A DNA stretch of 63,891 bases, counting the filler, from Collodictyon triciliatum (taxonomy: Eukaryota), in assembly GCA_043381765.1 (NCBI GenBank). It is 5 parts of 5 records of this genome, joined end to end, with 100 filler letters (N's around TTAATTAATTAA, not from the genome) between each part and the next. Parts side by side here need not be neighbours in the genome. Positions count along the whole stretch, not along the records: positions 38,416 to 51,105 come from JBHJMP010002118.1; 4 more parts are not named here. The stretch is one strand, 5' to 3'. The position numbers and the translations under genes are program-made. Below the pieces are notes generated by a model. That model had not been told where the DNA came from. It saw only the letters and a list, made by a program, of their open reading frames with translations, and did not search any database. Shown here piece by piece: positions 1 through 63,891 of the stretch (position 1 is its first letter; every line of letters begins with the position of its first letter).

Positions 1-1855
1 TTAAGGATGAAGCATACACAACAAGTGAAGCACGTGAATATGGATTGTGGCTGCTGGGTGAATACGGCTCTGACACTGAAGACAAGAGTGTTGTTGCCGA
101 AATATGCCACAATCTGAGGATTTCGAGTGAATACGATAAACTAGTGGACTTGATGAAGAATGAAAAGGTTAAATTGTGGATTTTATTTTTATTTTTGTGA
201 CCTGTGTTGTAATATAGTTTTTAGGTTGTTGTGAGCATTCTGGATGGCAATTATTGCTTCGAGTTTTATGAATGTTGGAGAGTGCTGAATAAGAACGGAT
301 ATGACCACAAAGCTGTCTATTGTGAGTTGGCCAAGGTGATAAAACTCAATTACATGTGTCAATATTGAATTTATTTTAATGGGTATGCACAACAGCAACT
401 GAATCCTGCTGGCTCTGCATTGGTCAATTACTTTCAACAAATTCAAGAGAATGCCTTTTTGATTCCGATTCTTGAGCATCGCATTTCTGTTGAGACAGAT
501 GAGGGTTTGGTCATTTGTTTTGGATTTTTGTGACTCTGTTGCTAACTTTGGTTCATTTGTATTAGGTTCGAACAGCAAAAATCTGAATTTTCTGGGAAAT
601 GTTTATCTTCAACTCGCAAAGTATGATTTATTTAATTATGTATATTTACATTTATCATTTAATTGGCTTATTATTTAATAGGAATGAAAAAGCCCTGGAA
701 TACTACCACAAATCATTGGAAATCCGACTGAAGGTGTTTGGAGAAGTGCACCCTGATGTTGCCACTTCATATAATAATATTGGGCACGTTTACGATGACC
801 TTGGAAAGTATGACTTATTTGATTATATGTTATATTTATCATTTAATTGACTTATTATTTAATAGACATGACAAAGCTCTGGAGTACTACCACAAATCAT
901 TGGAAATCCGAGTGAAAGTATATGGAGAAATCCACCCTGATGTTGCCGATTCATATAATAATATTGGAGTGGTTTACAAGAACCTTGGAAAGTATCTTTT
1001 ATTTGATTATATTTATGTTTATCTTTCGTTAACTTATTATTTGACAGGCATGACAAAGCTCTGGAGTACTTTCACAAGTCACTGGAAATTAAGCTGAAGG
1101 TGTTTGGAGAAATCCACCCTGATGTTGCCGAATCATATAATAATATAGGGGTGGTTTACGATAACCTTGGAAAGTATCTTTTATTTGATTATGTATATAT
1201 GTTTATCCTTTCATTAACTTATCGTTTAATAGGAATGAGAAAGCTCTGGAATACTATCACAAATCATTGGAAATTCAACTGAAAGTGTTTGGAGAAGTCC
1301 ACCCTGATGTCGCCGCTTCATATAATAATATTGGGCTGGTTTACAAGAATCTTGGAAAGTATCTTTTATTTGATTATATTTATGTTTATCTTTCGTTAAC
1401 TTATTATTTGACAGGCATGACAAAGCTCTGGAGTACTGCCACAAATCAGTGGAAATTAAGCTGAAGGTGTTTGGAGAGGACCACCCTAATGTTGCGATGT
1501 CATATAATAACATTGGGCTTGTTTACATGAATCTTGGAAAGTATTTTTTATTTGATTATATTTATGTTTATCATTTTCGTTAACTTATTTTTTTAATAGG
1601 AATGAGAAAGCTCTGGAATACTATCACAAGTCACTTGAGATTAAGCTGAAAGTATATGGAGAGACACACCCTAGTGTTGCGATGTCATATGGGAATATTG
1701 GTAGCCTACTCATGAGCCAGAAGAAATACCAAGAGGCTTTCGACATGTACCAAAAAGCCAACACGATATTCAAGACTGTCTATGGCGCAAACCATCCTCA
1801 TACGAAACTCTCAGAAAAGCAAATGATGGATGCACAGAAGATGCTGACCCAATAA
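1..1855 (+). CDS. TPR-array protein (42-aa kinesin-light-chain-type/TPR_12 repeats), 5'-partial, spliced
   Basis: Five 126-bp exons (682-807, 866-991, 1048-1173, 1233-1358, 1415-1540) and a terminal exon 1600-1855. Each encodes a repeat like EKALEYYHKSLEIRLKVFGEVHPDVATSYNNIGHVYDDLGK. GT-AG introns of 56-61 bp. Upstream exons are open from base 1. Stop TAA at 1853-1855. Confidence 0.93.
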
Positions 1856-2514
1856 GTGACTCGTCTGTTACCCATCTAAACAACCCATTCATCCACCCAT
1901 ACACCACCACCCTTTCCACAAAAACAAGTACAAGTGAGTACTATCCCGATGACGGCCAAACTGAATGAGTGCAGACGACTGCTAGCTTGTTTGCAGAGAC
2001 TGGATGAAAAGAATAAAAAAAAAACCAACCGACCTAACCTTTCCAGCAGTTGCCGATAAACGTGACACATCTCCTGTTTGTTTGATAATCGACCTTGGGT
2101 ATGTATCACAGGCGAAAAGAATGCTTATGTGTTGGTTATCATTGCGCTACTGAGGCTGTATGCTTTTATTTGATTTTTCATATATTTTTTATTTTTCGCT
2201 TGGTTAAGTGTCGCAATGTCAGCTTCATGGACACAATCTTTTCTTTTTCTTCTTGCGCCCATGATAATGGTGGGCTGTAACGATACATGCACTCGCTTTG
2301 TGTGCCTTTATTCTGTCTTATATTATATTCATCGACTTACCTGAAGGCTGTCGGTATCTTGACTGACTGTATTATTGTCTGTTGCATATGCAGTTTGATT
2401 ATTCGGCGAAGTGTTTTGTTGTTTTGTGTTGTATAAGTTTATTGGCTCCACAGTGCGATCAGTCTCGGTTTTTTCTTTGGCATTCACCTGCTCACTACAT
2501 TTCTTTTCGTTTAC

Positions 2515-2835
2515 TTTCTCTTTACTTTTTGTTTTCTTCTGTTTTCTTCTGTTTTCTTCTCTGTTCTTCTCTGTTCTTCTCTGTTCTTCTCTGTTCTTCT
2601 GTTTTCTTCTGTTTTCTTCTGTTTTCTTCTCTTTTCTTCTCTTTTCTTCTCTTTTCTTCTGTTTCCTTCTCTTTTCTTCTCTTTTCTTCTCTTTTCTTCT
2701 GTTTCCTTCTCTTTTTTTTCTCTTTTCTTCTCTTTTCTTCTGTTTCCTTCTCTTTTCTTAATTTTTTCTTCTCTTCTCTTCTCTTCTCTTCTCTTCTCTT
2801 CTCTTCTCTCTCTTTTTTTTTTGTTTTCTCTTTTC
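2515..2835. repeat. Pyrimidine-rich compound micro/minisatellite (TTTTCTTCT[G/C], TTCTC units)
   Basis: Tandem units directly visible. They produce spurious low-complexity ORFs on both strands. Confidence 0.9.
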
Positions 2836-4365
2836 TTTAATATTTTCATCTTTCATTATAATCCTTCCAATTTGCGCAACATAGTGAAGGACTTGGCTTG
2901 GATCGCTAGCCATCGATTGCATGGACTCTACTAGGTTGCTATTTGGCCGGTGAAGCAAACTGTAGTCAACAATTGCTATATGTGCATTGGCCTGTAGGCT
3001 GATTCTTGTGCTTGCATGAGAGAGGCAATGTTTAGTCTCTTTCCCGGTTTTTATTTTGTATAGATTATTCAATACTAGGTGTCCACAGAAACTTCGCTTC
3101 ACGTGTATGTATCCCTGGAGGAATAAGTATGCTTGAATAATATCACTTTGATATATATCCCTACTAAATCTCAGTTTGTAGTCTATAGCCAGCTTTGTAT
3201 CCTTCACTAGAGATAGGCGATCATTGTGGCATTATATCCAACAGCATGCATTTAGTGATATGTTTCATATATAGGTACACCGGTTCATTTATTTTAAAAT
3301 TATTTGCATTCCTGTGTATGTCTTTCTCTGTCTTTTATAAGATTACTTTATTTTCTCTGTATGTCATTCTTGCTGATTTTATTTTATTTTGTTTTCGACT
3401 TTTTCTTTATTTTCCACTCTTTTTTTTCTTTATTAAGAACCACAATATATGCACTCACAAAAGCCAAGTTTCTTTCCTCATTGTCTTTGATATCCATCAA
3501 ATTTGTTTCCTCATAAGCCTTTTCCAAAAAAACTAAAGTACTATGCTTAAGTCTCTCAGAATAATAAATCATTTGAAATATCTTATTGGGGTATGAATAA
3601 TATTTTTGTAATGCATAGATAACAGATTGGTTTTGTTGCACACGCCCTTGATGCTTAAAGATTTTTAGTTGTGTATATGTCTTGGTATTTCATTTGAACG
3701 GTACATATCAAGGTTGTCCTCAATCCATTTGCTACTTTTATTTATTTTGTCTTATTTTTTGCTTACAATAGTAACATGATATGTTTTTATTCAATCAGAG
3801 CAAGCATCGCTTTCCTACATGATAATCTTGTAGTAATATGAGCTGTAAAGTGGAACGTACCTCCAGAGAAAGAGACCCACACTATTATTCGCGTAAATTG
3901 TATACGTTAACGATTGCACATAAAGCACAATTTTTTTCATAATCAAATTTCTGCTTTCTTTAATTTCGTGTGCTTATGTCTTCATTTTATGCATATTTTA
4001 TTGCACTATCGTGTTTTCCCTTTTTATGTACAACAATATGTATTGTGCACTCAGCCTTGTTTGTTCCATTACGCTGTCTTCAACTTCATTACGCTTTCTT
4101 GGATTGCTTCTGGTCAGTCGGTCTCGTTTCATGATTGTTACCTAGATCTGATGACATTCTTTTATCGCCTTCTATCGTGCTTTGGCTCCAATTGTTTCTC
4201 ATTCAATCTTTTTACCCTTGTTAAAACACAGGGGCTTCTATAATCAAAAAATGAAACAAAATCAACGTATGGACCTTTGCTATAACAAAAAACTGCGCAT
4301 GGTTTCCTTTCGTGAATGATAATCACTACGCCTTTCTTGTGATTCTTTTTATATGTATAAAATGC

Positions 4366-4366
<1 letters not shown>

Positions 4367-4462
<96 letters not shown>

Positions 4463-4467
4463 TAGAT

Positions 4468-4546
<79 letters not shown>

Positions 4547-4580
4547 TAGATATAGATATAGATAGATAGATAGATAGATA
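4367..4580. repeat. (GATA)n microsatellite
   Basis: Directly visible, with a few GATATA interruptions. Confidence 0.97.
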
Positions 4581-6349
4581 ATGGGGATAGGTATGATTCT
4601 CAAAATATTTCAGTCCTTACTTTCATTTAGTATATAATTATGCATTCACAATTTTATAGATATATGAATTAAGTAAATTTTTACAGGGTGTGAGTCCTTT
4701 TTGTTGCCCAGCAAAAGGTTGTCAGCTTGTATAATAAAGTTTTGAAAAAAATATTGGTAAAGAAAACCATTCATCCTCATCGGTTCTACTTTTAACAGAA
4801 AATAGTTATAATCTACGATGATTCCATGTTTCAAAAAAAACTAACAGCATATGCAATTGAACACAATATTTCAAAAAATAATGATGTTGAAAGGAAAGGT
4901 GGTATGCTTTAATTGTTAAATATATTCAAATACAACATTCTGCATAAAATGATGCAAGATGGAAACCTTTCCTATACGTCCAGTAATCATATGTATGGTC
5001 GACTATGGCATCCTTCTCACGACATCATCAGGATTGTTATTAAACCTTAAAAAGTATAATGAACGATTATCATATGTTTATATACCTGGCATTTAGGACA
5101 TACATAATAAGATAAAAAAAAAAGAAGGTTATGCGTCTTCTATTGCATCTAATATTATCTATTGAAGTGTTTNNNNNNNNNNNNNNNNNNNNNNNNNNNN
5201 NNNNNNNNNNNNNNNNNNNNNNNNNNNNNNNNNNNNNNNNNNNNNNNNNNNNNNNNNNNNNNNNNNNNNNNNNNNNNNNNNNNNNNNNNNNNNNNNNNNN
5301 NNNNNNNNNNNNNNNNNNNNNNNNNNNNNNNNNNNNNNNNNNNNNNNNNNNNNNNNNNNNNNNNNNNNNNNNNNNNNNNNNNNNNNNNNNNNNNNNNNNN
5401 NNNNNNNNNNNNNNNNNNNNNNNNNNNNNNNNNNNNNNNNNNNNNNNNNNNNNNNNNNNNNNNNNNNNNNNNNNNNNNNNNNNNNNNNNNNNNNNNNNNN
5501 NNNNNNNNNNNNNNNNNNNNNNNNNNNNNNNNNNNNNNNNNNNNNNNNNNNNNNNNNNNNNNNNNNNNNNNNNNNNNNNNNNNNNNNNNNNNNNNNNNNN
5601 NNNNNNNNNNNNNNNNNNNNNNNNNNNNNNNNNNNNNNNNNNNNNNNNNNNNNNNNNNNNNNNNNNNNNNNNNNNNNNNNNNNNNNNNNNNNNNNNNNNN
5701 NNNNNNNNNNNNNNNNNNNNNNNNNNNNNNNNNNNNNNNNNNNNNNNNNNNNNNNNNNNNNNNNNNNNNNNNNNNNNNNNNNNNNNNNNNNNNNNNNNNN
5801 NNNNNNNNNNNNNNNNNNNNNNNNNNNNNNNNNNNNNNNNNNNNNNNNNNNNNNNNNNNNNNNNNNNNNNNNNNNNNNNNNNNNNNNNNNNNNNNNNNNN
5901 NNNNNNNNNNNNNNNNNNNNNNNNNNNNNNNNNNNNNNNNNNNNNNNNNNNNNNNNNNNNNNNNNNNNNNNNNNNNNNNNNNNNNNNNNNNNNNNNNNNN
6001 NNNNNNNNNNNNNNNNNNNNGTCTTCGACAGAAAGCTGAAAAAAACCTAAGCCTTTTTTTTTATATAAGTTCCTTTCCTTTTTCTTTTTTCTTTTCTTTT
6101 CTTTTGATTTCTTTTCTTTTCTTTTCTTTTCTTTTCTTTTCTTTTCTTTTCTTTTCTTTTGATTTCTTTTCTTTTCTTTTCTATTTTATTCCGCCAATTT
6201 GCTCCTTTACTTGCTGCACTTTTGCTGAGTCTCTTTACATCTTCGAGTGACATGAAAAGCAACGGATCTAAATCGCTTTTTTTCCCCTCCTTTTTTCCTC
6301 TCCTTCTTGTTTGTACGGCACTGACGAAAGAAAAAGACCTGCGATTCAA

Positions 6350-6660
6350 ATGGAGACGCCGGAGTCTGTTCCGAGGACAAAACTGCTCTTTTTTGAGGTG
6401 ATTCGCCGATGGAACCGATCCGCACGACGCACTCAACACGCGCTGATTTTCGTCTTTGGATGCGGACGCGGATACATCGCACCGATGGCCGTGACTGACG
6501 GAGCTCATCGCGGACTCCAAAGTGCTTCGCCTGAAGGTCTTCCTTTCTATCTATTCTGAATTGAGCCCAAGTTTAACGCTTCTATTTATTCTCTTCCTCT
6601 CTCTTGTTGCGTTTTATATTTTCATAGGATGTTATATATCTCTTTTCTTTCTATAATTTA

Positions 6661-6756
<96 letters not shown>

Positions 6757-9408
6757 TTTCAATGTATGAACGAACCGCGTCATATTCATCGGCGCTTATT
6801 CGCAGCTCAGCCATGTCCTTTACTTTACATGTCTCGTTGAAATATCGGCATGGGCCTGGCTTATTGAATACCGTATCTTGAATATTTATTTATTTGTAGA
6901 ACTCAGCTTGGGAGATACAGTTGTGCCAACCAGCATCTTTACAGAGTCGACCACTCTGTCCTTCCGAATCCCACTGACATATAAAGGAACCGCGGTGGTT
7001 CCCAGGAAGATATGCCTCTCGTCGGATCAATCGCTTTTGCTTGTGTTGGGCGGTATCCATCAGAATGCCTCCTCTTTGCTGGTGTAATAATCACATCGAA
7101 ACGCTCATTGTTTTTTTATTGTCGCTCTACCACATATGAAATCATCGAAAACATTCACAAAATATGAAAATATTATTGACCATGATTTTGACCGTCACTG
7201 ACAAGGAGCGTACAAAACAGCGAAGTCCAGAAAATTGACGAGGGTTATTTTAAAAAATATGTCATGTAGATATCGCATCAACCGACACGTCCAACCACCT
7301 TTGGAGCTTATCTTCAACGACCTGAGCCTCACATACGTCGATGTGACATTCACCCCGGATTCTACTGGACTTATGATGATTCCTCACCCCCGCCCTGGAA
7401 ACGTTGTGTTTGTGAATCTACCATCTCCTTTGGACGGAAGAAACACTGGTGCATCAGGTAATGGAATGGAGACGGCAAACGGTTCAGCCGAGGCCGAATC
7501 ACCCGCAATTATTTCGGAGGCCCGAAAGCGTGCGTTTGGTCCGATATCCTTTCTTGGGCCGGTCATGTCTGGTTCGGCACTGGTGCAGTTTGTAGGGATA
7601 GAAGTAAACCCGTTTTCTTCGGTGGAGGACAATGAAGAGCAATACAAACCCTGCCACTTCATAACGTGGACTGCACACGAACAAGGCGAGTATTACTTGT
7701 GGAGAGTTACATTTCGGGAAAACATAGCGACATATGAGTGGGAACGGCGAGTATTATCACCTTTTCAGGTGCTTTTTGCTAAATAATGATGATGTTATAT
7801 TCACCTAACTATATAGATAAAATAATATCAAATAAAACATATGGCATCTCTTTTTTACATTCTTTATTTTTTCATTCTTTTTCAGTGTGCATTTTTATTA
7901 TCTTTTTAAAAATTTTAATATGTTGCGCTTGGTAGAGCGCTTTTTATATATATACTGCTGAATATCATTTGGTGCCTTTTTAAAATTATTCTTGCTTCAT
8001 GCTCGATAGGACCCTTCGAATCCTAAGGTTGAGATTCTGGGTGCTCAGTTCTCAAAAGAAAGCGATTTCGTAGCTTTTGCAGTTTTGAGATACTTCCAGC
8101 GCGGTAATTGCAATTTTGGCCTCACATCAATCCACCTTCCGACTCGATACGACCTGGAAAATGCCTCTTTGCCGACGTGGATGAGTATTAGCAATGTCAC
8201 GGACCCAGTTGATTTCACTTGGACTACAAACATTAATTCCTTTGCCGGGATTTCTTCGTTCTTGCTAACATCGCCTGTTTGTACCTTTGCGATTTCATCT
8301 TCCTACATTCCTCACTCTTTTTCCCGATATTGTTTACACTTTTATATCTACCGCTTTTCGCCTTATGTTTAAGGTGATGAATGACTTCTCTTACTCATTA
8401 TTTTATTGTATTTGTCTATTCGTTTTCATTAAAAATAAATTTTAAAAAAAGGGACTCGGAATCTTTGAGTATGTCCCACCCTCACTCTGTCTGAAAGTTG
8501 TTGCTGGGCCGAAGGAACCTACAGCCGTGCAAGGATTCGTTCAACCAAACGACAAGATCCGCTACTGGGTCGATGCTTCGAACAGTTTCTTTATAAGCGA
8601 TGTAAACCCCATTCTCTGTGCTTATGTCGTTTTCATTCATGATTAACTGTATCATCACATGGTTCATCTTAATTGGCTGCCAAAGCTTTCGTTTCAACTT
8701 CAGTTCATTTTAAAATTGAAAAAAATAAAATACTCTAGGTAACAAACTTGATGTCACCAGTGGTAAACATCAACATCAGCGAGGCTGTCGTTTCGAAAAA
8801 TGAAGAAATCTGTCGAAGCCTTATGGATATTGGATACGAGCCAACAGATATATCAGCAGGTTTATTTCTTACTTCAATTTCTTTAATCAAGGGGGCTTTC
8901 GTTAGTTGACCTATCCCCATAGAAAAGGAATCGGCCATTTACAACCATCTTGCCCTAACATCTATGACTTCTAGAAAAACTCTTCAATGCTCCCGAATCT
9001 CAAAAGCGAAGCTCCAAGAAGTAAGATAAAGCATGCAACAAAATTTTCTTGTAATCGTAATGTACACTCATAATATTGCGTATTCCCAACGTACCTTCCT
9101 AAAATCAAAATATTTTATTATTTAAAATGAAGGGGAAAGTCCGGTTCATCTGCAAATGCAAGAATCAACCCTCACCTCGCCTCGACTGAGGGTGAAGGAA
9201 ATACATCCATTGCGTTTGGTATTTCTTTGTCAACTTGTCAACGCTGCAGTCTGGTGCTTCTTCGACCGTTGCGCTGCGGGCGATGTAAAAATGCGCATTA
9301 TTGCTCAAAGGTATTTTTAGACTTTGATAATAGATTAGCTCAGCTTCTCTCCAAATACGTTATTTTTATTACATTATGTTTTGTTTTGTTTTGTATTGTA
9401 TTGTTTTG

Positions 9409-9439
<31 letters not shown>

Positions 9440-9684
9440 GACATTTTCGTTTTGTTTCTCGGCGTCAATGCTTATTCCTCGACACTTAAACCTCAGTTTG
9501 TTTCGAAGTATATTCGGGGGAAAAAAGTACCTCGAGCACAACTTAGCGGTTCCATTTTTTTCTATTTTTTTTTAAAAAAATAAATTATGAAAAGGACTGC
9601 CAGCGAACTCATTGGCCGGCGCACAGAGTCTTATGCAAGATTCGTGAATCTGTACCGAGTTCTGTGAACAGCCAAGTCGCATAG
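6350..9684 (+). CDS. Multi-exon protein with C-terminal MYND-type zinc finger
   Basis: Spliced C-terminus TCQRCSLVLLRPLRCGRCKNAHYCSK|DCQRTHWPAHRVLC (about 9233-9310 plus 9595-9684) matches the CxxC..CxxC....YCS..CQ..HW..H...C MYND pattern. Upstream GC-richer exons at about 6900-7083, 7270-7768 and 8011-8277 are bounded by GT/AG. The start codon and first exons are uncertain. Confidence 0.75.
6660..6752. repeat. (TTA)n microsatellite, intronic
   Basis: Directly visible. Confidence 0.95.
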
Positions 9685-10180
9685 ACCCTCGAGATGCTCT
9701 ATCTTTCGGTCGTTATGTCTCGTTCCGTCGCAAAATGTTATCTGATTATTAATTTTTTTTTTTCAAACATCCCACGTCTTTCCTCGGCATTTTCTTCAGT
9801 TTCATTCACACTCATTTAACCTTGAATTAAAAAATAAACTCATTTTTGCTCATTAGGGGCTCATGACGAGGTTTTTTTTTTTTGTTTTTGTTTTTGTTTT
9901 TGTTTTTTGTTTATTACTTTTAATTTAGTTTCGAGCGTTTAGGGTTGGTTTTGTTTTTCTTGGTTATCTCAATATTAATTGCAGGAATTTGACAAGAATT
10001 ATTGGAGTGACTGCGCAATAAAGTTACGCTATGTGATGAGAAGCAAGTCATCACAGGAGCGAACGCAATGAAGAACCGTCAAGAATGAATTAGAATGCAG
10101 GAAAAGTAAGGCATAAACCGACTATCCCCATTATCAGTAAATGCATCTGGGCTGTGAAAAGACTAGATAAGGCGTCTCTT

Positions 10181-12292
10181 CTATTCGTCCAACATATCCA
10201 ACTCACGGCTCCTAATAGCTTCCAGTTGGCCCTACCGATACAATCACGTTTACAAAGAGGGGAAAGAGAAGCAGATATGCGCAGATTCAACGTGAGCATT
10301 TATGTGTGTGTTATTCAGATTTTAATGCAGTGCCACACATACCCGCTTTTCAGAGACATATTCAAGAATCGTCCTCAACTCCGATTCGAGTCCAATTACA
10401 TCCACAATCGTAGCTTCGTCCAGTCTCATTCGCTTCAAACAGTCGATTGCGTCCTCGATTTGCTTGTGTGACGGAGGATTCTCTGATATATCTGCTGTTT
10501 TTGTGTCCGGCACTACTTCTGCATCATCTGGGAAAAGTTCCCGTACACTTTGCTCGCCTCTTTGTGATAAACCATCCTGGCTGGGTGTCTTGCTTTGAGA
10601 TAGTGATCTTACGAGTGGGCTACTTGGTATCGGTGATTCAATCCATGCTACAAGCCATCATTCATATCATAAACAAGGCCAAAAGAATAAAAAGGAGAAG
10701 AAATAGGATATGTTTTCATCGGCAATTCGTGGGCTAGAAATACTACAATGTAGATTTGAATGTATATGCGCACGATTCGTAACGAGTTTTTTTTCCTGCA
10801 TACTTTAATTGTATGAAAGATTCACTTTTTGTTCCTTTTACTCAACAATAAAAAAGAAAAAAGAAGGGACAACAACCAACATTTGATGCAAAAGTTTGTT
10901 TTCCCGTGTCATGATTTCATTTAATACAGACATACATTCAAGCATCGCCTTGATGCCTGAGTCCTGGCAGAGTTCCAAAAGTGTTTGTCCATTACCGAGT
11001 GGCTGAAGAGGGTCTGCGCCAGCCTTCAACATCCACTTAATTGCATCTTTGTGTCCAACCTAATAACGTTTTTTTTTTTAAAAAAAAAAAACCAACACAG
11101 CAATCGGTAGCAGAAACAAGAATCAGTACGTCTTAATACAAAAGTGCATCGAATTGTTTTGAAAAGAATGAATGAAGGCGAAGCACTTTCACAGCGATGC
11201 CAAGTGGGGTCATTCCACGTGCATTTGATATTGACAACGAGGCGCCGGCAGAAACCAGTTCGTCCATTATTCGGATATTGTTCATCGATGCTGCCAGAAT
11301 CAGTGGTGTTGTTCCGTCACTGGAAGGCGGGTCCACTTTGGCTTTTGCATGGATGAGGACTTTCACAATGCTGCACGGATGAAGTAAAAAGGGAACAAAA
11401 GATATGGAAAAAGAAGGAAAGAGTTGTTTCCAATATGAGTCTACATAAACGTACATGAAAAATATGAGGAAAATGTGCAATAAAGCGGCAAGCCAGTAAA
11501 TGGTAATTGCTGGTTTTTGTTTTTGTTTTTGTTTTGTTTTGTTTAGTTTTGTTTTTTAAAAAAAGAGAATGGGATTGTAATAGGAGTAAGAAGACTAATA
11601 ATTATAATTCGATATTCATATCATGTCACTTCTATTACAACAAAAACAAAATATAAAAAACAAATAAAAAAAGCATACTTAACGTGTCCCTCTGCAGCAG
11701 CGTAGTGCTGTTTATGAAATATTAGCAGATGGTATGTCATATTTAAAGTAAAATATGGAAAGGACTAGTATTTGTATCTATACTAAAAGAATATTATTCA
11801 TAAGTGCAAAATATGGCGCACTGACCAAGGCAGTCCATTTCGATGTTGTTTCTCTGTAATTAACATCGACCCCTAAGGTAATCAACTGCGTGCAATGCTC
11901 ATTAGTAATATGCTTTGGAGCAAAAAAAAAAGTGTCTGACACAGGCAGAATATCAAAAAGTAGATTTTATTTTTTATTCATGTCGCAAATAATGGTGAAA
12001 AAAAAGAATGCTCGGGCACATGGACACATCAAAGTTTTAGCAAGACTAGTTTGCATAGCTTATTGGGATTGAAGAAAACTGTCTCGAAAGCAAGCGTGAT
12101 AATAATGACTAAAAATAATAATATTCTAAAGCTGATATAGAAAATGCCGGCTAGGAAGTTAATTCAGGAAAAGAAAATGTAAGCACTTACATGTTCAACG
12201 GAAGTAAGGTCGCCCTTCTCTGTCAGTTTCAGAAGAAGCTTTGGATCAGCTGTGTCCTGAAGAATCTCCCCGCGGCTCGACTGATTCCCCAT
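10181..12292 (-). CDS. Ankyrin-repeat protein, possible N-myristoylation (MGNQSS)
   Basis: Spliced translation contains WTALHYAAAEGHV, DGTTPLILAASMNN, RGMTPLGIAVKVGHKDAIKWMLKAGADP and GQTLLELC. The last exon GQLEAIRSRELDMLDE* ends at 10181. The frame is also open upstream to a splice acceptor near 12443, so the true start may be off-scaffold. Confidence 0.85.
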
Positions 12293-12502
12293 CTGCCTCG
12301 ACTTTGCCTTGGAAGTGGGCTTTGATACCTTGCAGGAGGAAAAAAGCGGTGGGTCAGAGGCTGTGATAAAACTCTTCAGCGCTCCTTGTGCCATAAAATT
12401 CGATGGAAAAGAAACTAAAGATCCCTGGCCTTCTCCGTTCACCTGTAAGTATAACACAGAGCAACTGCGTCGGATCTGTTCTTTTTTATTCACCATCGTT
12501 TA

Positions 12503-12712
12503 TATTGTTTTTTTTATTGTTTTTTATTGTTTTTTTTATTGTTTTTTTATTGTTTTTTTATTGTTTTTTTATTGTTTTTTTATTGTTTTTTATTGTTTTT
12601 TATTGTTTTTTATTGTTTTTTTATTGTTTTTTTATTGTTTTTTTATTGTTTTTTTATTGTTTTTTTATTGTTTTTTTATTGTTTTTTTATTGTTTTTTTA
12701 TTGTTTTTTTAT
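12503..12712. repeat. (TnATTG)n degenerate minisatellite at scaffold end
   Basis: Directly visible, runs into the N spacer. Confidence 0.9.
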
Positions 12713-12812
12713 NNNNNNNNNNNNNNNNNNNNNNNNNNNNNNNNNNNNNNNNNNNNTTAATTAATTAANNNNNNNNNNNNNNNNNNNNNNNNNNNNNNNN
12801 NNNNNNNNNNNN
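12713..12812. other. Artificial scaffold-joining spacer N44-TTAATTAATTAA-N44
   Basis: Exactly 100 bp, stop codons in all six frames, recurs identically four times in the window. Confidence 0.97.
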
Positions 12813-12915
12813 ATAAAACATAATAAAACATAATAAAACATAATAAAACATAATAAAACATAATAAAACATAATAAAACATAATAAAACATAATAAAACA
12901 TAATAAAACATAATA
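12813..12915. repeat. (ATAATAAAAC)n 10-bp tandem repeat
   Basis: About ten perfect copies at the scaffold start. Confidence 0.95.
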
Positions 12916-12960
12916 GGTTATATTGTTCTCTGCATTTACTTGACATTTATAAAACTTCAC

Positions 12961-15900
12961 CTTATTTAACTCCTCATTTTCTTCGATAAGTTCTTTAACG
13001 CGTTCCTGACTTCTAGAAGCCTCAATCTAAAGCATTATATATTTAGAGTTTGGTATTTACTTCTGAGAACTTTCGTGGTCTTCACGATTTTTCTTACTAT
13101 ATATAAACTATTACAAATTATCCGGTTAAATGAGCGCACAAGAAGAAATAAATATATATAAATGTAATTAGAAAGCACTTGATTACCTCAGTTTGCGATA
13201 ATTTTGATGTTAACTCTGAAACTACTTTTTCAGAATTAGAAAAGTCATGATTTAACTTTTCTTTTTCTAGTTTTAGATCATCTAGTTTTCTTTGATATTC
13301 AAGGACCTGCGCATTCCATTCCTTGGCCTATTCGGTTTTTTGGGTCAAAAAGTGTTCGGTGTATGTATCGGGTTTCTAAAGCACATATCTTTCTCGTTAA
13401 TAATTTTAGGGTTCTGCTGAAATTTATGATACCTCCTCCATATGTTTATTTTGTAAATGCGATGACAATTCTCGAGCCTTTTCAACGTTAAACTCGAGCT
13501 AATGTGATTTTTTTTAAATTAGCAAATANNNNNNNNNNNNNNNNNNNNNNNNNNNNNNNNNNNNNNNNNNNNNNNNNNNNNNNNNNNNNNNNNNNNNNAA
13601 AACAAAAAAAACCAATTTGCAAATTTTGGTCCGTTTAATATATTCTGTGAATGAAGTGCATAATCGCTACCATAAATTAATCCTCATCCTCTTCTTAATT
13701 AATAGATATAGTATTCTATCCCTTCGCACCCACCTCATTATTTTTCTCTGTCAATTTTTCGAGACTGTTATCCGATATTTGCAATTTCTAGAAATTTTCC
13801 ATAGACGATTGTCAGAGAATACTCCATTTATTTTATGGAATGCATGGTTCATGTCTATATCTTGATTGGAAGATCTCTACATATTTCTAGTTCAAATATT
13901 GAATAAGAAAGGAATATGATAAAAAAATGAATGGCTACCTTAGTAGCGTCGATCATTTTGGTTTCCAAATCCTTGTTGATGCTCTGAAGTTTTTCTATTT
14001 CTAAACCAGCCAGCTGAATCTTCAAAAAAGATTATACATTAGATTGAAATTAAAAGGTCTTCTATTATATTTCGGTTGTTAGGAAAATACTCTTTCTTTC
14101 AAGTTTGCAGAGTCAGACGCCACGAAGTTCAGCTTATCGATTGATGAACTCAAACTTTCTACTTCTAAACTGAGTCTCTCTATAATCTTTTCTTTTGATT
14201 CTACACTTTGCTTGCGCTCGTCATTTTCTCTGAGAATCAATTGTTTTGAGTTACATAAAAGATACATTAAAAATGGAAATATTTATGAATAAAAGATAAA
14301 GCCAACATCTTCACCATCCTGCACAAAATTGAAAGGAAGAATAAAAAAAAATGAATAAAAGATATAGATAAAGATAAAGATAAAGATAAAGATAAAGATA
14401 AAGATAAAGATAAAGATAAAGATAAAGATAAAGATAAAGATAAAGATAAAGATAAAGATAAAGATAAAGTAAAAGTAAAAAAAAAGAAGATAAAGATAAA
14501 GTGAAACATGAGGATATATGTTAACATTGACTCTACCTAGAAATTTGCTCTATTTTCGACAATCGTTGCGTATCTAGCAATTTTAGCTGATCTTTCTCTT
14601 GTATATGACGACTTATTTGTGCCTTCAAATCAGCTATGACATCAGAATATGTATTCTTTTCATGCTCCATATTGAGCTCGAGTTCATTTACTTTCTTTCT
14701 CATAAATAGAATTTCTTGACTAGAACCAGAATTTCCATTTGCTTTCTCCATCAAGTCTTCAAAAATACCCTATTAATAATATAAACATATAAGGTGGACA
14801 AATAAATACTTTATTATTAATATATTGGGGTTTATATGGCAAGCAATACCGATTTCAAATATTGTCCTTCTTATTCAAAGCCACCAACTATTAACTTATA
14901 TTTTAATGAAATAAAACAAAGAAACAAAGAAACAAACAAAGAAACAAACAAAGAAACAAACAAAGAAACAAAGAAACAAAGAAACAAGGAAACAAAGAAA
15001 CAAACATGAATACCGTTGAGTTTATTTTATGTTGTTACCTCGCTAGCCCATACTTTAATGGACTTATCTCCGCTAGCGCTCCACATCTGCCAACCAATTT
15101 TCACTAGAGTTCTTATGTAAACAGAGTGCTCGTTTATTACGGCGATTGGTTGGGCCATCTTTAGAGCGTGATTGTGTGTTAGAAAAGTAATCGACCATGT
15201 AATGATTTCATGCTATATTAAATTAATACTATTCCCAAAATAAGGGAAACCCAACATAATGTTATCCCCTAGCAGCATTTAGTAATGAAAGTATGAATCT
15301 CACATCATGGGACCAAATGCACAGATTTTTGTCAGACGAGGCAGTCCATATATGTATCCCTGCAGTTGCGATGGAATTGATGCGCCCCTTGTGCCAGTTA
15401 GACGTTCTCAAGATGGAACGGGTCTGGAGAAATCGATAGCATGTGGCAATATCACTTAGAATATAGTTGGTGAAATCAAAGTTGAATCATAGTACACGAC
15501 TTTGTCCTTCTGAAATACAGGAAAAGAAAAATCTGAAGAGAAAACTGCAAAAACGTATATTCACCTTGACATCCCACATTCTAAGAAACCCGTCTTCTGA
15601 GCCACTCCATATTTCATTTTCTTTGACAGAGCACATACTTGTGACGCTGCTTTGGTGGCCTGTCATTCTGGCTTCACAATCATCAGCCTTAAGTGTAAAT
15701 AGAAAAAAAAAGTTTCTTTCTTTAATATTTTCATTCATGTCATAATCATAATCAGCTAGGTAGAAGTCACACTCCAATATGAAACTGATAGGATACACAC
15801 ATTTATTGCATGAAAGCGATTGAAGACCTGCTTATTCCAACATCGAATAATAAAGTCGTCTGCCCCAGACCATATCTTTCCATCTCCGATAATAGATAAA

Positions 15901-17723
15901 CATCGAACGGAATTTGTATGATCAAAACATGTTTTTTTCAGATCCATTGTCTAGTGGTTAGATTTTGCTGGGTTAGCAACTATTTTCAATCCTGTTTCTT
16001 AAATCATTGGAATGTTAGGCTATTTTTAAAAGCTGGCTGATAAAAACACGCACAAAATAATATAAATTGAATAGGGTCTAATAAATATTTCCCCCTCTCA
16101 TGCAATATACCGAGGCATCCCAGAGCTTCAGAGACCAATCAGCACCTCCCGTCCAGACTATATTTGACACGGGGTCGTATTCCATGCAGTAGACACCTCC
16201 TGGGTGGGCCTGAGTTTTTCGAAATATATCTTCTCCCTTGAATACAAAATTATATATGAGTGGATGAAAAGACATCTTCGAAGCATGATGCGCATTTCTG
16301 AGTGAATTTATCAAATAAATTAAATGCTGTTGACTGAATTACTTGTAAATCATATATACAAAGATCGCCGTCGCCGCACCCAGACCAGAGGAATTGGTTT
16401 TGTACAATAACCATGGTCCATATACAATCAGCACGTTTAGGGAGCTTTCTTATCCTCTGGCCAATCTAGAAGAAAAAAAATGAAACAATTGAAAAACAAA
16501 CAAACAGATTGTCATGGGAAATAAAATGAGAGATAATAAAGTTAATTTTACAATCACATTGATCACACCTTTGTATTCCATATGCTAATGGAGCCATCCC
16601 TCTCTGCGCAATATGCATCTTTGTTCCAGCTGGTAATACATCGGACATCCGATTTTATCGTTCGAATGCAATGGTCTAGATTAAATAAGCAAATGAACAA
16701 CCAATATCTAAGTAAGAAGAAAAACGACATCAACAACAATAACAACAATAACACCACCAATAATAATACCAATAATAATACCAATAATAATACCAATAAT
16801 AATACCAATAATAATACCAATAATAATACCAATAATAATACCAATAATAATACCNNNNNNNNNNNNNNNNNNNNNNNNNNNNNNNNNNNNNNNNNNNNNN
16901 NNNNNNNNNNNNNNNNNNNNNNNNNNNNNNNNNNNNNNNNNNNNNNNNNNNNNNNNNNNNNNNNNNNNNNNNNNNNNNNNNNNNNNNNNNNNNNNNNNNN
17001 NNNNNNNNNNNNNNNNNNNNNNNNNNNNNNNNNNNNNNNNNNNNNNNNNNNNNNNNNNNNNNNNNNNNNNNNNNNNNNNNNNNNNNNNNNNNNNNNNNNN
17101 NNNNNNNNNNNNNNNNNNNATAATAACAACAATAATAACAACAATAATAACAACAATAATAACAACAATAATAACAAAAATAATAACAACAATAATAACA
17201 AAAATAATAAGAACAATAATAAGAACAATAATAACAAAAATAATAACAACAATAATAACAACAATAATAACAACAATAATAACAACAATAATAACAACAA
17301 TAATAACAACAATAATAACAACAATAATAACAACAACAATAACAACAACAATAACAACAACAATAACAACACCAATACCAACAATAAAATCATTCTCGAG
17401 TTATAACGGGCAAATATTGAGAGGTAGAATATATAAAGCTCTATGAAAAATCGTCTTCGTTTTCCTCCTTGCACGCGAGCTTCCTTAGACTTCCCTCTCC
17501 CAGTAAATAGCATAGCAAGGGAATCCTCACCGGAAGCATTCATCGTTGTCGGCGCAGTGGGTGCCGCTGCGCAGGGATCGGCAGTGAGCGATGATATCCC
17601 CATGACTCCGGTCATCCGACCACCGCTCGTTCCAGTCGCGCCTGCCCCATGGTTTGTTTGCGCCGATCGCGAGGGCGGCGTGGGACTTGATTTGAGGCCG
17701 CGGACAACAGACAGAGAGTTCAT
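12961..17723 (-). CDS. WD40 beta-propeller protein with C-terminal coiled coil, 3'-truncated by scaffold end
   Basis: Seven successive exons each carry one WD-type repeat, e.g. AHPGGVYCMEYDPVSNIVWTGGADWSLKLWD, GHQSSVTSMCSVKENEIWSGSEDGFLRMWD, EHSVYIRTLVKIGWQMWSASGDKSIKVW. E/K/L-rich heptad exons follow (14770-12961). The low-complexity first exon from ATG 17723 is tentative. Confidence 0.82.
14363..14467. repeat. (GATAAA)n microsatellite, intronic
   Basis: Directly visible. Confidence 0.95.
16731..17385. repeat. AAT/AAC/ACC trinucleotide-derived repeats spanning an assembly gap, intronic
   Basis: Directly visible. Confidence 0.9.
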
Positions 17724-17932
17724 CTGCCGAGCGGGCCTTGGCAAGGTCGATCAGCGGAGGACTTTTTCCTTTCCTTCTTCTGAAAGGCTCTCCAGAGAAT
17801 CGTGCGCAGATACTGCGTGTTTGGGTGACTGCCTGTTATCCGCTTCTCTTTCACTCGGCGCTTGTCGGTTGCTCTCTGCTCACTTTTTGATGTTTATTAA
17901 TTCCCATCTTTTATTATTTATTTTCTTTCGTT

Positions 17933-20900
17933 TTATGAGGTGAATTTGAGGCGCTTTGTTTCTTTCACCTTGTACCTCGTCTGGCCAAAGAAGTTTGGAG
18001 CTATCGTCTGTAGATAAGAGCATTTACGTATTGGTGTACATGATTAAAGGACAAATATCGGCAAGGAGCAATGAGCTGGCAAATCTGAACACTTTTTTTC
18101 TTTGTTATGATTTCATCGCGGCATCAGCCATAAGCAAAGTTTGATATGGGATGAGTCCGTACCGATGCGAGATCGCGCTTTAGAAACTGTAGCGCAGCGA
18201 GATTCAGCCCTATGACATCCTACGTAATGCATGTAATGCATATAATGTATGCATGTATGTATGTATGTATGTATGTATGTATGTATGTATGTATGTATGT
18301 ATGTATGTATGTATGTATGTATGTATGTATGTATGTATGTATGTATATGATTATAGCATATTTTGCTTTTGTGTGTGGGAATGCCATCGGTAAGCGTCGC
18401 GCGCAGCATTACCTTATAGGCGCGTGATTGGGTGTGCACGTGGCTCCACAACGACGATACTTGAGGGTAGAGTCGGTCTGTGTGTATCACTTGGTTATAG
18501 TGCGACTTTGTCAAAAAAATGGCACACTTGGAGCATAGTTCAATTTGAGTTCCCTAAAAATGTTAGATTTTCATGATACAGTTTGTCAAGGATTTTGAAC
18601 ATCAAACAAGATGCTTTTTTAAATTTAATTTTTATTTATTCATATTTCTTTTTATTTTATTAAAAAAAAAAAAAGGGAAAAAAGCCCGACGTAAAGTTGA
18701 TAGTCAATTTTGTATTTGAGTTCCTGCAACAACTTTTACAGACTATAATATTATGACTCACTTGTTGAATAAATTTGTCGAGGTATGACAGAAGCTTAGC
18801 CATCATGTCAAACGATAGCGTGAGAAGAGCCTCTTCGATTTCGTGCGATGGTACTGCTTTGAGAACACCCAACAGATTCTAGGATGCGTAATCAGCCACG
18901 AATGTGACATAGATTGCGATGAGGTATGCGGATTTTTTGGTGTGCCAATAATTGTATTTATAAATACCTCAGCCCCAGTCTTCCCCATGAGTAAAATATT
19001 TGGAGTTGGTGCTACAGGTTTTGAGACTTGTGTTGGGTGGGCCATGTGGCTAACAAGAGTCTAAAATAAAGACAAAGATTAGAAGGACAAATGAAAATTT
19101 TTATTCAATGCTTTTCGGGCATATTTGTTTGGAAAAAAAAAACGCAAAACAACCTCATTAAATTCTGCTAGTGTTTTTGCCTCTTCTTCTGCCAGTTCAA
19201 TTGCCTCTGATATCCTCTCTCCAGCTTTTACTGTTTCTATCGTCTTCTTTCCAGCTGATGCGCTTTCCGCATCAGATTTCTACAGAAGGTAGTATACAAA
19301 AACGTATCAAATAGCCGGGTCAAAGAATAATTATGATTACAAATCCAGTTGATGAAATATTGTGTAACAAAGTCTCGAAAAAGAAGATATGAAGAAGGAA
19401 GGAATAGATGACAATATAAACAAATATATACCTTTTCGGCTCCTTCAGCAAGATTTTGCTCAAATAGCTTATCAAGCTCTGCATCTCTTTCTTCTTCCAA
19501 AAATAGCTTTCAAGGTAGAATATTTTGAGAAAAAGACAAATACATGAGAATTGAATAAATAAACAATTAAAAGTCACCCAGAATGGCTAGATAGCCTTGA
19601 AATGCATACCTGCTCATCGGTTTTCTTCCAAAATCTCAGAGACCTGTCATGAGAACCTACATGATGGTTGTTATTTTTTCTCAAAAAAATTATTCAAAGC
19701 ATCCGATATTTCAGGTGATTTGAAGGAAATAATGTGAAGATCAACGATTTAAGCCGATATTTACAGAGTGATATACATAAAAGGTCCGCTATAATTTTGG
19801 AAAGTACCAGTAACCACAAAATCGCCTCGTCTGCTCACAGACAAAGCCCAAATTTCAGCGTGATGGCCTTCAAGTGCCATAATTTGCTCAAACTAAAACG
19901 AGTCAAAATGATTTTTTCCGCCATTAAAATGAAAACCAGACATATATTTGCCGGAATGATGCACGCTTGATACAACTTAATTGAAAGATGAATATTATAT
20001 ATAAATAAATATAACTACCTTGTCCATGTCCCAGTACTTGAGTAGCTTGTCCTTTCCAACAGAGAAAAGATAATGGGTCTTTGGTAAAAATTTTACCTGC
20101 ATAACGCTGTCGTTGTGGGCAAATAATGATTTATGACAGTCTCCAAAATCAAGACCCTACATAAGAAGAGGAGAGGCAGATATGACTTTTATTTTCACTT
20201 GACACTTCTCTCCACAACATAATCCATAGTATGGTGCCAGGACCAGGTTGAAATCGTCAAAATAAAAAGCAAATCGAGAGATTAGAAATGACGAAGCAAT
20301 ATTGTAAAGTAGAAAATACCCAGATTTTGATGTTTTTATCAGCTGAGCCAGTGGCAATGAGAGTCGAGTCTGAAGATATATCCAAGGAGAGGACAGGGAG
20401 CTTTTTACAATTTATCATGTAAATAAGTGCTGCACTAATTTCAACTTAAATGTTTTTAATTCGAAAAAAATGGATAAGCTGATCCAATTATGGAAACATT
20501 TTCAATAAATCTGTCATGAGAAACCTTGTGTCCGTATAGAGATAGTGAGAAGCGAAGGGTATCCAAGAAAAATATCTTGACTGTGGTGTCCAATAGAGAA
20601 ACCGCAAAGTATTTTTGGTCAGGACTGTATCTAAATTGTTTTGTAATTTTTTTTAACAATATAACTCGTGGAAAAATAGAGGATGGTCAAAATTAAATGA
20701 ATTTACTCAAAACTATTACCCATTAATTCTACCATTTGTGATATTGTGAGTGATTACATATGCGAACAAATGCTATATGATAATATTTGTACATACTTCA
20801 CACAGAGGATATCGTCAGTCATTTGCAATGAACGCACATAACCAAGGGTTATGTTTTTGCCTCCGGTTTCTCCTTCTTTCAACTGAAAATCCCAAAATTT

Positions 20901-23900
20901 TACTTCTTTGTCTGCTCCACCTTGATGTTGATCGTGTTTGATGAGAATATAGCATACGCATCATATAAAAAGAAATTTCGAGCTCAGAAAAAAGAAAAAA
21001 AAGGGTATACATACAGCTATGCAACACATTCAAAAGACGATAAACACACATACAGACACAGATTTGGGATGTCATGATTTTAAATGACAGATACCGACCA
21101 GTCATGAGACCTTTCCCGGTTGGGTGGATGTCGAGCGACCATACAGCGTTCGAGTGAGCTTCGATTGAATCAATCATGGTCGATGATGCAATTTCGAAAA
21201 GTTCTAAATGTCCAGATTTTGTTCCAATGACAACCTTTTTTTATTTACAAATATCAAATATAAATAAGTGTTTGTAATTTTGGTTATTTGGTTAAAAAAT
21301 TGCTATTTGAGTTGGTGATATCAAAGTAACCATTAAAATAACACATCATTCTCTCATAAAAGAAAGGAATAAAACCGAGGGAAGTGTTTATGGTTGAAAG
21401 AGCGTTGGCAGAAATAAATAAATTACATGTCTGTCTCCAGGCAAGAATGATGCACATAATGGATATCCACACTCCATACTTCGCATGCATTGACGAGTAG
21501 ATATGTTCCAAATTTTCAACATGCCTTTACGATGATGGAGTTAGAGCCTGCCTTAAGAGGTTTCATAAGGGTGTTGTATTGCGTTGGATACTGATGATTA
21601 CCGTTCGAGGCAGACAGAGCCATGCTTCCGTCGCCACTGATAGAAACCACTCTTATATCTTGTCTGTGGCCTGCTGTATCGCTTGATGAGACTGTTTCAG
21701 GGGATAAGTTTGTTAGAAAATCATACCACACATGTTCAAAATTATTCATATAGCAAACAAATAATTTATAGAACGAGCCTACCCTTCGTGGCATCCAACT
21801 CATTTAAAGTGTAAACTTCAACAACATTGTTGAATAGCGAAAGCAGTATTTGTTGCTATTATTTGAAACATGACTTAAGGCGAAGCAGGTTACAAGGATA
21901 TTGGAATATGATGATTGAGCAATAAGCAACAATATTGAGGGCACATTTTGAACATACCTTTCCACCTTTCGGTATCCCTTTAAGAGGCAAAAAGTCAATC
22001 GAGCGCACTTTTCCACCTCCGTGAACAATAATTTTGGATTGGAACTCATCCGTTGTTTGGTATTGGCCAGCATTTTCCACTGCACATATTTTGGTAATTT
22101 TATAAGTTTTTTTGTAACAAAAAGATAAATAAATAACCGAATATCATATTCATTAATGGAACATAAAGGCTGCTCGGTTGAAAGTATACACTGCTCTTCG
22201 GTAACAACTTCCTCCTGATCATCATCCAGTTTGGTCTTGGAGCTTTTTTCTCTTAATCGTTTCACTCTTCGCTTGATTTTCTTTTGGATTTCTTGTGCAT
22301 CAGCGACATAATAAATTTGCACATTCCTGTCTGCTGGCTATTGAGATGGGTAAGGGTTATGAAAAACAGCCACCACTTTTCTACGAATATAAAAGTGAAA
22401 TCAGAGATTTTAATTCGTTCTCTAAAAGTCTCCTTTTATATAAAAGTAAATTTAGCCATTTCAGAACGTAAAAGATTTATCACAATTACTTGGCAAGCAA
22501 GATATTTTCCATCCTCGCTAAATCTCAAGCTAATTACTCTTTCCTTGCCATCCCGAGGGAGGGTCCCAAGAAGTTCTATTTCTTGAATCGCCGGCTTATC
22601 TTCCTGGTTAAGCACAATAGAAAAAACAAAAAGAAAAATATTCTCAGTAATATCATTAAAAGCACAGAAAAGTACTGCTTTAAAAATAAAACCCAAATGA
22701 ATTTTTTTTTTCCTGTTACCTCCACCTTCGCAGATTCAAATGGAGGTATATTCCAAACCCGAAGAATGCTATCAATTGACCCTGATATCATTTTCGTTTC
22801 ATCCTTGTTCACATCGAAACTCCAAACCTCTGAGCGATGTCCCACCAATGTTTGGATGCAATGCTGAGTATCCATATCCCAAAGCTATTTTCATACCAAA
22901 GTGACGACATAGATTGATTTTTGTAGAAAAGTAAAGATAATGAAATGAAAGTTTTTCAAGAAAAATAACCAATTTTAAACGATAAAATAATTTCATTGTA
23001 AACCTTAATGAACGTGTCTTTGGAGGAAGATAAAACTTTTCTTGAATTTTCCAATAAGCGAACATCAGTAATAACATCCTTGTGACCTCGAAGTCTGGAC
23101 ACAGTGAATCAGGAAAAAAAATATAGATTGCATTAATAAATGCCTTCTTATTTCCTCAAGTAAAAAAAGACCAACAGTTGATAGTTCAAACAAAAATATT
23201 TGAAGTGTATGTAAGATAAAAAAATACTTGAACATGCCAGTTTCGGATACGACATCCCAAACAATAACGTCAGTATCTCGCGAGCCGGAGACCAAAAGAC
23301 TTCCAGACGTGTTGAATCTAATACAAGTGACTGCATTTTTATGGCCACTGAGTTTAACCTTGAGCTGAGCCTGATCGAGGCTCCATATGCATATCGATCC
23401 GTCCTGATGCCTTTGCGTGTGGTAGGCAAATTCTCAATTGGGTGATATCAGAAGGATTTCGTGTGATAATACAAGAGAGAGAGGGAAAAAGGATACATAT
23501 ACTACAGCTACTGGAAAATTAACTCAATCCCTGTGCTCAATTAGAGTTATGGATGAAAGCTTTGAATTAAGTATTTCATAAAATTAAGCATGAATACTTA
23601 TGTATTTTAAACTAACCCTGAAGCTATTAGCTTGCCGTCGTGAGAACGGGCAATACTGGTCACTTCTGATTTCCCGGCATTCATTCTCTTGGTCTAGATG
23701 TATTGGCGAATCATTAGGGATCTAAAAATTGCAAGGTAGAACTTTGCAAGTAATATAGATAACTTGTCACAAAGCATAACAAAGAAGGACAAAAAAAAAT
23801 AAAAAAATAAAATAACAACGAAAAAGTAACAAAATGAAATAAAGTAAAACAAAGAGGAGAATCCTAAGTGCACAGTGAAAGTGAGTGATTCTCTTTCATT

Positions 23901-24092
23901 CCCGAAGTATGTGTCACACAAGTTACTTGAAATACTTACTGAAATGTTCCTGCGCAGATCCCAAAGGCATACGCTCTCCAACGAAGGGCAAATCGCCATT
24001 CTTCCATAAATATCAAAGACTGCATTGGAGCCAGAGCTGGCAACGACTCCCAGTGCCCCGTCAGGCTCGAAGCGAAGGTAACTCTTGACCAT
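17933..24092 (-). CDS. WDR3: WD repeat-containing protein 3 / U3 snoRNP-associated Utp12 (Dip2)
   Basis: N-terminus [19 protein letters not shown]. Internal [93 protein letters not shown]-terminal Utp12 domain EEALLTLSF...[13 protein letters not shown]. The predicted last exon ends TAA at 17933. Confidence 0.96.
18253..18345. repeat. (TATG)n microsatellite in WDR3 intron
   Basis: Directly visible. Confidence 0.95.
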
Positions 24093-24544
24093 AGCTCGAC
24101 ACAAGTGGTTGCGGCTAAAAGTCCAGCAGAACTAGCTTTCAGAAAACAATAATACCAAGCCGAGAATAGGCGCCTGGAGAACGAAGCAGGTGTGTTTCTA
24201 GCAAGCAGCAGGAGAAGGTGTTGCGGACAAGAAAACTTTGATCCTTCGCACAGAAACCACGTGCCGGGTATGAGTGCTTCTTGAAGCATTTGTATGGCTC
24301 GTATATCCACACTCCAACATCCTCATCTAGAGGCTGATTCGTGACCAACAGCAGAAGACTGCAGAATCTGGGCTGATTGTTCTATGGCCTGTGGGCTTCG
24401 GTGGCCATATGAATTCCGCAAATAGAAAAAGGGTGGAGTGAGTATGCACCAAGATACGCTTCTTTTTTTTTTTTTTTGTACTATGCCACCCCTGCGACAG
24501 GTTGCCAGTGGGTGAGTTGGGCATTTTTTTTTCTAATAATTCAA

Positions 24545-25517
24545 TATTACCAACAGCATTCATAAAATTGGCTAAGCGCCGTTTTCGGTCCACAATCGGA
24601 TAACAAATGGACAAGTCTGGTTGAGGACATCAAGTCGAAAATATCAATGTGGAGCAACTTTCATCTTTCGGACGTGGGGGAAGTAAGGTTGTGGAATCAA
24701 GTAATGCTCTCGACCCTTATCTACAACGTGAAAGGTACTTTGTTGAATCCCCAAAGGCTGAAGTAGCTGGAAGACATCTGTCGCGACTTCATCACTACGA
24801 ATAATCAAAAATATAAAATCAAGACGCTCTCTAAGCCGCCTACAGAGCGAGGGCTGGGACTCATAACGCCTGGCATTGCATGGACATCACTCACGATGAG
24901 ATGGTGGACAGATATGCTCACCCATCCGAAAGGATTCTGGCAGCGTGGAATGTGGCATCTCATCCATCGCATATGCCCGAGCTTCAAGGCACAACTCTGT
25001 GAGAGCAGAATCCCATCACCCCCGCCAAACACGCCCGAGCCGCTACTAGCGCGGTGGAAGATTCTGTATGAAAACTGTGAAATGAACGAGTCTACCCAAC
25101 TACATGCTGTTACAGGCCAGCTTTGCCGGGATAGAGCAAAAGGCTTCTGCATCATCAGGTCGAGAGAAGGAAACAGCTCCTTCATCCTGCAACAAGTCAC
25201 ATTCCAAAAGGATGAGAGCTTCGCACCGTCGAAAAATGCAACGATATTCCACTCCTTGAATGCAACCCCAACCACAGCCGTCCTGAACAACAAAGGAAAA
25301 TGGCGCTCTCGACGTCCCATCTCATACGACATCCCGTCGCCATTTTTCTTTCGCCTGAAGAACCAAGGGCGGTCCATTATACCTGACTCACCGCAATTAT
25401 CGATGGCCGTGGCATATTCCAAGCTGTTTCGATATAAAATCATCAGTCCGAATCCCTACAAACCGGAGAAGATGAGTCGTTGGGCCGAAACTATAGGCAT
25501 TATAGACCTGCCGATAG
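24545..25517 (+). mobile_element. Degenerate non-LTR retrotransposon (L1/Tx1-like) ORF2 fragment, post-RT region, cut by scaffold end
   Basis: Intronless frame from 24587: NKWTSLVEDIKSKISMWSNFHLSDVGEVRLWNQVMLSTLIY...LK*LEDICRDFI...TLSKPPTERGLGLITPGIAWTSLTMRWW...PKGFWQ. This fits the W..ki..W....LS..G.........Y / P...GGLG........L..kW signature following the L1-clade RT domain. In-frame TAG at 24764-24766. Confidence 0.8.
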
Positions 25518-25617
25518 NNNNNNNNNNNNNNNNNNNNNNNNNNNNNNNNNNNNNNNNNNNNTTAATTAATTAANNNNNNNNNNNNNNNNNNNNNNNNNNN
25601 NNNNNNNNNNNNNNNNN
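25518..25617. other. Artificial scaffold-joining spacer
   Basis: N44-TTAATTAATTAA-N44. Confidence 0.97.
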
Positions 25618-25990
25618 AAACAAAAAAACAAAAAAACAAAAAAACAAAAAAACAAAAAAACAAAAAAACAAAAAAACAAAAAAACAAAAAAACAAAAAAA
25701 CAAAAAAACAAAAAACCAAAACAAACAAAAAAAAGAACAGCAAGCGAGTCCATCAAGTAGGCAATCAAAAATGTCGATTGGCTTTGGTTTTTAGGTGGTG
25801 GAAAGACAAGGAGAAATCATTTGAACCAGATGAAGGGTTCCGCGTTATTCTTTCCCAAAGCTATGTTTTCTTACAGTCAAACGCGCGTAGAACATGAGTG
25901 TTTATACACATGTATAGCAAAATAACTCATATTTTCCCTAAATTATTGGATTGTGTTCAAAGAAATCTTCGTTCTATTTTTATTTATGTT

Positions 25991-28900
25991 TTAATCCAAC
26001 AGTGGGTCAGACATTGACATCGTGGAGAATGATTTCATCCTGACAAACTTTTCTTTGATGGGGCCTTTTCTAAAAACTGGGATGATGAAAGCCATAGATA
26101 CGAAATAAAGAAGCCATATGGAGTTCATCCCGATTAGCAGTACTGCAACCCATGACTCCGAGCCAAGCAGAATGGACAACAGAGCGATGAAGAAGGAAAC
26201 AAAAATAACATACAAACTCGATAGTTCCATTTGATTTTCGATTTTCGAGTTGTACGGGCTGTATTTTTTTTGCATCCAAATTGAACCCTATTATTTTTTT
26301 TTTTTACTTAACATTTTTTTAAACCTAGTCCTAAATAATAGTAAATTGGCTGCCATAAAATTTTATTTAAACCCAGATAATATCGTAAAAAGTAGAGAGC
26401 AAACCTGAAGGATGATGACGAGTAGCAAGAAGAAAACAGAGGGTCTAGTGTATGGAATGACGCCAATTATGATGGAAAAGGCGATGCGCCGGGCGATGAT
26501 GACAAACTCCCAGTATCTGAAGCTCTGAGAAAAGGGTAATATATCAAATACTTTTATATCCAATGGAACACATCGATCCAGGCATTCGTGCCTTAATCCA
26601 ATTTAAGGGGCAAAATAAGGAATTTTAAAAACCTCTTTGTACGGCATGTAAAGAAATCCGTAACGAGCCTCATATTCACACCCCGGCCTTTCAATCATAT
26701 ACCTCATTTTGACCCAAACAAAAACAGGTAACCCAACCAAAAAAAATAAAAAAATGGGAACAGAAATTATAAGCAGGTTTTGATATTCATTGGAAGCGGG
26801 ACTGCATCTAATCCAGGGTCTGTAGTTCAGGTACCAATTGTCATCACCGCCATCATAAACAGTGCAGCCAAAAACACCAAAGACTTCCCTTGCTACAGAG
26901 TAATAAGCGAAGAACAACAGATTCAGAGTGATGAAAACCGCCTAAATAATCAATAACGATACAATCAATATAGGCATCACCTAATCAGTTAAATATGAAA
27001 ATAGTATTGGCAGGCTTTCAACGTCATCGAATTATTATTTTCGTTTATTCTATTCCATTATCATTCAAATTAGCATAATATTTGTGACCTTATTGCGTTT
27101 ATGCCCAAGTTCGAAGTAATAAGTAACCGAGCCAATCAGAACGAAAACTATAACTCTTGAAACATTTAATAACATTGAATTAAAATAGCTTTCTATGCCA
27201 AAAACACACGAGATATTAGGAAGTTGAATTGAACCAATAGACGAGGATATTTCAATGAATCTGTTTGTTTCATCTGATTGGATAAGCCCAGAAAGGAAAA
27301 TCGAGAGCGTTTGCATGTGGAACATGGTAATCCGTAGTTTTGCTAAATTAGAGTAAAAGAATGTCAAAGTATTCACACAATTCAAATGAGGATGAATATT
27401 AAAAAAAAATGTCAAAGTATTCACACAATTCAAATGAGGATGAATATTAAAAAAAAAAAACCTGATTTCGATGTTTCTGACACATAGAGATAGAGAATGA
27501 ATAAACATAGGCCAATCGATCCAACAACCAATGTGAGATACATAGTTTGTTTGTCACATTGACCACACGATCTCCCTTGGTTTCCGTACCCAGTCTTACA
27601 TTTTGAGCATGCACGTCCCTCATACCCACTTCCGCATAATTCGGTGATCTGGATTGTCATATTTGTATTCGAAATTTTATTTGGAATTACAGTATTACAG
27701 GATTCTGGTCTTGGGCATGATATGATCACTTTTGCTTCGATAACACTCGGGGATGCGTGGCAATTCTTCAAAGAAACCCCATCGAGACATTCACATTCTT
27801 GAGGACATATAATACACTTATCACCAAACCCAAAATATCCAGGGAGGCATTTACAAAACTCATGATCGTAATATTTTGGATTTAGATTCACCTTCAATTC
27901 GATAATCCCTGCTTTTGATATAATGGAAGGACATAAATATAATTTTGATTCCTCTTCCAAACTAAATAAAGTAGTATAATTCATAAAATCAGGAAGAAAA
28001 TTTGACTCCATTCGATTCATCGAGATGACATTCAGACCCAAATACTCAAGTTTCGAAAAACGGACGTATGATTCTGGAATACTTCCATAAATCAGGTTTC
28101 CAGAGAGTTCAAGAGAGGTCCATTTTACCAAGTTTGTGAGTTCCCCGAGTGTAGTTAAATTGTTGTTTTTTAAGCTTAATGTTTTTATATTAGTCGCATA
28201 ATTAAAAATTCTCCAGTTCAGTTCTCCAGAAAGCTGATTATTATCAAGCAGAAGGTTTTCATAGAAATAATAGTCGTATTGTGAATCAGGCACAATGAAA
28301 CTACCTACGTCCCCAGAGAGCAAATTGTTCCTTGCGTCAATAGTGACTAAATTTGGTATGTTCCATAAGAAATCAGGCAAGCTTCCAGAGAATTGGTTGT
28401 GTGATAAAGTAAGAGATTTTAGTTGCGACAGTTTCTCAAATGCTTTTGGGATAGTTCCATAAAATTTATTCCACGATAAGTCGATGTATTGGATCGAAAC
28501 AGGATTCCAGTCACTTGGAATAGAGCCTGATATTTGATTTTCACTGACATCTAATCTCTTTAGGTTTTTTAGCTTGAATAAAGGAAGTGTCCCGGACAGA
28601 CGATTTCGAAATAGAATCAATTCCCTCAGATGAATGCAGTCATCAAAACTTGGCAAAGACCCTTCAATTTCGTTACCGTATATGGAGAATACCTCCAAGT
28701 TTTGAAGATTTGAGAAATTTGGAATCTTCCCTATAATACTCATTTATTTAGAGAATCATTATTATGAAAAAAAAAAGTAATCATAATTACCACTGAGCTG
28801 ATTGCTATCTAGATAAATCATTTTTACATCTGGTATTTTGTTGAATTTCGGTATTTCTCCTAAGCAAATACTTTCTTTTAGTGGGTGGATGTATTATCGA

Positions 28901-31296
28901 TTAAAAATTAAATACCTAACCTGTAAACCTGTTGTTGTAAAAACGAATCGATTGAACCTTAGGCATGTTACTGAAGTTTGGAATTATACCTATTATAGAT
29001 AAGTTCATCAAAACAGGGAATAGTTTAAAGTGATAACTGATATTATTGGAACCAAACAGATTAAAAAATTGAGAATCGATATATGCAGAGCATGCAAATA
29101 TCTCAAAAAGAATAAATGCAGAAAAGGGTCGGTTTTTGTTGACTTCCCATAGTTGCGAAATAATTTTTTCTAATATCAGACCAACCAAAAAATTCGTTGC
29201 TGGACAGCGAGATCAATTGGGTATTTGGAATAAACATGAAGTCAGATATTGTACCTGTGAATAAAAAGTGTAATGTAGATTTACTACATTTTAAGTAGGA
29301 GCATTCAGATAAAGAATGGTTTTTTGAAGAATAAATTATGAAATTTACCACTCAAATGGTTGCTATGGACAGATAAAATCGTCAACATAGAAACATTTTC
29401 AAGTTTCGGCAGAGTTCCTTTCATTTGCACGAGTTTAGAGTAAAATTCTTTTAAAAAAACTCGTAGCATACAAATGGCGAACATATATACATACCTGTTA
29501 ATCTGTTGCTATATAGAGATATTTCTCTAACATTAGGGAAATAATTGAAATCGGGTATTGTTCCTGCCAGACAAAATTAGTACAGGGCACTTTTATCAAG
29601 TTTTCTAGCAACTTACCAATTATCTGATTTTCATCCAAATCAAAAACTTCAATATTTGCAATAAATTCGAAGTCCGGAATCGTCCCTTTAATGGAGGTAT
29701 TTAGAATCATTTCATCTCATTACAAGAAAATTTTGAGAAATTTAGTTACCGGTTAACTGATTAGTATCAAAATCGATAATCTTTACACATCGGATGTTGT
29801 TGAAATTCGGAACGCTTCCTTTAATAGAAAATTAGTATAAATGATATTTTTTAATCTCGAAACAATTTTACCCGTCAATTGGTTGCTGAAAATATTAATC
29901 TCCCTTAGAGTTGTCATGAAGCGAAAGTTTGGAATGGTTCCTGTGATTTACATTAGTGAGTACGTAACATAATAAATTTTAGATGATACAATAATCGATT
30001 AAAGGATGAAACAATTGAATGTAAAACCGCCAATCTTGCTTTCGTAAATCTCAAGAATTTTGATATTCGGCATATGGAGAAAATCAGGCAGCGTTCCTAA
30101 GATAACATAAATATCTATGATTAATTTTAAAATATATCAGTTAAATGCTTTAAAATATTCGTACCATTTATTTTTTCGCTAGACCCTATTCTTAGACTTT
30201 CAATAAACGAAATTCCAATGAAGTCAGGAACTGTGCCCTCTAAATGGTTTCCACCTAGATTTAAAGACTCAATGTTTGGAATTCCTTGAAAGTTGGGAAT
30301 AGTTCCGGATATTTGGTTCATCTGAAGGTTCAAATTGAGCATTCCAGGGAGATAAAAATCTGGGAGACTGCCATAAATTGAATTATTGCTCAGATTCAAA
30401 TCAGAGAGGAGCATAAATTGTTCCAAAATTACTGATGCAGCTCCAATATCACCAAACAGATTGTTATCTTCCATCGAAATACCAACAACTGGACATGTAT
30501 TATTCTATTTGCACAGATGATTAGATAACGATTGTAATTTTTTTTGAAAATATTCAAACTCACCTTAATATCTTGATCTGTGCAATAATTATCACAAATA
30601 ACCCCACTCCAATTACAGATAGGTATACTTTCATTATTCCATCCATTTTTATCAGTCCAATTATCACCATCAAATATGTCGTAAATACTGACAAGGAGAT
30701 TGAATTGGTATGCTCCTTTTGGATAAAATTTTTCATATTTATTATCTTTGTCGTTAAGTTTGGTTTTGTTAGATATTTTTGGTTCATAAATGTGAGTATT
30801 TTCGGGAGAGTCGAATTCATCAACCAAATATCTCTCATTTTCTGAATTTTTGATGTTATTTGTGTTACAATAGCTGCAGTTTGTTTCACATTTTTGCATC
30901 GATGAAGTAAATCCTTCCTCATAGTTCTTTGATGTTGATATACAGGTATCCTCGTAGTATTCCAACAAAATTTTAAATGCATCTTCAACTTTCATCGATA
31001 ACAGTTCATCTCTTGAGTAGCGACATCTGATTGTGTAATATGAATTTTTTTTTTTTTTGTTAATTTTGAAATTTTTCATTATGTAATTTATCTGACAAGC
31101 GAACCTAGACCAAAACCTCAGCCATCAAGCACAAATTGAAAGGATTATTAGAAATGCTGCAATCTCTTCCTTGAGTTGAATAATATAATTTATATATTTT
31201 GCTATGATTCACCTTTCTAGCGATTGAAAAGAAAGGCAATGGGTAACCAGGAATATTGCAGTTATAAACCCAATCAGAGTTTTCGAACGGCTGCAT
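25991..31296 (-). CDS. Extracellular LRR / Cys-rich / multi-pass membrane receptor-like protein
   Basis: LRR N-cap NWTDKNGWNNESIPICNWSGVICD, more than 20 plant-type LRRs (LxxLxLxxNxxxGxIP), and a Cys-rich stalk (CKCLPGYFGFGDKCIICPQECEC...CGSGYEGRACSKCKTGY...CGQC). Many hydrophobic segments follow, with RYGFLYMPYK/YWEFVIIARR motifs. Stop at 25991. The 5' end upstream of about 31027 is uncertain because the frame does not join cleanly. Confidence 0.88.
27360..27455. repeat. 48-bp tandem duplication inside an intron of the LRR gene
   Basis: AATGTCAAAGTATTCACACAATTCAAATGAGGATGAATATTAAAAAAA occurs twice back to back. Confidence 0.9.
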
Positions 31297-33823
31297 GATT
31301 TATTAAAATATTTGGATAAAATTATGAAATGCAACGAAATGAAAGCAATTTTAAAATACTTTAATGCACAAATATTTCAAATTATTACACCAGGGGAAAA
31401 TTTTTTGTATGTGGTTAGGAATAAATACTACGTATTTGTGTCAAAAAGTTAATAGGGGTACCTTTGACTTATAAAAGAGCAAAACCTAGTAGCCGGTTTA
31501 CCATTTTCATCGCTTTTTCAGTTTATTGTAAGTATACTTTATGTATATGATGGAAAATTTTTGGAGAGGCATTATTCTTTTATATCGTATATTCTACTTA
31601 CAAAGCATTGTAAATATCGGCAGGAATAATGCGGCAATATCCCATTTGTGATAAGTTGAGGATTTTACTTGAGCTTTTAAGTTTGATTAAATATTATATT
31701 CAAAATTACCGTCAGTTACACACTTTATTGAATTGTAGCTTTCAATAGGATATTTACTTTTAAATTGCCTTTACAATTATACTATTTGCCAACTGTAGAG
31801 AAAATCAAGTTGAAGAGTGAAATGATTATATTTAAAGAACTCTTGCTAAATGAAAAAAGGAGACCATCTCACATAATGATGATAGTTTATTTTTGGATTA
31901 GAAAAATAAGATTGCGATTTATTTTCTAATATATATATATTGTAACATAAATTTTAAATACTTTTATAGTAATACTCCACATCATACTTCTAACCATCTG
32001 ACATTCAATTCAATTGATATGATATAAATTGATGTTGTTTTTTTTACAGATATATGGAGATATTATGCTTGGAACACATAACCCTCATATTATTTTATTA
32101 ACATCTTGATAAATATATTATACTTAAAAAATTCAACAGCATCTTCATTGTCTCTATATGCTTATTTGCATGAAGGTTATCACAAAGCGATCTGGTGTAC
32201 TTTAAATACTAAAGTATTAATAATGCCAATATAAAGATTGCTCCATATATATGAATGATTTATTCACAGACAGTAAACGTAATTATGGTTTTTTTTTAAA
32301 AAGAAAGATCAGGACGTGATAGTATAAAAAGAATTTTCAATCGTCCTGTTGTTAGTTATATTAAAAAAAAAATTCAACCATAGAGTATGGTTTAGTTTCA
32401 GAAAAGGATTATAATTGTATGAAAAGTGCATTTAAATAGAAATTTCTCAGTGAGATATGAATACTGTGTGATTATAAGCATAAAATATTTGGCCCGAATG
32501 GATAAACAATTCTAATGATTGGTGATCACATAAACTGCCCTAGATTGTGATCAACCTTGTTTCTTTCGTGTAAGAAACAAGGAAAAAGAACGAGAGAAGT
32601 CATAACTAAGGCGAACAATACGTTTCAATGTGTAAGGATTTCCCTCCTATCGGCAGCATTTTCTTTCAACTAAAGCGTAGTAAGGACAACAGAACCAGTA
32701 AAAAAAAAATAAAAAATAAAAGGGATTGGTGGGATGAAAGATGATCAAGCACACAGATATAGAAAGCAAGACAACATTACCAGGCAAGGAATACACAATA
32801 AAAAAACCTTTTGAAAACACCACGCCTTTTCTGCCACAAATGCAGTTTTTTTTAATTGTTTTTTTCCGGCTTGGCCTGGCGCGCGTTTCTCTATTGTCCC
32901 CCTTGCATGTCTGTCTTGACAGTAATTTGTGTCGCATGATCGGGTTGTTTGGTTTGTTTTTCTGGGCGTTTCGGATTGCCTTGTTCTGGCCGAGGCACTC
33001 GGGAAGTGGTGACGTGCCGCATTTCCTGTCTCCGAATTATACATATGTGGATTATATGTCACAATTATTTTTTTGGATTCCATTTGCGGGTTTGAAGAAA
33101 AGACTCGGATGCGGCCATTGCATATGACGAATTCGAGTTACTCGTTGTAATTGGGATGCTTGTTTTCGCGCGTGCATTAGAAATACGTGTTCCTTACGAG
33201 CGAGTTGCTAAGTCTATATGATTAGGCACAACTATTAATCGGTTGGGATATATGATTGGCGGGCTCTACCTGTACCAAGTTTTTAGGCACCCTTTGCGAA
33301 TGAGCTAATTACACACCAGACACTCAAAGACCTCATCACTAGGTGGATATTGTAAAGTTCTCTCTCTTTCTCTTTCCATCCGAGTCAAAACCTCAGATGT
33401 AGTTTTCAGTAGAGATGATTTCCTTTTAACGACCTTCACGACCATATTCTACGCCATGATATTCGTCATCACTTCTCTTTGTTTCGTCTCAAATAAGAAG
33501 ATATTGACTCTGATTGCAATTCAAACTCCCTCAGAGATTAACATATGCATTAAATAACGATTCTGTGAGCTATACATAGTTTTCTTTAATGGATCGCTTT
33601 TTATAATCTACTCTTTCGACACCAATCGTGCTTTTCTCCTATGATTCTCGGTATCGAACGGCTGCGGTGTTTTTCTCTACATTCTCTGAATAGACTACAA
33701 ACTGAGGGCGGATTATTTCGTTTCCTCATAGTAAGAACAGCTGGGATTTTCTCAAAGACTTTGCTACGTTCCCATAAAACCTTCATTATTTCCGTACAAT
33801 AACCATCAACCTTTGCTACGATA

Positions 33824-34243
33824 AATACATACATACATACATACATACATACATACATACATACATACATACATACATACATACATACATACATACATAC
33901 ATACATACATACATACATACATACATACATACATACATACANNNNNNNNNNNNNNNNNNNNNNNNNNNNNNNNNNNNNNNNNNNNNNNNNNNNNNNNNNN
34001 NNNNNNNNNNNNNNNNNNNNNNNNNNNNNNNNNNNNNNNNNNNNNNNNNNNNNNNNNNNNNNNNNNNNNNNNNNNNNNNNNNNNNNNNNNNNNNNNNNNN
34101 NNNNNNNNNNNNNNNNNNNNNNNNNNNNNNNNNNNNNATACATACATACATACATACATACATACATACATACATACATACATACATACATACATACATA
34201 CATACATACATACATACATACATACATACATACATACATACAT
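33824..34243. repeat. (ACAT)n microsatellite with internal gap
   Basis: Directly visible. Confidence 0.95.
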
Positions 34244-34508
34244 AGAATGGTTTAAGATAGAAAAGTTTCTAACGCAAAGAAATCGGCATGTTTAAATGAC
34301 AGACTGCCACCAAACCATACAAAAAGACCCTTTGCCTGCCTCCTCCAACCCGGCGTCTGTTGTCCTTCCACCCGCGGAAATGATTCTCTCATGTGCAAGA
34401 CTTGTGCATTTCTTGCCCCGTTCTGCTCTTTGCGGGACTTTCTTCCTTGCCAGACTCACAAACCTTGCACCAAGCAGACAAGACGAACGTCGAAACTCGC
34501 CCGTTCGC

Positions 34509-37500
34509 ATGGCACACTCCTCACCCGACCAGAAAATACCGGTTGTTGTTGCTGTCAACGACACCCTTTCGATCTCCGAGTTGTCTGCAAAACACTTCCT
34601 GACCAACTCCCCACGCGGTTTGATATTAATACTTTTTCATTCATATTCTCTGCATTTATTTACTTGAATTCCTTTTTTTTTTCTTCTTGCTACAATTCCT
34701 TGTATTGAGTAACTAACTATTCTCGCTTCATTCACTTCAACCGGGTAGGCGCATATACAACCGCACGCTCTTTTGACCAAACCCGTATTTTCGAGTTGGA
34801 TTTGCATTTGGAAAGGTTAGGTAATGCAAACCCCACTTTCGAAGTTTAGTTGAGTGTGACTGTACTTGAAAAGAGACCGTTTCTTCTCTTATCGCTAATC
34901 TCCACACACGATGAAGATATATACATATCCTATGCGCAATATTAATTTATTGCTTTTTTAAAAGAAATATGTTAACATAAAAAAAGAAAAGAATATATAA
35001 ACATAAACACGAATACACGTATATGTCGATGTAGTTTGATAAGTGAAGAAAATAGTAAATAGCGGGACGTAACATTTTTCCATTTATATTTGTTAGCAAA
35101 TACATTGGTCTTGATGGAGGCCAAAGAACCACTTCCTCTTACAAAACAGCATGTTTCTGAAGTAGTCCTTCCTAAACTCAAAAAGTCGATGCAATTCTTT
35201 ATTGACCAAGCCCCACCCAAGACTGAAATGCGAATCACTGTGGTAGTAACAAATCCTTTGGTAGCAAAAGAGTCTTGGAAAACAGCGCAACTCAAAGTAA
35301 CTGTCACTGCCATTCAATTTTTTTTATTTTGTTAGTTGCTAGGTTTATGGATTAAATTATAAATAATAATATTTCATTTTAATTATGAAACAAGTGTTTT
35401 AAATTAATATTGTTAACAAAAGGCAGCATCATATCATAATTAATTATTTTTTTGGAGCTGACAAAACCATCTCACGCCCATCTATTTTATAGTAGTGTTT
35501 TTTTTTTTGTGTGAAAATTTACATTAAAGACTTTATGACTTTGCTCTAGGATTCTTCAAATGATGACATCAATGTGCTCATTCACATATCGCATTTGCCT
35601 CCACCTCCGAGTTCACCAGTCAAGGTAATCGTGCGCGGGTCTCCGAGAAAAAATGCTGCCGCAAAGGATTCAGCCTGGGTCATGTATGATTGCATCGAAT
35701 TTTGATACTAAATAAAAACGTTGCAACGAAGCAGTATTAAGATGATGGAAATCGGGAAGTGACAGGCATATATGTAATCTGACTGGGCCATCCTAAAATA
35801 ACTTGTAGATATCTTTCTGGATGATATAGATCATAATTCTTGTAAATAATTGTATGTAGAGACCGTCAGTCCTTAGAGGCGCAGATGCCTGCTGATGTCA
35901 ACGAAACTGTACTCTGCGAAGATGGAAACATTTACGAAGGACTTACAAGCAACTTCTTTGCTCTGTGCAAAGGGAAACTGTACACCGCACCGGAAGGGAC
36001 AGTTCTCGCTGGCACAGTGCGCGCATTAGCGATTGATATATGCAACAAGTAAAACCATATACATTTCTCAGAGAAAATATGAACGCATATAGCCGATGAA
36101 TTTATATTTGAAATTTGTGGAACACTTTATTTTTCACTATAAAATGATGGTTCTTTCCTCTCGTTTTATTGAAAACGAAAAAATAACATTCTCTTGAGTA
36201 TCGACTAAAACGTGGGGATATCCCTAAAAGCATTCTGATTTAATTCTCAATCATGATAAAATCTACATCATCAAGAGAAGGGATTGAAGTTGTTTTTGAA
36301 CCTCCAAGCATCTCTCACATTGCTGATTGGACTGGGTGTTACATCTCAAGTATTAATTTTACTCTCGTTTTCTGTTTGTTTGTTTGTTTGTTTGTTTGTT
36401 TGTTTGTTTGTTTGTTTGTTTGTTTGTTTGTTTGTTTGTTTGTTTGTTTGTTTGTTTGTTTGTTTGTTTGTTTGTTTGTTTGTTTGTTTGTTTGTTTGTT
36501 TGTTTGTTTGTTTGTTTGTTTGTTTGTTTGTTTGTTTGTTTGTTTGTTTGTATCATAATTACTTATGTAATTATTATATTCATATTAATAATTTTCTGCT
36601 CATTCTCCTTCTCCTTCAAAATTATTACTTACACATACAGACAAAAATAGTAAAAAAAATTATATAATAAAGAAAAATAATGACATCAGTCAAATCAATC
36701 TAAACAAAGCAAAGCCTCATCTGTAACACATTGCCCAACACAGGCACTTCACGGCTAATGACTCCAGTCAACGTACTCAGGTAAACCGCCAATTACTCAA
36801 CCATAAAAGCATATGCACATACCCGCTCATACATATGTTCAGTATCATCACTTCAATTCACTTCAAATACATGAAGGTCTATTAAGACGATATGATTTTA
36901 AAAATATCTGAAAAAAAAGAGAAAATGAATGAAAGAAAAAATGAATGAAAGAAAAAAGAAAAAAGAAAGAAAAAGAAAGAAAAAGAAAGAAAAAGAAAAA
37001 AGAAAAAAGAAAAAAGAAAAAAGAAAAAAAGAAAAAAAGAAAAAGAAAAAAGAAAAAAAGAAAAAGAAAAAAATGTATCGATATTGACAACAAACTCTCA
37101 ATCATCCACTAATCACTCCGCCTGGCTCCCAATCCCCAGCTTGCCAGAGGCTGAAGGTTCGCCCGTTCATTGCTTCGAATCCACTGGGCCAAACGCAGAC
37201 CCAACCGTGGCGCTCATATCGCGTCGTGTCCACGAGTTATTGAAAGGTTTCCATTCGATGACAAGCCAACACAAACCACAAATCACAAATCACAAATCAC
37301 AAATCACAAATCACAAATCACAAATCACAAATCACAAATCACAAATCACAAATCACAAATCACAAATCACAAATCACAAATCACAAATCACATAGTCCAG
37401 AGACAATGACTGAGCCATTTACAGAATCCTTTCTTTCTTTCTTTTTTTGTTTTGGTCTTCTCTTCCTTGCTGACATGTGCACTGTTATTCGATTAGAAAA

Positions 37501-37519
37501 CAGCCCGCCTGTGTTTTAG
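34509..37519 (+). CDS. PLP-dependent class IV aminotransferase-like protein (BCAT/D-amino-acid aminotransferase fold)
   Basis: Spliced translation: PRGAYTTARSFDQTRIFELDLHLERL, PRKNAAAKDSAWV, NETVLCEDGNIYEGLTSNFFALCKGKLYTAPEGTVLAGTVR, GCYISSTSRLMTPV. The predicted last exon ENSPPVF* ends at 37519. Confidence 0.9.
36374..36551. repeat. (GTTT)n microsatellite, intronic
   Basis: Directly visible. The same motif recurs at about 51206-51282 and 56976-57074. Confidence 0.95.
37278..37391. repeat. (ACAAATC)n heptamer tandem repeat, intronic
   Basis: About 16 perfect copies. A short run of the same unit occurs near 52682-52706. Confidence 0.95.
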
Positions 37520-37815
37520 AAACTAAGGGGGATGGAAACGCGACAAGCAAATCACAGACGGCTCAACTGGGGAGGATTAAAGACACAGATATATACAAAC
37601 ACACTTTCTTGTTTGTCTGCCGTCTTTTGAGCGTAAATTAGTTAATCAATCGCAGTGGTTTATGAGCCAAAAAAAATAGTGTCGTGAAAAAGAAGTGGTG
37701 TTATTGTTTGTGCATCTTTGTGTGTTCTGGTAAGGAGAAGCCACGCCGGATAATACGATGCCTTTTCTTTTTTTTTCTTTTTTTGTGGGTGTGTGTGGGT
37801 GTGTGGGAGGACATA

Positions 37816-38032
37816 CTACTCCTGCTTGGGCAGCTCAAAGAGGCTGGGAGTCTTTGGCGGGGTGTTCCCAAAGAGCTTCTGGACATTGGAGCGGATAAAC
37901 ATGGAGCAGAGGACGTAGAGGAAGGTCATGGAGCAGTCTGTGTAGTCGAAGCCTGGCAAGTTGCGGTGGGAAATGCGGGTGAAGAAGGCGATGGGCGTGA
38001 ACGGCAGTTTGGCAACAACAACGCCGTCGAAA
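37816..38032 (-). CDS. TMCO1: TMCO1 (ER Oxa1-superfamily/GEL complex subunit), last exon only
   Basis: FDGVVVAKLPFTPIAFFTRISHRNLPGFDYTDCSMTFLYVLCSMFIRSNVQKLFG matches the conserved TMCO1 C-terminus. AG acceptor at 38033-38034. The 5' exons are lost at the scaffold end. Confidence 0.93.
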
Positions 38033-38207
38033 CTGATTTTATGTGCGTGACTTGGATTAGCCGAGTCGGTGAGAGATGGCGGGGTTATATGGCATTGCGT
38101 GCGCTTATATATGTTGGATGGATAGATGGATGGTTGCATGTGTGGGAGGTTGTTAGATGGGACTGATTTAAGGGAAAATATATCAGGTGAAAAGGGAGAG
38201 AAAAGAA

Positions 38208-38275
<68 letters not shown>

Positions 38276-38315
38276 GAGAAAGAGAGAAAGAGAGAAAGAG
38301 AGAAAGAAAAAAAAG

Positions 38316-38415
38316 NNNNNNNNNNNNNNNNNNNNNNNNNNNNNNNNNNNNNNNNNNNNTTAATTAATTAANNNNNNNNNNNNNNNNNNNNNNNNNNNNN
38401 NNNNNNNNNNNNNNN
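38316..38415. other. Artificial scaffold-joining spacer
   Basis: N44-TTAATTAATTAA-N44. Confidence 0.97.
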
Positions 38416-38464
<49 letters not shown>

Positions 38465-39417
38465 TTTTTTGTTTTTTTGTTTTTTGTTTTTTTGTTTTTT
38501 TGTTTTTTTGTTTTTTGTTTTTTGTTTTTGTTTTTGTTTTTGTTTTGGCGCGTTGGGCAGCGCACGTACACGCATTACTTGCGATGAACCAGAATTTGAA
38601 ACAGCGACCTCACGCAGAATTGTTATAAATGTATTGTATTGATAATAAATTTATATTAATCATAATGGTTATTAAACAAAATATTAATGCAGTAATCCAA
38701 ATTATAATTATTGTATGAATTCCATTTTTGTAATTCTATTTTGATTTCAAAATACGAAAATTCAAAACTCGCTGACGTCATAACATCTACACGCCAAACA
38801 CAGAGACCAACAACCGATTGTAATATTATAAGCCAATCTCAATGTCCTCGGCCACTTCCCTAGCATGTACTCATGAGTTGTTCAATCGTGAGCTTACACA
38901 CGACTTCAGAAGAAAGCACAGATAACCTGGCCCACAAAATCGCAGCAACCATGGCCAACAGTCAAAATGCCTCACTGCACACAAATAATGAGTGCGGCCC
39001 TGCCCTTCGCTCTGGTGCAAAGTGAGCGCTTCTCGGAGAATCCCTCCTGAATCCGCAGTCAAACACGTCCCAACGGTTCTCAACAGCCAAAGTCGACGAG
39101 TTGCTTACCCAGCGCACCGAAAAAAAACAACCTCTACAACTGTGACAGCCTTCTTCCTACTATAATCACAAGACGAAAGTAGCCGTTGCGAGTCGAGACA
39201 ACCCCGGAAACGCCCGGTTGGCTCATCGCAAAGCCCAGAGCGAGGCAATACCCGCGCGCAGCTGCTATCAGCACACCCCTTCACAAACCCCTTATTCTAT
39301 TTCCTTGGCCATCTGTCTCACTTGCTCGCTTCTTAGGTCTCCCCATCCTGTCATCCGACCGACCCAGTTGAATTAACTCAACCCCGCAGAAGCCATACAC
39401 TCTGCCGTCCGAGAAGA

Positions 39418-42400
39418 ATGTTGCAAACCCGGATTATGAGAGAAAACGATGCAAACAAAGGCGCAGTTGCCACTGAATCCGAGTGCATCATCGAAGACAC
39501 AGCCCACGCAAAGCGCTACTTCAAAGGACGAAAACTTGGGAAGGTATGATGTCTCCGCGATGTGTTCAACATGCAGTACCGTATTGTGTGCTGGTTTTTT
39601 TTTATTTTCCACTGCCCGCAGCTGTTTGGCCGTCGGCCTGGGAAATGAATCTCATCGGTGATTTCTCATAGGGTGGCTTTGCTACCTGCTATGAGATGCG
39701 TGAGGAAGCGACGGGGAAGATCTACGCAGGAAAGTTTGTTCAAAAGTCGACACTCGTGAAGCCGAAGGCCAAGCAGAAGGTCTGTTACCTACCACGATAC
39801 TTGAATACACTTATTGCAATTGTTTTGCTCCGTGTTTGTTTTGGTTGCGACTTGCTTTCTCTTTTTTTATTTACTCCTTACCCCCGTTGTTCGAAGGCGG
39901 TTTCGTAGAATTACGTTCTATCACATCGACACGCCTTGTCAATACGATTGTTGCACCAATATGCATGCCTACAATATTCTATTGGCTGAAAATCTTGTTC
40001 ACTTATTTAGTTGACAAACGAAATCAAAATCCACCGCTCCGTCAACCATCAGAACATCGTCCGTTTCCATCAGTGCTTTGAGGACCGCGAATATGTGTAC
40101 ATCATACTCGAGCTCTGCGATAACAAGGTTCATCATGGAATCATATATTACCATCCTTAACCCATGCTGTTTGCAAGCAACATTTCATCCTAGAATCAGC
40201 TTTTGTTGCTTTATTTATGAATGATGTTACGTTGTCTTGTCATTCGTGGTTTATCATCTCATCCTTCTTGCGTTGTAATACCACTTGGACGAAGGAAATC
40301 TGATTGGGGTATTTTATACGTCGTCGCAGAGTTTCATGGAACTACTTCACAAGCGCAAGCGTCTAACAGAGCCTGAAACGCAGTACTACATGCAACAACT
40401 GGTCCATGCTGTAGGCTATCTCCACAAGAGCAACATCATCCACCGTGATTTGAAGCTCGGGAACTTGTTCATCAACGACAAGATGGAAATGAAAATGGGA
40501 GACTTTGGACTTGCGACGACTCTCGCGTACCCTGGAGAGAGAAAGCAGTAAGGAAGCCGCATTTTTTGAAGGACTTGCAAACTCTAGTTGTATCAGTTGT
40601 GACTCTCATAAAGTCTCTTTCTATTATCTACTGTATCTCCTCGTATCCATGCATGTTTTTATAAGGTTCCTTATTTGCAGCACCATTTGCGGTACCCCTA
40701 ATTACATTGCGCCAGAGATGATTGATGGCAAAGGAGAGCACGGGGCTGAGGTCGATGTATGGTCTATGGGTGTTATAATGTTCACATTGTTGTGTGGGAA
40801 GCCCCCGTTTGAGACGACTGATGTCAAGACAACGTACAAACGAATCCGTGGGTTGACATACGCCTTTCCCGAGAACGTGTATATATCCGACCATGCCAAG
40901 GGACTCATTCGCTCTATGCTTTCTCTGACACCATGTAAGCGACCCACCCATCCTAAACTATTCCTCCTCATGACGTAAAACCCAAAAAAAATAATAATGA
41001 ATCAAGTGTATGAACATACACTGTTTCATCGTTGACTAGTGTGTGAATTCTGATAAAACATGGATTTGTCTTTTGCATCAGGTTCACGTCCGTCATTGAA
41101 AGACATCGCCGCACACGCTTTCTTCAAGACTGGGACGATTCCCCGCAGCATCCCTATCTCCGCCCTCACTACAGCACCCACATTCAACAGTGCAACCACT
41201 CTGGGTCCCGCACTCAAAACTTCCATCCCAACAGTGTTACCTCATACATGGACGCACGTCCCGTTTCATGGGTTCAATGCGGACAATGAGACGGACAAGG
41301 AAAACGCTAGAGGGAATCTTGGGATAGGAACTGCCAGAGGCGTGATTGAGAGCCATGGACTATACGGGCATGGCCGCACCCCGACAGACGAAGTGGAGTG
41401 CCTCAAGATGGCAGACATGGATATCCGTGAGTCAGTTCGTGGACGAGGAGAAGCGGCTTGCAACCCCGCCGCCCCTGTAATGGCTCATGTCCACCATGCA
41501 GGTCAAGTCCCCCAACCTAATACAATAGTGTCTGCCCCGCGAGCCTTTCTGCAGAGTTCACAGCCGAACAACCCCGATGAAGATGAACGGAGCTGCCGCC
41601 AGTCATCGCTCTTGCAACCGCAGCAAGCAGGTCTTCGCAGCTCAGGCTCATATGTTGCCCAAACCCCTCAAACGATTGGGCCCATCCCTCCTTGCAACCA
41701 AGGCACCTCTATCGCTCTTGCAACAGCCCAAGCAACCTCTTCAAACTCCGGTCAGTCTTCCAACTCATGCAACGGAAGTAAAGGCTCGAGCTCAGCCACG
41801 GGGTCAGAGAATAACTTGAAGGAAGCGAATCTGCGAGCTGAGTCCAGGACCAGGTCCAAGACCTGCAGTGGTGAGTAACGCATATTATTACTCTATCTTA
41901 TCTTGACATATACTTGAATCTGAAACATCGCTAAAATGAAGAGGAATACATTTCTTTGCTCGAGGATTTATTCATTCTATTGGAACATTAAGGATACCTT
42001 TGTTTACATCTTGCTTACGTATTACACCGCCGCCGTAGTTCTCGGGGCCATCAATACGGTTCAGTTGGGCAACGGTGCTGCCCATATCGCCAACCAAGCG
42101 CCAGCAACTACGCGTTTGGTTGGTTCCAACGGCAAGGATGTTTTTGACGGCGCTGTGGATGCCAATGCTGATGGTGAGCTGGTGGAAGACGGACAGGAAT
42201 TGGATGATGACGACAGATGCAACTTGACATACATGCACCAGAAGCTTGCTGCGGGCATCGAACAGATAGGGTCGCCTGAGAGGGCAAAGTTGTTCAGGCT
42301 CCGAGAGAGGGAGGAACGGGGTTTGTACCTATCAGAGTCTTCCAACGAAGGTGTTCAACACAGACACAGTCACAGACACACTAACATAAGAAAGAAAAAG

Positions 42401-43584
42401 TAGCAACACCACTCCATTCATATAAGTACTAGGCGCTAATCAACACACACTCTTTCATTTTTATCATCCACCCAGATAAACTGAAAGCCACTCTCTGGCT
42501 GACCAAATGGGTTGACTACTCAAACAAGTATGGACTCGGCTACCAGCTTAGTGACGGAATCTATGGTGTCTTTTTCAATGATACGACAAAGATTGTGCTC
42601 CACAGTGACGATGAGTATGTTTATTATCTCCCCTAATACTATCCGACTGAAGTCATGTATTGGACAATTCGATGACTCATGACTTTATTGCGTCATATAC
42701 GAAGAAACATTATAGGAGTTTCATGACACAATCTGAACACGCTCACCCATCCTTTAGGCACTTTGATTACATTCCGTTCCACGCCTCACAAGTACCAGAC
42801 ACCAGGGAAACCTACACCCTCTTGTCTCATCCCCAGTCCCTGCAAAAGAAAGTTACTCTGCTCAAGTACTTTAAGAACTACCTTGTCGAACACTCGGCCA
42901 CACAGGTTCCTAGAGCAACCTCGAGGTCTGGCGAAGTACACGATGCAGAGTCTGGAGCTCCTGTGTATGTCAAAAAGTGGATGCGGACCAAGCATGCCAT
43001 TATCTTCCGCCTCAGTAATCGGAATGTCCAGGTGAGCCGTGGGACTAATTCCTACAATACCGCTCTTCGCTCTATGTGCGGCTTTTTGAGTGCATTGTAT
43101 CACATCAAATCGCTGAAAATCAGAGCAACGCTTCTCACCGCTCGCTGGCTTTGTTCTCCTTTGTAACGCGCAATCCGTCCCACAGGTGAACTTTTTCGAC
43201 CACACCAAAGTCATTCTTTCGTCCGAGGGGCAGATTGTCACATACATCAATAAGAAACGAGAGATGAGCACGTACAGCATATCGTCTGTCTCTCGCGAAC
43301 AAACGCCCGACCTTGTCAGCCGGCTGAAGTATACGAAGGTATTACCCAATCCATTACCAACACAAAAGCAAAAAAACAAAAAACAAAAAACAAAAACAAA
43401 AACAGAAACAAAAGCAAAAACAAAAACAAAAAGATGCAATTCTCACGTCCGGACTGTGTCCTTGGCGTCTGGCAGCAGCTGTGCGCGCAACAATTAACAT
43501 TGCACACACGCTGAGACAGTAGAAACAACGTTCCTAAGGCCAATAACAATATAGGATGTGCTGTACCGTCTCATTCACAAGTAG
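39418..43584 (+). CDS. PLK1: Polo-like serine/threonine kinase
   Basis: Kinase motifs LGK|GGFATCY, IHRDLKLGNLF, MGDFGLA, TICGTPNYIAPE. Polo boxes WLTKWVDYSNKYGLGYQLS and KKWMRTKHAIIFRLSNRNVQ|VNFFDHTK. Stop TAG at 43582-43584. The start is tentative. Confidence 0.96.
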
Positions 43585-44334
43585 CTATCGAAACTGTCCT
43601 CGATCACTTCGGTTACTTCACAGCCAAGTTGCCCACACTTATGGAAGCACTCCTTGTGAGCAGTATCTTCTCCGACGCCCGCTGTCCTATTCTTCTGGGC
43701 CCAGTGTTCTGCGGTGTGTGTTCATTGTGCCCAGATTCATCCAAACCTCTGCCCTCAAACGCGCTCTCTACCTTCGGTATCAGCGGTGGTGCCGTCCCTT
43801 TTCCCTTCTTTTCCCTTTTTTTTTTCTTTTTCGTATCGCAAGCCTCGTGTACATGAATGTGAATAAACGTGATCACACCGACAGAGAGACAGACTTGAGA
43901 GGATCAATAAAAAACAAAACAAACGCAATTAATAGGAAATAGCCTCTTTTGCTGAGAAATAAGACACAGAGAGACATAGGAGACACCCTCCAGAAAATAA
44001 TATCATTGCACTGGCGTTCTTTCCTTCAGCTCTCAACCCACCACATCCCGAAGCCGAAAAAAAAAAAAAACACGCAAGCGATCAGAAAGAGCGATCCTGA
44101 GAAGGACGAGATCGGCGCCACAGCCCTGCGCCAATGAGTGCCTACTGACCGAACGCAAACTGAGAAGGCCGACGAAGCCAACCCAGAGAGCGAAAAGGTC
44201 ACTCGACCGTATCCTTTGCAACACAGGCTATGCACAGAGACACACCGACGACCAAGACGCCAGCTGCCACCGACCTGTGAGTCCAACAACCTACTAATAG
44301 GACAGATCAAGCTCTTTCAAACAAAAAACAGAAA

Positions 44335-44490
<156 letters not shown>

Positions 44491-45319
44491 AGGTGAACAA
44501 ATAACGAGCTATCGAGCTCTAGCCGTCAACCCATGGATAGCAAGATAAATATGAATATAGTGCTCAGTGTTGGTAGCTCTGATTCATTCATCTATTTCTT
44601 TTCTCTTTTTTCTTCTTTTTCTTCTTCCTTTTCCTTTTTTATCTTTCTCTTCGGTTTCATTCAGCCTGTTAATGGATAAACTTCATTACAAATGTTGTGA
44701 CGAACTTGGTTTTATCCCTTTCAAGACACAACACTTTTAATACAACGAAAGTGTACCCATATATAACAGTTTATTGCACAGACAATCATCGAATTAAATC
44801 TGTATTGACAAAAGCAGGAGCTTTGATGTATCCAAGAAACAATCTGAACAATATAGCAGTATGGTTAGTATATATATAATAAGGTTAAAATACTTAATAA
44901 TCTCATTCTATTCATGTAATCAATTTATATTTATTTTCCATTTATGTAATATTATCGCATTAAAATTCAAAAAATGACAAACAAGCCCTTGTCTTGGCCC
45001 AGACAGAACCCACCCAATAAACCTGCCACCGAACATGCATTCCAAAAAAGCATACTATCCACACTTGCGGTGGTAATCATGTTGTTTGGGCCGATATGTT
45101 GACTTTCAATTGCAATGGCTATACGGCTGTCCCTTCGAACTCGCCGAATCGGCTCTCAGGGTTTTGTCTCAAATCATTTTTAAAAAAACTGTGTGTTTGT
45201 TTGCCACAATGCGCACATTTTGAGAGTCTCGGTAGATGCTTCATTTTACCTAAATTGATTTTTACAGTTTTTTTTTTAATTAAATTGACTGTTTGACTGA
45301 AGTTTTATTGAAATTGAAA

Positions 45320-47300
45320 AAACGGTAGTTTTCTAAAGGAAAAAGCAAACCAAAGACTTTCAGATGAAGAAAAGAAAAGTCTTGAGTCTGAGAATCTAAA
45401 GTCGGTAAAATCAGGCTATCAAAATGTGAAAACATCTCTAAAGCCGGATGTAAAGAATGCGGATGACTATTACAAAATCAACGGTACGGTTTTATTGTAT
45501 CATAACTTGGTTACCGACACTTATCTGTTTGTAAGATGTTACATATTGAAATCAAAACAAGTCTCAACAATCGATGAAATGTTTTTTTGTACGCTTTAAA
45601 GACAGTCGGAGTAGTTTCACAAGATAGACCCACAAGATTAAAACAACAGAAATGAGAGATGGCATGATGGCTTTTTATCTCAATGATTTTCGATTCATTT
45701 TGTCCCGATAAGAACGCTTTCCGTTGGTTAGACTGTCTCATGTATTACCGTACTTAGCGAGGCAAATGCTAACAGCTTATCATAATTACATTAACGAGCA
45801 TTATGTAAAAGGTTACCGCGCTTTATAAGTCAAACAGCTCCTAAAGATGAGAATATTATGATAGCTGTTTAAAAGGCAGAGCTACGAAAGTTAAAAAAAA
45901 AAAAGACATCTTCGTGAAACTCGAAATACTGGAGCAATATAAAGGATGGGCTACACCGCATTTGAATCGTATCATTCCCAGCGATATTGTAAAAACTATC
46001 GAATATGACGTCAAAGTCAATCCAAACAAGTACATTCCATGTCTGATTTACATGAATCGCATTTTTTGAGGACATTGGAACAATCCTGCTTCAACCAATC
46101 CCTATAAGAACTAACAATATACCCTGTCATATTACTCTAGTAGCTGCATGTTTGATATATCTATTAGTATCAAATGGAAAAACATGATTAAAGAAGAATA
46201 TATCAGGATGCAAAGAGACACTATGGGGTTGACTTCTTTGAAATGAAGAGTGTCTTTCATCAAAGAGACTACAATTTTAAATACATGATGCAAACAGACG
46301 GCTTGGCGGTGACATTATTGTTTAAAAAGAAAGCTATTTCAAGTTCGAAATTCAAAATGTAATAAAAAAACCTAAGAATGTTTATATATATAGATGAACT
46401 TTCCGAAGAGCAGTTATCTTTATTAGCGAAAAAAAATTAGTTGGAGTGGACGCAGGCAAGTTTAATTTTGTTTACATGGTGGATGAGACAGGTAAGAAAT
46501 TACATTACACGGCACACCAAAGAAGACATGCTAGCAAATCTCTTAAAAATCACAAAATACTCTTGTGGGAGAAAAAAGAAAAGTACAATTATTCAGGGAT
46601 ATACATGGCAATAGGTTTACAAATTGCTGTTTCTTTTGGTCACATGACTTAAGAAGAGAATCAGCAGTTTGAGACATCAAGAGTATCTTAAATCGATTTA
46701 GAGATAGAACTGAGTAGACATAATTCATGCACGGTCGATTATGAACAATTTCGAAAATATGTACCTATGAAACCAAGAGACCAGATAGAATTATCCACAT
46801 TTTATGAACATGTAACTTTTCGAAAGATGAGATGGATACATTATGTTAATACAAAAAGAACCGAACAATGGTTTATGGACCGAATCGAAAAGGCATTTGG
46901 CAAGGATGCTGTACTGGTGTATTGAAACTGGAGCAGAAAATCTCAGATGAAACATTCTAAGCCAACCATCGGAAGAGGATTACGAAAAATACTATCCAAA
47001 CGTTTTGAAACAGTTATTGTAGATGAATTAAAAACCTCCAAGATGTGTTGCAACTGCGAAAAAGAACTGGAATACGTGAAACCGAAAGGAAGTAAAAAAA
47101 AGTGTATAGATGTCTCATGTGTAAAGAATGCAATCGCTCAGAAAGCAAACAAAGTGTATTCTTGACAAATGACTCTAACGTCGCTAAAAATATACTCAAG
47201 AAAGTTCTTTCAATTCTTCAAAAAAAAATTATACACCTTCCTCTAAAAAACAGGCTGTCGGGTCTTTCTTGGCAACCTTCACCACTACGTGACCCTTGTG
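45320..47300 (+). mobile_element. Fanzor1-type (eukaryotic TnpB-like RuvC nuclease) ORF, pseudogenised, intronless
   Basis: Motifs appear in order across frameshifts and stops: YQNVKTSLK; NLVTDTYLFVRCYIL; VLPYLARQMLTAYHNYINEHY; DVKVNPNKYIPCLIYMN; NFKYMMQTDGLAVTLLF; RuvC-I GVDAG (Asp codon 46449); FYEHVTFRKMRWIHYVNTKRTE; VY*NWS (TGA 46923); PTIGRGLR; RuvC-II VDELKTSKMCCNC (Glu codon 47025); RCLMCKEC; RuvC-III TNDSNVAKNI (Asp codon 47171). Confidence 0.88.
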
Positions 47301-47400
47301 AAAAAAGTGGCGAGACGTTGGATACTAGCGCACCAAGTTTGCCAGTCGAAAGATGGTATTCTCCTAAGCGAAACAGAAATCTAAGCTCGCGCTAGACCAA
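47230..47400 (+). ncRNA. Candidate Fanzor omega-RNA scaffold / element right end
   Basis: GC-richer segment overlapping and following the ORF 3' end. Closing stem CTAGCGC(47325-47331)/GCGCTAG(47389-47395), internal GAAA-tetraloop hairpin 47340-47358, and CCACT/AGTGG stem at 47282-47310. The position is where TnpB/Fanzor guide RNAs are encoded. Confidence 0.45.
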
Positions 47401-48436
47401 GCGCAATCTATGTGCCCTTGCGATGCCTACGCCCAGCACCCTCGCGAAGGAAAGAATCCAGAAAAGGTAACTCTGAATTAGGAAAACATTTTCCACCGAT
47501 AGAATTGCTTCAGAAAATTCAACCAATCAAACTGCGACACCAGGATTTCGAAAAACGTGCCCAAAACGCGTTGCAATAATATTTTTTTTTGAATTGACAA
47601 ACACCAAAAACCAAAATTTGACTATCCAAGAAGAAAACCCAAAGCAAAAGTCCAAAAGCGAAATAAGCCATTGGCGAATCCATAAATTTTTTTTTTCCTT
47701 TCCTTTTTTCCTTTGTTTCGCTTCTGTTCGGCGCCAGTTCTCAAGCATAATCAAAATCAAAAATAAAAATAAAAATAAAAAAACACAAACACATAATTGC
47801 AATTGGGCTCGCTTTCCATTCGCCCGTTTCCACATTTTGTTCTTGGCGTTCAACATCCGCAAAGCCATAACCGAAAAGAACCGAAAGAAGACTTTGTTGC
47901 ATTGCAGGGCCATGGGCTCATTCCGCACTGGCCGGCACAGGCATGGCGAATAGTGCTGCTGTGATGGATGCACGAAGCAGCTCAGGCCGTCTTTTCCCCT
48001 TTCGTTCCCCTTTTGTACACACCTTTTTTTTTTTTATAATTTCATTTTTGGTTCGTGCATCTTCTTCATCTTTTGGGTGCACTAATCCGAAGCGCTATCC
48101 ATCATTCCTCGCTGGCCGCCTCAACGCCCAATATCGGCTGGCGGTGCTGGGATGAAGGGACGAAACAAAACAGGGAGCCCCAAGAAAGCAGGCGAAGGAA
48201 ACTATCCTCGTGGTCGCTTCTCTTGCTTGGCCTGCTGCCCTTCTAGTTCTTTTGTTCTCTCCTTTACCTCATTATTATTTATTATTATTCTGCTTCATAT
48301 ATTTATTATAAACTTAACATACTCCTTTATAGGGCCAGACGCCCACCCAGAAAGCAGCAAAGGCGAACACAAACAATCAAGAAAAAAAAAAGTAAACAAA
48401 AGAAAAGGGAAGTAAGCAAGTAAGGAAGTAGCTCTG

Positions 48437-50205
48437 ATGAGCGAATTCAAGGTCGAAGCCAGTACGGACAACGCTAGCAACACAGCCACGAGATGCCTCT
48501 CAAAAGTATCTTCCAACTCAACTCGGTAAGGTGTTACTAACCTGCTCTATACAAATAATAACAAAATAAAAACAAATAATAACAAAATAAAAGCAAACAA
48601 AAACAAACAAAAACAAACAAAAACAAACAAAAACAAACAAAAACAAACAAAAACAAACAAAAACAATAAAAGAAAGCAAAGACAGTTTCTCGTTTATACA
48701 GACATGTGCCGAAATAGCTAAAAAAGCGAACGCTCAAACAAACAACTGCAGTCTGGGCTTGCGCTTCATCCTGGAAAAGACGCATTGCTCAGCGCCTAAA
48801 GCACAGCCGCCTGCTTCGTTCCCACACCCTTTCTCGATTTGGTGCACAGAGGCTGTCAATCTCAAAGCCATCGTCATAGACCCACTCAACGCACCCACAC
48901 GCTTTGACTTTGTCCGTATCGCCCTTTTCGATGTCGACTACAACCCCATTGTCCATGGACTCAAATCGTTCAACAAGGAGCTCACGGTATGATACCATTT
49001 ACCACCAAATATTTGCATACTTTCTGCATAAGCACATGCAATAGTTGAAGGGACAAATTCGTAGCCAACGTTCACGCCCGCAAAATCAAAAAGAGCATCT
49101 CCTCTCCATGTTCTCACAAAAAAAATTTTTTTTCTGGTCTCTGGTATACATGCGCATACCTGCAGACATATCTAGATTGCGAGTTCAAGAAGGACGCCTT
49201 TTACTCTCCGAAGTTCGGAGTAGGGAAAACAAGCAGCGAGATTTTTGGGTGTCTTCTAGGCGAGTTCCCAAGTCGCCAGGGCGGCCTTGTGCGACTGGGC
49301 TTTATGGTCGGCCTAGAAAACACCATATACATCCATTACCTTCCTGAATTCTGGAGCGTCAGTAAGCTTCCTTTACTTCGCGAGGAAAACCCCATGTGGC
49401 GCAACATCGCAGACCATCGCGGGTATGGCCTCAACACCCCGATACATCTTAAGTGCAAGAGCCGTCGGGTGATGAGGTGTGGGAGGCGTAGGACGCTTCC
49501 CAACAAGAGATTCTCTTCGACATTGCATCGAAGCGATCCTTCTTCGACTTCCAATACTGACAAAGCACTAGTTCTCACACCTGACAACGAATACAATTCT
49601 GACGACAAGGACGCTCAGGGACAGAATCGCTTCACATACGAGGCCGATTTTACTGGTTTGTGTCTTTTCTTCTTTTCTATCCTTTTCTTTGTAATCTCTA
49701 TCGTTTCCACTTTTTACATTCAAAAAAAGATATCTCATTTTGCCCCTTCACTAACTCTAACTCACTCTGTGCGTGAGATGAAGAGAAAAGTTATCCCAAT
49801 TCAAAAATGTCGTTCTGCGTGATACCACGATACAATACTGCATTCAATTAATAGAGAAAACAACATCATATTAACATACAAACACAACCAGAGTACTGCC
49901 AGGAACAGACCTTTCGTCTAAAGACAGAGTCATTCCTTCAACTCCCGTCTGTTTGGTACAACCTATTTGTCCAGCCCTCTGGCTCTGGCGCATCACAGAT
50001 CTCGCCAAAAAGGGCTGTTCAGGACCAGTCTAGTCCGACCTCCCTAACAACGAACCCTGAAGCGCCACAAGTTCAGCGGAGTCGTGTCAATCCAGCGCCC
50101 TCCCCAAAAGTAGGGCTGGAGCTCTTCAGTCGCCAGTTTGACCCTTTCTGGGACAAAATACATCGGGAGTCAGAGACACTCCATCGGTGTCTCCAGGAGA
50201 ACTAA
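48437..50205 (+). CDS. Uncharacterised 4-exon protein; shares a ~130-aa domain with the gene at 53517-54753
   Basis: Exons at about 48437-48525, 48751-48986, 49166-49655 and 49892-50205 splice in frame at GT-AG sites to a TAA stop. Confidence 0.75.
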
Positions 50206-51105
50206 GCCCTAGCGGTCCAGTAGAAAAAGCAACGATTGCCGCATTTAAGGGAGCCTAGGGCAAGTCCCTATGTTGGTGACCCCACAAACCCTTAATCCCT
50301 CCCCTCAACTCCTATTCCTCCTGTTATATGCACCAATTTCGCAAAACCACATCAAAACCCTGGGAGGCAGCAGAAAGGGAAAAAGAAGAAAAAGAAAAAC
50401 AAAACAAAGCAAAGCAGAAAAAAAGAGACCACATACCTACTCCCTGTTCGTCATACATTTGAAATGCCCTACTTTCTCTCATGAAACGCTCTGAAGAAAG
50501 AAGAAAAAACACCACACCAACCACTGGCTGTATCAATAAACGATGTTTGTGAAGCAAAAAAAACACCCAGCGCGGCAGTTCCTTCGTCTGTTTCGTGGTT
50601 GGCTGCCTTGAGTGGGTACCGTACCCTCTCCTGTGGTTCTCCATACCAAATAAGCGCGTGGCCAAACCTGGTTGTGTGCTGCAGGACGCGTTTCGGCCGA
50701 GTTTGTGCGGTGTCCACAGGCAGCGTTGGTGATTGGTTGGGTCTCATCACATGTGCGCAACCAATTCCAGAGTTTGGACAAACATCGCTCGCAGAAGGCT
50801 GGAATCAACATATGTAATTCTCTCTTTCAATGTGACTCACAAGTCCAGTGCCTGTTTTGTCTGCTCCGATCATGCACTACATCCACCACCGATATCTCGT
50901 CTGCATAAGGGGCAGCCAAGAGATTTCTAGTAGTCGTCACAAAAAGACTGCGCAAAAAAACAAAAAAACAAAAAAACAAAAAACAAACAAAAACAAACAA
51001 AAACATTTTTTTTTGGTTTCTTTTCAACAGTTTATTGAGAGAAAACAAAGCCGAGGAAACCGCCTTCGCCTCTAGGACAAGAAATGAGCTGTGGACAAGA
51101 CAGTG

Positions 51106-51205
51106 NNNNNNNNNNNNNNNNNNNNNNNNNNNNNNNNNNNNNNNNNNNNTTAATTAATTAANNNNNNNNNNNNNNNNNNNNNNNNNNNNNNNNNNNNNNN
51201 NNNNN
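51106..51205. other. Artificial scaffold-joining spacer
   Basis: N44-TTAATTAATTAA-N44. Confidence 0.97.
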
Positions 51206-51365
51206 TTTGTTTGTTTGTTTGTTTGTTTGTTTGTTTGTTTGTTTGTTTGTTTGTTTGTTTGTTTGTTTGTTTGTTTGTTTGTTTTTGGTGACTTTATGGC
51301 TATCTTGAGAAATTGACCAGTTTTGATAAACTTGGAGTATGAGCATATAATTGTATACTTCTTAC

Positions 51366-52585
<1,220 letters not shown>

Positions 52586-53516
52586 CGCCAGGCTGCTATG
52601 ATAAATCGCAACGACGGTTATGAGTAGAAGCCAAGGCGGGTTGGTTTGATCACAACTTGCGGCGCAGAATCCACAGATCACACAAATCACAAATCACAAA
52701 TCACAATTCACACACACAGACACACGCACCGATGTTTGCTTCACCGCCTTATTCGATCGAAAGTGTTCTAGGCTCGCAGCAGGAGACACATATCAGTGTT
52801 GGGTCCTCGTCGACTTGACGACATGTGCGTGGCTTACACAGCAACAAAAGTGCAGCCCCAAGAAAAGAAAATAGCTCCTTCTAATTGAAAATTTTCATTT
52901 GGCCCAGGTTAAGCTCCAACGATTTTCTATTTTCCACATTTGATGCGGATTTGTTCTCTTGTGACAGCTTCTTGTTTGTGGTGCGTCGCGCGCTGGGGTT
53001 GTCGTGGTGTTAGTGCCTTCGAGGTTTGATAGGGAAGATGATGAAGTTCTTTTTTATTCTGATTTGTGATGAAAGAGAAAGAGCGAGCTGGGGATTGGAA
53101 GTTTCATTGTGAAGTCAGAGCACCGATGGGAGCTGGGCAAGTGTAGCATGCGTCTTCTCAACCCCCTCAACCAGGTAAAAAGAGAGGTCACTGCCGCGGG
53201 ATTTCGTGATGAGGACACAAAAAACCGGCAGCAGTGACCTCTCTTTCTACATGACAGAGAGAATTGAGAAGAAAAGAAAGAAATTTCGGAGGGCGACATG
53301 GTTCTTTGATACAGTGTATCGCGCGTCTTTGTCAGGTTTTGCAGTAAACCAAAGGACCATGTTACTATCCTACATTTTTTTTTCTGTGCAGCTACACTAG
53401 TCCAGCTCCAGTGTAAGGCCGAGAGTTGTAGCTTCTGGACTTCAGACTCGAGCTCTCCTCTCTAGAGGGCTGGATAGTACCACCAGCAGTGGGCAAGGCA
53501 GAATTCTGGTATGCCA

Positions 53517-54753
53517 TTAAAAATGAGGAGTCGGTGGTGATTGGGCCAGCGCGATATTTTGGTGCACGTTTTCTAGGTATATTGTTTCATGACAGATATT
53601 GCACTTACGAGTGTGATCGGCTGCGATCGCGTTGTTGGGTCTGTTTCTCCCTCGCATCATACGAGAACCGCCTCCGAAAGCTCTGCACTCGGGCACAGTG
53701 ACTGTGAGCGTTCTGAGGCCATCATCGCTCAAGCCCTTCAACTTAGGAGCGGATAGGTGGCATGTCGGAGTCAAGTGACTGACCGACCAGAAAGGGGCCA
53801 GGGGCAGTTCGAGTACCCATTCCTCACATGCAATCGACACAACAAGTTGGAGTGCGTGATCGGCAGTCATCTTATGGGTCTTGATACAGAAACTTGAATT
53901 TGAGAACACAACAACAAATGGGCTGGATTGATATATCCCGGGCTTAGTGGCACAGAGTCCGATGTCCTATAAGTTGTGATTGACTTGCATGGATCATTTG
54001 TCTAAGGTATTCTTTGAAATATATATTTGCCAATGTATTACCCAATAGCATAGATTATCAAGGATTGTGAAGAGAGTTACCGTCACAGCCTCTCCACCAG
54101 ACATAAGCCCCAGTGGTAAGAGTACCCCACCACAATACAGATTCAGTGACACCCGGAATTGAAGTCCAACCGGGAGTTCAACTCGCACAATTATATTATC
54201 GTAGCTTTTCTTCTTCAAAATGGAATACGGCTTCGGGAAAAGAGGAAGAAATTCATATCCCCCCGCCCCGGTCTGCCTGTTCACGTACAGTACTTTTTCT
54301 TCCCGCTTGTTATTTAAGAGCTCGCAATGTACTTTGACCCGAGATAACCTAAGAGTTGTGTGGGTTTGGCTATTCAGTATAGTCGCGGCAAAACAAGTCA
54401 CGCAATTGCCCCAGTAACCTTATCAAATAAAAAAGGATGGGTTCACAGTACCACCAAGTAAGTTCTAGTGTCGATGGACTGGGTCCCAGTGGTATTTGCG
54501 GCTCAAGGTCCGTCCTCAGTGATTCTCCTGCCAGACTGGGCTGCAACTCTCCTTGGCTCGTGATCGGCTCCTCGCACTCAATCGGCTGTTCAGCTGGGTC
54601 CGAGGCGAGTGTGTTTGGTGTTCTGGCATCGTGGTCCCGATCGGAGCGATCAGTGAATGGAAAGTGCTCTTGGAGGCCCGTAAAGTTCCCGTCGAAATAT
54701 AGATCTATCTCTCCCAGGACGTCGCCGTTTAAAGAGTCGTTTAGAAAGGACAT
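53517..54753 (-). CDS. Uncharacterised protein with acidic N-terminus; apparent paralog of the gene at 48437-50205
   Basis: Exons at about 54753-54452, 54348-54081, 53966-53606 and a short last exon join in frame at GT-AG sites. The 3' end is uncertain. Confidence 0.7.
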
Positions 54754-55675
54754 GGAAGCTTCCTGTGGCCAAGATCAAAGTATGTGGGATCAGAAGGACA
54801 CTTTGACAGAGAACAAGACAGCTCTGCGACTTTGCAAATGCCTGTCAGATCAGGTGCACAAGGCGAGAGGAGGAGCGAGTGCCTTGCTCAGACAGCTGCA
54901 GCGACTCACCACCTCTTTCCCAGATGCAAAATAGTCATATCTTTTGCGCCTTGTGATTCATTCTGGGCTGGTTGACGTGACAGGTCAAAGACACTTACGT
55001 TTGGTGTGCGGCTCTCGGCGTGTTTTCGCGGGGTGGCGGGTCGCTTGTGGGTAGGCGATTCTTTGGCAGGTTTCCTGGTGAAATGTAAGGCGTGGATTGC
55101 AAAGGTGAGGTGTCGTTCAGAATTTATACCCGAGAAACGCGCCCGTGCCACAGTATATGTCAACTATCTATTATTGGAATAGTCTTCTGTTTGTATTGTG
55201 GGTCTGGATTCTACTTCATAAACCCGGTGTGTTTTGTTGTGGTCATTTTCTATATTTGGAAAACAGCAAAACGAACATCGAACTTCATTCACACAGCGAA
55301 TGCGGAATATAACTAGGGATAGTGAGTTCCTCGTATTAATTGTGTGGGAAGCAACGCCTTAAATTTGAATATCAATATACTGGAAAATAATTACAATTAT
55401 AAATATATGTATCGTAGCTTATATTTGAAATCATAAAACTTAATTATTTTAAAATTCCACATATGTGTAAGAATATGACAGCGCAAGAACCCAAAGCGCG
55501 GGCTTCCGAGGGTGGCTTGGTGTCCAATATTGTTTTCCGAATATTTTGTTCGGTTTTGATTTTTTTTGCCTTATCTACAGCTGCCAGGATTATTTTGCAC
55601 AAGAGTCTCCTCAAAAAGCCCCGACATTTTCGTTGACAAATTGAACATAATCGAGTGGAATCGTATCATCTACTT

Positions 55676-56161
55676 ATTTTTTTTTTTTTTTATTCTCCCT
55701 TTCAATTTTGTGCGAGGTGGTGCAGATGTTTGCTTAGGTTCGCTGGCCATCGTTTGCATGGACGTTACTTGTTGGCCGAGTGGTGGTGGAGAAGTAGTCG
55801 GTAATCAGGAATTGCATCATGCAGTTTGGCCTGTAGCCTGGGTCTTGTGCTTGCATGAGAAAGACAAGGCGAGGTTGAATCTCTTTCTCAGCCTCTTCCC
55901 ACATGTCTCTTCTCACAGGGTCTGAGTAATAGAGGGCGTGCAGGTGGCGAAGGAAGATGTTGAGAAAAGGATTTGTATGATGTCATCCAGCCTATTATCA
56001 GGAATGGGTGGCTGGTTATTGGGTCTTACTTTGCGTGAGTATATGCGCGCTATCCATATAGTTCATAGCAAATGGCCTCGCGTCACTGCCCAGAGTGTTT
56101 TTGCATCTGGGCGCAGCTGTCGCAGAGGGCCAAATATCGCCTGGATTGGGTCAACAGCCGC
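55676..56161 (-). mobile_element. 5'-truncated LINE (non-LTR) insertion with poly(A) tail and 14-bp target-site duplication
   Basis: Direct repeat CGTATCATCTACTT at 55662-55675 and 56162-56175. The T-run at about 55677-55692 is poly(A) on the minus strand, preceded by AATAAA. The minus strand encodes QAIFGPL...KTLWAVTRGHLL*TIWIARIYS, resembling the L1-clade ORF2 C-terminal W.......W.IW..RN motif. Confidence 0.85.
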
Positions 56162-56579
56162 CGTATCATCTACTTCTATATTTTATGGTTTCCAATATTC
56201 TACCTGAACCACCATTTGTATGATGTAATAGATATAGATCGCCATGTACCTTTCATAACTCCATTAGCCAATTCTACTCGCGTCTGCCCGCTTCCACGCG
56301 CAATTTTCGCGCTGCTTGTATGACTTAACCCTCTTGCCCTTTGAATCGAATAAACGAAAAAAAAAGGAAAAAAAAAAACAACCTCTTCCATAACTCCTGC
56401 GTTACACAATTGAAAAAGAATGAAGAAATGAACGAATGATTTCAAAACATTTTTTTTTAAAAAAAAAACTGCTCTCCTTCTTAACCCACACATATGGAAA
56501 ACTATAAATAGATGTCCTTTTATTTAATTTACTCTGAAAATTTGCAATAAAAACTTTTAGGTTTGGCTCGTATTGTAAA

Positions 56580-59500
56580 TCAGGGATCTATAATAAGCTC
56601 TTCAAAATCGGTAGAATTTTTTTCAGCGGTTTGTTCTTCCTCTTGAAACCATTCTATATGGCCTAAAAAAAACTTCCAAGGATTGTGTTTCTTACCAACC
56701 TGATATATGTTCATAACACAGTCTCTTGTCTGATAAGAAGTAGGATTGAAAAATTCAAACAAAGTATTCTTGTGCATCACAGCTTGTATGTTGCTTGTCA
56801 CCTTTCCATTATATAAAAAAGTGCTATTTAGCATTATATGCAATACTTACCATAAGAGAAACCATGAGAGTATAATACATTCGACGAAGAAAATGACGAA
56901 TTTTTTACATGGATTAGTGAGTCAGGTACGCAACCAACAAGCGATGCAGTGGATGAAACTTTAAGGAGGCGGAGCACAAACAAACAAACAAACAAACAAA
57001 CAAACAAACAAACAAACAAACAAACAAACAAACAAACAAACAAACAAACAAACAAACAAACAAACAAACAAACAGCATATTAGTTATAAATTGAATCAGG
57101 TGAAGTTCTGAATTATGTAATCCAACCTGGAGGACCGTAGCAATCAAATATAAACGTCTTATCTTTTGAAACTACAATGGAAAATTTTGTATTGAAGTTA
57201 TTCAGTAAAGTGCAATAAGATAATTTACGGATTTCATCACTTCAAAGTATTTCATTTTGCTCTCTAGACACATCATTTCATGTTTTTCACTTCATTCTGA
57301 ATTATATCCATATTTCACTTAAAATACGGTATTTAAAAGGATAGAATGCAATAATGTACCTATCAAACCATATGAAACATTACCAACGTCGATACATATT
57401 TTTGATTTGGGAATCTGATTGTCTGACCCCACCACAATTTTTGAAAGATATGAATCGGCCTTACAAAATTGGGATTAATACACCTCTTGTACATTCAAAA
57501 ACAAAGATGTTGTGATGTAAATTATTCATTCAACGCTGGCATACATCAATATTACATTAATTTATTTTTTTTAGTTTTAATGACGAATAAAATATTTTAT
57601 TCAATAAAAATATTACCTCTATACTAAAGGAAAGGGCCCTTTGTATATGCTTTGGTCCTGAAGAATCCTCTTGTGAGTGTTGCTTTATTTGTGCTTGAGG
57701 TTTCGATAATATCTAATTTAAGGGGGTTAATGAAGGAAAAGATACAGCTTTAATGAAAGAGTTCATTAGTAGTTCAAGTATAGCCCAAACAGGATATGGT
57801 CGTATGCAGGGTGATGTACCATCACTGTTGTTCCCATAATTTTGATGAGTTCGAGTTGGTGTTTTTTGCACATGCCCTCTAAGTAACTTAAGTGGGCTAT
57901 ATATAATTTCAAAAAAAAAATTATTTCAGATGATAGAAACGCGTAAACTCCCATAAATTTATACGAAAAAAATTGTAATGATTATATTCAGTATTTTGTG
58001 AGCGTGTGTGCCAGCATGTGGGGATGGGAGGGACCCCCAGTCTATTATATATTAATCGAGTGCAAGAATGAAATTGTAAATGACACATATGTTAGAGTAA
58101 ATATACGATTTGAATCTCACATGATATTATTTCACAGCAATGGTCCATATCTTTATCCATTAAGCTAGCCGGATATTTTACATGTATAGTGATAATAGCA
58201 GCCATTTTTAAGGACATAATGGTGTGGTATCTATTGATCTTAATGTTGCGGTAGAGCTCATTCGACAACACAGATATGAGAGCCGATTCCGATCTTGTAT
58301 TCTCATCAATCATTTCTTCTATTTTCTATGTAATTCATATAATTATAGATAAATCATCGTTATCCTATTACTTTGCATGGTTCTCTTGTCTTTTTTTTTT
58401 TTAATTTTTAAGGCCAAGTATATCCACCGAGATTCATATATATGTATCTAAGAGTATTACCCTTTTTAACAGTTTTCTAATTAAAAAATCATTTCGTTCG
58501 GATAAATCTCTGGTTATTGAAAAAATATAGAATAATAGAAATGGAATCACAGTCCACACGATAGTCTGCTGAACTGGATATCGCACTTGAAACCTAAATG
58601 TCAGTTTTTTTTTAAAAAAAAAATTCTTACTCTGAAAGGCCCCAATAAAAGAATGTAGATATAATAGGATGTGATAAAGAGCGCAAACAATTTAACATTC
58701 TCACTCTATGTATGATTTATTTTTTTTTTTATTAAAGCCACATAAAAATTTTGTTTCTTACCCCATTTCTAGTGAATATGTGAAAAATAAAGCCACAGAA
58801 CTGGTGAATATGATTGATACGATATACAGAAAGTGAACTGGAGCAATGGCCACATTTGATAGACAATACATGCCAAGTTCATAAAGTTCTGGATACATCA
58901 CTGATGTATGATTCCATCGAAATTCACAGAAAGGACCAAACATTCTGAAAATATAGAACAAGCGCCACATGGAAAATCCGAAATACAATCCACTCAATGC
59001 CAATGGGATATGCCATGTAGAAACAATCTTGGCAGGTTTCGATGATACCGGAAACGCTTTGAATGACAAACAAATAAGAATAGATATTGGCAAGACAATC
59101 ATGAATCGGCAGAAACTGTAGTAATAATCCAAGCTGGTGGCTTCAGTGCATATTTCTTGCAGAATTGAAATATCTGCGATGCCAAATATGACGATACATA
59201 TGGTCAGTGCAATCATTTGGACCCTACATGTGTTTTTAGTAAAAAGATATCAGCGAACTTATCTATTGAAATGGTATATACTACATATATTATTCAAAAA
59301 CATTTTGATTTGTAAATAGAATTAATCATACATAGCAATCGAATGATTTCCTTCGGTTCTGAGTGAGTTCTGATACTCTTCTTCCAATTCTTTTCCTTTA
59401 AAGGTAAGGTTACCAAGTATTCCGAGTATTCTGTTTTTTTTCGTTGCAGGAAAATAGGGGCTTGTGTCTGCTGTGTCATCCTAGAGACAAAGACAAGGTA

Positions 59501-61106
59501 TATGTTTTTAACTAAGATTTGTATTAGCATATAAAAACATACATAATCATTGCATTTTTTTTTAAAAAAAAAGATAAATGAATATTTTTAGATATTTCAT
59601 TCACTAAATATGTATATTTGCTCGAAGCTGAGTCTATCGCATCAGAGTAAGGCTCTGGAGGTAGTTTCATGAGATTTGCCGTGGTCCCACTTTCCGTCAT
59701 GACATATTTCCACATACTCGATTTTTTGTTTGTGGTTTTTTTCACGAAGCAATAAAGTGTCTCCTATTTTCATTCAGTCTGTTTATGTAACCTTTCGGAG
59801 CAGTATGAATACATTAGAGATTAAACATTACTGAATTGGAGATATTTTTATTAGCACCCTCCTTTGTATTGTCGTCGACAACTATTTCTCCAGGATTTGC
59901 ACATTTTACAGCGATTCCGGATAACTCCACAGCTTTGATGAAATGAATGTGAATATGAATATTGTTTCTAAATAAAATGGGGGGGGTAAGATCATACCAT
60001 CTCCAAAAATATCAAAGCACGATTTGGTCAACTGTATTACTACTCCTACTAGCGGGCCACTTCCAATTCCGATGCATATGTCGATCTTTTATATATAATT
60101 AAATAAGGATAAAGGAAAAATATGATAAAATTAGGGTCATTTAAATGATACCATATATTTCAGGACAAGACAAGGGATAAAAGCGAAAAAAGGATAAAAG
60201 GATAAGAAGGAAAAGAAAAATCATACTGTTTTGAATCCCATCTGTTTACAAAAACAAATTATTTCTTGTCCTAAATCAGTCATACCGGCAACATTTTCAC
60301 CAAATAAACCGCTTACACCCTATTCATTCAAAGTAAGAACTAATTGATATTGAAGATGGTATCACTGTTGCTCTCGCGAATGATTACCATCAATTGCAGT
60401 CCTACAATTTTAAAATAAAATTCGATAAGCGTATATTGCTACGATCCAAAACCATATTTTTGATGAAATTTACCTAATGAATTGACTTTATGTATCCCAT
60501 GACTTCATAGTCCACATATATGAGAAAATGTAATTAATTAAAATTAAACTAATCAATCACATGTGAATAAATAATGTAATTAACCAGACCAACCTTTTGA
60601 ATAAGTTAATTGTTCTCCTAGTTAAAAATTACAGTTATTTATTTCACCTCAAATTCAGCAAGGATTTTATTTTCTACATGACATATATTCTACTCACAAA
60701 AGTGCAGTCTCTATTTCGTTATTCATTAAAATGAAATGTTTCGATGATTTCCTCAACACGATCTCCACCCTTATGACAGCACAAAAGGAACTTGCAAAAC
60801 GTGGACAATCTTCATTTCTCAAAACAACTGCACTCATAACTGGTCTGTATTCGTAAAAAGAAAAGAAAAAGAGTGGAAAAAATTTAAGAATTATATATAT
60901 ATAATGATAAACAAATAAATAAAATATCATATGATTCGCATATATTTGTAAATTAATTGTTAAGTATTGCCTTGGATATAGATTCGACAATATGTTTTGG
61001 GTTTGCTTCTTGACATGTTCGATTCTCTTATTAATCCATTTCATGTTACTCGTCGAGTAAAACGACCTTGAATATTTACATACTTAGATAAACTAGTGGA
61101 AGTCAA

Positions 61107-61149
<43 letters not shown>

Positions 61150-62503
61150 GCAAAGCATCGATACCAGTATATCTGAGAGAATATCTAACAACATATTAAT
61201 AAGGGCTTACTGCATTCTTTGAATTTCAATTCTTTTGAGCAGCGCCATAAAAATTATTGTGTTAGTTACCAAGGGCCCATAGCAGCGAAGAATTACCCAA
61301 TAATCAGTTTTTGTCGCCAAGAGTAATGCAAAGCACATGATATTTGCGTATAACGTTATTGCTATCTTCGCATGATAACTTCCTGGAATAGAAATAAGGA
61401 TTCCCTGTGTGATATTTAGTAAAAGGGTGAGTTTTTCTTTGAAAAAAAAATGTGACAAAATGAAAAATCAACGAGATTGAACTACATACCCCAATCACTA
61501 TTTCGATGTCTGTAAGATTTCGATCAGCAATTTGAAGTGGGATGACCAAGGCAAATACTGTAATCATAAGGACACCGAACGAATTGACTAGGATTTGAAA
61601 AGTGCTAGCAAAAGAATAAAAATAAATAAAAAAATGACTGAATGAAAAATAAATTTGTGACATTTCAGAGATTTCACAAGAAAGTACAAATCACCGATGA
61701 GCTGATTTACTTAGACAACTAACTTAGCAATTGCATTTGTTTGTATGCCTTTCTGTGTTTTTGATTTGATCACTTGGAACCCAACGGCGTGTAAGATACA
61801 GGCTATTGTCAAAATACCAAATAGAAGAGAGGTCATAGGCGACTGCAAGCTTTAATGGGAGAAAAATGTGATGTGATGCGGCCCATTAGTAATTTAGAGC
61901 ATTCATGTCTTTTGAACATTTCTCGTTTATTTGTGTGAATTAATTGATTAGAGTTTAGAGAAATAGAGGCATAATAGAAGCTTACTAGGCCACAACTTCG
62001 ATCATTGCGTAAATCATACCAACGATCGATAAGTAAAAAAGGACCTTGCTGTAATTTTTAGTGATATGGATATAATATGCTTCTTCCAAACCTCTGTTTT
62101 CGAATCTTTTGAAGAGTAGCATAGTTAGAAATACATAAGGTTTCCAAAAAAAAAAAAAAAAAACGGGAGTGATATGTGCCTCTGTAACAGGAATGTGCTT
62201 TGTTTATAGCAACCTCAGAGTCTTGGGGTCGATAGAGAACACGGGAAAAGTTCCATCTAGTTCTTCGTTGCCTCCGTGCCCAGCAAAAAAAATGGACTGG
62301 TCGGATATGCGCTTCATGTAGGCGGAGCATTCATCCTCAATACTCGTCATCGTGCCAACCCCACTAAAGCTCTTGTCGTTGACAGAGCAAATGTCATGCT
62401 TGAAGGCTTTTACTTTGAGTCGCAGAAACTGTCCGTGCCTCTTCGTAGTGGGGTAGAATATCTGATGAGATGCTGCGGCGAACCCCGCGCTTTTATCTTT
62501 CAT
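56580..62503 (-). CDS. Membrane adenylyl/guanylyl cyclase-like protein (TM-C1-TM-C2), catalytic motifs degenerate
   Basis: Two hydrophobic exon clusters (about 62130-61215 and 59220-58460) are each followed by class III cyclase-like segments: HGIHKVNSLG and IDICIGIGSGPLVGVVIQLTKSCFDIFGD|AVELS in C1; MCKKHQLELIKIMGTT and KTFIFDCYGPP|VSSTASL in C2. Many small exons, so the model is approximate. Confidence 0.72.
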
Positions 62504-63724
62504 CCAATCCTACGAAAATATCCGACTCCTAGATGGTTTATATATGTATATATGTTTTGATGAGTGAGTTGGCTTTCTAAAGTATGTGCCAGAGATTTCT
62601 TTTTTTTTTCTTTCTACTTCATCGCCCGAAACTAACGTGAATCAACTGGTAAAAAACGCACGCCAGTGTGGATCCTCGTAACCAGCTAGCGGTTAGTTAT
62701 CATAGTCCTTCTTTTCTGTGGTGACAAAGAGAGAGCGCGGAATAGAAAGAGGAGCAGGAGAAGGAGCCCAGGAATCTTTGCTCGTGTCAAGGAAATCTCC
62801 GGCGTTGCTGGGGTTGCGGTGACCGTAACAGAACGGCTTGGGCTCGTATTTTTGAAATGAAATGAACAAATGTTAAAAAAATAAAGTCAACTACTGAAAT
62901 AAGAAAACGTTGGGTGCGTTCTGTGGGGTTCATAAAAATTACTGCATTTGGCTGAAATAAATATACATATGTGGCATTTACAATATATAATATTATAAAA
63001 CATTAATTATGGACATTTTTTTAAGAAATAATATATATTATATTATATAAATACAGTTTCCATATCTTTTTTAGACAAAAATCACACGCCTGATTTTTTT
63101 CAATGAATTATCTTCTTGAGGTTGGAGATTCACAAATAATTCGCCTGGTCTCCCTCTGCAATCAGAAGCCTCTTACCGTTTGGTCAATACTTCTAGTGTC
63201 CTACAAGCACGTCGGCTCCGAGCAATCAGGCCCTCAACCAAACCTTAATCTACGTAAGTCTCTCCCCTTCTCGCACTATGCATAACCCAAAAGGCCAGTG
63301 GAGAGAGTACACCAATTTTCACGGGAGAAGCATTTGCCAGAGTGTTCGTAGCCAAACAGGGGGCAGCCTGAAGTCTGTCACACTGGAGTAGTGTGAAACA
63401 GACCAAGTGTTTTAGGATTTTTCGAGTATCACGAATATCAGGTGACCAAAACGATACAGTATCGTGTCTAACGGCACCAGCTTGAAATCCGCAGAAAAAT
63501 CCCTAAAGAACAAAATTATGGCCAAATAGCTCCAAATTCTACCTCGATCCGTGCCACTCAATTTTTCCGACCCCAATCCCAGCGATCCATTAAATCCCCT
63601 CGCTTGCAAACTCTCCACCTCCTGTCTGATAGTGGCCATTACTGATCGCTTTTGAACCTCGAGGCTTTCCTTTACTAACGCAACACACTTCAATATATCT
63701 TCTTGCTGCGCCTCTCCCTACAGG

Positions 63725-63891
63725 ATGAGTCTTCGTAACCGTAAGCTCTTTTTTTTTTTTATTAAACTTTGAATTCTTACACCTCACCTCCCCTCACATC
63801 AACTCACTGATCCTGCACCATTGCCACAAAGACAGCAAAACCGCCAAGCCTCCTCGCCGCCCCTACGAGAAGGAGCGCCTTGACAACGAAC
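63725..63891 (+). CDS. RPS9: 40S ribosomal protein S9 (uS4), 5' part
   Basis: Exon 63725-63740, intron 63741-63831 and exon 63832-end give MSLRNHSKTAKPPRRPYEKERLDNE. Confidence 0.93.

Follow-up and report, generated by a model that had tools for sequence, protein, structure and literature searches.

An LRR gene with nine equal exons in Collodictyon triciliatum

The window analysed here, 63,891 nucleotides of Collodictyon triciliatum DNA including filler (five contigs of GCA_043381765.1 joined end to end), carries a gene for a large leucine-rich repeat (LRR) protein on its minus strand. The following parts belong to a splice model built from the sequence, with the N-terminal start as modelled.

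25991..31079, minus strand: modelled coding region of the LRR gene; 16 exons, 3726 nt, 1241 amino acids
30564..31079, minus strand: exon 1 as modelled; N-terminal region and LRR N-terminal cap (Cys..W.GV.C motif)
30165..30504, minus strand: exon 2, 340 bp; about five fused LRRs, its phase 1 end falling on the following repeat's Gly
30028..30096, minus strand: 69-bp LRR exon 1 of 9; exon-profile nhmmer E 4.3e-10
29872..29940, minus strand: 69-bp LRR exon 2 of 9; nhmmer E 7.8e-11
29750..29818, minus strand: 69-bp LRR exon 3 of 9; nhmmer E 1.2e-10
29617..29685, minus strand: 69-bp LRR exon 4 of 9; nhmmer E 5.3e-10
29495..29563, minus strand: 69-bp LRR exon 5 of 9; nhmmer E 2e-10
29349..29417, minus strand: 69-bp LRR exon 6 of 9; nhmmer E 6.1e-9
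29186..29254, minus strand: 69-bp LRR exon 7 of 9; nhmmer E 1.6e-9
28921..28989, minus strand: 69-bp LRR exon 8 of 9; nhmmer E 6.6e-11
28791..28859, minus strand: 69-bp LRR exon 9 of 9; nhmmer E 1.5e-10
27462..28730, minus strand: exon 12, 1269 bp; about ten LRRs, 22-29 residues long and less regular, then Cys-rich stalk and first membrane helix
27089..27342, minus strand: exon 13; membrane helices (gene model, collinear with relatives)
26633..26941, minus strand: exon 14; membrane helix, Cys-bearing outer loop (FGCT...W.LN..PW..C), next helix
26405..26524, minus strand: exon 15; membrane helices (gene model)
25991..26287, minus strand: exon 16; the final membrane helices, the tail and the stop codon (gene model)

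All 15 introns are of the GT..AG type and measure 53-196 nt, and the GC content is 0.36 in exons versus 0.26 in introns. The 1241-residue protein, which is collinear with relatives from Diphylleia rotans, carries, in this order, an LRRNT cap, some 24 LRRs of the plant type, a Cys-rich stalk and a membrane domain of several passes. In Pfam, exon 1 matched LRRNT_2 (E 1.9e-5, 25.3 bits versus a cut-off of 20.7), exon 2 matched LRR_1 (1.4e-7) and LRR_4 (3.9e-6), and exon 12 matched LRR_8 at 2.7e-20. The LRRs that flank the array sit in large exons, as an earlier note on this DNA had it; the counts given above for the 340-bp and 1269-bp exons were made by eye on the protein.

The same note had reported nine minus-strand exons of 69 bp in phase 1-1, and all nine were recovered. 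Each is exactly 69 bp long, has AG before it and GT after it, ends in G and begins with G[A/G/T], and is in phase 1 on both sides; a Gly codon is thus split 1+2 at these junctions. The joined exons form an open run of 207 residues, that is nine 23-residue LRRs, and stops in the flanking introns close every array exon. Exon 30165-30504 ends, and exon 27462-28730 starts, in the phase of the array and at its position in the repeat; consequently, ten successive introns occupy one identical repeat site. A run of nine successive exons of equal length is far beyond chance. Since the phase is the same for all ten array introns and the exon lengths are multiples of three, any subset of these symmetric exons stays in frame, and the arithmetic by which the note had called skipping or duplication frame-neutral is sound. 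The beta-strand strings that it listed (KILEIYE, REINIFS, KIIDFDT, EVFDLDE, REISLYS, TILSVHS, QLISLSS, QSIRFYN and KMIYLDS) are all present in the translation. Their variation from exon to exon does not speak for diversification, since exposed positions differ between repeats in any LRR protein.

Transcripts reach the 3' edge of the array

In run X1, one transcript contig passes from 28729 straight to 28790, so that intron 11 (28731-28790) is seen to be removed. In the same contig, exon 28791-28859 is followed by a stretch of 14 letters that matches the end of exon 28921-28989 exactly. Further downstream, one X1 contig lacks intron 15 (26288-26404), and exon 16 is covered by contigs of both X1 and X2. 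The contigs of these two runs leave 28862-30956 uncovered; transcript support therefore reaches the 3' edge of the array, and eight of the ten array junctions are read from the sequence alone. Run X3 contained nothing that matched the C. triciliatum stretch. As part of the overall explanation that we prefer, the gene is probably ordinary, intact and expressed.

The array exons are old and the locus carries no mark of shuffling

Pairs of array exons are 39-67% identical at the DNA level (mean 52%), and neighbouring exons are no more alike than others (0.518 versus 0.519). No pair of introns gave a local alignment score above 17; the introns are unrelated. On the basis of these exon identities and unrelated introns, the array exons are old.

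Profiles built from the nine exons, at the DNA and at the protein level, were run against both strands of the whole ~64-kb stretch, a portion of a fragmented assembly. Matches were confined to the minus strand, where they fell on the array exons and on the LRRs next to them in this gene, and no LRR relic was found in the introns. The best plus-strand or other-contig match had an E of 1.6, so that neither a reverse-strand nor an orphan LRR exon was detected; the orphan exons that the note had suggested counting were thus absent from the other four contigs. A tblastn search with the whole protein likewise returned no match beyond 25994-31079 in these five contigs. A pseudo-exon inside the 196-nt intron 9 was considered and rejected, as no profile match lies there.

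The marks of shuffling described for Ectocarpus, in the available parts of Zambounis et al. (PMC3341825), are intronic, reverse-strand and inactivated LRR exons, and all three are absent at the C. triciliatum locus. According to the same parts of that paper, Ectocarpus LRR-kinase genes also have one LRR per exon and show no sign of shuffling (PMC3341825). As far as these descriptions go, the C. triciliatum locus resembles the Ectocarpus LRR-kinase loci, the marks being absent in both. An equal-exon LRR layout alone is no proof of active shuffling.

Relatives in Diphylleia rotans differ by whole repeats

The nearest relatives by sequence are transcripts of Diphylleia rotans. They encode proteins of 1270-1507 amino acids with the same parts in the same order, to which the C. 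triciliatum protein aligns end to end. The family comprises 28 representatives at E<=1e-30, and all of the close clusters that were looked up (23/23) are from D. rotans. At 35-54% identity, the fetched paralogues suggest that the duplications are old; one paralogue fragment, P0312, on a 1087-nt contig, is 62% identical to exon 12. In the exon 12 region, 17 Cys columns are invariant across 12 family members, and in the exon 14 region of the family alignment C26, D30, W43 and C46 are invariant. Gene structure outside the array is conserved: D. rotans isoforms carry insertions of 21 and 24 residues exactly at the site of C. triciliatum intron 15, and ORF fragments of relatives stop just past the residues that precede intron 14. 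Metagenome scans with the exon-12 family alignment and with a second family alignment of fewer rows gave 51 and 139 pattern matches, respectively, none of which was confirmed.

Over the LRR region, paralogue lengths differ by 23, 46, 69, 92 and 115 residues. Of the gaps of at least 8 residues against seven paralogues, 12/33 were exact multiples of 23, a proportion to be read knowing that aligners favour repeat-length gaps in periodic sequence. The alignments indicate that whole-unit turnover does occur in the family.

None of 48 D. rotans isoform pairs had an internal indel that was a multiple of 23 residues, many of these pairs overlapping only C-terminally. P0129 lacks 12 residues of P0002, and the gap starts exactly at the Gly of GxIP. 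The isoforms P0160 and P0306 swap exactly one LRR unit (22 versus 23 residues), bounded by Gly positions, and are otherwise identical but for 2 mismatches in 1735 aligned residues. Mutually exclusive exons would produce such a difference, and so would a recent swap of exons. As the two point changes lie in the next repeats, the two sequences may instead be alleles or paralogues. A Trinity chimera is disfavoured as the source of the P0306 unit, for which no match of at least 60% was found among ~330 fetched proteins; a chimera with an unfetched paralogue might still account for it.

The C-terminal domain is predicted to cross the membrane several times

Several hydrophobic helices extend over the ~340 C-terminal residues and no kinase family was found in Pfam searches of the C. 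triciliatum exons, in agreement with the non-kinase polytopic domain that had been proposed. Queries in the domain searches were single exons or proteins of relatives rather than the spliced C. triciliatum protein. The membrane exons of C. triciliatum returned only sub-threshold, chance-level rows from Pfam, and both they and the closest relatives fell short of the threshold of PF06011 (TRP, a family of TRP-like proteins in fungi and protists). Because the exons lie below every Pfam threshold, the link to this family runs via relatives: PF06011 was matched by 18/38 family members at E<=0.01 (best 3.9e-12) and was present in 2/29 long representatives (P0220 with 31.3 bits versus a cut-off of 28.5), and 12-25% of the members of the nearest Atlas clusters carry it. 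Within our preferred explanation, the domain probably has eight or nine membrane helices and a distant relationship to PF06011.

AF2 models the relative P0148 as an all-helical membrane bundle with eight long helices (pLDDT 87.8). Foldseek with this model gave 0 matches in the PDB at E<=0.001, and VIA-align against 48,161 chains gave a best Z of 8.4, all matches being generic helical bundles. A sequence profile search of the PDB with the membrane domain had a best E of 0.033, to designed helical proteins. To judge from the P0148 model, then, no known fold can be named for this domain.

For DUF7630 (PF24633, a Cys-rich region, cut-off 27 bits), P0172 scored 30.9 and P0218 26.9 bits, other relatives scored 16.6-16.8 bits, and exon 12 of C. 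triciliatum gave no PF24633 row at E<=0.1.

Comparison with known LRR genes

Zambounis et al. 2012 (PMC3341825) and Teng et al. 2024 (PMC11378527; available parts of both) describe type I LRR exons of brown algae, which occur in genes for ROCO proteins, LRR-kinases and other LRR proteins. The same parts describe the Ectocarpus exon as 72 nt long, encoding 24 residues, starting at the Gly of GxxP and splitting that codon with two bases at its start and one at its end. Measured against these accounts, C. triciliatum has in common with brown algae one LRR per equal exon, the Gly boundary, the same split and short introns, and differs in that its exon has 69 nt and 23 residues. Since the exon begins at the same Gly with an identical codon split, the likeness is closer than the earlier note had claimed. 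Unlike the algal ROCO and LRR-kinase genes, the C. triciliatum gene is without ROC-COR or kinase: Pfam searches of all large exons and four full-length relatives yielded only LRR families, LRRNT_2, weak DUF7630 and FG-GAP, and no ROC/COR.

In Tetrahymena, LRR genes contain arrays in which every exon measures exactly 90 bp and the introns are in phase 2; there are thousands of such genes, with recent expansions linked to retrotransposons, and older ones have short introns and no nucleotide-level repeat (Xiong et al. 2019, PMC6564038, available part). On that account, the two systems have in common long tandem runs of equal-length LRR exons with a single intron phase, exon number varying between Tetrahymena paralogues; they differ in that C. 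triciliatum has 69 bp, phase 1, another LRR type and a single locus in view. The 90-bp arrays are an analogue of the C. triciliatum array, not the same class.

The in-phase, roughly one-repeat LRR exons of vertebrate gonadotropin receptors have been read as duplications of a prototype exon (cited in the available part of PMC11378527). As described there, these receptors also derive the LRR ectodomain of a multi-pass membrane protein from an in-phase exon run. The structure searches with the P0148 model gave no homology of the membrane part to gonadotropin receptors. The latter have a seven-helix GPCR domain, unequal exon lengths and animal-type LRRs.

The best named sequence matches of the LRR part are plant LRR-RLKs. 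The protein has the LRRNT_2 cap and the plant-specific LxxLxLxxNxLxGxIPxx repeat of plant LRR receptors, and the cap (25.3 bits) and LRR_8 matches together form the plant-type signature. Unlike those receptors, it has repeats of 23 rather than 24 residues and no kinase, and a Cys-rich stalk with a multi-pass domain of several helices takes the place of their single-pass anchor. Fungal PF06011 proteins (Aspergillus TrpR, Cryptococcus, yeast Flc1), which the accessible portions of the literature describe as calcium-related TRP-like channels, differ from the C. triciliatum protein in being without an LRR ectodomain.

Origin of the array

We consider it probable that the locus holds an old exon-duplication array within a family of large surface proteins, fixed here and without a mark of ongoing shuffling. 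Long ago, a 69-bp phase 1-1 exon and the adjoining intron would have been duplicated in tandem, giving the nine-exon array. The nine central, perfectly regular 23-residue repeats retain one exon each; the less regular flanking repeats lie fused in two large exons. As the units are symmetric, in-frame gain or loss of whole repeats is possible over evolutionary time, and paralogues do differ in this manner, the C. triciliatum array being old and fixed. All nine exons are assumed to be constitutively included, and the full-inclusion length of the protein fits the lengths in the family. The LRR solenoid may bind an outside ligand and pass a signal to the membrane domain, which, by analogy with the fungal PF06011 proteins, might be a cation channel or a channel regulator.

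Alternative splicing of the array, in which 69-nt exons would be skipped or chosen so that one gene yields several receptors with different LRR surfaces in the manner reported for Ectocarpus ROCO genes, seems to us rather unlikely. The single phase and exon lengths would keep any such product in frame, and splice variants with different LRR exon sets are described for Ectocarpus in the available part of Teng et al. 2024 (PMC11378527). The one-unit difference between P0160 and P0306 falls where exon boundaries are expected, and the replacement unit of P0306 is absent from the other fetched proteins; yet the accompanying point changes leave room for alleles or paralogues. Whole-unit skipping in 0/48 isoform pairs, the lack of a spare LRR exon in any intron of the C. 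triciliatum gene and the fit of the full-inclusion length argue against such splicing.

In a broader reading, which we hold to be quite doubtful, the proteins with LRR, Cys-rich and TRP-like parts would make up an extensive set of recognition receptors in the Diphylleia-like lineage, and a cell or the lineage would vary the binding surface by choosing, swapping, gaining or losing single 69-nt exons. Dozens of divergent paralogues exist, some with added FG-GAP or NIDO modules. If this were true, an LRR sensor would be wired directly to a channel-like membrane domain, and the single-unit exchange between P0160 and P0306 would be a first glimpse of exon choice or swap.

More doubtful still is family-wide germline shuffling of exons, still under way through unequal crossing-over and conversion between paralogues on the pattern of Ectocarpus ROCO genes or young Tetrahymena LRR genes, of which this locus would be an old, quiet member. 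The large, divergent family, the stepwise 23-residue length differences, the unit replaced in P0306 and the 62%-identical fragment are all compatible with it; neither the locus nor the other four contigs hold a nucleotide-level repeat, a relic or a reversed exon, however, and the low identity of the paralogues speaks for old duplications. The modular diversification put forward in the note therefore stands in part: paralogues do differ by 23-residue units and one D. rotans unit is swapped, but the array is old and relic-free, and skipping was seen in 0/48 pairs.

Independent insertion of introns at a favoured G|G of the Gly codon, or intron loss from the flanks, with equal exons as a by-product, is very improbable: the G|G common to all junctions, the flanking repeats without introns at equivalent positions and the dissimilar introns would fit it, but ten insertions at one codon position and none elsewhere in the repeats are unparsimonious, Ectocarpus type I LRR exons share the boundary and codon split, and missing intron similarity is expected after long divergence.

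For brown algae and ciliates, equal in-phase LRR exon arrays have been proposed to drive receptor diversity. With C. triciliatum, a third, deep-branching lineage shows this exon boundary and this way of splitting the codon; consequently, the exon unit either has a very long history or is easy to invent anew. Literature searches returned no paper on leucine-rich repeat proteins of Diphylleia rotans, on 69-bp LRR exons or on LRRs under the wording "one repeat per exon". A TRP-like multi-pass domain that bears plant-type LRRs is an uncharacterised architecture on which the searches found no paper, and the C. triciliatum protein would be a candidate for coupling ligand recognition directly to ion flux in a predatory protist.

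Antisense splicing across the gene's 3' half

Contigs of X1 and X2, with boundaries checked, also contain four GTAA..AG joints on the opposite strand:

26536-26653, plus strand: GTAA..AG joint
27327-27487, plus strand: GTAA..AG joint
27868-27992, plus strand: GTAA..AG joint
28409-28563, plus strand: GTAA..AG joint

Each joint is carried by one contig per run, and the 27325/27487 joint occurs in both X1 and X2. Read as sense-strand events, two of the four would frameshift exon 12. The joints span 26536..28563 and belong to an antisense transcript that is spliced and covers the gene's 3' half.

Nine symmetric 69-bp exons encode one repeat each

The earlier note had described nine minus-strand exons of 69 bp in phase 1-1, each coding for one 23-residue LRR. 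We read the minus strand from 28500 to 30500 and then verified each claimed exon by script; all were where the note had placed them, between 28791 and 30096. The exons are exactly 69 bp long (9/9), with AG directly before and GT directly after, and every one has G as its last base and GA, GG or GT as its first two. The terminal G and initial GN thus make up a Gly codon cut after its first base, giving phase 1 on both sides. Once spliced, the array reads without interruption as nine repeats of 23 residues, whose pattern is G-x-[IL]-P-x-F-...-L-x-L-x-x-N-x-L-x, and every strand string listed in the earlier note was found in its translation. The introns within the array are short (53-196 nt), AT-rich (GC 0.17-0.38) and contain stops. 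The 3' end of exon 2 (30165-30504) and the 5' end of exon 12 (27462-28730) have the same repeat position and phase as the array exons; consequently, ten successive introns fall at one repeat site. Nine successive exons of equal length are beyond chance.

The array belongs to an LRR gene with a putative TRP-like membrane domain

By extending frames and GT..AG sites both ways from the array, we obtained a 16-exon model running from 31079 to 25991 (minus strand), with a CDS of 3726 nt and 1241 residues. Exon 1 (30564-31079) matched Pfam LRRNT_2, and exons 2 and 12 matched LRR families. Counted by eye, the predicted protein has about 24 LRRs, nine from the array and the others in large flanking exons, as had been claimed (about five in exon 2 and about ten in exon 12). 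The array repeats all have exactly 23 residues, whereas those of exon 12 are less regular (22-29). A Cys-rich region follows the LRRs on the C-terminal side and precedes eight or nine hydrophobic helices. The Pfam scan of the large exons found no kinase and no ROC/COR, and the four C-terminal exons had no above-threshold match, in agreement with the non-kinase polytopic membrane domain proposed earlier.

The modelled start ATG at 31079 yields no signal peptide, which relatives possess (judged by eye). Upstream, at 31105-31296 (minus strand), a signal-like hydrophobic stretch runs up to a GT donor (31212), for which the AG at 31105 could serve as an in-frame acceptor; the sole nearby upstream ATG (31296-31294) is in a different frame from this stretch. 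Either a missing exon or a one-base draft error would account for the 5' end.

To characterize the membrane domain, a natural 320-aa C-terminal fragment of a relative (P0148) was searched against 1.84 billion proteins. At E<=1e-3 there were 1312 matching representatives, of which 105 reached 1e-10 and 28 reached 1e-30; they range from 100 to 5923 residues in length, and the matched stretch was always C-terminal. LRRs were present in 25 of 29 long representatives scanned, together with FG-GAP in four and NIDO in one. Two long representatives without LRRs had Pfam TRP (PF06011) across the matched stretch, and the same family was matched by 18 of the 38 short members in alignment A4 (best E 3.9e-12); evidence from the Atlas points in the same direction. 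The AF2 model of P0148, predicted with confidence (pLDDT 87.8, pTM 0.82), shows long helices bundled together and a small beta hairpin within the Cys-bearing loop, and among solved structures none was convincingly like this domain. Fungal PF06011 proteins are described as TRP-like, calcium-related channels. We infer a gating or regulatory role of the LRR part for such a membrane domain.

The closest named relatives are from Diphylleia rotans

A search with exon 12 gave, as its best full-length matches, EukProt transcript proteins (38-42% identity, 96-100% cover) that share the order of parts with the window protein. Every close cluster whose species was looked up came from D. rotans (23/23; 8/8, 7/10 and 8/10 per batch); the remaining rows were one Gefionella and two oomycete proteins in the second batch and two fragments without a species name in the last. 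The C-terminal 521 residues were 35-43% identical, never more, to the best 40 of 181 matching proteins. A quick maximum-likelihood tree placed the window protein within a 25-row D. rotans radiation (SH-aLRT 100), two rows of which (P0174 and P0180) were not looked up by name; its sister is a group of four (support 91). The closest relative found was P0312, a fragment on a 1087-nt contig; its identity to the final 290 residues encoded by exon 12 is 62%, and its end coincides with that of the exon. The P0312/P0313 contig would be a fragment of either a paralogue or an orthologue. These matches would make the source organism either a relative of D. rotans or that species, with this paralogue not yet sampled.

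Intron positions in the membrane part can be compared through these relatives. D. rotans isoforms differ by 21- and 24-residue insertions exactly at the site of window intron 15. In addition, five short ORF fragments (P0191, P0194 on a 944-nt contig, P0196, P0200 and P0206) are equivalent to exon 14 only and carry a few extra residues, starting with V, after a conserved Y-K-[ED]; such a read-through would be expected if a GT-starting intron lay at the position of window intron 14. The isoform insertions and the ORF ends thus suggest that intron positions in the membrane part are conserved.

Probable transcripts cover the 3' half of the gene, possibly on both strands

Contigs from three runs of a single study, whose RNA kind is presumed, were aligned over 25800-31500. 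Those of runs X1 and X2 span the 3' half of the gene with 90-100% likeness to the window. One X1 contig is joined across 26288-26404, with intron 15 removed, and a second across 28731-28790, with intron 11 removed. Beyond exon 28791-28859, the latter contig reads 14 letters that match the end of exon 28921-28989 exactly; the letters that follow are presumably a cDNA amplification adaptor. These joins give some support to the last two array junctions. The contig cover lacks 28862-30956, and support for inclusion is limited to the 3' edge of the array. Window and contigs differ at 14 coding positions, none within the array; seven are synonymous and seven non-synonymous, the latter mostly I/V/T/M exchanges in helices.

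The X1 and X2 contigs also skip 26536-26653, 27327-27487, 27868-27992 and 28409-28563, with ends GTAA..AG on the plus strand. All four are canonical introns on the strand opposite the LRR gene, and two lie inside coding exon 12, which their removal would frameshift. The pattern resembles that of a spliced transcript running antisense to the 3' half of the gene. Sense and antisense joints occur together in one contig, a mixture that can arise in unstranded assembly. A segment of about 48 nt is directly duplicated in tandem within intron 12 (27343-27461), and an X1 contig omits 47 letters there (27354 to 27402); the copy number of the duplication may therefore differ between the window and X1.

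A known exon layout in a new receptor

LRR exons in phase occur in vertebrate NLR and ribonuclease-inhibitor genes. The closest precedent, raised in the earlier note, is brown-algal. PMC3341825 describes type I LRR exons in ROCO, kinase and other LRR genes of Ectocarpus; these start at the G of GxxP and measure 72 nt, whereas the window exons measure 69 bp. Teng et al. 2024 (PMC11378527) state that nucleotides 3-71 of a type I exon encode 23 residues, report splice variants with differing exon sets and cite in-phase LRR exons in gonadotropin receptors; the 2+1 codon split given there is identical to that of the array exons. The precedent is thus supported, since exon start and codon split both match. 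In Tetrahymena species, according to PMC6564038, LRR genes number in the thousands and contain arrays of exons of exactly 90 bp; older genes lack nucleotide-level repeats, and younger ones recombine. A literature search found no report on 69-bp LRR exons or D. rotans LRR genes. The array carries a known exon layout into a lineage and a receptor architecture that are both new to it.

Age of the array and possible unit exchange

The one-LRR symmetric exons would be compatible with the modular diversification system that the earlier note had proposed; the state of the locus speaks against it. Pairs of array exons are only 39-67% identical in DNA (mean 52%), and neighbours are no more similar than non-neighbours. 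Pairwise comparison of the 15 introns gave no local alignment score >17. DNA and protein profiles built from the nine exons were run on both strands of all 63.9 kb. They retrieved solely the array exons and the flanking LRRs of their own gene, with no LRR relic in any intron (196-nt intron 9 included) and none on the plus strand or the other four pieces (best such match E 1.6). A tblastn of the window with the full predicted protein agrees, with no match outside 25994-31079. In PMC3341825, shuffling in Ectocarpus ROCO genes is deduced from intronic, reverse-strand or inactivated LRR exons; LRR-kinase genes are described there as sharing the exon layout, with none of those relics found. We lean towards an array that is old and fixed at this locus, left by exon duplication.

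Splicing- or recombination-based diversification may still operate, mainly because of a single-unit swap in D. rotans, which favours it, and because the run contigs cover none of 28862-30956. P0160 and P0306, two isoforms of one Trinity gene, DN3242_c0_g1 (transcripts i2 and i6), exchange exactly one LRR unit at residues 707-731 (22 vs 23 residues) between conserved Gly positions and differ by two point changes downstream. The alternative unit had no >=60% match in any other fetched protein. Mutually exclusive exons would look like this, as would an exon swap between alleles or paralogues. A further protein, P0129, is without 12 residues of P0002, beginning at the Gly of GxIP; both differences fall on the predicted exon boundary, as expected if D. 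rotans introns interrupt the repeat at this site too. Among 48 D. rotans isoform pairs within 90% clusters (23 + 8 + 17), many overlapping solely in their C-terminal halves, there were no internal indels of multiple-of-23 length. Between the window protein and seven full-length paralogues, aligned pairwise, 12 of 33 LRR-region gaps of at least 8 residues are exact multiples of 23, and paralogue-paralogue alignments have gaps of 23, 46, 69, 92 and 115 residues; both are suggestive only, because aligners prefer such gaps in periodic sequence.

Surroundings of the gene

The five pieces (12712, 12705, 12698, 12690 and 12686 bases) each terminate in simple repeat. The LRR gene lies on the third (25618-38315), and genes past the spacers are not its neighbours; those identified on other pieces are of ordinary eukaryotic kinds.

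Other features of the window
12713-12812, 25518-25617, 38316-38415 and 51106-51205: spacers built as N44 + 12-letter all-frame stop + N44
9131-9583, plus strand: MYND finger ORF, no LRRs
11133-11555, minus strand: ankyrin-repeat ORF, no LRRs
20815-24131, minus strand: WDR3-like WD40 gene, no LRRs
40493-43166, plus strand: Polo-like kinase with kinase domain and POLO box, no LRRs

On the third piece, microsatellites or low complexity occupy 33825-34250, 36340-36560, 36900-37100 and 37270-37400; the runs are of 4-mer, 8-mer or purine-rich type, and a 196-N gap breaks one of them. The plus strand at about 35.0-36.3 kb carries a split gene, named by eye as aminotransferase class IV-like.

Follow-up and report, generated by a model that had tools for sequence, protein, structure and literature searches.

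The guide RNA of TnpB nucleases in IS200/IS605 elements (omegaRNA or reRNA) extends over the nuclease gene's 3' end and the transposon's right end, and its guide is taken from the flanking DNA. A sequence-only reading of a 63,891-nt stretch of DNA, hereafter the window, placed a comparable arrangement at 47230-47420, where complementary segments at the 3' end of a Fanzor gene were taken as a scaffold and the bases soon after about 47396 as the guide. The question raised by this locus is whether the segment holds an omegaRNA scaffold and, if it does, where the element ends and a guide would begin.

The Fanzor1 gene remnant

A TnpB-like protein was found in pieces across the reading frames of 45250-47450. 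When 46437-47165 was used as a protein query, with stops read as X, one protein of more than 426 amino acids was recovered. This metagenomic protein, P0002, is intact, comprises 648 amino acids, is 63% identical to the query and was the sole protein above 46% identity among 242 matches. Compared with solved Fanzor1 chains, P0002 matched GtFz1 of Guillardia theta best (E 2e-28), followed by PpFz1 of Parasitella parasitica (3e-24) and SpuFz1 of Spizellomyces punctatus (4e-23). The window copy aligned with P0002 residues 2-626 in four tblastn pieces, with at least three frameshifts relative to P0002, and its RuvC motifs (GVDAG, VDELKTSK and NDSNVAKNI) are still legible. Because its frames alternate, 16 internal stops interrupt it and every other aligned copy has GGA in place of the TGA at 46923 (among the matches listed), the gene is a dead Fanzor1 copy.

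45366..47292, + strand: dead Fanzor1 gene copy, from tblastn against P0002, with decayed frames and the family stop TGA at 47290-47292

The tail of P0002 (residues 623-642) aligned with 47230-47289, with KKQAVG in common (E 0.019 in a single comparison). As this tail aligns to the frame starting at 47230, the family stop codon was placed at 47290-47292. The frame that runs on to 47395 differs from the family frame beyond about 47230, and the 97-amino-acid frame at 47102-47392 had no homologue when used as a protein query. Pfam searches of the window's ORF pieces returned only a subthreshold match to the Cas12f1-like TNB domain (E 0.038), and a Pfam scan of P0002 and P0001 returned no match. 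The flagged segment had been assigned to a Fanzor 3' end. A Fanzor1 remnant on the same strand does have its 3' end here, with the family frame reaching as far as 47292 within the segment.

Other copies and the ends of the element

No second copy of the element was found within the window. Ten public runs carry small shares of the stretch (0.05-0.14), none of them recorded as RNA, and contigs of four runs were aligned to 44600-49000 at 80% likeness. Run X10 yielded 495 aligned contigs, with 31 at 99% likeness or above, 100 at 95-99%, 206 at 90-95% and 158 below 90%. Of the 15 joints listed for this run, five were GT..AG, one of them in a neighbouring gene (48525-48750), and X10 resembles RNA from the same organism or a near relative, which is a tool's guess only. 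The X10 contigs cannot show RNA ends. Likeness to the window was lost on the right side as follows.

Summed look-alike depth over 47099-47245, 47246-47392 and 47393-47539, respectively:
X10: 218, 30.7 and 0
X3: 2.8, 2.95 and 0
X1: 6.1, 8.5 and 1.6

The residual depth of 1.6 in X1 fits one 99%-alike contig at 47433-47677, and among the matches listed no look-alike contig in any of the four runs covered 47393-47432. The stretch 47268-47344 is common to other copies (X3 records 22-25). One of these contigs, X3 record 25, matched 47301-47344 and continued with 46 unlike letters (one contig, among the matches listed). Thirty of these letters aligned with the window flank no better than shuffles did, with 199 of 1,000 shuffles doing as well over 47345-47480 and 101 of 1,000 over 47345-47390. 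On the left side, three X10 contigs began matching at 44694, and the flanks preceding that position were unlike the window and mutually different (agreement 0.61, among the matches listed). When the left end was compared with the reverse-complemented right end, the best local alignment identified a terminal inverted repeat.

44694..44697, + strand: GTTG just outside the left inverted repeat, candidate TAM-like conserved flank
44698..44710, + strand: left terminal inverted repeat TGACGAACTTGGT
47332..47344, + strand: right terminal inverted repeat ACCAAGTTTGCCA, end of the element by the repeat alignment and the divergence of X3 record 25

The two repeats match at 11 of 13 positions, and a gapped extension to about 25 nt is possible. 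A match of this quality within 4 nt of both ends, as preset by the contig data, was reached in 16 of 20,000 shuffles. Without preset ends, the alignment score across both regions was not significant (176 of 1,000 shuffles). As the repeats match the preset ends, the element spans about 44698-47344, or 2.65 kb, a size near that of the 2.6-kb contigs bearing P0002. At up to two mismatches, the right-end 13-mer matched five places in the window (2.03 expected), the left repeat among them. Other matches (18520, 28127 and 42987) had no convincing upstream similarity, and that at 42987 lies inside a host ORF. A direct 13-mer, GAAAAGGT(C/A)ACTC at 44192 and 47461, was considered as a target duplication and rejected as being at chance level (44 of 200 shuffles). 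A bacterial promoter and terminator scan was set aside because the host is eukaryotic.

The sequence-only reading had predicted that similarity between copies would drop sharply at the end of the element. Among the matches listed, likeness was indeed lost, at about 47344 and not at about 47396. Because look-alike depth is lost, one contig diverges at 47344 and the inverted repeat ends there, the right end of the element seems to lie at 47344, about 50 bases before the proposed junction; the depth bins are 147 nt wide, and the boundary is drawn from few contigs among the matches listed. Most X10 contigs end before about 47270, which counts against the explanation favored below.

Proposed stems and the candidate scaffold

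All of the stems proposed for 47230-47420 are present in the sequence. CTAGCGC (47325-47331) is perfectly complementary to GCGCTAG (47389-47395), AGTTT (47336-47340) can pair with AAGCT (47383-47387) with one G-T pair, TGCCAGTCGAAAGATGGTA at 47340-47358 forms a hairpin whose loop is GAAA, and the upstream alternatives TTCAC/GTGAA and CCACT/AGTGG lie within 47278-47311.

47325..47395, + strand: proposed closing stem and inner pairings, spanning the element end and flank, judged coincidental

Folded as RNA, 47230-47420 was not beyond chance, with a minimum free energy of -45.7 kcal/mol, whereas shuffles averaged -42.9 kcal/mol (z -0.65; equaled by 41 of 200 shuffles). Two windows chosen post hoc scored better: 47322-47398, placed around the 7-bp stem (z -2.53; 5 of 200 shuffles), and 47338-47360, holding the small hairpin (z -3.22; 2 of 200). 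The minus strand of 47322-47398 gave z -0.40. Block-shuffled copies of the window contain about 5,200 perfect 7-bp inverted repeats whose loops measure 3-70 nt, so that such repeats are very common. Searches of 44000-49000 against Rfam returned a single match, a subthreshold miRNA elsewhere in that region, and 47000-47700 had no match at E values up to 1. A tRNA-like reading of the 7-bp stem was rejected, as ARAGORN found no tRNA in 46800-48000. The listed stems exist, yet they do not convincingly exceed chance.

A scaffold closed by CTAGCGC/GCGCTAG that encloses the GNRA hairpin, its guide starting soon after 47396, would draw on the existence of these stems and on the scores of the two small windows, and the depth bins alone would permit an element end anywhere up to 47392. 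However, those windows were picked after the stems had been seen, the whole segment folds no better than shuffles, and 7-bp inverted repeats are common by chance. Moreover, the terminal repeat stops at 47344, and the X3 contig diverges past that position into letters that do not align to the window flank. The boundary falls inside the GNRA hairpin and 45-51 nt ahead of the 3' arm of the closing stem; therefore, 47389-47395, the AAGCT arm and most of the hairpin are flank and not scaffold. As the closing stem and the hairpin join element to flank, they cannot be a conserved scaffold, and 47325-47395 fails both as a region common to copies and as a fold compared with shuffles. The closing stem, the AGTTT/AAGCT pairing and the GNRA hairpin, which pair element with flank or flank with flank, most likely arose by chance, and a scaffold of this shape is very improbable, the least probable of the readings weighed here.

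A better candidate is formed by the upstream alternative stems, which lie inside the conserved right end. This conserved part, 47230-47344, consists of the last codons, the stop codon and 52 further bases ending in the right repeat.

47268..47344, + strand: candidate omegaRNA scaffold relic, 77 nt, positioned by analogy with SpuFz1 and common to other copies
47278..47314, + strand: candidate first stem-loop TTCACCACT / AGTGGCGAG, in the minimum free energy (MFE) structure (z -1.44; 13 of 200 shuffles)
47318..47336, + strand: candidate second stem TTGG/CCAA with an 11-nt loop, an MFE alternative (z -0.82; 38 of 200 shuffles, not significant)
47345..47362, + strand: probable host flank and would-be guide; other copies stop covering the sequence at this point or short of 47393

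The 77-nt candidate includes the ORF end, the stop codon and the right end of the element with its inverted repeat. In the predicted first stem-loop, which is the upstream CCACT/AGTGG stem of the sequence-only reading, 47278-47286 would pair with 47306-47314 through 5+3 pairs around an A.C mismatch (47281/47311), and the stop codon would lie in the loop. One X3 copy has T at 47311, which would close the mismatch to give nine pairs (among the matches listed). The second stem would pair 47318-47321 with 47333-47336, its 3' arm lying inside the right repeat, and an MFE alternative to it is a longer hairpin of 47308-47321 with 47333-47344. The last six bases of the right repeat are complementary to TGGCAA at 47270-47275, and this outer helix, TGGCAA/TTGCCA (47270-47275 with 47339-47344), is present in the MFE structure. 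On the plus strand, the fold of 47268-47344 was not significant (z -0.61; equaled by 51 of 200 shuffles), and neither the candidate nor any of its parts beat shuffles (z -0.4 to -1.4). The minus strand of the candidate and its parts scored slightly better (z -1.4 to -1.7).

By analogy with SpuFz1, 47268-47344, with the upstream alternative stem inside it, is plausibly the scaffold relic. The general omegaRNA idea suits this place, but the specific structure and guide junction do not: with the element ending at 47344, any guide would begin at 47345 and not after about 47396. The would-be guide at 47345-47362 had no second match in the window at up to three mismatches. As the copy is dead, any RNA read from it would at best be a relic.

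Right-end RNA in relatives and known systems

A metagenome scan for related loci returned 36 with 34-54% identity to P0002 (best tblastn segment), none of them of the window's own family. A viral contig search returned 15 loci, all of the giant-virus group, and a genome contig search returned none. A large group of loci came from bins of lake giant viruses (L002-L029 and L037-L051) and was 37-39% identical to P0002. Conservation and structure at the 3' end were analyzed in the 23 loci that include this end, of which 17 are distinct. In the giant-virus loci, nucleotide conservation begins within the ORF (about 60 nt inside it) and continues for 77-132 nt beyond the stop codon, where it ends with ...AAAGGTGTA, and mean pairwise identity falls from 0.78 over the last 30 nt to 0.32 over the next 30 (120 pairs). 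RNAalifold predicted 31 pairs in four helices. Paired cells amounted to 97.9%, compared with 43-63% for slid partners, seven pairs showed changes on both sides, and the covariation score was reached by none of 500 shuffles. The last helix, of 12 bp, joins the element's terminal bases to an internal stretch, and the scaffold often lies behind a second conserved upstream ORF.

A covariance model of the whole structure (R1) had no match at 47230-47480; its best window matches (E 0.5) lay in unrelated places, and it had no match in loci L001, L021 and L025. Likewise, a model of the first giant-virus hairpin (R2) had no match at 47230-47480; its only matches were weak ones, to L026 (E 0.076) and L021 (E 0.68), both of them intermediate loci. 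The Fanzor1 right-end RNA of the wider clade, as known from giant-virus loci, does not carry over to the window. Common short motifs (TTCACCAC ... AAAAAGT..GAC) were seen by eye and are a mere lead.

These relatives bear on two further readings. In one, the scaffold would be long, as in the giant viruses. The element would then reach about 47470, a place at which AGAAAAGGTAA is similar to the ...AAAAGGTGTAA that terminates the relatives, and 47345-47460 would be a fast-changing internal part. The terminal motif is common to the giant-virus group, L001 and L025, the giant-virus internal part does vary (137-192 nt, with an insertion of about 50 nt in 3 of 17 loci), and TTGCC (47339-47343) could pair with GGTAA (47466-47470), as read from the sequence. 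Against these points, 47393-47432 is uncovered in all four runs among the matches listed, R1 has no match there, the terminal repeat fits an end at 47344, and the 13-mer at 44192 that looks like the motif is no more than chance would give. We consider such a long scaffold very unlikely. In the other reading, the right end would be nothing but the inverted repeat and the 3' untranslated region of a dead gene, all stems in 47230-47420 being chance, with no RNA function. The weak plus-strand z-scores throughout the conserved part agree with this, as do the searches with Rfam, R1 and R2, all without a match. However, relatives at 37-45% protein identity have a covarying structure at the same place, and a base change in one X3 copy would remove the A.C mismatch from the candidate first stem. 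Furthermore, in the parts of two published accounts that deal with this RNA, the characterized Fanzor1 systems all need a right-end omegaRNA (PMC11423790, PMC10432273). For this dead copy, absence of RNA function is unlikely, if less so than a long scaffold.

The explanation that we favor, and regard as probable, is that the flagged segment lies across the right terminus of a dead Fanzor1 transposon bounded by inverted repeats, with a scaffold relic in its right end and host flank from 47345. The element would be a small transposon, about 44698-47344, with Fanzor1 as its only gene, and 47230-47292 would hold the final codons of the family reading frame. By the SpuFz1 analogy, 47268-47344 would once have encoded the omegaRNA scaffold, beginning with a stem-loop that encloses the stop codon, continuing with a short second stem and taking the right inverted repeat for its final paired arm. 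Host DNA would follow from 47345, its first 15 or so bases being the guide of any RNA read from this copy. A tentative extension, which we hold possible but doubtful, is that the family is alive in the source organism, transcribed and spliced, with a minimal omegaRNA of about 77 nt that carries the stop codon in the loop of its first stem and is closed by the last six bases of the right repeat (47270-47275 with 47339-47344), and with GTTG as its TAM.

The gain is mainly one of annotation: for one protist Fanzor1 element family the ends are placed, the striking stems are not its scaffold, and coordinates are provided for direct testing (scaffold 47268-47344, guide from 47345). If the tentative extension is true, use of the transposon's terminal repeat as the last scaffold stem would be a rule common to giant-virus and protist Fanzor1 elements. 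An active family, with a short scaffold and a possible 4-nt TAM, would add another compact eukaryotic RNA-guided nuclease to those awaiting characterization.

The closest design among known systems is that of SpuFz1. In the portions of the SpuFz1 report that describe its loci, these have 30-nt inverted repeats, two conserved bases outside the left repeat, and a 75-nt scaffold located after the stop codon and before the 3' repeat with a variable extension of 14-15 nt (Saito 2023, PMC10432273). As far as those portions go, the window element agrees in being about 2-2.6 kb long, bounded by inverted repeats and furnished with a Fanzor gene only, in having a few conserved bases outside the left repeat and copy-specific sequence directly after the right one, and in the approximately 75 nt from the stop-codon region to the outer end of the right repeat. 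The right repeat lies inside the candidate scaffold, as in the SpuFz1 design. In contrast to SpuFz1, the inverted repeat here is 13 bp (11 of 13 matching), possibly longer with a gap, instead of 30 nt, and the stop codon falls within the candidate first stem-loop, whereas SpuFz1 has it upstream of the scaffold. P0002 is also only distantly like SpuFz1 (8gkh, E 4e-23), and the window copy is dead.

Three Fanzor1 structures have seven pairs in their first stem-loop, and the scaffold beyond it is variable, down to one four-pair stem in PpFz1, according to the structural sections of Xu 2024 (PMC11423790). Within the compass of those sections, the window resembles GtFz1, the best solved match of P0002, and PpFz1 in its candidate first stem-loop of about seven pairs (eight are possible), which would be followed by a short second stem, as with the four pairs of PpFz1, before the guide. 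Unlike in those systems, the fold here is a single-sequence prediction that does not exceed shuffles, and its first stem has an A.C mismatch. The giant-virus Fanzor1 loci share with the window a related protein, a structure (in the window a candidate one) overlapping the last codons, a sharp loss of conservation at the element end and terminal bases that serve, or in the window would serve, as the 3' arm of the last stem. They differ in a longer scaffold (137-192 nt) that ends ...AAAGGTGTA and whose models do not match the window. IS200/IS605 elements are prokaryotic, lack inverted-repeat ends and have another scaffold; the likeness to their TnpB lies in the place of the guide RNA at the gene 3' end and element right end, with the guide from the flank. 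Overall, the locus is an ordinary decayed Fanzor1 element, of a design already published for SpuFz1 and its relatives.

Joints within and upstream of the Fanzor1 gene

Contigs from the public sequencing run X10, which is presumed to be RNA, skip two stretches of the window with GT..AG borders near the 5' end of the Fanzor1 element (45160-45327 and 45231-45327, among the joints listed). Both lie upstream of the ATG at 45366, which matches the start of P0002, an intact 648-aa metagenome relative. The position of these two joints suggests that transcripts of the family carry a spliced intron in the 5' untranslated region.

A further joint falls inside the gene itself, where one X10 contig among those listed skips 210 bases (46490-46699) at GT..AG borders. 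Yet this stretch is in frame, and it is translated and partly conserved in P0002 (HYTAHQRR...). The joint therefore reflects either optional splicing of an intron or a variant copy that carries a deletion. Near the 3' end of the gene, several small insertions and deletions between 47190 and 47232 separate the window from other copies, as seen from the loose ends and joints of the contigs listed. One of these differences, an excess of two bases, shifts the reading of the window away from the frame of the family.

Surroundings of the element in the window

The element lies downstream of an ORF at 42660-43166 (+) with a ...YVKKWMRTKHAIIFRLSNRNVQV... stretch, a putative polo-box like that of Polo-like kinases. 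At about 44336-44492, approximately 200 bases before the left end of the element, there is a long (TAA)n microsatellite. A short dispersed repeat is present in inverted orientation at 47743-47796 and 38490-38545 (78.6% alike over 56 bases), and the contig comparison also flagged 47738-47805 as a repeat, with a depth of 40 in the sequencing run X1. Outside the element, X10 contigs contain a 226-base GT..AG joint at 48525-48750; apparently an adjacent host gene is transcribed and its transcripts are spliced.

Giant-virus and intermediate relatives

In most of the giant-virus Fanzor1 loci, another conserved coding stretch (L002-L018, 100-500 bases before the Fanzor start) ends shortly ahead of the Fanzor gene and probably encodes the transposase of the element. 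It is absent from L008, L020 and L023. In 3 of the 17 distinct giant-virus scaffolds (L024:994-1181, L028:737-928 and L029:1692-1883), an insertion of approximately 50 bases, consisting of two GC-rich hairpins, occupies the variable part between the internal and terminal arms of the last stem.

The window does not contain the long hairpin of the CCCGGTTACATTC...GAATGTGACTGGG type that the intermediate loci share within their last codons (L001:1881-1920 and the matching place in L021 and L025). Among these three loci, this hairpin shows apparent two-sided changes.

Follow-up and report, generated by a model that had tools for sequence, protein, structure and literature searches.

Within a 63,891-nucleotide stretch of DNA from Collodictyon triciliatum (hereafter the window; five joined parts of GenBank assembly GCA_043381765.1), positions 45364-47300 very probably hold a decayed, solo copy of a Fanzor1 gene. 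Fanzor1 proteins are RNA-guided RuvC endonucleases of the TnpB/Cas12 group, within which they form the branch of eukaryotes and giant viruses, and they are carried by jumping genes. The copy in the window is a dead, pseudogene member of this group. It can be read along nearly its full length against an intact metagenomic relative, and it carries a broken form of the catalytic site that typifies Fanzors. It is part of a unit of about 2.7 kb that carries Fanzor only, and many diverged versions of this unit occur in public sequencing runs, some of them freshwater metagenomes.

Extent and decay of the coding relic

To read the relic we used P0001, an intact 648-aa metagenomic protein encoded on a contig of 2610 nt. 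In a frameshift-aware alignment of P0001 to the window, the relic spans 45364-47289 on the + strand and follows the protein in order from residue 1 to residue 642 of 648; of the 629 codons that align, 385 are identical (61%). It is a single colinear, intronless reading from an ATG at 45364. Thus, the preliminary description, which had proposed a colinear intronless coding relic of about 1.9 kb, was right in outline, although it had set the start at 45320, upstream of where coding begins, and had counted three fragments in an ORF track that actually has about eight on the + strand. Every motif that it had quoted is present in the + strand fragments: NVKTSLKP, QMLTAYHNYINEHY, MMQTDGLAV, LVGVDAGK, VLVY*NWS, VDELKTSKMCCNC, RCLMCKEC and TNDSNVAKNI.

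No intact Fanzor1 ORF survives. The reading is interrupted by 18 disabling lesions, comprising ten frameshifts (45379, 45588, 45647, 45805, 45906, 46064, 46230, 46423, 47094 and 47219) and eight in-frame stops (TAA at 45709, 45870, 46360, 46363, 46650 and 46689; TGA at 46185 and 46923), which agrees with the earlier view of the copy as decayed and dead. A single substitution seems enough to produce each stop from one of the codons for the amino acid that P0001, known as protein only, has at that position.

P0001 is the sole close full-length relative found among 109 candidates, and the one protein among them with a match at E<=0.001; it is 66% identical to the relic fragment 46692-47165. The family around it is large: a search with P0001 gave 3147 representative relatives at E<=1e-3, and 537 of these reach E<=1e-30. 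When 248 family proteins were compared with the window by tblastn, 247 matched the relic region at E<=1e-3 and P0001 was the best of them (548 summed bits versus at most 408 for the others). Elsewhere in the window tblastn with P0001 gave chance matches only (E>=0.52), and neither blastn nor tblastn found a further copy of the relic there. A metagenome scan with P0001 recovered one distant locus (L001, 21% identity), and a scan of IMG/VR with P0001 alone gave no match.

Table 1. Features of the Fanzor1 relic and of the repeated unit around it, in window coordinates.
Feature	Position	Strand	Basis or remark
Upstream part of repeated unit, non-coding leader/promoter region	44661..45231	+	X1-X3 contigs, 80-99% alike
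Possible GT..AG intron of 97 nt within the 5' leader; its end lies 36 nt upstream of the ATG	45232..45328	+	X1 joints
Fanzor1 pseudogene, intronless	45364..47300	+	10 frameshifts and 8 in-frame stops; basic N-terminal MKKRK stretch
RuvC-I catalytic Asp codon (GVDAG; D364), with adjoining invariant Pro365 replaced by Ala	46449..46451	+	P0001 and family alignments
TGA in place of invariant Gly521 (canonical RuvC-II position in Fanzors)	46923..46925	+	Family alignment, related contigs
Alternative RuvC-II Glu (VDELKTSK; E555, codon 47025-47027), then first zinc-finger CxxC (47046-47057)	47025..47057	+	
Second CxxC (47120-47131) and RuvC-III Asp codon (47171-47173; D604)	47120..47173	+	
ORF-embedded RNA helix, 47122-47132 pairing with 47155-47165	47122..47165	+	Homologous to helix 1 of viral relatives; 9/10 pairs kept
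Short stretch downstream of the ORF	47301..47365	+	One related contig (X1 record 6, 47245-47365)

Family identity and the catalytic site

Sequence, profile and fold all support the Fanzor1 identity proposed in the preliminary description, and matches to Fanzor2 and TnpB are only remote. The 158-aa relic fragment 46692-47165 matches solved Fanzor1 structures from Parasitella (PpFz1, PDB 9cf0, E 1.4e-12), Spizellomyces (SpuFz1, 8gkh, E 4.7e-8) and Guillardia (GtFz1, 9cer, E 6.9e-7). A profile of 46 family sequences (alignment A1) matches SpuFz1 at E 1.9e-105 over profile positions 8-600, PpFz1 at 1.8e-103 and GtFz1 at 3.4e-78, while in the same search of PDB chains neither Fanzor2 nor TnpB reached E<=0.001. 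The homology is full-length and includes the long N-terminal, REC/WED-like half. The AlphaFold model of P0001 (pLDDT 86.1) matches SpuFz chains at E ~2e-27 with TMq 0.73-0.76 and superposes on SpuFz1 with TM 0.76-0.82, in contrast to TM values of only 0.22-0.23 for ApmFz2, a Fanzor2, and TnpB. Pfam gave nothing significant for seven relic fragments or for P0001; a weak match to Cas12f1-like_TNB was seen for a relic fragment (E 0.78) and for one viral relative (E 0.0027). The relatives carry the precomputed label PF26935.

Across the 46 sequences of A1, D364, E555, D604 and G521 are invariant. The relic retains the three acidic codons aligned with D364, E555 and D604, at 46449, 47025 and 47171, as the preliminary description had claimed. 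The Glu lies just upstream of the zinc finger, so that the D...E...D triad is in place, though the codon of Gly521, which marks the rearranged RuvC-II site, has become a stop. All four invariant zinc-finger cysteines (C562, C565, C587 and C590, in KTSKMCCNC and RCLMCKEC) are also kept, in the order [TS][TS]xxCxxC ... CxxC followed by the RD motif, in which invariant Arg603 is replaced by Asn and D604 persists. PMC10530073 describes the rearranged RuvC site of Fanzors, in which an 'alternative glutamate' lies beside the zinc finger and the canonical RuvC-II position is taken by a non-acidic residue, Gly or Pro, and on this description the earlier recognition of the Glu-before-zinc-finger order as a Fanzor arrangement stands. 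A conserved G and E had also been described for Fanzor in PMC3627910. Conservation is nevertheless incomplete: the relic keeps 9 of 13 residues invariant in A1, and in a closer alignment of the same family (A2) it keeps 90 of 111 clade-invariant residues and has lost 21.

The repeated unit, its ends and its RNA

Contigs from three public runs align to 44600-48600 at 80-100% likeness, 501 from X1, 99 from X2 and 266 from X3; their depths are not copy numbers. They extend past the ATG on its upstream side by some 640-700 bp, to about 44661-44727 or further, and the repeated unit is therefore larger than the interval 45320..47300 first described. The contig records 44727-45090 and 45044-45443 span this upstream part, and a variant at 44693 sits 32-41 letters inside contigs. 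Compared with all relative loci, the upstream sequence 44500-45363 gave AT-rich chance matches only by blastn and no match by tblastx, and tblastn found no similarity between its unit-internal part and the viral partner transposase. Beyond about 47365 the cover by related contigs thins and falls to nil in several later bins; missing cover was not taken as evidence, and the right end was not placed from it. A search of sequencing runs listed no RNA run and none that matched half or more of the words.

Related copies show the undamaged state at no fewer than one stop and five frameshift sites of the relic. They read G at 46923 (depth 198.3 of 226.7 in X1, 14.7 of 14.7 in X2 and 26.8 of 26.8 in X3), and their indels at 45374, 45809, 46062, 46231 and 46428 adjoin five of the frameshifts. 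Two joints in X1, which is presumed to be RNA, run from 45230 and from 45159 to a common acceptor at 45328; each is GT..AG and is carried by one contig at 80% likeness, a hint of a 97-nt intron in the 5' leader. Joints inside the ORF, including 45482 to 45601 and 46489 to 46700, are also GT..AG and also occur in single contigs at 80% likeness.

The relatives with known DNA context come from 28 IMG/VR loci found by a scan with A2, many of them on giant-virus MAG contigs. In the closest of these, Fanzor1 lies inside a Tc1/mariner-like transposon with a divergently oriented DDE_3 transposase and 32-bp inverted repeats. A conserved inverted repeat of 30-33 bp bounds 11 of 17 distinct relative loci. 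DDE_3 plus HTH transposases were recognised in two scanned loci, L002 and L005 (E 1e-13 to 1e-15), and tblastn with these two found a relative in 15-17 of 29 loci. Shorter, Fanzor-only derivatives that have no transposase measure 2251 bp (L001), 2638 bp (L012) and 2743 bp (L006). The nearest relatives with DNA context are just 28-47% identical to P0001, and therefore their architecture may not apply to the lineage of the window copy.

None of these transposon parts was found in the window itself. Four checks of the window (a repeat and target-site-duplication scan, local alignments, pattern searches that gave zero matches and one chance match, and a covariance model) found no terminal inverted repeats and no TA target-site duplication. 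Nor is there a DDE_3-type transposase in the element or nearby: none of the 97 window ORFs has a transposase domain, and the viral partner transposases reach at best E 2.2 by tblastn, in line with the earlier statement that no transposase is adjacent. The segment 47290-47345 was considered as a right end like those of the relatives and was rejected, its alignments to 11 relatives being no better than shuffles (z -1.7 to 0.3). Based on its relatives, it is plausible that the relic is a non-autonomous transposon copy, although searches of the window did not reveal the ends of an element; that it belongs to a mariner-type element could be proposed by analogy only.

The 3' ends of the relatives form a covarying RNA structure, in which 84.4% of cells are paired compared with 43-48% when the structure is slid, and 16 of 24 pairs change on both sides, a level reached by 0 of 500 shuffles. 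A nucleotide profile of these ends matches the window at 47096-47200 (E 3.5e-11). Near the relic, a terminal RNA or repeat module was not detected, the best hits of the nucleotide profile (E 2.3) and of the covariance model (0.74) both lying elsewhere. The fold of 47150-47420 is no better than shuffles (z -0.73), and a search of 44000-49000 against Rfam gave only a chance match to MIR530 (E 0.61). As far as sequence comparison can tell, the ORF-embedded helix is the only part of the relatives' 3' RNA that remains recognisable in the window.

A more speculative reading, which we regard as unlikely, is that the right inverted repeat of the viral relatives belongs to the covarying terminal RNA hairpin. 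One sequence would then be bound by the transposase and would also form the final stem in the scaffold of the guide RNA.

Alternative readings, origin and comparison with known systems

We considered whether the relic is instead a live Fanzor1 gene whose breaks are spliceosomal introns, assembly errors or signs of an alternative genetic code, and we see only a very slim chance of this. Arguing for it, five of the ten frameshifts fall within homopolymer runs of at least 6 and could be assembly errors, the stops are all TAA or TGA, and Fanzor genes are known to gain introns, as PMC10530073 reports. Counter to this, the alignment to P0001 passes straight through every break with no intron-like extra sequence, and substitution has reached 21 of the 111 invariant residues. 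Two 151-nt contigs from an independent metagenome run (X4) match the window without any difference over 46388-46538 and 46567-46717, and thus repeat exactly one frameshift (46423) and two stops (46650 and 46689). We rejected an alternative code, given that the neighbouring PLK exons, translated with the standard code, match the kinase and polo-box families of Pfam normally and that the eight stops oppose ordinary residues of P0001 (Q, S, H, E, F, L, G), one of them at the invariant Gly. A prokaryotic TnpB, a Fanzor2-type (IS607-associated) element or contamination would share the RuvC and zinc-ribbon core, and the weak Cas12f1-like_TNB matches speak for it, but we give this almost no credence: the profile finds strong Fanzor1 chains only, the folds of ApmFz2 and TnpB are remote from that of P0001, the alignment with SpuFz1 takes in the whole of the long N-terminal half, and the element sits between intron-containing eukaryotic genes.

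It also seems highly unlikely that the relic is a remnant of integrated giant-virus DNA, rather than a copy from a cellular transposon family. In favour of a viral remnant, giant-virus MAG contigs carry the closest relatives of known context, one relative in UniRef has the label 'viral metagenome', and Bao and Jurka described virus-integrated Fanzor1 elements in eukaryote contigs (PMC3627910). However, the flanks of the relic, with PLK upstream, are intron-split host-type genes, and there is no viral hallmark among the 97 window ORFs. Only the unit of about 2.7 kb, and not its flanks, is common to hundreds of diverged contigs in three runs, which is the behaviour of a dispersed repeat, and the contig that carries P0001 is as long as one such unit.

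For the decayed Fanzor1 copy that we favour, the workings of an intact member may be drawn by analogy. Such a protein, of about 650 aa, would bind an omega-RNA derived from the 3' end of its own element, would find DNA by the 3' guide of that RNA together with a short adjacent motif, and would cut through the D-E-D RuvC site with its Glu just before the C4 zinc finger. The copy probably inserted between the PLK gene and the downstream gene and then drifted neutrally, a drift that left the 18 reading-frame lesions, the loss of 21 of 111 clade-invariant residues and no recognisable terminal repeat or RNA module. With these lesions, this residue loss and no terminal module, the copy therefore cannot yield a nuclease and probably yields no working guide RNA.

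More speculatively, the P0001-type lineage could have passed from giant-virus mariner-type elements to a freshwater eukaryote, shed its transposase and inverted repeats, acquired splicing in its 5' leader and nevertheless proliferated into many diverged copies. We regard this history as unlikely; if true, the lineage spread other than by its original cut-and-paste partner, with capture by another element and RNA-guided homing alone as candidate routes. The connection with mariner-type elements of giant viruses is consistent with an earlier proposal that Fanzors are spread by viruses (PMC3627910). By itself, the window copy is one more dead member of a family numbering thousands (3655 unique Fanzors are given in PMC10530073), and it raises no new question. 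Its recovery demonstrates that a tool-free reading of raw sequence can find a heavily broken RNA-guided nuclease gene that is hidden from ORF tracks, and intact relatives in this lineage, among them P0001 with its 648 aa, are candidates for screening as compact genome editors.

Among known systems, the Fanzor1 elements of the Tc/mariner group described by Bao and Jurka in giant viruses and eukaryotes (PGv-1, PUl-1 and the Fanzor-only PUl-4; PMC3627910) resemble the giant-virus relatives of the window's family, a likeness judged by published description and not by sequence comparison with the Repbase elements. Both have a mariner/IS630-like DDE_3 transposase beside Fanzor1 and inverted repeats that end in TA-rich flanks, and the Fanzor-only derivatives among the relatives are similar in size to the unit of about 2.7 kb in the window. 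The window copy differs from these elements in that neither an inverted repeat nor a TA duplication nor any remnant of a transposase can be recognised. TnpB (the IS200/IS605 and IS607 OMEGA systems) and Fanzor2 share with the family the ancestral core of RuvC and zinc ribbon, as well as the principle that the RNA guide is drawn from the right end of the transposon. Their fold and profile matches to it are weak, and proteins of the window's family are much longer, at about 650 aa, their N-terminal half being of Fanzor1 type; its relatives are partnered by a DDE transposase, whereas TnpB and Fanzor2 are partnered by a Y1 or serine TnpA. The solved Fanzor1 proteins SpuFz1 (8GKH), PpFz1 (9CF0) and GtFz1 (9CER) are just about 18-21% identical to the window's family, and the window copy, unlike them, is a pseudogene. 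Nevertheless, they share with this family profile similarity over the full length, the same fold and the D-E-D RuvC site with its alternative Glu beside a C4 zinc finger and a Gly at the canonical RuvC-II position. A further Fanzor1 feature is seen in the relatives of the window copy, in which the 3' end of the ORF is overlapped by a structured RNA that extends as far as the element's right end.

Identity and decay of the Fanzor1 relic

The locus beside the PLK gene is, on present evidence, best read as a dead, solo copy of Fanzor1. It lies in a spacer of ~4.5 kb between the PLK gene, which is split into several exons, and the next gene on the + strand. Stop-to-stop translation yields about eight short + strand fragments between 45318 and 47395, and these contain all of the motifs quoted in the preliminary description. 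When longer relatives of the largest fragment (46692-47165, with an X at its single TGA) were sought in a collection of 5.8 billion proteins, P0001 was the sole relative among 109 candidates. This intact metagenomic protein (648 aa, on a 2610-nt contig) is 66% identical to the fragment; by tblastn it matches four colinear pieces in three frames, from 45366 to 47245, and across the remaining window gives chance matches only (E>=0.52).

A frameshift-permitting dynamic-programming alignment resolves one colinear relic in which 45364-47289 aligns with P0001 residues 1-642 (385 of 629 codons identical, 61%). The alignment requires 10 frameshifts and 8 in-frame stops, in keeping with the dead-copy status first proposed. 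No sequence is inserted at any break, which rules out introns as the cause and upholds the earlier reading of an intronless coding relic.

Pfam scans of the relic fragments and of P0001 gave no significant match. Among PDB sequences, a relic fragment matched the Fanzor1 proteins of Parasitella parasitica (9cf0, E 1.4e-12), Spizellomyces punctatus (8gkh, 4.7e-8) and Guillardia theta (9cer, 6.9e-7). Among 1.84 billion representatives, 3147 are related to P0001 at E<=1e-3, and 537 of these at E<=1e-30. A profile built from 46 full-length members (A1) matched SpuFz1 over nearly its entire length (1.9e-105), PpFz1 (1.8e-103) and GtFz1 (3.4e-78); the only further chains at E<=0.001 were two LaTranC entries (about 4e-4). 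The AlphaFold2 model of P0001 (mean pLDDT 86.1, pTM 0.84) found its best structural matches in the SpuFz, PpFz and GtFz chains (E 2e-27 to 5e-23; TM 0.76/0.82 against 8gkh), with Cas12 variants, TnpB and mimivirus Fanzor2 far behind (TM 0.2-0.35). Together, the PDB matches, the profile and the predicted fold place the family in Fanzor1, as had been proposed, and the profile matches and low TM scores rule out Fanzor2 or TnpB. Nearly all relatives (P0001, P0152-P0248) carry the precomputed Pfam label PF26935.1, presumably a recent Fanzor-type model.

The invariant A1 columns include D364 (in GxDPGK), E555 (before TSKxCxxC), R603 and D604 (the RD motif) and G521 of YGDWS. The three catalytic acidic residues recognized in the preliminary description are all retained, at the D364, E555 and D604 positions, as are all four invariant cysteines. 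Lost from the relic are 4 of 13 A1-invariant residues (P365A, E391A, G521 to a stop, R603N) and 21 of the 111 that are invariant among the 24 closest relatives (A2). Judged from the P0001 protein and the genetic code, not from P0001 DNA, a single substitution in some codon for the P0001 residue could have produced each of the eight stops, for example Gly GGA to TGA at 46923 and Gln CAA to TAA at 45709.

Related contigs in public sequencing runs

The relic is one member of a repeat family, and public data contain relatives of it that are undamaged. In no single run were more than one tenth of the words sampled from 45000-47700 present. Four runs were compared with 44600-48600 at a likeness of at least 80%, and matching contigs numbered 501 in X1 (30 at 99% or more, 101 at 95-99%, 206 at 90-95%, 164 below 90%), 99 in X2, 266 in X3 and 4 in X4. 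The contig pieces listed cover about 44727 to 47365, and a variant at 44693 that is 32-41 letters within contigs carries the cover back to ~44661.

The lesions might in part reflect assembly error, since five frameshifts fall within homopolymers of at least 6 bases; the stops are not errors of this homopolymer type. At 46923, the T of the window's TGA, related contigs carry G (depth 198.3 of 226.7 in X1, 14.7 of 14.7 in X2, 26.8 of 26.8 in X3). Among the variants listed, related contigs have one-base indels at 45374, 45809, 46062, 46231 and 46428, which adjoin five relic frameshift sites. The G and these indels indicate that other family members are undamaged at those sites. Over 46388-46538 and 46567-46717 the window is matched without a difference by two X4 contigs of 151 nt, and one frameshift and two stops fall within these spans; provided that X4 is not the sample of origin, this would be independent support that these lesions are real.

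Short contigs with 0-2 differences occur in X4 and X2 (freshwater/subsurface metagenomes) at 46388-46717, 47433-47677 and 47904-48145, so such samples contain either the organism of origin or one very closely related to it. Joints in X1 at 45230->45328 and 45159->45328, both GT..AG with a common acceptor 36 nt before the ATG, hint at a spliced 5' leader; this is no more than a hint, as X1 is only guessed to be RNA and each joint was seen in a single contig at low stringency. Inside the Fanzor frame, one X1 contig shows a skip of exactly 210 nt (70 codons; 46489-46700), at whose ends the donor is consensus-like (AG|GTAAGA) and the acceptor is AG. A deletion variant, or cryptic splicing in a relative, could account for this skip.

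The transposon of giant-virus relatives and what the window keeps of it

The relic's clade otherwise resides in mariner-type transposons of giant viruses. The proteins closest to P0001 share only 42-48% identity with it and lie nearly all on metagenomic contigs of 2-4 kb; one UniRef relative is named 'Transposase, viral metagenome'. When IMG/VR was scanned with A2, 28 loci were recovered (28-47% identity); many of them belong to giant-virus MAG contigs, which reach 476 kb in length. At loci L002 and L005, a divergent ORF that encodes HTH and DDE_3 domains (343-346 aa; E 1e-13 to 1e-15) precedes Fanzor1. By tblastn, this transposase has relatives in 15-17 of 29 loci. The transposase-Fanzor1 pair lies between perfect 32-33-bp inverted repeats (in L002, 1637-1668 and 4921-4952, with left arm TTTACACCCTTGAACATTTAAAACGCCGACTT). 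The same repeat, of 30-33 bp, bounds 11 of 17 distinct loci examined, including the very distant L001; the other six have no such inverted repeat. The bounded units span 2251 to 4780 bp, the short ones (L001, L012, L006) being without an intact transposase. The elements on giant-virus contigs are mariner/IS630-like, composed of a DDE_3 transposase and a divergent Fanzor1. The repeat is nearly constant across the eleven loci, and their proteins are just 21-47% identical to P0001.

When the 11 loci that have the repeat are aligned at their 3' ends (A3), nucleotide conservation runs beyond differing stop codons as far as the repeat. Two helices were obtained from RNAalifold and one small hairpin was added by eye. 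In this structure 84.4% of cells are paired, against 43-48% with the partner slid 1-3 columns, both partners have changed in 16 of 24 pairs, and none of 500 shuffles reached the observed values. Helix 1 falls within the coding sequence, where it sits between the second CxxC and the RD motif; in helix 3, the right repeat contributes its inner half, which pairs with the spacer before the repeat. The Fanzor omega-RNA scaffold is described as overlapping the gene end and extending to the right end (PMC10432273, PMC10530073), and the relatives' structure is consistent with such a predicted scaffold. Because its inner half pairs with the spacer in a covarying hairpin, the right repeat may serve as one sequence for both transposase and guide-RNA scaffold.

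Window positions 47096-47200 match the A3 nucleotide profile (E 3.5e-11), and helix 1 there keeps 9 of 10 pairs (47122-47132 with 47155-47165). A profile of the terminal module, the last 112 alignment columns, has its best window match elsewhere (E 2.3); of the 16 window matches that a covariance model of the module (R1) gave at E<=10, the strongest (0.74) fell on the minus strand at 4210-4313 and none lay near 47200-47500; and local alignments were not better than shuffles. No inverted repeat or duplication flanking the relic was found in the window, and the statement that no transposase is adjacent agrees with its absence from the 97 window ORFs and by tblastn. Upstream, 44500-45363 bears no resemblance to the viral loci. 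An (AAT)n microsatellite of about 50 units (44329-44481), directly upstream of the repeat unit, and a CT-rich low-complexity tract after it (44587-44650) obscure the unit's left boundary.

Elsewhere in the window, four pairs of 44-N runs, with 12 bases between pair members, recur every ~12.8 kb (12713-12812, 25518-25617, 38316-38415, 51106-51205), a regularity that looks like masking or scaffolding, not biology.

Features of the window and of related viral loci
Feature	Position	Strand	Remarks
Three acidic catalytic codons kept	46449-46451, 47025-47027, 47171-47173	+	invariant in A1
PLK gene exons	kinase 40279-40975; polo boxes 42651-43494	+	
LRR protein gene	27433-31124	-	plant-type LRRNT_2 N-terminal domain E 3e-5; LRR_8 repeats E 1.4e-20
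WDR3-like WD40 exons	20818-23433	-	
Ankyrin exon	11136-11555	-	
TPR and MYND-finger exons	near 732-1094 and 9131-9580		
Larger N blocks	5173-6020, 13529-13598, 16855-17119, 33942-34137		
DDE_3 + divergent Fanzor1 element	L002:1637-4952		bounded by inverted repeats
DDE_3 + divergent Fanzor1 element	L005:1627-4949		bounded by inverted repeats
DDE_3 + divergent Fanzor1 element	L004:1638-4919		bounded by inverted repeats

Comparison with described Fanzor1 elements

Elements of this kind are already well described in print (PMC3627910, PMC10432273, PMC10530073; see also PMC11423790 and PMC11832414). Jiang et al. (PMC10530073) describe Fanzors with Gly or Pro in place of the canonical RuvC-II Glu and an essential alternative Glu some tens of residues downstream, and extremely conserved G and E in Fanzor1 were noted earlier by Bao & Jurka (PMC3627910); the A1 family has the same RuvC arrangement as the Fanzors of Jiang et al. 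The giant-virus relatives, in turn, have the same architecture as the elements described by Bao & Jurka 2013 (PMC3627910), in which Fanzor1 lies within Tc/mariner transposons accompanied by Fanzor-only derivatives.
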